32,000 bases of DNA, from positions 1,920,001-1,952,000 of the forward strand of contig NC_007614.1 in NCBI RefSeq assembly GCF_000196355.1. The letters are read 5' to 3'. This document shows, piece after piece, positions 1 through 32,000 of the stretch. Each line of letters opens with the position of its first letter. The first letter of the stretch is position 1. This DNA is from Nitrosospira multiformis ATCC 25196 (GTDB taxonomy: Bacteria > Pseudomonadota > Gammaproteobacteria > Burkholderiales > Nitrosomonadaceae). Under the pieces are notes generated by a model. That model was not told the DNA's origin and did not search any database. It saw only the letters and a list, made by a program, of their open reading frames with translations. Position numbers and translations under genes: made by a program.

Positions 1-118
1 GTATCAAGTCCACAGATTCGCTACCTAATTCATGCGCCAGCAACGCCGCCCGTGCCGCCGCCCAACTCGCAAGCGGGGACATGTCGGTACCGACTACTAT
101 TCGCTTTATAGGCAACAT
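1..118 (-). CDS. Universal stress protein (UspA family), N-terminal part only; the ORF runs off the left edge
   Basis: Hand translation of the minus strand from the ATG at 118 gives MLPIKRIVVGTDMSPLASWAAARAALLAHELGSESVDLI... The K-R-I-V-V-x-T-D-x-S opening is typical of USP domains. AAGGA lies about 10 nt upstream. The ORF is open-ended, so it is not in the ORF track. Confidence 0.45.
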   Translation of the reverse strand, partial: MLPIKRIVVGTDMSPLASWAAARAALLAHELGSESVDLI

Positions 119-151
119 AAAGGGGTTTTCCTTCAAAGGTTTCTAAGCATG

Positions 152-1846
152 TCAGCTTACATAAAAATTCCGCATCATGCCCAGATCTTCATGCTCCAGA
201 TTGTGGCAGTGATAGAGAAACAGGCCGGTGTAATCCTCGAACGGTTTGATCACATCAATTTCCTCGTTCGGCATGACCAACACAGTATCTTTCCAGCCGC
301 TGTTAATGAAACCTTCGCGGACACTGGCATAGCTATCCGTGTCTGCGCCCTTTAATCTACGTGAAATGATCCGGAACTGTTGACCGTGCATATGGATGGG
401 ATGCGGCAACATCATCATGCCCATGCCGCCCATTCCCCCTCTCATTCCACGACCCCCTCCTCCCATGCCGCCCATTCCATCCCGCCCACCCATCATCGAC
501 CCATGCTCGTTGGTTATACGGACCTTTCGGATGGTATTGAGCGGGATGCGTTCGATATCCATTGCTTCATGCATTTCGAAAGACGCGCCGTTTAAGAGGG
601 GCGACATATGCTCCATGGAGGCGGCGATTGGTACAGGCTGATCCGGATTTGCAATATCGCTTTCTGGCAGATTGCGCATCCTGACCAGCCTCTCCGGCAG
701 CCGGGGAGACTCGCTGACTTTTTCAACAACGCTGAATTTCACAATCGGAAAGTCTTCACCTTGGGCCAGTCTTGCTGTTCCCATGCCCATGCCGCCCCTG
801 CCTCCCATTCTCCCGCGGCCCATGCCACCGTGCATTCCCATGCCGCCACCCATCCCCATTCCCATTCCCATCTGGGGAAAGTCGTATTCGAGGCTCTGCA
901 GCGTCAAATCCGTTCCAGGCTTGCGGCCGCTGAAGTCGACCCAAAGCTCGACCCGCTCTGCAGGTGCCAGTATGATATATGGAAAGGTTTCCGGCGCTTC
1001 CAGCAGGCCTCCGTCGGTGCCGATTGCTGTCAGGGGCATGCCGTCTTCCCATCCCAGCTTGTAAATCCTCGAATTCGAGCCGTTGAAAACGCGTATTCGA
1101 TAAGCGCGGCTTTTTACCGGAATAGTAGCGTTTACCTGCCCGTTAACCAGGATGGTATCTCCCAGGAAACCCGTCATCCGCTCATGCATCCCGAAAATGT
1201 ATTGCAACTGATTTCCCGCGGTGAAGCGACGGTCCTGAATGACGAGGGGAAGATCGTACTCGCCATCGGGCAGATTCAATTTTTGCTCCTGCTCATCCGT
1301 AATCGTGATCAATCCGGCCTGGCCGCGATAGACCTGCGGCCCTGTCATTTCATGCGGGTGTGCGTGATACCAGTTTGTGCCGGCCGGGTTCTTTACCTCG
1401 AACTCGTACACGTACCTTTCACCCGGCTCTATCGCATACATGGGATGTCCATCCATCTTCTGCGGCACGTGCATACCATGCCAATGCATGATCGAGGGTT
1501 CAGGCAATTTGTTGTAGTAAAAAATTCGCACTTTTTGCCCATGGGCAAGGTTCATGATTGGCCCCAGATAGCTTGTGCTCTTCAACAAGGCCGTTTCAGG
1601 CCCTCTCAATACCTTCCCATCGTATTTGAAAACGCTCGTACGGGGACCTGGCAGGATTTGAATCTCCGCTATTTGCGCGATGAACTCAATTTCTACATCC
1701 GGCTTGAAGGCAGAGTTGGGTTTCGTATTCAATATACCCGCGCCCGCGCCATGCTGGCTCCATGCCCACCCTGGAAACATAGCCGAGGCTGCACCCGCCA
1801 AGGCATATTGCATGAATTGGCGTCGCTTATAATCTTGATTTTTCAT
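152..1846 (-). CDS. Tat-exported multicopper oxidase, CopA/PcoA/CueO-like copper-resistance type
   Basis: All four MCO copper motifs are readable in the translation: HWHGMH, WYHAHPH, HPIHMHG and HCHNLEHEDLGMM. A twin-arginine signal is present (KRRQFMQYALAGAASAMF). I moved the start from 1882 to the ATG at 1846 (MKNQDYKRRQF), which has GGAGA with a 5-nt spacer. Confidence 0.9.
   Translation of the reverse strand: MKNQDYKRRQFMQYALAGAASAMFPGWAWSQHGAGAGILNTKPNSAFKPDVEIEFIAQIAEIQILPGPRTSVFKYDGKVLRGPETALLKSTSYLGPIMNLAHGQKVRIFYYNKLPEPSIMHWHGMHVPQKMDGHPMYAIEPGERYVYEFEVKNPAGTNWYHAHPHEMTGPQVYRGQAGLITITDEQEQKLNLPDGEYDLPLVIQDRRFTAGNQLQYIFGMHERMTGFLGDTILVNGQVNATIPVKSRAYRIRVFNGSNSRIYKLGWEDGMPLTAIGTDGGLLEAPETFPYIILAPAERVELWVDFSGRKPGTDLTLQSLEYDFPQMGMGMGMGGGMGMHGGMGRGRMGGRGGMGMGTARLAQGEDFPIVKFSVVEKVSESPRLPERLVRMRNLPESDIANPDQPVPIAASMEHMSPLLNGASFEMHEAMDIERIPLNTIRKVRITNEHGSMMGGRDGMGGMGGGGRGMRGGMGGMGMMMLPHPIHMHGQQFRIISRRLKGADTDSYASVREGFINSGWKDTVLVMPNEEIDVIKPFEDYTGLFLYHCHNLEHEDLGMMRNFYVS
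410..502 (-). repeat. Met/Gly-rich low-complexity coding tract 2 of the multicopper oxidase (GSMMGGRDGMGGMGGGGRGMRGGMGGMGMMM)
   Basis: Runs of ATG/GGN codons, seen as cat/gcc/ccc on the plus strand. They create the spurious His/Pro-rich antisense ORFs 380..595 and 396..641. Confidence 0.8.
779..874 (-). repeat. Met/Gly-rich low-complexity coding tract 1 of the multicopper oxidase (MGMGMGMGGGMGMHGGMGRGRMGGRGGMGMG)
   Basis: Same codon-repeat structure as tract 2. Met-rich inserts are a known feature of copper-resistance MCOs. Confidence 0.8.
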
Positions 1847-1970
1847 GATTTTCTCCGTTTTTTTCCATGGGACTGGGGACACAAGATTAGTTCCGAGGTG
1901 ATGGCCCTATTCTTCCCGCAGGCAAAGAATAAAAAGACCTTTTTAAGTCGATATTCTGCGGCCGCCCCTG

Positions 1971-2483
1971 TTATTTTTGGTGCATATGGGAGTGGAAATG
2001 GCCTGGAACAGCATGACGCGCATGATCCCTTAGCTGGGCATCAAACCAGTGGTGAATGGCGTCAACCAATTGGGGCGATTCGGTGGAGTAGGCAATTTGC
2101 GCCCCATCAGGCAGTACGGAATACTCGATTTTGATTCGCCCTGATTTGGCTGATTTCAATTCAGCCAGGCCGGGCATGCCCTTGCCGTGAATGCGCTCGG
2201 GCTTTGAGAAATCGCCCCGTTTAAAATCTTCTGAAATCTCGTACAAATGGGCCCGTATCAGCTTGACTTGCTTCACATCCGATTTGTCCTTAACCACCAC
2301 TTGTTGCAAGCCGCCCTGATTTGTCTTGGAAAAAACATGCGTCGTTTTCTCCAAATCGAATGGCATCACATGAGTGCCGCGCTTTGCGACTTCATCAAGC
2401 CGCTTCTCACCCGCCTTTTCCATTGCCTGAGCAGGGGTTGCCGCCAATAGCGCAATTATCATTCTCATGATGGATAGCTTCAT
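1971..2483 (-). CDS. Secreted protein of unknown function with a His-rich C-terminal tail
   Basis: 170-aa ORF with signal peptide MKLSIMRMIIALLAATPAQA and AGGGGA 4 nt upstream of the ATG. The C-terminus reads DHARHAVPGHFHSHMHQK. It lies directly upstream of, and co-oriented with, the copper oxidase. I recognise no family motif. Confidence 0.6.
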   Translation of the reverse strand: MKLSIMRMIIALLAATPAQAMEKAGEKRLDEVAKRGTHVMPFDLEKTTHVFSKTNQGGLQQVVVKDKSDVKQVKLIRAHLYEISEDFKRGDFSKPERIHGKGMPGLAELKSAKSGRIKIEYSVLPDGAQIAYSTESPQLVDAIHHWFDAQLRDHARHAVPGHFHSHMHQK

Positions 2484-2672
2484 TTCATCCCCTAACCTGA
2501 TTCATGTCCATAAAACTCGGGAACCCTTAGCCTTTGTATAACGAAAACTTCATACTGCAGGGTTGGGTCACATATCCAACACCTTGGGACGACCGGGTTG
2601 GATGAAGGTGAGTGTCCTTAAAGTATAGAAGGCCATGCCTAAATCATCCCGGATTAACCTACTGTTTCATTT

Positions 2673-3503
2673 TCAGCTGCTGATTCCTGTTACAGCCGCT
2701 ATGGCTTTGATCCCCATGCCCGTCGCTACGACCGCGGCAAGAATGGCAAAGCCTTTTTGCAATCCCTGACCTGTGAAGCGGGCCGCGAATGTGCCCGCAG
2801 CCAGCATTGCCACCACCGTGCCTCCTGCAAAGGGCAATGCAATCCGCCAGTTCATACTCCCGGATAATGCCGCTGAAAATGTGCCAGCTGCGGATACCAG
2901 TGCAATGACCGCAAGGGAGGTGGACACGATGCTCCGCATATGAAGACGCGTGGCTTTTTGGAGCGCAGGCACGATGATGAAACCACCCCCGACTCCAAGC
3001 AGACCGGAGAGAAAGCCGGCTGCAACTCCCCATAAGGTCAGTGAGCGGGCGCAACGAGCATCCCATATCAGACGGCCGCTGAAATCGTCGAGCTGGCAAG
3101 GAGTGGCAGGCAAGGAAGCAGTTGCGGCTTTCTCAGAATGATTTCCCAAGCGTCTGAACATGCTGAGGGCGATATAGGCAAGCACCGCGGCAAACAGGAG
3201 GCTCAAGGCTGCGTCAGGTATCTGTCGGGCGATGTATATTCCTCCGGGCGAAGCCAGCGCCCCGGTGAACGCGATGAAACCGGCCGCCCGATACCTTACC
3301 CTTCCCTGTTTCAATGCACGCAGCGCGCCGATGGCGGCCGAGATGCTGATTGCAAACAATGCAATGGGTGCGGCCTCTGCCACTCCCAATTGCAAGCCGA
3401 AAACGAGCAGTGGAACGGCAATGATAGCGCCGCCCGCCCCGGTTAGCCCGAGTATTAGGCCAACCAGGGCGCCAAAAAGGGCGACAACTATTGAGACTGG
3501 CAC
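2673..3503 (-). CDS. TauE/SafE-family (DUF81) anion/sulfite exporter membrane protein
   Basis: 276-aa polytopic Gly/Ala-rich protein. The N-terminus VALFGALVGLILGLTGAGGAIIAVPLLVF and a second GLLGVGGGFIIVP repeat are typical of TauE/SafE. It starts with GTG 3 nt after the sqr stop codon. Confidence 0.8.
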   Translation of the reverse strand: MPVSIVVALFGALVGLILGLTGAGGAIIAVPLLVFGLQLGVAEAAPIALFAISISAAIGALRALKQGRVRYRAAGFIAFTGALASPGGIYIARQIPDAALSLLFAAVLAYIALSMFRRLGNHSEKAATASLPATPCQLDDFSGRLIWDARCARSLTLWGVAAGFLSGLLGVGGGFIIVPALQKATRLHMRSIVSTSLAVIALVSAAGTFSAALSGSMNWRIALPFAGGTVVAMLAAGTFAARFTGQGLQKGFAILAAVVATGMGIKAIAAVTGISS

Positions 3504-3506
3504 GGC

Positions 3507-4793
3507 TCAGATGGTACTGCCCGGACGGGCGAGCCACTCGCGCCCTTTCAGGAAACCATGCCAGTAAAACCACGGCAGGAACTTCGCCTTGAGCAGCCAG
3601 GCCAGGTAGCGCGGAACTGTCGGATCGAGCCGAAAAGTCGGGAGCAGCTTGCCGCCGAACCCGAACTCGGCAAGAATGACCTTCCCCTTTTCCACGGTAA
3701 GCGGACAGGAGCCGTACCCATCGTACAGTGTGGCCAACTCCCTTCCTTCCCTCGCTGCCAGCAGGTTTTCCGCAACTACAACGATCTGCTTTCTGACAGC
3801 AGCAGCGGTCTTCGCGTTAGGGGCGGAGCACACATCCCCAAGAGAGAAGATATTTGCATAGCGAGAGTGCCGCAGCGTCTTGTGATCAACCTCACACCAT
3901 CCCGTGGGATCTGCCAGGGAGCTTTTGCGCACGAAATCAGGGGCCATCTGGGGCGGCGAGATGTGCAGCATCTCGAAGGGCTTTGCCACCCGCTCGATGC
4001 TTCCATCGGGCTGACGGATATCAAACCAGGCAGTCCTGTTTGGCCCATCCACCTTGACGAGGTTGGAGTTGAATACGAGATTTGCGTTATAGCGCTTCAC
4101 GTACTCCATTAGTGGCGGAACGAAAGCCGCCACACCGAACAGCACAGGCGCGGCGCTGTTGAACTCGACGCTGATATTGTCGAGCACTCCTTCCCGCAAC
4201 CAGTGATCGCATGACAGGTACATTGCCTTTTGCGGGGCGCCCGCGCACTTGATCGGCATCGGCGGCTGGGTAAAAATAGCCCTGCCGCCCTTGAATTCCT
4301 TTACCAGAGACCAGGTATACGGCGCCAGACCGAATCTGTAATTGGATGTGACGCCGTTTTTCCCCAGCGTATCCTCCAACCCCTCGATCTGCTCCCACGC
4401 CAGGCGCAGGCCCGGGCACACCACCAGTTGCCTGTAGCCGACAGAACGGCCGCCCACCAGATGAACAAGATTGGAATCCGGATCAAAGCCATTCGCTGTA
4501 GCCTGGATCCAGGTAGCTCCGGGCGGAATGACGCTGTCCATCGGCTGCACCGTTTTTGCGATGTCGTACGCGCCTCCCCCCACGAGCGTCCAGGCTGGCT
4601 GATAGTAGTGCCGGTCACCGGGCTCGATGATTGCGATGCGCAGGGAAGGCTGACGTCGAAGCAGGCTCGCTGTAACCCCTATGCCTGCCGCGCCTCCTCC
4701 AATCACAACGACATCAAAGTCTCCGCTCCAGTTACAAGCGGCATCGATCGGGGGTGTGGATACTGCGTTGTTCCGAATACGCTCGTTCATCAC
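3507..4793 (-). CDS. sqr: Sulfide:quinone oxidoreductase (type II SQR-like FAD-dependent pyridine nucleotide-disulfide oxidoreductase)
   Basis: FAD fold DVVVIGGGAAGIG. Conserved Cys contexts are present: IKCAGAPQK and SLGDVCSAPNAKTAAAV. AGGAGG lies 5 nt before the GTG at 4793 and 8 nt before the ATG at 4790, so either start is possible. The genomic context is sulfide detoxification. Confidence 0.85.
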   Translation of the reverse strand: MMNERIRNNAVSTPPIDAACNWSGDFDVVVIGGGAAGIGVTASLLRRQPSLRIAIIEPGDRHYYQPAWTLVGGGAYDIAKTVQPMDSVIPPGATWIQATANGFDPDSNLVHLVGGRSVGYRQLVVCPGLRLAWEQIEGLEDTLGKNGVTSNYRFGLAPYTWSLVKEFKGGRAIFTQPPMPIKCAGAPQKAMYLSCDHWLREGVLDNISVEFNSAAPVLFGVAAFVPPLMEYVKRYNANLVFNSNLVKVDGPNRTAWFDIRQPDGSIERVAKPFEMLHISPPQMAPDFVRKSSLADPTGWCEVDHKTLRHSRYANIFSLGDVCSAPNAKTAAAVRKQIVVVAENLLAAREGRELATLYDGYGSCPLTVEKGKVILAEFGFGGKLLPTFRLDPTVPRYLAWLLKAKFLPWFYWHGFLKGREWLARPGSTI

Positions 4794-4882
4794 TTAATCC
4801 TCCTTCTTTCAATTGTTCCTGCTCCACCCGCGGCCCAGGGTAGGCCATGCATATTGTTTGCAATCGGGTACAGCGTGAATAA

Positions 4883-5224
4883 TCAGCTCTTGTGGGGGGT
4901 ATTACCCCCGCCTCCGCAATAAATGCTGTACAGGGTTTCCATAATCCTGACCACATCAGGATTCGCAAGGCTGTAAATGATGTACTTGCCCTTACGCTCG
5001 GTCGCGACGAGGCCTTCCTCGCGCAGTACGGTCAGCTGCTGGGAAAGGGTGGGCTGACGGATTCCCAGATCTTTTTCCAGTTCGCCAACGCTGCTGGGAC
5101 CATTGATCAGCTGGCACAGGATGAGAAGCCGGTCTTCATTCGCCAATATCTTGAGCATGGTGCAGGCGGCTAACGCGGCAGCGCGCATGCTGATCATGTC
5201 CGGGAAATCGTGTACTTTATTCAT
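4883..5224 (-). CDS. bigR: ArsR/SmtB-family winged-helix repressor, BigR/SqrR-like persulfide sensor
   Basis: wHTH region LANEDRLLILCQLINGPSSVGELEKDLGIRQPTLSQQLTVLREEGLV. One Cys precedes the HTH (AACTMLKIL) and one lies near the C-terminus (YSIYCGGGG), as in BigR/SqrR. The start is set at the ATG at 5224 (MNKVHD), which has GGAGAAAG upstream. It overlaps the stop of the preceding gene by 8 nt (ATGAATAA). Confidence 0.8.
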   Translation of the reverse strand: MNKVHDFPDMISMRAAALAACTMLKILANEDRLLILCQLINGPSSVGELEKDLGIRQPTLSQQLTVLREEGLVATERKGKYIIYSLANPDVVRIMETLYSIYCGGGGNTPHKS

Positions 5225-5723
5225 TACCGGTCTTTCTCCGGGCCCGCGAATCATCTGGACGGTCTACCGGTTGAGCATCTCCTGTTTGCACAGGCCCGGA
5301 TCGACGCCCCGCTCTGCCTTTCTCCAGCATTGCGAAAACACCCATCCCCAGCAACATGGCGCCTACAAAGACCATACCCTTGGCACTTCCGCTTCCGAGT
5401 AACACCAGGGCAGGACCAGGACAAATGCCAGCCATTCCCCAGCCAATGCCAAATGCAAGGCTGCCCAGGACAAGTCTCTTGTCGATCAACCGCGAAGCGG
5501 GAATTTGCATCTTTGCACCGAGATAGCTGCGATCGCGCCTCCGAGCAGCCGTAAATGCCAGCGAAGCAACTCCTGCCGCTCCTGCCATGACCAGTGCAAG
5601 AGAGGGATCCCATGCGCCGGCAACATCGAGGAACGCCAGAACCTTTGCAGGATTGGCCATCCCGCCAAGAATCAGTCCCAGGCCAAAGATCAGGCCGGAC
5701 AGCAACGCTATCAGATTGGTCAT
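5217..5723 (-). CDS. YeeE/YedE-family sulfur-compound transport protein, half-size (second of a pair)
   Basis: The translation from the ATG at 5723 reads MTNLIALLSGLIFGLGLILGGMANPAKVLAFLD and contains the GWGMAGICPGPALV motif. AAGGAAG lies upstream. Confidence 0.8.
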   Translation of the reverse strand: MTNLIALLSGLIFGLGLILGGMANPAKVLAFLDVAGAWDPSLALVMAGAAGVASLAFTAARRRDRSYLGAKMQIPASRLIDKRLVLGSLAFGIGWGMAGICPGPALVLLGSGSAKGMVFVGAMLLGMGVFAMLEKGRAGRRSGPVQTGDAQPVDRPDDSRARRKTGNE

Positions 5724-5736
5724 CCAGTTTCTTCCT

Positions 5737-6171
5737 TTATGATTGAAATACATGCCGAGTGAGGTAGACCGTGAGCATGCCTATGCTCATGAAAATGAGT
5801 GTTGCTACAACTGAGCGTGGCGATCCCCTCGATATCCCGCAGACTCCGTGACCGCTCGTGCAACCGGAACCATAGCGGGTGCCGATTCCGACAATCAGTC
5901 CCGCCGCTGCCAGCACGGCATAGCTGGCGTCAATCCGGATCAGGGGCAACTCCTGGAAAAACTGCCAGGCCAGGGGTGCGGCAACAAGGCCGGAAACAAA
6001 GGCCACACGCCACCCTAGGTCACCCTTGGCGCGAGTGAACATCCCTCCGACGATGCCGGAAATTCCGGCGATCCTTCCATTGAAAAGAACTAGCAGGGCA
6101 GCAGCGAGGCCGATCATCGCGCCGCCCACGAGTGCAGACCACGGGGTAAACTGATTCCAGTCAATGAACAT
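5737..6171 (-). CDS. YeeE/YedE-family sulfur-compound transport protein, half-size (first of a pair)
   Basis: The translation from the ATG at 6171 reads MFIDWNQFTPWSALVGG and carries the signature RYGSGCTSGHGVCG. GGAGGAAG lies 6 nt upstream. The 27 extra N-terminal codons in the ORF track are unlikely to be real. Confidence 0.8.
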   Translation of the reverse strand: MFIDWNQFTPWSALVGGAMIGLAAALLVLFNGRIAGISGIVGGMFTRAKGDLGWRVAFVSGLVAAPLAWQFFQELPLIRIDASYAVLAAAGLIVGIGTRYGSGCTSGHGVCGISRGSPRSVVATLIFMSIGMLTVYLTRHVFQS

Positions 6172-6240
6172 GGATACTTCCTCCCAGCGAGATTCGATGA
6201 CGTATAAAAGCGCAACATGACTCCATGCCGTTAATAGACT

Positions 6241-6297
6241 ATCTATTTTCAAATAGATTCAAAATATATATTATATTTATATATATAATATAATTAA
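6241..6297. promoter_or_regulatory. Divergent control region: a perfect 8-bp inverted repeat plus a long AT-only imperfect palindrome (candidate BigR-type operator)
   Basis: 6241-6258 reads ATCTATTT-TC-AAATAGAT. 6262-6297 is an uninterrupted A/T stretch in which ATATATTATAT is mirrored by ATATAATAT(AA). It lies between the divergent yeeE-like start (6171) and the dioxygenase start (6344). Confidence 0.5.
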
Positions 6298-6343
6298 GAG
6301 CTTTTTAAACCTGTTTGACTTGACCAACTTTAGGGAAATCGAG

Positions 6344-7204
6344 ATGAAACCGTACATTGAGGCATTCTTTGATCCGGCAACATGGACGATAAGCTATGTC
6401 GTTTATGACGAGCCTGGTGGCAGTTGCGCGATTATCGATCCCGTGCTGGATTACGACCCGAAATCAGGCAGGACACGAACGATATCAGCAGACAGGATAA
6501 TCGCCTTCGTCAACGAAAAGCGATTGAGGACAGAATGGATTCTGGAAACGCACGCACACGCCGACCATCTGACCTCTGCGAACTATCTCAAGAACAAGCT
6601 GGGCGGCAAAACTGCAATCGGGAAGGAAATTCCTGCGGTCCAAGAAACTTTCAAGAAGATTTTCAACTTGGGAACCGATTTCATACCCGACGGACGTCAT
6701 TTCGATCAGTTGCTCGCGGATGGCGAAACGTTCCGTATCGGGAAGGTGACGGCAACTGCAATATCAACGCCCGGTCACACTCCCGCAGACCTCTCCTATC
6801 AGATCGGTGAGGCGATCTTCGTGGGCGATACGCTTTTCATGCCCGATCTCGGGACTGCGCGTGCTGATTTCCCCGGCGGGGATGCCCGACGTCTATTCCG
6901 GTCGATACACAAGCTTCTGGCTTATCCAGCGGAAACACGGCTATTCCTTTGCCATGACTACGCTCCCGCAAGCCGCTCCACCCGGTGGGAGACAACGGTG
7001 GCTGAGCAGCGCGCTCATAACATTCATGTGCATGATGGTATCGATGAACACGAGTACGTAGCCATGCGGCAAGCGCGGGATGCTACGCTCGACATGCCCC
7101 ATCTCCTGCTACCATCGATTCAAGTAAACGTGCGAGCGGGGCAAATGCCGCCTCCCGAAGATAACGGGATCTCGTACCTGAAAATACCGCTGAATGTTAT
7201 CTGA
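6344..7204 (+). CDS. Persulfide dioxygenase (MBL-fold, ETHE1/Blh-like, type II PDO)
   Basis: Metallo-beta-lactamase motif ETHAHADH. The N-terminus MKPYIEAFFDPATWTISYVVYD is typical of GloB-like PDOs. It is divergent from the bigR-sqr operon. The start is set at the ATG at 6344 rather than the TTG at 6320. Confidence 0.85.
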   Translation: MKPYIEAFFDPATWTISYVVYDEPGGSCAIIDPVLDYDPKSGRTRTISADRIIAFVNEKRLRTEWILETHAHADHLTSANYLKNKLGGKTAIGKEIPAVQETFKKIFNLGTDFIPDGRHFDQLLADGETFRIGKVTATAISTPGHTPADLSYQIGEAIFVGDTLFMPDLGTARADFPGGDARRLFRSIHKLLAYPAETRLFLCHDYAPASRSTRWETTVAEQRAHNIHVHDGIDEHEYVAMRQARDATLDMPHLLLPSIQVNVRAGQMPPPEDNGISYLKIPLNVI

Positions 7205-7580
7205 AACGCTGAAAAGCAGTGATCGTTGGATCAGAAAAGCAAGATCCTGGTCCCTGTGATGGAACCCGTGTGTGTCGAGGAACAACACCGCTCCAATAAC
7301 TTCACGGATTGCGGCACACTCGGTGGAGCAAACAGCTGGCCCAACACCATCATCACCGACCGACCGCCGCTCTCCAAACTATATGGATGATTCTGCTCCC
7401 TAAGAAGAACTGGTATGTCGAAATGAGGGACGGGTCTAAGCTTGATCTGGCTGTCAGGCTGAAGTGGTCCAACGCCACTGCAACCGGGATTAATAACATT
7501 GGTCGGGTTATTGCGATCGCCGTGGTCCCGGAATTCACGCGGTGCGGCAGAGTTGATTGCTGCATAGGAGGTCACCATTA

Positions 7581-8423
7581 GGCTCAGGACTCATTAATTG
7601 AGATAGAAGATGACAGTTGCGGCGATACAGATGGCAGAGAAGAAGGTATGGGCACAGCGGTCGTAACGCATGGCGATCCTGCGCCAGTCCTTGAGCCGAG
7701 CGAACATGTTCTCGATCCTGTGCCTTTGCCTGTAGAGGGTCTTGTCGTATTTGATCTGGATTTTGCGATTCCTTTTTGTCGGTATGCAGGGCGTCATGCC
7801 TTTGGCACGCAACGCTGCCCGGAACCAGGCAGCGTCATAGCCGCGGTCTGCAATCAGGGTTTTGGCTTTGGGCAATGACGGCAGCAGCACACGTGCTCCC
7901 TTGTAATCGCTCATCTGCCCTTCGGACAGGAGCATGGCCACAGGCTTGCCCTGACCGTCGCAGACCACATGAAGCTTCGAGTTCAGGCCGCCCTTTGTGC
8001 GACCGATACGGCGGGGAACATCCCCTTTTTTAGCAGGCTGGCTGCCGTGCGGTGGGCCTTCAGATGCGTGGCGTCGATCATCAGCCTCTCGGGCGTTTCC
8101 TCTTTACCGGTCAGTTCCACAAAGATGCGGTTGAACACGCCCAGTCGGCTCCAGCGCACGAAACGGTTATACAGTGTCTTGTGCGGCCCGTATTCCCTGG
8201 GGGCATCCTTCCATTGCAGGCCATTCCGAATGACGTAGATGATCCCGCTGATCACCCGCAGATCATCAACACGGGGAACTCCGTGGGACAAGGGAAAATA
8301 AGGTTTTATACGGTTGAACTGTGTTTCCGACAGGTAAAACAAATCTCTCATGGCAGCACCTCCGCCATAAGTGAATCACATTTGATCCTATTCGTGAATC
8401 ATGAAATTAATAGGTCCTGAACC
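7581..8423 (-). mobile_element. IS5-family insertion sequence (IS427-like group), 843 bp, apparently intact
   Basis: Terminal inverted repeats GGCTCAGGACTCATTAATT (7581-7599) and AATTAATAGGTCCTGAACC (8405-8423). They match at 16 of 19 positions; extending by the flanking A/T makes it 17 of 20. The element is flanked by TA (7579-7580) and TA (8424-8425), a candidate 2-bp target duplication. It carries two overlapping transposase frames. Confidence 0.85.
7594..8351 (-). CDS. IS5-family DDE transposase, orfA/orfB joined by a programmed -1 frameshift
   Basis: orfA is 7983..8351 (MRDLFYLSETQFNRIKPYFPL...) and orfB is 7594..7968. The slippery heptamer A AAA AAG appears on the minus strand at about 8025-8031. 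Shifting -1 there reads KKGDVPRRIGRTKGGLNSKLHVVCDGQGKPV, which continues into the orfB frame. Confidence 0.85.
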
Positions 8424-9023
8424 TAAGTCAGAGGCCACAGTAGTTGCGTTTATGCTCGCAGGGATTTCGGAGCTGGTTTGCACCCCATAATGCAACTCAT
8501 CATATTTGCCGGGCAATGATCGAATCCGTGACTTTTGCATGCGCAAAATGAATTCTGAGTCTCATCGTACGGCGTCAGTTCCAATTGCTGCCTCTTCTTC
8601 AAGCCATGTCGCCTTTCAACTATTCCCCTTTTTAATACCGCTAATATTGAAACGACATTAATTGAATCGGTTCGATTAACCATAAAGTGGGCCAATTGAT
8701 TTGGCTGAAAATGGAGACCAGAGGAATCGGCTATGCATGCCAAGAATATTTAAAAACGAGCAAAATGTTTCATTGCATTATTTACTTGAGCAAATCTTCC
8801 CTGCAATCATGGGCAAGCATCCGTCGCATCGTAAAACTGCTTACTTTTTAATACTTTTTTCTTGTATTTCTTCCTGTTTTTTATACTTTTTCAACTTTTC
8901 TTTCACAATTTCTGAACTTATACTTCACTCTAACTTCACAGTTTGGACCTGAGAACAGGACTGGAGGGAAAATTCACTGCCATTGTGAAACTGAATTTCA
9001 CATGCCAAAGGGAGAAGCAAAAA

Positions 9024-10148
9024 ATGGAATTACTTGTGTGGTTTTTTCTCGCTCAGCAGCAAACAAACTCCAGAATTATATGCAGATGGATGGCAACCCC
9101 AATCGTGGTTGCTGTGTTTTCGACAGGGATAGGCTTGGTAGAGGCAGCCAATAAATCGCGCTTAGGGATCTCTCTAAATGGCGAGCCGGTCGATTACCTG
9201 CCCTGCGGCACAATTCCGTTAAGCACGCGAACTGCTGTATTAATGGGTGGAGGAGACGACGTCAAGGAGGCCTTCAGCTGGATGATTGCCAAGATGAGCC
9301 AATGTGGCGATGGCAATACAGGGAGGCCGGGAAATTTTGTCGTGATTGATAATGGCAGCGTCCCGCCTGACGATACTTACATCAGCATAGTCGGGCCCGT
9401 CGCCTCGGTAGTAACTCTGGTTGTTCCTGACATAGAAACAGCTAATGACCCCGCCCTCGAGCCTTACATTCGAAATGCCGGCGCAATCTGGCTAACCGGG
9501 GGCGATCAAGGGCGCTACTACAATTTCTGGAAGGACTCGTTGCTGGAACAACTGATATCAAAGCAGGTCCGGAATTTCAAGATTCCCATTGGCGGAACAA
9601 GCGCGGGAACCATGGTACTCAGCGAGTTCGCTTATGTCGCCGACCCGTGCGCGATCACTTCGTCAAAAGCCTTGACCGACCCCTACTCACAGTGCGTAGC
9701 ACTGAGACGTGATTTTTGGAGCGACAGGACGCCTTTACCCCCCCTGTTATCGACTGTCACTGATTCCCATTTCAATGCGCGCGATCGCATGGGCCGCCTG
9801 ATCACGTTCCTGGGGCACGCGATAAATAGCCAATGGACCAGTGCTGCCATTGCCCAGGCTATCGGAGTAGATGAGGAAACAGCATTATTGATGGAAATTG
9901 ATGACAATACAGACCCATCTTCTCCCGGCACCAATTTTAGTTACAAGGTCATTACAAATACAGGAGTCAGCGGGTCAGTCTATATTCTCAGCACCGATTC
10001 GCAAAGTCAGCTGAACCTTGAGCCCGACCAGCCTCTTAGCTTTACCAATGTAAAAGTGAGAAAGATAGAGACTGCGGGAAATGAGAGTGATTATATTATC
10101 GACGTCAAGGAAGGCGATTTAATATCCAGCACTGGCAGCATTTACTGA
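9024..10148 (+). CDS. Peptidase S51 family, cyanophycinase-like, with a hydrophobic N-terminus (exported or membrane-anchored)
   Basis: Motifs IWLTGGDQ, nucleophile elbow IGGTSAGTMV and DSHFNARDRMGRLITFL match the cyanophycinase/dipeptidase E pattern. The start is set at the ATG at 9024 (GGGAGAAG upstream). The N-terminus carries the hydrophobic stretch MATPIVVAVFSTGIGLVEAA. The start is uncertain; the ATG at 9090 is the alternative. Confidence 0.7.
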   Translation: MELLVWFFLAQQQTNSRIICRWMATPIVVAVFSTGIGLVEAANKSRLGISLNGEPVDYLPCGTIPLSTRTAVLMGGGDDVKEAFSWMIAKMSQCGDGNTGRPGNFVVIDNGSVPPDDTYISIVGPVASVVTLVVPDIETANDPALEPYIRNAGAIWLTGGDQGRYYNFWKDSLLEQLISKQVRNFKIPIGGTSAGTMVLSEFAYVADPCAITSSKALTDPYSQCVALRRDFWSDRTPLPPLLSTVTDSHFNARDRMGRLITFLGHAINSQWTSAAIAQAIGVDEETALLMEIDDNTDPSSPGTNFSYKVITNTGVSGSVYILSTDSQSQLNLEPDQPLSFTNVKVRKIETAGNESDYIIDVKEGDLISSTGSIY

Positions 10149-10426
10149 AAAAACCAAGCAACGCACTGCACTCACGCCAACTTAAGGTGCCAGGTTTATG
10201 CATACCGCATTTTAATGCGGACATGTGGATTTCGGAAAGTACGCGAACACCTCCTCGCTACCGCTAATTGTATTTCAGGCTATCGTACCTACGAATTTCA
10301 TGCATTCAGCTCGCTTCGGCGGCTCCTTCCTGTTCCTGCTTCGGACCCGCTTTGCCTTTGGCGTTAATTTTGATCGATGAAACGCTATGCAGTTTTCTCA
10401 GCACCGAGGGTTCATTCTACCATCTG

Positions 10427-11335
10427 CTAATCGCGAGCGAACAAGGGAAGTTTCGCTCCACAATTGCGGCAAAACCTTGCGTTCTCTTCCAGGCCTGTTG
10501 TCAGGCAGACAGGGCAGGTCCGGGTGTTTGGCGGTCTTTTCATCGCGAACCGTTGAGCGGTCATTTCAGAAGTGATAATTCCGGTTGGAACAGCAAGGAT
10601 ACTCCACCCGACCAGCATGGTGACTGACGTAATGGCGCGCCCCAGATCAGTTTGAGGGGTAATATCGCCAAACCCGACGGTTGTGACCGCTGTAATGGCG
10701 AAATAGACCGATGTGGGAATACTGCTGAACGGAGAATGCGGACCTCCTTCTATTACATACAGCAGGGTGCCATTCAAAATCACCACGATCGCTACCACAG
10801 ACAGGAAAATCAGGATCTTGCGCCTGCTGGCCATGATTGCGCTGCCCAACACCGAATACTCCTCCACGTACGCGGTAAGCTTCAGAAGGCGAAACATTCG
10901 CAGCAACCGCAGTAGGCGAAGATCGACTAACGCATGCAGTTCCGGTATGAAAAAAGCAGCATATGTTGGAAGGATTGCAAGAAGATCCACTATCCCAAAA
11001 AAACTCCTGGCATATCGCAGAGGATGTTTTACGCACCACAGCCGGGCGATGTATTCGATCGTAAACGCAACAGTGAAAAACCACTCCAGAGCATTCAGGA
11101 TTCCCCCATACCGGTAGTTAATCCCGGAAACGCTATCGAGCATCACCACGACCACGCTTAGCAGAATGGCGGCGATGAGCGAAAAATCGAACCTTCGTCC
11201 AGCCCGGGTCTCGGCTTCGAAGATAATTACGAAGAGACGGTCACGAAAGCCGGATTCCGGCTTCCCGAAATACGCGGCAACATCGCTTCTTGAGATCGGT
11301 CGTGGCGCAACGTTCTCCTGTTCCTGTTTTTTCAT
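10427..11335 (-). CDS. Voltage-sensor-type (6TM) potassium channel with a C-terminal zinc ribbon
   Basis: S4-like segment DLRLLRLLRMFRLLKLT has a basic residue at every third position. The K+ selectivity filter reads TVGFGD. The C-terminal tail is CPVCLTTGLEENARFCRNCGAKL (CxxC-N12-CxxC). Confidence 0.85.
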   Translation of the reverse strand: MKKQEQENVAPRPISRSDVAAYFGKPESGFRDRLFVIIFEAETRAGRRFDFSLIAAILLSVVVVMLDSVSGINYRYGGILNALEWFFTVAFTIEYIARLWCVKHPLRYARSFFGIVDLLAILPTYAAFFIPELHALVDLRLLRLLRMFRLLKLTAYVEEYSVLGSAIMASRRKILIFLSVVAIVVILNGTLLYVIEGGPHSPFSSIPTSVYFAITAVTTVGFGDITPQTDLGRAITSVTMLVGWSILAVPTGIITSEMTAQRFAMKRPPNTRTCPVCLTTGLEENARFCRNCGAKLPLFARD

Positions 11336-11456
11336 AAATAAGTCTTAAAGAGTAAAAGGCATTCAAGCTGTTACCGGTCTCATGTGCCTACTTCAATTTC
11401 TCTTTGTCCAATGCCCCCTTCATGGATAATGAAAAATTCAGGCATACGAGTGACCC

Positions 11457-11933
11457 ATGAATGAACATGCTGCCCACCTCGTGATTCTGGGTATATCCGG
11501 AATGATCGTAGCGATCTGTGTAATGCTCCATTATGAAGCACTGCGTTTTCTTGGCCGCACGTTGGGAGCGCATGTACATAAACGCATTGGCGTATTGCTG
11601 GTAATGATGGGGCTATTGATCGCCCATTTTCTCGAGGTGTGGGTTTTTGCCGTTGCCTACATGTTTGTGGAGCATGAGATGGGGTTTGGCCGAATCGCAG
11701 GTATCACAACCGGGGACATTTTCGATTATTTTTATTATTCATCTATCTCCTACACGACAGTCGGTTTCGGGGATTTGGTACCTGTGGGCGCGATACGAAT
11801 GCTTACCGCTGCTGAAGGACTTGCCGGTTTGTCATTGATTACCTGGTCTGCCTCATTTACCTTCCTGGCCATGCAACGCTTCTGGCCTCACGCTCTTGCG
11901 GAATCGCAAGAAAAACCAGACAGTGAAACTTAA
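11457..11933 (+). CDS. Small 2TM-type potassium channel family protein
   Basis: 158-aa protein with the pore signature YTTVGFGDLVP between hydrophobic helices. It is divergent from the 6TM channel gene across a 121-bp spacer. Confidence 0.8.
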   Translation: MNEHAAHLVILGISGMIVAICVMLHYEALRFLGRTLGAHVHKRIGVLLVMMGLLIAHFLEVWVFAVAYMFVEHEMGFGRIAGITTGDIFDYFYYSSISYTTVGFGDLVPVGAIRMLTAAEGLAGLSLITWSASFTFLAMQRFWPHALAESQEKPDSET

Positions 11934-12037
11934 AGCTCCTTGAGCTTTAAAATTGACAGTCAAAGGGTAGGTAAAGTGCTTGCCTTTGGATCCTATAATC
12001 CTCCCGGAGGAGATGACCCTACCCCAGAATCAGTACC

Positions 12038-13252
12038 GGCGCATTCAACCGGTCAGTGCAACGCTTCATTCAGTACTTGGGCGGGTGTTCTAAAATCCAA
12101 AGTTTTCCTCGGGCGAGAGTTTAGTTTTTCGGCGACCTCATTCAGTTGACACTGCGTGTATGTCGCCAAACTCGTTCCTTTTGGAAAGTATTGTCTTAGC
12201 AGGCCATTGGTATTCTCATTGGTTCCCCTTTGCCAGGGGCTGCTCGGATCGCAGAAATAGACGGCCATATTGGTGGCCATGGTAAAGCGCTTGTGTGCGG
12301 CAAGTTCCTGGCCTCTATCCCATGTCAGGCTCTTGCGCAGTTGCTCAGGAAGCATGCGCATCTGGGTTATCAAGGACTGAACAACACTTTCAGCGCGCTT
12401 GTCCTGCACTTTGCAAAGCACGGTGAATCTGGAGTATCTCTCGACCATCGTAGCAATGCCACTATTACTCGAGCCTATAAGCAGGTCTCCTTCCCAATGC
12501 CCAGGCAGGGCCCTGTCTTCCACCTGTGCAGGGCGTTCTCGAATAGAAATCGCATCGGTAATGTGTCCTCTGCCTGCAACCCGGTGGGACTTGGCGTGAC
12601 GAAACATTCTTTTGGTGCGCAAGTGCTTCTTCAGTTCCTGGCGTAGTACGCCACGAGTTTGAATGAACAGGGATTTGTAGATCGTCTCATGCGATACACA
12701 CATCGCTTTTCCGTCAGAAGAGTGTCGCTTGAGCCATCCGGTTATCTGTTCTGGCGACCAATCAGCCTCCAGCAGTCCTGTTACCACGCCTCTTAGCTCC
12801 TCATCCTGGGAAAGCAATGTAGGCTTGGGGCGTCGACTGCGCTTGAGAAAAGCTTTCTCGGCATGGCATGCCCGATATTTTTCAGGTCCGCCATTGCGGG
12901 CAATTTCTCTTGATGTCGTAGAGGCAGCCCGACCAAGTTCCTGGCTAATCCTGCGCAGGCTTTTGCAACTAGCCAATCCACGAGAAATCATTTCACGTTC
13001 CTCCAGCGACAGACAACCAGATCGACGAGATCGTTGCCTCGGCTTTATGCCTCCATGGTAGAGAAGATACGAATATACCGTCGCAGGCGGCTTTGCAATA
13101 TCTCTAGCAATTACACTCATAGCAACCCCTTGCTGCCATAACCGCCAAATACACGCTTTGCGTTCATCAGTCATGCCACCATATACGCTAGCCATTGCAC
13201 ACCTCTACAAATCAAGAATCAATAGGTGTTGCACTGACCGGTTGAATGCGCC
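12038..13252 (-). mobile_element. IS30-family insertion sequence, 1215 bp, intact
   Basis: Perfect 25-bp terminal inverted repeats: GGCGCATTCAACCGGTCAGTGCAAC at 12038-12062 and its exact reverse complement at 13228-13252. CC flanks both sides (12036-12037 and 13253-13254), a candidate 2-bp target duplication. Confidence 0.9.
12053..13195 (-). CDS. IS30-family DDE transposase
   Basis: 380-aa ORF with N-terminal HTH regions and the catalytic-region motifs HWEGDLLIGS, LTWDRGQELAAH and VYFCDPSSPWQRGTNENTNGLLRQYFPKG. The stop codon lies inside the left inverted repeat. Confidence 0.9.
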   Translation of the reverse strand: MASVYGGMTDERKACIWRLWQQGVAMSVIARDIAKPPATVYSYLLYHGGIKPRQRSRRSGCLSLEEREMISRGLASCKSLRRISQELGRAASTTSREIARNGGPEKYRACHAEKAFLKRSRRPKPTLLSQDEELRGVVTGLLEADWSPEQITGWLKRHSSDGKAMCVSHETIYKSLFIQTRGVLRQELKKHLRTKRMFRHAKSHRVAGRGHITDAISIRERPAQVEDRALPGHWEGDLLIGSSNSGIATMVERYSRFTVLCKVQDKRAESVVQSLITQMRMLPEQLRKSLTWDRGQELAAHKRFTMATNMAVYFCDPSSPWQRGTNENTNGLLRQYFPKGTSLATYTQCQLNEVAEKLNSRPRKTLDFRTPAQVLNEALH

Positions 13253-13716
13253 CCGGTCTAAAGTGGAAAATTCCGGCTCCGTAGGCCTGTCGGGCAAGGC
13301 GTTTTCCCTTGCCCGGCGGGCGAATTCAGCGGGCGTTGCCCACTGCAATGCAGAGTGGGGACGCATCTCATTATAGTACTGCCGCCACTCATCAATCTTG
13401 CGCCTGGCATCCTCTAAAGACAAGAACCAGTGGGCGTTGAGACACTCCTGCCGGAACCGTCCGTTGAAGCTTTCCACCCTGGCGTTGTCGGTGGGCTTGC
13501 CTGGACGGCTGAAGTCAAGTTCGATGCCACGCTCATAGGCCCATTTGTCCATGACCCTGGAGATGAATTCACTGCCATTGTCGACTTTGATAATGCTGGG
13601 CAAGCCGCGTCTGGTCGCAATGTGGTTGAGCGTCTTCACGACATCCTCTCCTTTCAGGCTCTGGCCCACCTCGATGGCTAGGCTCTCCCGCGTATAGTTG
13701 TCCACCACGGTCAGAG
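13253..13716 (-). pseudogene. IS3-family transposase orfB fragment (integrase core only), belonging to copy A
   Basis: The translation reads ...LTVVDNYTRESLAIEVGQSL...KVDNGSEFIS...DFSRPGKPTDNARVESFNGRFRQECLN...YNEMRPHSAL, which covers the DDE/RNaseH-fold core. orfA and the N-terminal part of orfB are missing. The last 15 aa of the ORF-track entry 13205..13708 are read-through into the IS30. Confidence 0.75.
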
Positions 13717-14773
13717 TGATCTGCTTTAGGAATTCAGGACCAGACAGAAAGTGAGTTTTTCGGCAAACTTGACCTTGAAAGGAGGGGTGTTTGCCATGAA
13801 GAAGAAGCGGTTTTCAATAGAACAGATCGTAGCGGTATTAAAGCAGGCGGAGCTTGGGATGCCGGTGGCGGATCTGATCCGGCAGGTGGGAATCTCGGAA
13901 CAGACGTTCTACCGTTGGAAGAAGCAGTACGCCGGGATGCAGTCGGACCAGGTGCGGGAGCTCAAGCAGTTGCAGGAAGAGAATGGGCGGCTCAAGAAGC
14001 TGGTTGCCGACTTGAGCCTGGACCGGGCGATCCTGCAGGACGTTGCATCAAAAAAGTGGCCCATGGTTACCGGCGCATCCACGTGCTTCTCAAGCGTGAA
14101 GGCTGGCAGCTGGGTAAAAACCAGATGTATCGGCTTTATAGCGAAGAGCAGCTACAGCTTCGCTCAAAGCTGCCCAGGCGCCGCAAGATGGTCGTGAGAC
14201 GCCAGGCGAAGATCAAGCCGACCAAACCCAATGAAGCATGGAGCATGGACTTTGTGGCGGACCAACTGGCCAACGGGATGAAGTTCCGTACGCTGACGAT
14301 TGTGGATGTCTTCAGCAAGGAAGCATTGGCAATCGAAGTGGGTCAGCGTCTGCGAAGCGACCATGTGGTCGCTACGTTAAATCGACTGGCCGCGGCGGGG
14401 TCCTCCTCAATATCTTTTTGTCGATAATGGCAGCGAATTCTCGGGGCAGTTGCTCGATCTCTGGGCGTACCATCACCAGGCACGGATCGACTTCAGCCGC
14501 CCGGGAAAGCCAACGGACAATTGCCACATCGAGACGTTTAACGGATCATTCCGGGACGAGTGCCTGAACTTGCACTGGTTTGAAACGCTGGAAGAGGCCA
14601 AAGCGATCATCGAGGACTGGCGGCGGGACTACAACGAGAGTCGGCCTCACTCGACTCTCAATGACCTGTCGCCAGCCGAATTTGTACACCGGGCGGGGCT
14701 TTCAAGCTTTGCCCGGGTTTAACCAGCGCCGAAAACTAACTCTCGGAATGGCCCTGGAAACCCAAGCAGATCA
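13717..14773 (+). mobile_element. IS3-family element (IS407-like group), copy B, degenerate, 1057 bp
   Basis: The ends are TGATCTGCTT... (13717) and ...AAGCAGATCA (14773). The ~50-bp imperfect terminal inverted repeats share GTGATCTGCTT, CAGG, CC and GTTTT(T)CGGC blocks. At 1057 bp it is shorter than the ~1.2-1.3 kb I recall for this group. Confidence 0.75.
13796..14722 (+). pseudogene. IS3-family transposase orfA-orfB, inactivated by an internal deletion plus an extra frameshift
   Basis: orfA reads MKKKRFSIEQIVAVLKQAELGMPVADLIRQVGISEQTFYRWKKQY...SKKW, with the slippery AAAAAAG at about 14047-14053. orfB then resumes at once with HGYRRIHVLLKREGW, so roughly 60 linker residues are missing. 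A second frame break near 14393-14400 (GCGGCGGGG) separates ...ATLNRLAAA from RGPPQYLFVDNGSEFSGQLLDLWAY... Confidence 0.8.
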
Positions 14774-14826
14774 CAGCGCCGAAAACTAACTCTCGGAATG
14801 GCCCTGGAAACCCAAGCAGATCACAG
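14724..14826 (+). repeat. Perfect tandem duplication (2.06 copies, 50-bp period) of the right terminal inverted repeat of IS3 copy B
   Basis: 14724-14773 is identical to 14774-14823 (CAGCGCCGAAAACTAACTCTCGGAATGGCCCTGGAAACCCAAGCAGATCA). The next 3 nt (CAG) also repeat. Confidence 0.9.
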
Positions 14827-15433
14827 ACGCGGAAGCTGCAATAACACATCTAAAGCAGCTTCAGGAAATACGAGACCATAAAATCCGCAAACAGCGCGAA
14901 GAGCGGGAACGAAAGGAAGCCGCAGCAAAGACACCTTCCGTCACTCTTCCCGACTTACAAGCTAAGTTTATTGCTTTATTACAAGGCGAGGTGATCGGGG
15001 CACGGCGAGGTTATGCACTAGAGGAAATATTGCAATCCCTATCAAAACTGTACGCACTTGAAGTAACCGAACCATATCGAATAAACGGAGAGCAAATAGA
15101 CGGTGCTATCAAGTATGACGGCGAGCACTACATTATTGAAGCGAAGTGGCAAGATAAAGCCTCCTCTAATGAGGCTGTTTATCAATTTGCAGGAAAAATA
15201 GAAGGTAAGATGTACGGTCGCGGGCTTTTTATTTCGATTCACGGCTTCAGTGAGAATGTCATAAACTCTCTTGTCACAGGCAAAGCCATAAAGACGGTCT
15301 TCGTCGATGGGGGGATTTAATATTGGTGCTAGAAGGGCTAATAAGCTTTTCGGAAATGATTGACAAGAAAATCAAAGCAGCTCAAACAAAGGGTTTAATT
15401 TACATTAACCCGATCACCGGAATGTCAAAATAA
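14826..15433 (+). pseudogene. PD-(D/E)xK restriction-endonuclease-like (Mrr-cat type) gene relic, 5'-truncated by the IS block and frameshifted
   Basis: The frame opens at the IS boundary with no start context: DAEAAITHLKQLQEIRDHKIRKQREERERKEAAAK... The nuclease core reads IDGAIKYDGEHYIIEAKW (D...E-x-K). The frame breaks in a G6 run (15309-15314). The -1 frame continues DLILVLEGLISFSEMIDKKIKAAQTKGLIYINPITGMSK and stops at 15433. Confidence 0.6.
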
Positions 15434-15661
15434 TAAAATACGTTCACCGGGCGCGCTAATGAGAGGAGTCGAACCTTCGATCTACTGAAATTAGGAATTA
15501 TCTGCTACCGGCGACAGCCAGAGGATGCCAAATTGACCAGCAGACCGAAAACAACGTCCCGTCTTTATAGTTCAATAGGGGCGTTTGGCTCAACAATTAT
15601 TCTACTACAGGGCTACTAAGACAGGAGGGGATTTAGAATTTTTCTGTAAGTCTTTGTTTTA

Positions 15662-15737
15662 TGGCTCCCCGACCAGGGCTCGAACCTGGGACCTGCGGAT
15701 TAACAGTCCGTCGCTCTACCGACTGAGCTATCGGGGA
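15662..15737 (-). tRNA. tRNA-Asn (anticodon GTT), 76 nt including an encoded CCA
   Basis: The reverse complement reads TCCCCGATAGCTCAGTCGGTAGAGCGACGGACTGTTAATCCGCAGGTCCCAGGTTCGAGCCCTGGTCGGGGAGCCA. It has a 7-bp acceptor stem, a GCTC/GAGC D stem, the anticodon loop CTGTTAA and a CCAGG/CCTGG T stem with a TTCGAGC loop. Confidence 0.95.
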
Positions 15738-15752
15738 ATTGGAGAGGTGCAT

Positions 15753-15781
15753 ATACTAATAGCTTAAGCCAAGCTGGTCAA
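15753..15781 (-). promoter_or_regulatory. Candidate sigma-70 promoter for tRNA-Asn
   Basis: On the minus strand: TTGACC (15781-15776), a 17-nt spacer, then TAGTAT (15758-15753). The -10 element ends 15 nt upstream of the mature tRNA 5' end. Confidence 0.4.
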
Positions 15782-15938
15782 TCCAGGGCAGTGAGTTATT
15801 GGGCTTGACAGGAGCCATTAAGGCTGATGGAACTGGAATGCAGTGGCCTTGTATCTCAACAAAAGAGGGAAATCGACTTGCAATTAGCGCGCCTCAGGAA
15901 GGTTATGCTAGCCCCCTAATACAGGCCACTTCTTTGCC

Positions 15939-15985
15939 CGTCCAATATTAAATTCCCGTAAAAGGAAAACGTTTAATATTGGACG
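15939..15985. repeat. Perfect 14-bp inverted repeat (long hairpin or palindromic binding site)
   Basis: CGTCCAATATTAAA (15939-15952), an 19-nt spacer, then TTTAATATTGGACG (15972-15985). It sits in non-coding DNA. Confidence 0.7.
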
Positions 15986-16003
15986 ATCCATTTAATGAAG
16001 TAT

Positions 16004-16033
16004 CAGTTTACGCGGTGGCCTGCGCGTAAACTG
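16004..16033 (-). terminator. 11-bp GC-containing hairpin downstream of the small lipoprotein ORF (possible terminator)
   Basis: CAGTTTACGCG (16004-16014), an 8-nt loop, then CGCGTAAACTG (16023-16033). It lies 24 nt after the ORF stop. The flanks are A/T-rich, but there is no clean U-tract on the minus strand. A T5 run follows on the plus strand. Confidence 0.35.
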
Positions 16034-16056
16034 CGCTGTGAATTTTTCTGAATTGA

Positions 16057-16194
16057 TCAATAATTTCCGTCAGAATTTTTCTCTGGCACGACAATAATTT
16101 TTTCCTTCTCTTTTTCTGCAGGACGCTCTACGGATATACAACCCGCGATTTGAGCGAGCAATAACGTCACCATAAACAGTTTTAGTATTTTCAT
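16057..16194 (-). CDS. Small lipoprotein, 45 aa (below the ORF-track size cut-off)
   Basis: Hand translation gives MKILKLFMVTLLLAQIAGCISVERPAEKEKEKIIVVPEKNSDGNY, then stop. It has a signal peptide with the lipobox IAG-C. AAGGA lies 8 nt upstream of the ATG at 16194, and a hairpin follows downstream. Confidence 0.5.
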   Translation of the reverse strand: MKILKLFMVTLLLAQIAGCISVERPAEKEKEKIIVVPEKNSDGNY

Positions 16195-16363
16195 AGGAAT
16201 GATCCTTTTGTAACTCGGCATGAAGTAAATGGGCCTAATTATTACAATATGCTAGAGCTGTAATCAAAACCGTTCGTTAGCACACATTATTGGCGAGCAA
16301 GTTTTCTTTGTATCCGAATGATGAGAGGTCAGCGGAAGAATATATCTACCGGGAAGATTTCTC

Positions 16364-16590
16364 TTGACATTTAGAATAATCCACAATTCTGCCCGAGTTC
16401 AGAGCCGAAAATTACCGTGCTGTTCGCAAGTTGCAGCAAAGCTTGACTTTATTTTAATTTATTGATAGTAAAGCCTTTTTAGAAATGTTCAAAAAATAGC
16501 CAGATAAGAAAAAGCTGTTACAGGAGGGCGACTTACTCTTCCTTTCATCAGCTTATCAACAAACTTATCCACAGCAATTGTGGAAAATAA
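16364..16590 (+). repeat. DnaA-box / AT-rich module, copy A
   Basis: Elements in order: TTGACA, TAATCCACA (16377-16385), an A/T-rich stretch, then the core CTTATCAACAAACTTATCCACAGCAATTGTGGAAAATAA. The core contains TTATCAACA (16553-16561), the perfect box TTATCCACA (16565-16573) and an opposed TTTTCCACA on the bottom strand (16579-16587). Confidence 0.7.
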
Positions 16591-16777
16591 AACGTCTGAT
16601 ATAACAGTGTCAGGAAATGCAAAAGGTGCTGCATACGAAGGATTCAGGCGAACACTTACGCCTCAGGAATCCTTGTCACTTTCCCTTGCTTCATCATCTA
16701 AGATTCCTGATCGAAAGACACTTCTTGAAGCCTCGTCAAGGGGTCAAACAGTATTAAACTTAAACGTCTGTCTGTTT

Positions 16778-16996
16778 CTACCGTACGGGCGTTTCATACT
16801 CCTCTTGCCGCAATGCCGCTTCCACGACTTCCTTGGCCTCCTCGATGTTCTTTACGTGTGACAGATCAATTCCCGGATTGGGATAGCTATGCCAGAAAGA
16901 AAACCCTGCGGTCGTGCTCCATAATAATCCCCTTACATGCTGTTCTACGAATACCTCCTGATGATGCTCGTCAACTATCTTCCATTCAATATCCAT
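16778..16996 (-). CDS. Hypothetical small acidic protein (72 aa)
   Basis: The ORF has GAGGAG 7 nt upstream of the ATG. I recognise no motif. The overlapping plus-strand ORF 16580..16861 has no RBS and starts inside the DnaA-box core. Confidence 0.5.
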   Translation of the reverse strand: MDIEWKIVDEHHQEVFVEQHVRGLLWSTTAGFSFWHSYPNPGIDLSHVKNIEEAKEVVEAALRQEEYETPVR

Positions 16997-17320
16997 CGTT
17001 AAGACTCCTCAGCGTCTGGAAATGTTAATATACCCCAATCAAACTCAGACTGTAGCAGTTATACTTTCATACTAATACCAATTGCTTCATTCTGCACTTG
17101 TTCTGAGTCAGTCAGCACTAATTAAGTGGATATCTGCAAGCGCTGGTTAGGCGGCAAAGCCAGAAATACTACGAGCTATGTTCGTCCCCCCAATCTCCCC
17201 CCTGTTTCATAATCCGTTGATCTATCGAGTAATGTTCAGCAGCATGCACTTCGGCAAGAAGGAGGCTTTTATGTCGATTTATATATCCTATCCTGCTCAA
17301 TCGTCAGCAAGGAAAAAACA

Positions 17321-18556
17321 ATGACTCAAGATGTAAGGAAAAATAGGTTACTGGTACTGGCAGTAGTCGTTATATCTATTCTTGTCAGTTCCGCCGCGCG
17401 AGCCGACGCAGTGACGCACTGGAACCGGGTGGCAGGGGATATTATCGTGGACTCGGGATTGGGCCCGCTCCCGGCAGATCGTGCTCTCGCAATCGTGCAG
17501 ACTGCGGTATATGAGGCAACAAACGCGATTACCCAGCAATATCCGGCCAGCGATCTCAAGCTGAAAGGTAAGCCGGAAGCCTCGGTTGAGGCCGCCATTG
17601 CAGCGGCAAATCGCGCTACGCTTACAGCCCTGGTACCGGTGCAACGGACAGCTATCGATACTGCCTATCGCCAAGCGCTTGCCGCCATCCCGGATGACAT
17701 CGCAAGAAGCGATGGCCTTGCGATTGGCGAAAAAGCCGCAGCGGGAATTCTGTCGCAGCGGGCACAAGACGGTGCCGATGCAGGAGAATCATACCGTCCG
17801 CACACCTCTCCCGGACTCTATGTGCCTACTGTAATACCGGAAGCGCCGCACTGGTTGCAAATCAGGCCTTGGCTTATGGATAACCCGGCCCAATTTCGTC
17901 CCGGCCCTCCTCCCCAACTGGAAAGCGAGCTATGGGCACGCGACTACAATGAAGTCAAGGCGCTGGGCGGGAAGCACAGCCAGCGCACCGCTGCTCAGAC
18001 CGAAATTGCCCGCTTTTGGGAAGAAGTAATGCCTCCGATCTACCATGGAGTAATACGCTCGGTTGCCGAAGCCCCCGGAAGGGAGATCACTCGGAATGCG
18101 CGTCTCTTTGCGGCGGCAACCCAGGCTTCCACCGACGCGCTTATAGCGGTATTTGACGCCAAGTATCATTACGGCTTCTGGCGCCCGGTCACTGCCATTC
18201 GCAATGGCGATGTTGATGGAAACAATGCGACAGAACGGGATCCTTCATGGCTTCCCTTTATCGACACCCCCATGCATCCTGAATACCCCTGCGCCCACTG
18301 CATCGTAGCAGGCGCGGTAGGAACAGTACTGAAAGCTGAGATTGGGGCAGATCCCATACCGCCCCTGGCTACTACCAGCCGGGCCGCGGGCGGCGTGATG
18401 CGCAGTTGGAAGAATATCGATGAGATCATCCAGGAAGTGGCCAATGCGCGCATATATGATGGAGTACACTACCGCAACTCCGGTGAGGTAGGCACCGCCA
18501 TGGGCAGACGAATTGCCGAGCTGGCAGTTATGAAATATTTCCGCACTGACCAGTAA
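17321..18556 (+). CDS. Secreted vanadium-haloperoxidase / PAP2 acid-phosphatase superfamily protein
   Basis: Signal peptide LLVLAVVVISILVSSAARADA. The three PAP2/VHPO motifs are readable: KYHYGFWRP (Kx6RP), HPEYPCAH (the PSGH position) and ARIYDGVHYRNS (the [S]Rx5Hx3D position). Confidence 0.8.
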   Translation: MTQDVRKNRLLVLAVVVISILVSSAARADAVTHWNRVAGDIIVDSGLGPLPADRALAIVQTAVYEATNAITQQYPASDLKLKGKPEASVEAAIAAANRATLTALVPVQRTAIDTAYRQALAAIPDDIARSDGLAIGEKAAAGILSQRAQDGADAGESYRPHTSPGLYVPTVIPEAPHWLQIRPWLMDNPAQFRPGPPPQLESELWARDYNEVKALGGKHSQRTAAQTEIARFWEEVMPPIYHGVIRSVAEAPGREITRNARLFAAATQASTDALIAVFDAKYHYGFWRPVTAIRNGDVDGNNATERDPSWLPFIDTPMHPEYPCAHCIVAGAVGTVLKAEIGADPIPPLATTSRAAGGVMRSWKNIDEIIQEVANARIYDGVHYRNSGEVGTAMGRRIAELAVMKYFRTDQ

Positions 18557-18583
18557 GCTTTTAGTGTTCTCAGAAACTTTCTC

Positions 18584-18610
18584 TGAGCCCCGGCTTGCGC
18601 ACGGGGCTCA
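18584..18610 (+). terminator. Hairpin 28 nt after the haloperoxidase-like gene (weak terminator candidate)
   Basis: TGAGCCCCG (18584-18592), a 9-nt loop, then CGGGGCTCA (18602-18610). No T-tract follows. Confidence 0.3.
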
Positions 18611-18698
18611 TGATCCCCCTGCGGTTTGGTGCGGCGCTTTTCCGCATTCAAGATGGTATCAGCCGCAGTAAATGAGGCAGCCAGGGCTCAAAATGGAC

Positions 18699-18925
18699 TT
18701 GACAAATGGAATTAATCCACAGCGTCATAAAAGTCCCATATCTTCGAAAAATCTCTTTTGCAAAACTTCCTGGATATAAGGCTTATTTATAAACTCCTGA
18801 AAATAAATATTTTTTTTGAAGACAAAAAACAGGCTGAATACAAAAATCCGTTATGGAAACGTCACTTATCAAGTGTGCCCATACCTTATCAACAAAGTTA
18901 TCCACAGTTATTGTGGAAAACAAGA
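18699..18925 (+). repeat. DnaA-box / AT-rich module, copy B
   Basis: Elements in order: TTGACA, TAATCCACA (18713-18721), an A/T-rich stretch, then the core CTTATCAACAAAGTTATCCACAGTTATTGTGGAAAACAA. The core contains TTATCAACA (18886-18894), TTATCCACA (18898-18906) and a bottom-strand TTTTCCACA (18912-18920). The core matches copy A at 35 of 39 positions. Spacing from the upstream box to the perfect box is 185 bp here and 188 bp in copy A. Confidence 0.7.
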
Positions 18926-19444
18926 TCCTTGACAGGTATGAATGAAATAGGACATGGACTCCGCAAGAAGCGACGGAATGAACCTATCTGGGAACAAAAG
19001 CGTCCGCAATGATGCCTAAAACCTTTATGGCGATGTTTGCCGCTTGTTTGAGTTTAAGCGTATAGCGGATTGTTCTAACGGACTTTGGGAGGTCGAACGT
19101 GAAACAGCATGTCACTTCGCACAAATACATCCTTTTTTCTGATTTGCTCGATAAAGGGGCCGAAATCTTTACCAAGAAAAAACTCGAACACTCTCGATCG
19201 AAGGCCGACACACCTGATAACGTGGGAAAAAATTCGCCACCTCCAAAGTCTGCCAACAGATTGAAATCTTTCCGGGAAGGAAAAGAAAAAATTTAGCAAT
19301 TCAAAAACTCAGGAATGCGGCGGCAGCACCTGTTGCCGCAGTTGTTCCCCATATAGCAGCAATAGCAGTGCATCCTGGACTGTCACCGAACAGTGAGTCT
19401 CAGAAATTCCCGTCCCGAAACTTCAAAGATTAAAGCAGCAGATC

Positions 19445-20881
19445 TTATGTTACGCGAACATTCTTGAATTGCCAGGGATCCTCCCTGTCGACATCCTCGT
19501 CAAATAACCATCCTCGATCCTGCAACGGAGTCCAGTCCGAATAGATCCCCACAAGCTCTCCCAGATAGGGCTTGGCTACCTCCAGGACAAGCTCGTGGTC
19601 GATTGCTTCAGGTTCCACTACACCCGATCTCGGATTCTGCAGAGCCCATATCATTCCGGCAAGAATGCCAGCTACGACCTGCAAGCTGGTAGCACTATTG
19701 AATCGGGCAAGCCGGCGTGCTTCCCCTATGGATAACCGGGATCCATACCAGTAAGCGCATTTTGCGTGGCCCATGAGCAGCACGCCAAGCTCGTCCGTCC
19801 CCTCCACCAGTTCATCCCGAAGAATGCGTTTTTTCGCCTGTATCTGCCAATTTCTGCCCGCAAGCTCGTGAACTGAAAGTACAGCATCGTCACAGGGAAG
19901 ATAAGCGTAATGCACCGTTGGACGGTAAATCACCTCTCCCTTTTCTCTCAATGTCAGATGGTCGGCTATGGAGATGGATTCGTTATGGGTTATCAGAAAA
20001 CCGTGATACGGTCCGCCGAGGGGTGTCCAACTGCGCGCGCGGGTAGAAGCGCCGGGGCGGTTGAGATAGATGGCGGCATCGCATCCGAATCCATGATGCG
20101 CTCCATCCACCGGCCAATGGCGTTCATGAGTCCCCCATCCCAGTTCCGATGGCTGAAGACCTTCACCGACAAAACCATCCACCGACCAGGTGTTGACAAA
20201 CTCATTGGGCTGTTTGCGTTGAGAAGCAGCCTGGGTATCACGCTCTGCAATATGAATTGCTTTTATATTGAGCTGATACGCAAGTTGTGCCCATTCGCAG
20301 GAGTTTGTGGGTTTTTTCACTGCCATGCCGGTGTCCGCAGCAATGTTCAGTAATGCCTGTTTCGCAAATGTCGAGGCAAGACCCGGATTCGCGCCGTGCG
20401 ACAGAAGCGCGGTGGGGCCTTCCTGCTTTTCCCGCGCAAAAGCGAGTGCTTGCTCACGCAGCGCATAATTGGAACGCAAGGACGGGGAAACGGATCGGTC
20501 AACATATCCACCGGCCCAGGGTTCAATGCAAGTGTCCAGGTACAATGCGCCTCGCCGCCAGCACAATTCCATTAGAGCAAGGCTGGAAACGTCTACGGCG
20601 AGATTAAGCAGGAAATCTCCCTCATCGAGCCAAGGCTCCAGCACAGCGAGATAATTTTCCTCGGTCAGCGAATGGGGTGTGAATGAGACGCTAAATTTGC
20701 TAGCGATTTCACTGCCATGTTCATCAGCTGTGATTATCCTCACCTGATCGGAACGAATCTCGATATTCTGAAACAATAACGAAAGCAAAGCCTGGCCTAC
20801 GCTGCCAAAACCCACTATTATCAAATTCCCCTGCAGATGCGCGTGTTTGGTGTTTGCCTGCTTGTGCGCTTTCATTTCCAT
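19445..20881 (-). CDS. hss: Homospermidine synthase
   Basis: Strong similarity, by memory, to bacterial HSS along the whole length: IIVGFGSVGQ, HIAERDTQ, VNTWSVDGFVGEGLQPSELGWGTHERHWP, GFLITHNESISIADHLT, YWYGSRLSI and DPWQFKNV. The start is set at the ATG at 20881 (MEMKAHK), downstream of GAGGAGGAGG. The ATG at 20875 and the ORF-track start at 20905 are alternatives. Confidence 0.9.
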   Translation of the reverse strand: MEMKAHKQANTKHAHLQGNLIIVGFGSVGQALLSLLFQNIEIRSDQVRIITADEHGSEIASKFSVSFTPHSLTEENYLAVLEPWLDEGDFLLNLAVDVSSLALMELCWRRGALYLDTCIEPWAGGYVDRSVSPSLRSNYALREQALAFAREKQEGPTALLSHGANPGLASTFAKQALLNIAADTGMAVKKPTNSCEWAQLAYQLNIKAIHIAERDTQAASQRKQPNEFVNTWSVDGFVGEGLQPSELGWGTHERHWPVDGAHHGFGCDAAIYLNRPGASTRARSWTPLGGPYHGFLITHNESISIADHLTLREKGEVIYRPTVHYAYLPCDDAVLSVHELAGRNWQIQAKKRILRDELVEGTDELGVLLMGHAKCAYWYGSRLSIGEARRLARFNSATSLQVVAGILAGMIWALQNPRSGVVEPEAIDHELVLEVAKPYLGELVGIYSDWTPLQDRGWLFDEDVDREDPWQFKNVRVT

Positions 20882-20888
20882 ATCGAAA

Positions 20889-21062
20889 TTAATCCTCCTC
20901 CTCATTTCTGGTCACTGCCATCACTGCCTTTTTCAATCGCCCATCAGTTTCCACCCGTAATTTCCCAATTTCGATCCACACATCATCCACATTGATACCC
21001 CCGATATTTATGGCAGGCAGAATCCTTGAGATTGTGGCTTCCTGCCCGTGCTCACGCTCCAT
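20889..21062 (-). CDS. Hypothetical 57-aa ORF immediately upstream of hss (below the ORF-track cut-off)
   Basis: Hand translation gives MEREHGQEATISRILPAINIGGINVDDVWIEIGKLRVETDGRLKKAVMAVTRNEEED, then stop. The TAA lies 7 nt before the hss ATG, and its last codons form the hss Shine-Dalgarno sequence. Its own RBS is weak. Confidence 0.3.
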   Translation of the reverse strand: MEREHGQEATISRILPAINIGGINVDDVWIEIGKLRVETDGRLKKAVMAVTRNEEED

Positions 21063-21387
21063 TTTTAGCTGCCGCCAGGCCAGGATTGAAACGCTCCCCT
21101 GGCAAATACTCCTCCTGCCGGTCTTTCCGGCATGGATTTTCCTCGCGCAGGAACCGGTGGATTCAAACAGTGGTCAAATTATTATTATTTTAATATACCC
21201 TTCAAATTGCATGCGACCTTGCCGGACGGGCGTGACCGTCATCGTATCAAGGTAACCGGTAACGGGAGTCAAAAGGAAGAAAAACGGGTGGGTTCGTGCA
21301 AGAGTGTTACGGTGGTCTCATTTTTATTATTATGAATGCAGTAGCTTTTGAACTGATTCACCTTATTGAGGCTTAAGGAAAAGCGCC

Positions 21388-21750
21388 ATGACGAATTCTA
21401 ATTGTATCCTGCCACGACATGAAAATCACACCCATCCCCATGGCCCGGAATGCGGCCACACCGGTGTCGCGCACGATGACCATGTCTGCTATCTTCACGA
21501 TGGCCATCTGCATTACCCGCACGGCAACCATATCGATGAGCATGTCATAGACGTCAGTGAAATCAATCCGCAGAACTGTACTCCGGGACATGAATGCGAA
21601 GGTCACGCGCAAGGTCATGTACATGGTCCCGAGTGCGGGCACGAAGCCGTGCCTCATGGAGACCATATGGACTATCTGGTCGGAGGCCATCTTCACCACC
21701 CCCATGATGACCATTGCGATGATCATGGTCCGGTGAAGACAGTGGGGTGA
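21388..21750 (+). CDS. Histidine/cysteine-rich small protein with an internal tandem duplication (putative metal-binding)
   Basis: 120 aa with 26 His and 7 Cys. AAGGA lies 8 nt upstream. The two 37-aa repeats are HPHGPECGHTGVAHDDHVCYLHDGHLHYPHGNHIDEH and HVHGPECGHEAVPHGDHMDYLVGGHLHHPHDDHCDDH, identical at 23 of 37 positions. The antisense 136-aa Met-rich ORF is the CAT/ATG mirror image. Confidence 0.65.
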   Translation: MTNSNCILPRHENHTHPHGPECGHTGVAHDDHVCYLHDGHLHYPHGNHIDEHVIDVSEINPQNCTPGHECEGHAQGHVHGPECGHEAVPHGDHMDYLVGGHLHHPHDDHCDDHGPVKTVG

Positions 21751-21848
21751 TCCTATCTCCAGGCACTCCTTGAATTTGCCCAAGCCGAAAAAGGGTAACC
21801 GGTTTAGAGGAAGGGTAGCCTAATTATTGCTTGGATAAGGTATTCTGC

Positions 21849-23834
21849 TCAGATTATGAGCAACGCTGGATGCAGCACTTCGATCTCGTGCAGAGGACGG
21901 CCTTGCTGGGGCGGCGAATAGGTGCCATAACTCGAAATCACCGAAGGGTCCAGATGACCGACGATCTGCTCCAGCTCGGAAAGCCGCAAGCCCTGGCGTA
22001 CAAGATAAGTAATGTAGCTATGCCGGATCGTCTCGGCGGTGATTTCCTGGGGGTCAGGCAATCCCGAATCGATTGCGGCGCAAACCAGGGCGGTTGCCAG
22101 ATCGACGCGTGTCTGCGAATCATCCGGATCCCATACCGGGCGGTTACCGGAATGCTGGAGCAAGGATTTGAGCGGATTGCTGAGGGGCACCGCCCTCGGA
22201 GTTCTTCCTTCGAGGTTGATGACATTGGCCCGCTCGTTGATCTGATTCGCCTTCAAGGACGCCGCTTCATTGATGTCGAGGCCGCTGAGCAGCAAACCGA
22301 TAAGCTGCTTCCCCTTCAGGTTGGCGGCATTGATCAGGGTCCGTAACTGATGGCTCGAAAGTTCCCGGTGCACCGGTTTTGGCAAGGCAAAGTTGGTTTT
22401 CTGCTCTAACGGTTCGGCTTTGGTCCCGAGCGCGGCGTGAGGATGATCAATAAGCTCGGTAGCAGGCGGGGTATATCTCCCCACACCGAATACTGCGATG
22501 GAAGGCGATTGTTCCTTCTTTTGGGTCAGATACTCAAAAACCCACACGCTGATCAATCCCAGAAGCAGGGAGCCGCCGAGCGCTATCAGGGCTTCACGAC
22601 TGTAGTTCGGTCTTACTGGCTCCCTTGATTCATATGCCCTGCTAATCACATCGACCTGTGGATATTTGTCCTTGCGGCCGGTTTTCACCTGTACCAGCCG
22701 TTCCTGCGTATCCCGATACAGCTTTTCCAGTCCTTCCAGATCGGTCTTCAACGCCTCGTGCTGGGTAAATTTTGTCGCGAAGGCCGATGCCCGCTGCCTG
22801 TGCTCGCCCAATTGCTCGCGAATATCCCTGACGGTCTGTCGTGCGGCCGCGTAATTCACTTCGGCTTCATTCAAAGCTACATTTTGACCCCGCAACCGCT
22901 TATTGTTGATAGCAGTCTCGAGTTCCTTGATTTGCTCAGGAAGAGACTTCAGGTCGGGCTGCAGGTTTAAGTACTCGCGGGTAAATTTTTTATCGAATTC
23001 TGCCAGTTTTTCACGTGAATCATGCAGACGCTTCTCGAGGTCGGCCAAGCTGATTTTCTCATCGTCGGGAACCACTGCCTTTCCCCGGGCAATTGCAGCT
23101 CTGATGGCATCCAGTTCCGCTTTCGCCTTGACCTCCGCCTCGGAAGCCTTGTTAAGCGACTCGTTCAGCCCCTTCAGCCGGGCGGATGGTTCATTCTCCT
23201 CGCGCTCTGTCGATAGAATGTTATTGTTTTCACGGAAGTTCTCCAGCGCCGTCCTCGCGGCAGCAACCTTGTCAGCCAACTCCTCCAGTTCACCCTCGAC
23301 AATACGCTCGGTATTGCTCTTCAAACGTTTTACTTCTTCACTTCGCGCTTCCAGGTATACGTCTATCCATGTATTGATGAGCAAAGGCAGAAAGCGGGGA
23401 TCCGAGCCTTCTGCCGCAACCTCGACGAGATTGGTTTCTGGAACAGGCTCGACGGTCAACAAAGTCTGAATATCGGATTCAGTCAACCGGTTTAAGGATT
23501 TACCGGCGGGAGAAGCCTTCAATTTCCTCAGGGTTTCAGCGGCAAGCTCCCGCCCCAGCAGGATTTGGCGCTGGATTGCCACGTGTTGAATATCGGCATC
23601 ATCGCTCTGCTGGTCGATGGGCGTCATGGCCGAAGTAAGCAATGTCGCGCTGCTGCGATAAATTGCCGGCTGGCTGTAAACGTAAGCGAGACTGATAGCG
23701 GCGCTTGTCAGAAATACAAGTCCAAAAATGTTGAACCTGCGAGATTGATACCAAGGGAATTCATTCTTATCGGCAATCCGTCCCATTTGGTGTGAATTGC
23801 CCCCGAGATGCAAGTTGACTCTGTTTTTCATCAT
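21849..23834 (-). CDS. Polysaccharide co-polymerase (Wzz/GNVR chain-length-determinant-like) membrane protein with a C-terminal tyrosine-recombinase-like domain
   Basis: Residue numbers refer to the 689-aa ORF. TM1 is aa 61-81. A long charged, coiled-coil-like region spans aa 82-442. The GNVR-type segment QVDVISRAYESREPVRPNYS is followed by TM2 (aa 443-463). The tail, aa ~517-668, shows integrase box I/II-like strings: LLLSGLDINEAASL and TIRHSYITYLVRQGLRLSELEQIVGH...SSYGTY. The start is probably the ATG at 23834 (MMKNRV), with AGGGGA upstream; the ORF-track start is 23918. Confidence 0.75.
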   Translation of the reverse strand: MMKNRVNLHLGGNSHQMGRIADKNEFPWYQSRRFNIFGLVFLTSAAISLAYVYSQPAIYRSSATLLTSAMTPIDQQSDDADIQHVAIQRQILLGRELAAETLRKLKASPAGKSLNRLTESDIQTLLTVEPVPETNLVEVAAEGSDPRFLPLLINTWIDVYLEARSEEVKRLKSNTERIVEGELEELADKVAAARTALENFRENNNILSTEREENEPSARLKGLNESLNKASEAEVKAKAELDAIRAAIARGKAVVPDDEKISLADLEKRLHDSREKLAEFDKKFTREYLNLQPDLKSLPEQIKELETAINNKRLRGQNVALNEAEVNYAAARQTVRDIREQLGEHRQRASAFATKFTQHEALKTDLEGLEKLYRDTQERLVQVKTGRKDKYPQVDVISRAYESREPVRPNYSREALIALGGSLLLGLISVWVFEYLTQKKEQSPSIAVFGVGRYTPPATELIDHPHAALGTKAEPLEQKTNFALPKPVHRELSSHQLRTLINAANLKGKQLIGLLLSGLDINEAASLKANQINERANVINLEGRTPRAVPLSNPLKSLLQHSGNRPVWDPDDSQTRVDLATALVCAAIDSGLPDPQEITAETIRHSYITYLVRQGLRLSELEQIVGHLDPSVISSYGTYSPPQQGRPLHEIEVLHPALLII

Positions 23835-24143
23835 GCCTGCTATTCCCCTGCGCCAGCCGCTGCCCTGCCATTTATCACCCACATTCCTCCGTGCAATTCT
23901 TCCACTGATTCGATACAAATGTCACGAGATAAATGCAGCCTCTGTACGGTGCCGCACAAACGGGAAAGGGTTCATCCTCGGACAATGGCCCATCCAAAAA
24001 AGCAGCGATATTCATATTATTGTAAAACCCTTGCCTTAACTTGACGGTTAGCAATCGCACGCATGATAGACACAGGATTTGTATCGGAACCGGAATGCAA
24101 ATCCGGTCAGAATCACCCTCTTAACCCTTTCAGGAAACGCAAA

Positions 24144-24332
24144 ATGAAAAAACATCGTGACCAGGTTCTGTTCGGTAACGTCTTTGCTTCATTCGATCCC
24201 CGATCGGCGGCATTCCGGCAAAAAATGTTGGAACATTTTCAGACGAATAACTGCAAGCAGTGGAAAACGGTTGAAGGATTACCGGAAGCGGGAAAAAATC
24301 ATGGTGTGATATACTTCAGAGAAAGTGTATAA
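24144..24332 (+). CDS. Hypothetical 62-aa protein (weak call)
   Basis: AGGAAA lies 6 nt upstream of the ATG at 24144 (MKKHRDQVLFGNVFASFDPRSAAFRQKMLEHFQ...). I recognise no motif. It could be a gene fragment. Confidence 0.25.
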   Translation: MKKHRDQVLFGNVFASFDPRSAAFRQKMLEHFQTNNCKQWKTVEGLPEAGKNHGVIYFRESV

Positions 24333-24496
24333 GAAGCTCCCATCCGGACTAGGAAACCAGGAGTATACTGCTCTCTCCATACGCTTTCCTGCGATTGCCA
24401 AAATGCTTCCCGAACGTGACTTCGACAATCATGCGTTCCAATAGCCCGGCAACGCTCCTCCAACTTTCCCCACTTCCATAGCTCCTGCACAATCTG

Positions 24497-25276
24497 ATGC
24501 CCGCAATGCCCGCAGTCTTCGTAGGTCATGGGAATCCTATGAATGCCCTGTCCTGCAACGCGTATACTGAAGCGTGGTCCGCTATTGGCAAAAGCCTCCC
24601 GGCCAAACCTAAAGCTATTCTTTGTATCTCCGCGCATTGGTACATACCGAAAACAGCGGTAACTGCCCAAGAAAACCCCCCCACGATTCATGACTTCGGC
24701 GGATTCCCGCAGGAGCTGTATCGAGTCCAGTATCCCGCCCCCGGATCCCTGGAACTTGCAGCGGAAGTCGCTGATTTGCTCCTGCCACATGCTGTCATGG
24801 ACACAACCTGGGGGCTTGATCATGGTACCTGGTCGGTCCTCGTCCATATGTTTCCGGATGCGGATATTCCCGTCATCCAATTGAGTATAGATGAAACCAA
24901 AGAGGCTGCATGGCATTATGAGACGGCGCGAAACCTGGCACCGTTGCGGGATCGGGGTGTCCTTATTCTCGGAAGCGGCAATATCGTCCATAATCTGCAT
25001 ACCTATTCATGGGGAAAGCATGATGCAGACCCTTATGACTGGGCTCTGAGGTTCGAAAAAATGGTGCGCACGGCGTTGCGATCGGACAATGTCGAATCCC
25101 TCATCGCATATGAAAAACTGGGAAAGGACGCGTTGCTATCGGTGCCAACTCCTGACCATTACCTTCCGTTTCTCTATATTCTTGCTCAGAGGCAGCACAA
25201 CGAGGAAATCGGTTTTCCTGTGGAAGGATTTGATGACGGATCAATTTCCATGACGGCAGTCCAGATCGGGGTATGA
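24497..25276 (+). CDS. ygiD: 4,5-DOPA-dioxygenase-type extradiol ring-cleavage dioxygenase (YgiD family, class III)
   Basis: Motifs PAVFVGHGNPMNAL, ILCISAHW, IHDFGGFPQELY, YPAPGS, LDHGTWSVL and PVIQLSID match the YgiD/LigB-type pattern. The antisense 233-aa ORF is rejected. Confidence 0.85.
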   Translation: MPAMPAVFVGHGNPMNALSCNAYTEAWSAIGKSLPAKPKAILCISAHWYIPKTAVTAQENPPTIHDFGGFPQELYRVQYPAPGSLELAAEVADLLLPHAVMDTTWGLDHGTWSVLVHMFPDADIPVIQLSIDETKEAAWHYETARNLAPLRDRGVLILGSGNIVHNLHTYSWGKHDADPYDWALRFEKMVRTALRSDNVESLIAYEKLGKDALLSVPTPDHYLPFLYILAQRQHNEEIGFPVEGFDDGSISMTAVQIGV

Positions 25277-25345
25277 GGCCTCATCTGAGGCAAAGATTGG
25301 AACATCGCGTATCTCCACGAAAACTCTTCTCCCTCCTCAAGTTTC

Positions 25346-26446
25346 CTATGTTTCCCTTATCTCTTTTAACCTGTGGTAATGGTAAGCGGCTGTCTTTTCC
25401 TGAGCGGCGATGCGTCGGCGTATCGTATTTTCATAACGCGGAAGATCGAAAAGAACATTGCCTTTAGATCCATGCAATGCTTCCAGTAACATGTCTGCGC
25501 CGAGTTGCGCGGATTCGATTGCCCACTCGATCCCCGTTCCACTGAGAGGATCCGGCGCTGCCGTTGCATCTCCGACTGCAATCCAGGCGTCTCCGCCCAT
25601 TGCTGGGAACATCGTCGCGCCAGCCATTCGTCCGGCTATTGGCCGCTGATCGAAAGCTCCCGCCGACAATGGCGCGAGAAGGCGGGTACACTGCAATTCC
25701 TGAAAGAAAAAATCCTTCAAGCGCGACTGCCGCTGCTTGAGTTCATTCCGCCCGATACAAAAACTGGCGAAATAACCTTTTTCGGCAGGCAAAGCGTACC
25801 ACCACCCGTTTCGGGTACCTTCGACATAGAGAGTGTGGCGAGGGGCTATCCGAGCCTGGAGGGAAGTCATCAGGGCAATTTGCGAGGACTCTGCAACGGG
25901 TGCATGGTCGAAAAACGGCAGCGGCACGCGTCCTGTCGCAAGCACTATAAAACGCGCATAAATAGCGAATTCGCCTGCCCGGGAAGTGGTTTCATTGGAA
26001 GATGCGTCCTCGGAAGAACGCGCGATCAGCCGCCACCTGTCATGCTGGCGCTCTACGTCCACTACCTTGGCGTCGGGAATTATAGTGCCGCCCGCGCCGG
26101 AAGCAAGATTTCGCAAAGCCCCATCCAGAAGCGAACGCTCAATCGCTACGCCAGCGCCCCATGGATTAAACATTGCATTGAATATTACCGGCTCGGCCGT
26201 ATCCCACAGCGAGGCGGTTTCATGAATCTCTATTCCATGCACTACTTCTGAAAAAAAATCGGGACAGTACTGCTCGATAAAATGTCGCCCTCGACCCGAT
26301 ACGAGTTCGATGCCGCCGGGAGCGTAACCTCCCCAGTACATGAGCTTTACATCGACACCCGCACGTGCGAGCGCAAGCGCGCAGATGGCGCCCGCCGGTC
26401 CGCCGCCTATGACAACAACATCCGATATCTCTCCGTCGGGAAACAT
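25346..26446 (-). CDS. FAD-dependent oxidoreductase (geranylgeranyl-reductase / flavin-monooxygenase-like fold)
   Basis: N-terminal dinucleotide fold DVVVIGGGPAGAICALALARAG. A mid-protein NGWWYALP resembles the GG-reductase GYxWxFP motif. The C-terminal FAD motif reads IAVGDATAAPDPLSGTGI. Confidence 0.8.
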   Translation of the reverse strand: MFPDGEISDVVVIGGGPAGAICALALARAGVDVKLMYWGGYAPGGIELVSGRGRHFIEQYCPDFFSEVVHGIEIHETASLWDTAEPVIFNAMFNPWGAGVAIERSLLDGALRNLASGAGGTIIPDAKVVDVERQHDRWRLIARSSEDASSNETTSRAGEFAIYARFIVLATGRVPLPFFDHAPVAESSQIALMTSLQARIAPRHTLYVEGTRNGWWYALPAEKGYFASFCIGRNELKQRQSRLKDFFFQELQCTRLLAPLSAGAFDQRPIAGRMAGATMFPAMGGDAWIAVGDATAAPDPLSGTGIEWAIESAQLGADMLLEALHGSKGNVLFDLPRYENTIRRRIAAQEKTAAYHYHRLKEIRET

Positions 26447-26725
26447 TTGCTGCTATCGGTCCTTTTTCCTGGCAAACAGGACTATTCTGTACTACTGTCA
26501 CTCTATAGGGAAGAACCGGATAGCGATGCCGAGAGGATAGGCTTGCTGGTTCACGTTTTCCTTCCTGTATCCATAGAATCGTGATCAGACACGGCTAAAA
26601 GAGAGTATCAACCATGCGTGCCAGCAAAGGTCGCGATATTCGATATTGCCTTCAGAGGTTAGTTGCTCAATGCAAATGATCCTGTGTGTAGGCACACTAA
26701 AAAACCGGAGGCATCGTAGAGGTTA

Positions 26726-27721
26726 ATGAAATACCTAGGCCATCTGTCGACAGATGACCCCTTTTATGAATACCTCCGGTACGACATCCTGCCGGCGCTG
26801 CACTCCGTGAATCATCCGGATTTCAGGGTTTATGAGTTGCGGGCCTCCAACCATGTTTACCTTTACGAAGAACGGGATAGCGGAGCGCGGGTTATTGGAA
26901 AATTCTTCGGGGGTGTTCCGCATATCGGCCCTGACGCCGCGTTACGTCACATGGAGCAGGAGTTCAATAATTTGAACTATCTGCGCAGGATCGGCTTCAA
27001 TGCCTATCCCCACTATGTAGTGCGCCCCCTTGGCCGCAACGCCAGCCTCAACCATGTGGTTGTGGAAGAATATTGCTATGGCACACATTTTAAACATGTC
27101 ATTCTCAAGGCAATCCGAGAAAATGTGCGCGACGTTCTTTTCCAGAAGCTTACCGCGCTCGCTTATTTTCTTGCCACGCTGCATAACCGGACAGCGCACG
27201 AGCGCAAGGTGGAGTTCAACAAAGAATGCGATTACTTTGACCAGGTCATGAACCGCTTGCTAAGCGCAGCATGGATTGGATGGGATCAGGCTCAGGACTT
27301 GTATCGGCTAAAAAACCGATGGAGGGACAAAGCCTGCATGTGGGAAGACTGCGAGGTTCTGATCCATGGCGATGTTACTCCGGATAATGTTCTTTTTGGC
27401 GATGGCCTTTGGGTCATCATGCTCGACCTGGAGCGGATGAAATCATCTGACAGGGTATTTGATCTGGGCCGCGTCGTAGGCGAACTTCAGCATTTCTTCC
27501 TGCAGCAGGCGGGCGACAAGTGGCGCGCTGAACCCTTTATCGGGCATTTTCTATGGGAATACAGCTGTCATTTTCCCGATCGCGATGCAGCCTTCGCTGC
27601 GATAACCCGCCGCCTTCCCTTCTATGCCGCGCTCACTCTCCTGCGCATCAGCCGCAATGCCTGGATTGGCGCAGCTTATCGGAAGCGATTACTGGATGAG
27701 GCCAGGAGGACATTGGAGTAG
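26726..27721 (+). CDS. Phosphotransferase of the APH / choline-kinase-like protein-kinase fold
   Basis: Catalytic loop LIHGDVTPDNVLF (HGDxxxxN) is followed by the metal-binding MLDLERM. The protein is 331 aa and the next gene starts 31 nt downstream. Confidence 0.75.
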   Translation: MKYLGHLSTDDPFYEYLRYDILPALHSVNHPDFRVYELRASNHVYLYEERDSGARVIGKFFGGVPHIGPDAALRHMEQEFNNLNYLRRIGFNAYPHYVVRPLGRNASLNHVVVEEYCYGTHFKHVILKAIRENVRDVLFQKLTALAYFLATLHNRTAHERKVEFNKECDYFDQVMNRLLSAAWIGWDQAQDLYRLKNRWRDKACMWEDCEVLIHGDVTPDNVLFGDGLWVIMLDLERMKSSDRVFDLGRVVGELQHFFLQQAGDKWRAEPFIGHFLWEYSCHFPDRDAAFAAITRRLPFYAALTLLRISRNAWIGAAYRKRLLDEARRTLE

Positions 27722-27752
27722 TAACAGGTAATAACACCGGAGTACATGCGTT

Positions 27753-28481
27753 ATGGCAATAAAAGGCATCCTGTTTGACCTCTACGGCACGCTGATCGAC
27801 ATCGAAACCGATGAATCCATCGATGAAATCTATCGCGCCATCGCGCACTACCTGGTTTACCAAGGTGTATATCTTCATCGTGGACAGGTGCGGGAGCGCT
27901 ACTATGCCATCATGAGACAACAGAAGGATGCGAAGGATGAGGAATACCCGGAAATCGATGTGGAAGCCATATGGAATGAACTGCTCCTCCAGCAAGGCAT
28001 CAAGTCAAGCTACGTCCGGGGACAACAAGCAAAAGTGATCGCTCATATTTATCGCGGCATCTCCCGCAAACGTCTTCGACTCTATCCAAATGTGAAGGAA
28101 GTATTGAATGAGCTCCAGACGCGCTACCAACTCGCGCTGGTGTCTGACGCGCAGCCCTGTTTTGCGCTGCCCGAAATTCGGGCGATGGGTCTCGAGAGTT
28201 ATTTCAATCCCGTCATCATTTCCAGTTACTACGGTTTCAGAAAACCCGATTCCCGTCTCTTCAATAAAGCGCTCGATAAAATGGGTATCTCGCGTTCAGA
28301 GGTAATCGCAATCGGAAATGATATGTTCCGGGACATATATGGAGCTCAGCTTCTCGACATCAGGACGATTTTTTTCGATTCCAATCAGGGCGCCAAAACT
28401 TACGAAGATGTTGTACCCGCATATCGGGTCCAACAATTCGAGGATATCCTCACTGGCATAGCTCAACTGGCGCAACGTTAG
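27753..28481 (+). CDS. HAD-superfamily hydrolase, subfamily IA-like, with atypical motifs I and IV (haloacid-dehalogenase-like DxYGT)
   Basis: Motif I is ILFDLYGTLID, with Tyr at the D+2 position. Motif II is LALVSDA. Motif III is GFRKPD. Motif IV is IGNDMFRDIYGA, i.e. GND where GD[ST] is usual. Confidence 0.8.
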   Translation: MAIKGILFDLYGTLIDIETDESIDEIYRAIAHYLVYQGVYLHRGQVRERYYAIMRQQKDAKDEEYPEIDVEAIWNELLLQQGIKSSYVRGQQAKVIAHIYRGISRKRLRLYPNVKEVLNELQTRYQLALVSDAQPCFALPEIRAMGLESYFNPVIISSYYGFRKPDSRLFNKALDKMGISRSEVIAIGNDMFRDIYGAQLLDIRTIFFDSNQGAKTYEDVVPAYRVQQFEDILTGIAQLAQR

Positions 28482-28563
28482 CGTCGACTGTAGCGCGGAG
28501 AATCGATTCCCCCTCCCCTATGAAAAAGGAGATAAAAGAAAGGATAACTGGGGAAAGTTGCTC

Positions 28564-29442
28564 TCAACCCGGGTATTTAAGCTTCAATCGGTTAATAAAG
28601 GGTTCTGACAACGAAAAGTCCCTGTCCCCTGGTACGAAAACCTTGCAGCTGTGTTCCGTTCCGGCATGGCTTACCTTGAGGGTTGCAAACACACCCCTAT
28701 CTGCGGGTCGGGTAACAGGGATCTGCAGCGTTCCTGCTTTCAACTTATAACGGTCAGGCAATATCCGGGACGCTGCCGCACCTTCGAACCTCGCGACCCC
28801 GCCTCTCGTCAGATAGGAATATTCGACCTCGGGCTGAACCTGGGATTCGGAAGCCCCGCCTGATGCCCAGTTGACATTGAGCACGAACTCTTCTCCTTGT
28901 TCTTCGGAGGATACCCTGGCTGGAGTGGCCCAACAGGTCAGTCCCGGGCGCTTGCGCAGGCAGGCTGACCAGTTTTGGACTGCCCTGGACGCATCGCTAT
29001 TGCCCGCCACTGCCCGCTGCATGAAAAACTCCGCAGCCTGGGAAGGATCGAGCGTTGCATTTTGGGCGCAATATCCGCCTTTCCATTGCCCGAACCGCAT
29101 GTCGCTCATCGTATCTGCCGGAGTTGAGTCCGAATCCGGACTGTTGTCAGGCGGCAGATCATCCAGATTGACAAGCCCGTACGTCAGCCCCAGTGACTTA
29201 TCTTTGCCGAACTGCTGGGCACGCTTGATCGCCTTTTGCGCGTCCTCGTACTTCAATGCGCACAATTCCGCATACATTGCCCGATCTCTCAGGGGCGGCG
29301 CAATCCTCTGGTATTCATCATAAAATCCGCTTGCCAGGGTACTATGGCACGTTTCGCTGGCAAACACATTCCCCGGCAGAATCCCCCAGATCAGCGCGAC
29401 AGACAGAATAGGCGTGAGAGCGGAAACATATTCCTTTTTCAT
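28564..29442 (-). CDS. Secreted protein of unknown function
   Basis: The start is set at the ATG at 29442 (MKKEYVSALTPILSVALIWGILPGNVFA, a signal peptide) with GGAGGAG 5 nt upstream. The protein is 292 aa with several Cys. I recognise no family motif. Confidence 0.6.
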   Translation of the reverse strand: MKKEYVSALTPILSVALIWGILPGNVFASETCHSTLASGFYDEYQRIAPPLRDRAMYAELCALKYEDAQKAIKRAQQFGKDKSLGLTYGLVNLDDLPPDNSPDSDSTPADTMSDMRFGQWKGGYCAQNATLDPSQAAEFFMQRAVAGNSDASRAVQNWSACLRKRPGLTCWATPARVSSEEQGEEFVLNVNWASGGASESQVQPEVEYSYLTRGGVARFEGAAASRILPDRYKLKAGTLQIPVTRPADRGVFATLKVSHAGTEHSCKVFVPGDRDFSLSEPFINRLKLKYPG

Positions 29443-29724
29443 GATGCTCCTCCAGAAGGCAAGCAATTATATAGAAGATGTTACCAGACCAGAAGATGGC
29501 TTTGCCCTAAAAGAAGGCTTTGCCTCAGGGAAGATTCGACGATCAGAAAACACATCCATTGTGATCAATCACACAGACAATTGTCTAACTTTATGCTGAA
29601 CTGGCCCCTGAACTCAGGCTCTGCCAATAAATAAACAAATAACCGGGAGATACTTTATCCCCTCATTGATACCGGTTTCCGAATTTCCGATGATAAAGTT
29701 TCTCCATTGCTCAACCGTTATACG

Positions 29725-32000
29725 ATGAGTCGTTCTCCCTGGCTTATCGTCTTGCTTTACGTCGCTTTATCGACCCTCTGGATGGCCGTTGCGGGCTATC
29801 TGATATCACTCATGCTTGAGGATCCGGCTTTGCGGAGCCGCGCCTATCTGGCAAAGGAACTGGTTCTTATTGCCATTAGCAGTATCCTATTCTATGCATT
29901 GCTTAAACTGGGCAAGGGCGCTACTACTGCCCGCGAAGCCGATGTGACAGCGGCAGACGTCGCAGCTTCGGCTGCGGCAGGTTTCCGGCTGAACCGGTTG
30001 ATGTTGGCGTTCTTCTCGCTGGCGATGATGGCACCCATTATCAGCATAATGATTATAAAGATGTATGGTCCGGAGATAGAGCAAGGGGCCTATGCTGATC
30101 TGCAAACCATCGTGGATCTTAAGGCCGAGCAGATCGAACTCTGGCTTGCTGAACGGCATAACGACGCGGAGGCATTGCTGGCGAACCAGGCGCTTATCGA
30201 GCAAGTAGTCGATCTCAAACGAAGAAGAAACGCGCATGAACTGGAGCTTATCCGTAATCGCCTGGAGGCAGTGCGGCAAGCCTACAGCTACGAGTCAGTG
30301 ATATTGCTTGATGTCGAAAGCCGGCCTCTGCTCGTGTTAGGCGAAAAGCATGAATTGCCACCCATTACCCGCGAATTACTATCTACCGCGTTACGTTCGC
30401 GCCAGATACAGAGTACCGATTTCTTTCTGGATGAAAACGGAAAACCTCTGCTGGATATTGCAGTGCCTCTGGTAGCGGAGACAACAAATAAGGAACCTGG
30501 TGCCATTGTGCTCTTACGAGCGGATCTGGAGCAATTCCTTCTTCCACTCGTCGAGAAGTGGCCCCGTATCAGTTGCAGCGGAGAGATACTGCTTATCACC
30601 CAGAAGAATGAAACCGTCAATTATCTTAATAAATTGCACCGCTTTCAGCGGACACATGGCACACATGGATATCATGCGCTCGCCAGGGACGAACTTGCTA
30701 GCGCCATTGCCACCCGGGACGAAAAACAGGGGACGGTACATGGAATCGATTACCGGGGAGAGCAGGTGCTCGCGGCCTATCGACCCCTTACCGGGACCGG
30801 TTGGCGTTTGCTTGCAAAAATCGACCAGAATGAAGTGCTGGCGCAGCTATGGACTCTTGTATTCTGGATGAGTGCCGTCATTCTCATTGCGGTTACTGCG
30901 GTAAGCGTCGTGCTGCTGCTGTTATGGCGTCAACAGCAACGCGCCCACCAGCTGGCACTGATCATTCACACCGCGGATCAGGATCGCCTTCTCAAGTATT
31001 TCTATGACCTGCCATTCATCGGCATGGCGATTACCTCCCCCGATACCAAACGCTGGTTGCGCTTCAATAATCAGTTTTGCGAGATGATGGGATACTCAAC
31101 TGAGGAGTTGGCAAAAAAAAGCTGGATTGAGATAACTCATCCGGATGATGTCGCTAAAAGTACTGCCGAGCGCGAGCGCATCCTGAAAGGGGAGTCTGAA
31201 GGCTACGCGATGAACAAGCGCTTCATCCGTAAGGATGGCTCGATAATCTTCGCCAATGTGGATGTCAAATGTGTCCGCAGGGATGATGGCACGGTGCATT
31301 ATTTTGTTGCCATGATCCGGGATATTACCGAGCAAGAACGCCGGAAAACCGAGATTCTGGCAGCGCGACGCCAGCTCCAGGCCACGCTCGACGCCATTCC
31401 CGATTTACTGTTCGAGCTTGATGCAGACGGTTGTGTACACGCGTGGCATTCGGTCCGGCGTACCGAGTTTCCGACTGTGTCCGGTGAAAGCCTTGTAGGC
31501 AAAAAGGTCGCGGATTTTCTCCCCACCGGAGCAGTAGATATTATCCTGTCGGCATTGGCGGAGGCACAGGAGAAAGGGCTCTCCTCGGGGAAACAATTGG
31601 AACTTCGCCTTCCCGGCCGGGAAGACAAATGGTGGTTCGAGCTTTCCGTCTCGCGCAAGCATGTCGATTCCGCAGCGGGCCTTCGTTTTATCGTTCTTGC
31701 GCGTGATATTACGGAACGCAAGGCGTCAGAACAAAGAATACTGCATCTGGCGCATTACGATTCGCTCACCGGCCTGCCAAACCGCGCTCTGCTGGCGGAC
31801 CGGATGAGAGTGGCCATCAATCGTGCAGCGCGGCAAGCCAAACGCCTCGCTGTACTGTTCGTGGACCTCGATCGTTTCAAGGCAATCAATGATTCGCTTG
31901 GTCATGACGTTGGCGACCACCTTCTCAAGGTTGTGGCCGAGCGGATGCAAACCTCGATACGCAGCGTAGATACGGTAAGCCGGGTGGGAGGTGACGAATT
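29725..32000 (+). CDS. Membrane sensor diguanylate cyclase (Cache-like periplasmic domain, two PAS domains, GGDEF), 3'-truncated by the window edge
   Basis: Hand translation from the ATG at 29725: MSRSPWLIVLLYVALSTLWMAVAGYLI... The periplasmic segment ends ...DYRGEQVLAAYRPLTGTGWRLLAKIDQNEVLA, followed by a TM helix. PAS-like blocks follow (THPDDV..., ARDITERK). The GGDEF domain reads HYDSLTGLPNR...LFVDLDRFKAINDSLGHDVGD...RVGGDE. The ORF is open-ended, so it is absent from the ORF track. Confidence 0.85.
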   Translation, partial: MSRSPWLIVLLYVALSTLWMAVAGYLISLMLEDPALRSRAYLAKELVLIAISSILFYALLKLGKGATTAREADVTAADVAASAAAGFRLNRLMLAFFSLAMMAPIISIMIIKMYGPEIEQGAYADLQTIVDLKAEQIELWLAERHNDAEALLANQALIEQVVDLKRRRNAHELELIRNRLEAVRQAYSYESVILLDVESRPLLVLGEKHELPPITRELLSTALRSRQIQSTDFFLDENGKPLLDIAVPLVAETTNKEPGAIVLLRADLEQFLLPLVEKWPRISCSGEILLITQKNETVNYLNKLHRFQRTHGTHGYHALARDELASAIATRDEKQGTVHGIDYRGEQVLAAYRPLTGTGWRLLAKIDQNEVLAQLWTLVFWMSAVILIAVTAVSVVLLLLWRQQQRAHQLALIIHTADQDRLLKYFYDLPFIGMAITSPDTKRWLRFNNQFCEMMGYSTEELAKKSWIEITHPDDVAKSTAERERILKGESEGYAMNKRFIRKDGSIIFANVDVKCVRRDDGTVHYFVAMIRDITEQERRKTEILAARRQLQATLDAIPDLLFELDADGCVHAWHSVRRTEFPTVSGESLVGKKVADFLPTGAVDIILSALAEAQEKGLSSGKQLELRLPGREDKWWFELSVSRKHVDSAAGLRFIVLARDITERKASEQRILHLAHYDSLTGLPNRALLADRMRVAINRAARQAKRLAVLFVDLDRFKAINDSLGHDVGDHLLKVVAERMQTSIRSVDTVSRVGGDE

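Follow-up and report, generated by a model that had tools for sequence, protein, structure and literature searches.

A Wzc-like polysaccharide co-polymerase scaffold with a probable pseudo-recombinase tail in Nitrosospira multiformis

Polysaccharide co-polymerases (PCPs) of the PCP-2 type, such as Wzc, govern the building of capsules and exopolysaccharides as master regulators, and in current models their tyrosine-kinase ring and its phosphorylation cycle form the essential switch. A gene within a 32,000-nucleotide stretch of the Nitrosospira multiformis ATCC 25196 genome (hereafter the window, meaning the whole stretch analysed) raises the question of what such a scaffold might do with another domain in the kinase position. 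An earlier note, made by reading the sequence, had described the product as a PCP membrane scaffold whose second transmembrane (TM) helix is followed, where Wzc has its BY-kinase, by a degenerate tyrosine-recombinase module. We therefore asked whether this fusion is real, which properties of either parent it retains, and what its tail may do.

The ORF listing gives the fusion gene 661 codons and a stop (Table 1). Residues had previously been numbered on a 689-aa ORF; this frame does exist, at 21849..23918 on the minus strand from an upstream TTG, but we place the start at the ATG at 23834. This is almost certainly the true start, giving 661 aa, because the resulting protein matches RefSeq WP_104009704.1 exactly and the N-termini of homologues agree with it; a candidate ribosome-binding site, AGGGGA, lies ~12 nt upstream. 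All peptide strings quoted in the earlier note were recovered in the translation. NCBI's automatic labels for the protein alternate between 'GumC family protein' and 'tyrosine-type recombinase/integrase', which means that annotation pipelines have already met this architecture, though it is unstudied. Searches of the literature on PCP, Wzz or GumC proteins combined with integrases or tyrosine recombinases found nothing relevant, and no named or characterised family turned up: beyond such automatic labels, the architecture, which the earlier note could place in no characterised system, matches none that we found, although it is widespread.

Table 1. Features of the fusion gene and its product, with positions in the window.
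Feature	Residues	Position	Strand	Evidence
Whole gene, PCP-integrase fusion		21849..23834	-	ORF listing; exact match WP_104009704.1 (N. multiformis)
N-terminal cytoplasmic segment	1-27	23754..23834	-	pLDDT <50 (residues 1-26); 22% identity
TM helix 1	28-54	23673..23753	-	AF2 helix, pLDDT 89-96; hydrophobic string FNIFGLVFLTSAAISLAYVY
Periplasmic PCP domain	55-410	22605..23672	-	AF2, Foldseek, TIGR03007, dN/dS
TM helix 2	411-437	22524..22604	-	AF2 helix; proline motif P-V-R-P-N-Y-S-R just before
Disordered cytoplasmic linker	438-483	22386..22523	-	pLDDT ~40 at residues 440-484
Pseudo-recombinase domain	484-661	21852..22385	-	PF00589, PDB sequence matches, AF2 + Foldseek, dN/dS

In the full-length AF2 model, the two TM helices enclose a helical periplasmic part, built from an alpha/beta base and long helical hairpins (helices 148-203, 214-249, 257-283 and 293-385), and a Foldseek search with this model placed Wzc at the top (E 4e-9) and KpsE and WzzE next, all three at probability 1.00. 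As modelled, the protein displays the two-TM, helical periplasmic architecture of the PCP superfamily (Wzz/Wzc/KpsE); together with similarity to TIGR03007 and EpsF, this bears out the reading of its N-terminal portion as a PCP membrane scaffold. The N-terminal segment shows little conservation (mean pairwise identity as in Table 1) outside a PW-x-RSRRF string beside TM1, in which W28 and R33 are invariant. The motif P-x2-P-x-Y-x-R lies directly N-terminal of TM2, with P409, Y411 and R413 invariant in the alignments A1 and A2. The periplasmic domain itself has a mean pairwise identity of 45% and a dN/dS of 0.06-0.09. Profile searches place the protein at some distance from named families. TIGR03007 is the best NCBIfam match (55.8 bits, E 2.3e-15, aa 36-440), but the curated cut-off for this model is 278.85 bits, so the protein is not an equivalog of TIGR03007; EpsF (TIGR03017) matched at E 7e-11, far under its curated cut-off. 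Pfam Wzz (PF02706) matched 39 of 55 diverse relatives (best E 1.5e-7) and gave no match at E≤1 in the Nitrosospira protein, and Pfam GNVR (PF13807) had none in the whole protein at E≤1, leaving the 'GNVR-type segment' named in the earlier note without HMM support. That the Nitrosospira protein fails both Pfam models and falls far below the TIGR03007 cut-off counts against the explanation preferred below, in which it would be an inner-membrane PCP of Wzc/GumC/ExoP type with an exapted tail, a reading that we hold as a whole with moderate confidence.

The tail comprises 178 aa with the Xer-type tyrosine-recombinase catalytic fold. PF00589 (Phage_integrase) matched the whole protein at 31.8 bits, above the gathering cut-off of 27.1, and the tail alone at 34.6 bits (E 2e-8); phmmer against PDB sequences found XerA (4a8e, E 1.3e-9), with P2 Int and XerD also matched. 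The AF2 model of the tail reached a pLDDT of 92.7, and its top 40 Foldseek matches in the PDB were all tyrosine-recombinase catalytic domains, led by XerA 5hxy (E 1e-6, TM 0.66); fold matches include XerA, IntI4, P2, XerD, XerH, lambda and Cre. Profile, PDB-sequence, AF2 and Foldseek evidence agree, well beyond chance, on a C-terminal integrase-fold domain after TM2. With the Xer recombinases (XerA 4a8e/5hxy, XerC/XerD, P2 integrase) the tail shares the catalytic fold and almost the entire framework of the sequence (LP-x-EL, LLLSG, the R547 beta-hairpin, RHSY-x-YL-x-x-G, G626 and Y636), and we take its C-terminal HPAL to resemble the Xer 'HPRA'; the P656-A-L658 motif persists in 77-91% of the family. 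The tail differs from Xer proteins in having no core-binding domain, in the loss of Arg-I, Lys, His-II and His-III across the family, in being acidic rather than basic, and in its covalent tethering to a membrane protein. The Pfam scan gave no Phage_int_SAM match, and the pre-catalytic stretch is instead the disordered linker, of about 45 residues, with a mean pairwise identity of 27%, many gaps and a dN/dS of 0.2-0.75; in one relative, Paraglaciecola L066, an in-frame stop lies within this linker. The tail, which at 45% mean pairwise identity equals the periplasmic domain in conservation and so is evidently functional, is under purifying selection: its dN/dS was 0.13-0.19 in unsaturated comparisons with close strains, with which values were recomputed after those against distant orthologues proved saturated.

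Wzc (a PCP-2a autokinase; E. coli K-12/K30; PDB 7nhr, 9r64) presents the same order of parts, namely a cytoplasmic N-terminal segment, TM1, a helical periplasmic domain, TM2 and a C-terminal globular domain. The fusion protein differs from it in that the tail is not a P-loop kinase and has neither a Walker A motif nor a C-terminal Tyr cluster, in that its AF2 secondary structure shows no jellyroll 'motif 2', and in that the disordered linker parts TM2 from the tail. No P-loop had been visible on first reading, and the Walker A pattern G-x4-GK[ST] is indeed absent from the protein and present in only one of 236 relatives; the whole protein gave no kinase or ParA-type Pfam match, and just Y636 and Y639 lie close to the C-terminus, the latter being Y, L or F in the family. 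It thus lacks the P-loop kinase with Walker A, A' and B that marks the BY-kinase class (Wzc, ExoP, Etk). PCPs of the TIGR03007/EpsF (TIGR03017)/GumC/ExoP type resemble it in that TIGR03007 is its best sequence match and XrtA-system genes stand beside some relatives; they differ in that TIGR03007 proteins are not known to carry a folded cytoplasmic domain at the C-terminus and act with a separate kinase.

Could the tail still recombine DNA? The catalytic positions of the Nitrosospira protein are D520 (Arg-I), T545 (Lys), E601 (His-II), R604 (Arg-II), H627 (His-III) and Y636 (Tyr). The assignment made previously, with Asp for Arg-I, Glu for His-II, an unclear Lys, and Arg-II, His-III and Tyr retained, therefore stands for this protein, the Lys being Thr, but keeping His-III is a quirk of its lineage: among 236 relatives this position is Y/R/H/P, Arg-I is S/T/A/D, Lys is S/A/T and His-II is E/A/D. 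Of the catalytic residues the family conserves two alone, Arg-II in 229 of 236 members and Tyr in 233 (97-99% for the two), and even these are missing, singly or together, in Nitrosomonas and Porticoccaceae members, Tyr636 being replaced by Leu or Phe in Nitrosomonas and one Porticoccaceae member. With four of six catalytic residues lost in the family and no core-binding domain, the tail is, to judge from its sequence, dead as a recombinase. One point against the exaptation reading preferred below is that Arg-II and Tyr, being kept so widely, could serve some residual chemistry instead of a structural role. The alternative that the protein is a working site-specific recombinase anchored in the membrane, which might for instance flip or excise DNA to switch polysaccharide genes, would accord with the above-threshold Phage_integrase match, with the three catalytic residues present in Nitrosospira and with the recombinase name that NCBI sometimes assigns; it is hard to reconcile with the replacement of Arg-I, Lys and His-II here, the conservation of none of the four lost positions in the family, the missing core-binding domain, the acidic tail, the lack of inverted repeats within 2 kb and the stability of the locus across Nitrosospira strains. 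We regard this reading as very improbable and close to refuted. No inverted repeats flank the gene, and the only two pairs found in 4.4 kb (15 nt, 87% complementary) are short repeats such as chance would give; the idea of invertible DNA was dropped, as no meaningful inverted repeats were found within 2 kb.

A degenerate domain fused to a membrane protein might also arise from an assembly or frameshift artefact, or from a decaying pseudogene in which a PCP gene has become joined to what is left of an integrase gene, and the existence of a few short tail-only database proteins, along with the linker stop in the Paraglaciecola relative, could be cited to that effect. Against this, the fusion is encoded as one unbroken frame of 640-700 aa in isolate genomes from many genera and in metagenome clusters numbering in the hundreds, and the tail is under purifying selection. 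Genome loci with such a gene number 66, and metagenome loci 80; the tail was matched by 309 clusters (50% identity) at E≤1e-10, and most of the best 150 of these 309 are 640-700 aa long and carry the tail at their C-terminus. The full-length fusion is found in Nitrosospira, Nitrosovibrio, Nitrosomonas, Methylococcales, Porticoccaceae, Aromatoleum, Thiobacillus and Burkholderiales. Its conservation in hundreds of independent full-length sequences rules out a frameshift or assembly product, a possibility left open by the earlier note; this conservation refutes the artefact reading, which we consider almost certainly wrong, and the fusion is evidently old. A tail-only word-index search returned almost only fragments, and an alignment of distant loci was used instead. 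Short tail-only proteins were considered as natural split genes and rejected: the two that were examined come from frameshifted long-read contigs in which the neighbouring genes are also broken.

If the tail no longer cuts DNA, it might still bind it. The PCP could then be a regulator that binds DNA from the membrane, or a tether for the nucleoid, sensing a periplasmic signal and passing it to transcription in the manner of ToxR or CadC. There is precedent in the SPbeta repressor MrpR, a tyrosine-recombinase fold in a non-catalytic role, which has lost catalysis and binds DNA as a repressor (PMC10516654). Another inactive recombinase-fold repressor, phi3T SroF (9rgl), is among the fold matches of the tail at rank 42, the long flexible linker would let the tail reach DNA, and R547, R604, R613 and R617 are conserved in the table of 236 relatives. 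The charge of the domain argues in the opposite direction: the pI is below 7 in 99.6% of the 236 members, with a median of 5.1 and a median net charge of -6, from which the tail is unlikely to bind DNA. It also lacks the N-terminal core-binding domain, the source of much DNA affinity, and there is neither a conserved neighbouring target locus nor any inverted repeat near the gene. MrpR/YopR and SroF, alike in keeping the fold for a non-catalytic role, are soluble two-domain DNA-binding phage repressors, whereas the tail is a single acidic catalytic-domain remnant on a PCP, with neither the basic DNA-binding surface nor the two-domain clamp predicted from its sequence. We thus consider DNA-binding regulation improbable.

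Gene neighbourhoods were examined for functional ties. The Nitrosospira gene is monocistronic, near genes for a LigB dioxygenase, a His-rich protein and saccharopine dehydrogenase, and among the ORFs of the 32-kb window Pfam scans detected no gene for a glycosyltransferase, Wza, Wzx/Wzy or a kinase. The earlier description of a solitary gene consequently holds for this window but not for other lineages, where the gene adjoins XrtA/PEP-CTERM exopolysaccharide or sugar-modifying genes. Some relatives adjoin TIGR03097 (exosortase-A-associated O-glycosylation ligase), TIGR03013 (XrtA/PEP-CTERM glycosyltransferase), or PrsK and PrsR, all above curated cut-offs, and VanZ-heparinase-II/III-like proteins and CysD/CysNC/TauE are recurrent neighbours; such genes give indirect support to a putative role in the chain length or export of a polysaccharide. 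Neighbour counts are lower bounds, since the greedy ORF caller took antisense ORFs in high-GC contigs. Synteny is lineage-specific, the locus being stable and syntenic across Nitrosospira strains, and ORF clustering of 68 and then 108 loci revealed no universally conserved neighbour across lineages. With no such neighbour and a monocistronic gene in Nitrosospira, the tie to any particular polysaccharide is weak in this genome. A role in defence was also considered and set aside, PADLOC giving just weak coiled-coil matches to LmuB and JetC.

XrtA/PEP-CTERM loci normally carry a separate tyrosine kinase, TIGR03018. The presence of some relatives beside such loci is consistent with a further explanation, in which the tail is a dock or phospho-acceptor for a separate BY-kinase or other enzyme and Tyr636 is phosphorylated in trans, on a PCP without an intrinsic kinase. 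Tyr636 persists in 233 of 236 members though the remaining active site is gone, and Wzc has been reported to phosphorylate HK022 integrase (2008, as cited in PMC2516531). However, no kinase gene was seen adjacent to any family member in the neighbourhoods examined, Tyr636 is replaced in the outliers noted above, and there is no Tyr cluster. Phosphorylation in trans as the main role of the tail therefore seems unlikely to us.

The explanation we prefer, with the moderate confidence stated above, is that a Xer domain has been exapted in place of the kinase as the cytoplasmic assembly, regulatory or docking module of a PCP. In known PCPs the periplasmic domain builds a ring-shaped oligomer round the polymerisation and export machinery, and tyrosine recombinases pass their C-terminal helix to a neighbouring subunit. 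The tail, presumably no longer cutting or binding DNA, would serve the PCP oligomer much as the kinase ring serves Wzc. Neighbouring tails may plausibly be in cyclic contact through the conserved C-terminal segment (I/V651 ... H-P-A-L), and the Tyr636/Arg604 pocket could be an acceptor or regulatory site. Such contact would resemble both the donation of the C-terminal helix in recombinases and the insertion of the Tyr-rich tail in Wzc, whose octamer has ~2/3 of its interface in the cytoplasm, held by a C-terminal tail entering the neighbour's active site (PMC8285477). That the tails form a ring at all we infer purely by analogy, and the long disordered linker would equally let each tail reach partners other than its neighbours. 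A bolder version, possible but doubtful, would make these proteins a third kind of PCP-2, in which a gating ring of exapted Xer domains is closed by cyclic C-terminal donation and maybe switched by trans-phosphorylation of Tyr636; if true, this switching would mirror, at the protein level, what has been reported for HK022 integrase as a target of phosphorylation by Wzc.

On the exaptation reading, the same PCP scaffold would work with a wholly different cytoplasmic module, predicted not to bind nucleotide, so that nature would have run its own experiment on why a ring is needed in the cytoplasm, and the family would be a clean example of a DNA recombinase domain that joined a membrane machine and became a pseudo-enzyme. 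The hosts are Proteobacteria of soil and freshwater, among them type I methanotrophs and the main ammonia oxidisers of soils. The family also bears on how nitrifiers form biofilms and flocs, and on annotation, where members labelled 'integrase' could be miscounted as mobile-element markers.

The gene at 21849-23834 (minus strand) encodes a polysaccharide co-polymerase (PCP) scaffold with a tethered cytoplasmic Xer-type domain that is folded, conserved, acidic and catalytically disabled. The longer reading frame of the earlier note (21849..23918, minus strand) is present in the window, and its true start codon is the ATG at 23834; the resulting 661-aa product is identical to RefSeq WP_104009704.1 (Nitrosospira multiformis, 3.18-Mb contig). 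Homologues share the N-terminal start 'MKN', and AGGGGA upstream of the ATG is a possible Shine-Dalgarno sequence. Residues are numbered on the 661-aa protein, earlier numbers being higher by 28.

Pfam Phage_integrase matched the whole protein at 31.8 bits (gathering score 27.1) and its last 209 residues at 34.6 bits (E 2e-8), whilst phmmer searches of PDB sequences recovered archaeal XerA (4a8e, E 1.3e-9), P2 integrase and XerD. NCBIfam models for XerA, XerD, XerC and integron integrase also matched (E 4e-10 to 3e-5), all far under their equivalog cut-offs. For the C-terminal tail (aa 484-661), AlphaFold2 modelling from 39 diverse tails of the family reached a mean pLDDT of 92.7 and a pTM of 0.88, and the model's top 40 Foldseek matches in the PDB were all tyrosine-recombinase catalytic domains, including XerA, IntI4, P2, XerD, XerH, Tn1549, HP1, lambda and Cre (best match E 1e-6, TM 0.66). 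The integrase-type tail, first proposed by eye, is thus borne out by Pfam, phmmer, and AlphaFold2 with Foldseek alike, and the likeness is not a chance resemblance.

For the full-length AlphaFold2 model (mean pLDDT 85), Foldseek placed Wzc structures first (E 4e-9), followed by KpsE and WzzE; XerA was also matched, via the tail. The best NCBIfam model was the XrtA-system chain-length determinant TIGR03007 (E 2e-15), of which the protein is not an equivalog, and EpsF also matched (E 7e-11), both far under cut-off. Pfam Wzz did not match the window protein; among 55 diverse relatives, 39 matched it and 38 matched Phage_integrase. Pfam GNVR likewise failed to match, so the GNVR label of the earlier note is not supported by this model; a P-x2-P-x-Y-x-R motif lies directly N-terminal to TM2. 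The P-loop noted as missing is indeed absent, with no Walker A motif in the window protein and one in just 1 of 236 relatives. As modelled, the N-terminal two-thirds of the protein is a PCP.

Features of the full-length AlphaFold2 model, and catalytic positions of the tail (aligned to XerA and P2 Int) with their residues in 236 full-length relatives
Feature	Position	Residues in relatives
TM1	aa 28-54	
Alpha/beta base	periplasmic domain	
Four long helices	aa 148-203, 214-249, 257-283, 293-385	
TM2	aa 411-437	
Disordered linker	aa 440-484	
Recombinase fold	aa 494-660	
Arg-I position	D520	S96 / T81 / A27 / D10
Lys position	T545	S / A / T
His-II position	E601	E94 / A73 / D34
Arg-II position	R604	R in 229/236
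His-III position	H627	Y82 / R79 / H23 / P22
Tyr position	Y636	Y in 233/236

The alignment to XerA and P2 Int reproduced exactly the catalytic residues assigned from sequence. More distant Nitrosomonas and Porticoccaceae members carry H or E at Arg-II and L or F at Tyr. As known from Cre, lambda Int and XerCD, a domain that lacks Arg-I, Lys and the two His residues cannot cleave DNA. The Xer framework is otherwise kept (PREL, LLLSG, beta-hairpin R547, RHSY-x-YLVRQG, G626 and the C-terminal I/V651 ... HPAL). The tail has the fold of tyrosine recombinases but fails their catalytic and core-binding features, the N-terminal core-binding domain being absent. It is acidic in 235 of 236 members (median net charge -6, median pI 5.1), basic charge being typical of canonical recombinase domains. 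This acidity and the missing core-binding domain speak against the tail being a DNA-binding regulator, a disfavoured reading for which MrpR provides a recombinase-fold precedent (PMC10516654). No inverted repeats were found flanking the gene.

Across the family, mean pairwise identity is 45% in both the tail and the periplasmic domain and 27% in the linker. In six unsaturated comparisons between close relatives (strains of N. multiformis and MAGs, with 90-96% identity and dS of 0.17-0.54), dN/dS was 0.13-0.19 for the tail, as against 0.06-0.09 in the periplasmic domain and 0.20-0.75 in the linker. These sequence comparisons indicate that the tail is functional despite its disabled active site.

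The fusion is no artefact; it is old and widely distributed. Homologues spanning the full length (640-700 aa) occur in Nitrosospira, Nitrosovibrio, Nitrosomonas, Methylobacter/Methylococcales/Crenothrix, Porticoccaceae, Aromatoleum, Thiobacillus and Burkholderiales, and on 80 metagenome contigs from soil, sediment and wetland. A tail-only phmmer query of 1.84 billion cluster representatives returned 309 proteins at E<=1e-10, the best 150 being mostly 640-700-aa proteins matched at their extreme C-terminus. N. multiformis strains Nl18 and Nl7 carry the gene at 96% identity, and the surrounding synteny is kept in a 92%-identical metagenome contig.

Short tail-only proteins were considered as stand-alone genes and rejected: the few examined all lie on long-read contigs with other frameshift-broken genes. 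On two of these, L155 and L156 (ENA ERZ250394xx/395xx), several genes, among them the family gene and the one for phosphatidylserine decarboxylase, are split into overlapping pieces, which points to frameshift errors; such contigs inflate the apparent count of stand-alone integrase-like proteins in databases. Separately, a 26%-identical relative in Paraglaciecola aquimarina (L066, 10952-11728) has one in-frame stop codon within the linker. The PCP part (415 aa) and the integrase-like tail (174 aa) are thereby separated but stay in frame with each other, and a natural split, pseudogene formation or an error of sequencing may account for it.

In XerC/D, neighbours in the cyclic assembly interact through their C-termini. 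About two-thirds of the Wzc octamer interface is cytoplasmic, each C-terminal tail being inserted in its neighbour's active site until phosphorylation dissolves the ring (PMC8285477). Tyrosine recombinases also assemble cyclically, donating a C-terminal helix to the neighbour, and PMC3646895 describes a XerA alpha-N 'molecular switch'. We propose that the tail stands in, structurally and in regulation, for the kinase ring of Wzc; the protein would work like PCP-2 co-polymerases but fails their defining kinase features. Because Wzc and tyrosine recombinases both assemble via C-terminal donation, the conserved C-terminal segment and the retained R604/Y636 pocket are candidate donor and acceptor elements between tails. 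In a variant reading, Y636 would be phosphorylated in trans, as suggested by the reported phosphorylation of HK022 integrase by Wzc (cited in PMC2516531). The anatomy has good support; the function is inferential. Public pipelines alternate between 'GumC family protein', 'integrase', 'tyrosine-type recombinase/integrase' and 'uncharacterized protein involved in exopolysaccharide biosynthesis', and our searches of family models and literature found no fitting curated family and no paper on this architecture.

The gene is monocistronic and, as the earlier note's 'solitary' implied, Pfam scans of the window ORFs revealed no glycosyltransferase, Wza, Wzx/Wzy or kinase gene. A LigB-type dioxygenase gene is divergent from it, and a His-rich 120-aa ORF is convergent, followed by a saccharopine-dehydrogenase-like gene. 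This His-rich ORF (21388-21750, plus strand) carries the motifs H-x-x-HGPECGH and HLH-x-PH in repeats, is matched by no Pfam model, lies ~40 nt to 3 kb downstream of the family gene in 30 Nitrosospira/Nitrosovibrio loci, and possibly encodes a metal-binding protein.

Neighbourhood comparison found no neighbour conserved across lineages, but several lineage-specific neighbourhoods are sugar-related. In Methylococcales, a TIGR04283 glycosyltransferase gene lies ~40 nt downstream on the same strand, followed by a fatty-acid-hydroxylase-family gene and TIGR04282 (L001 12001-14228; L155 5570-7782; L156 3954-6206); NCBIfam names both TIGR families 'arsenosugar biosynthesis glycosyltransferase', and this conserved synteny is possibly an operon. 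Soil betaproteobacterial contigs carry the exosortase-A-associated O-glycosylation ligase TIGR03097 (551 bits, 5 loci), XrtA/PEP-CTERM glycosyltransferase TIGR03013 with PrsK and PrsR (1 locus), a GMC-oxidoreductase and long-SDR pair (7-8 loci), VanZ-heparinase II/III-like proteins of ~1,200 aa (at least 6 loci), and the PAPS-synthesis genes CysD and CysNC with TauE (3 loci), joined in L073 by a CysQ-like Inositol_P gene. The last two sets hint at a locus for a polysaccharide that is sulfated or epimerised. The regions concerned, in which the ~1,200-aa protein is of VanZ + DSE-like/heparinase II/III-like type, are L070 10162-18097, L073 2855-6355 and 11597-16146, L074 1-7969 and L080 1354-5091. 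In Porticoccaceae, the family gene is downstream of an AMP-ligase, SDR and methyltransferase set.

Elsewhere in the window, two adjacent rve-family transposase/integrase ORFs (380 aa with HTH_38 and rve; 167 aa with rve_3) and a following stretch of GC 0.41-0.44, versus ~0.52 elsewhere (12053-13708, minus strand, and 15000-17000), suggest an insertion-sequence or foreign-DNA patch. A cluster at 152-7204 (multicopper oxidase, TauE/SafE-family exporter, pyridine-nucleotide-disulphide oxidoreductase, DUF6691 and metallo-beta-lactamase-fold protein) may be a module linked to sulfur or copper and seems to have no connection with the fusion. A 411-aa PAP2/vanadium-chloroperoxidase-like protein (17321-18556, plus strand), with weak Pfam matches under gathering score, is conserved at the equivalent place in L002, a close relative.
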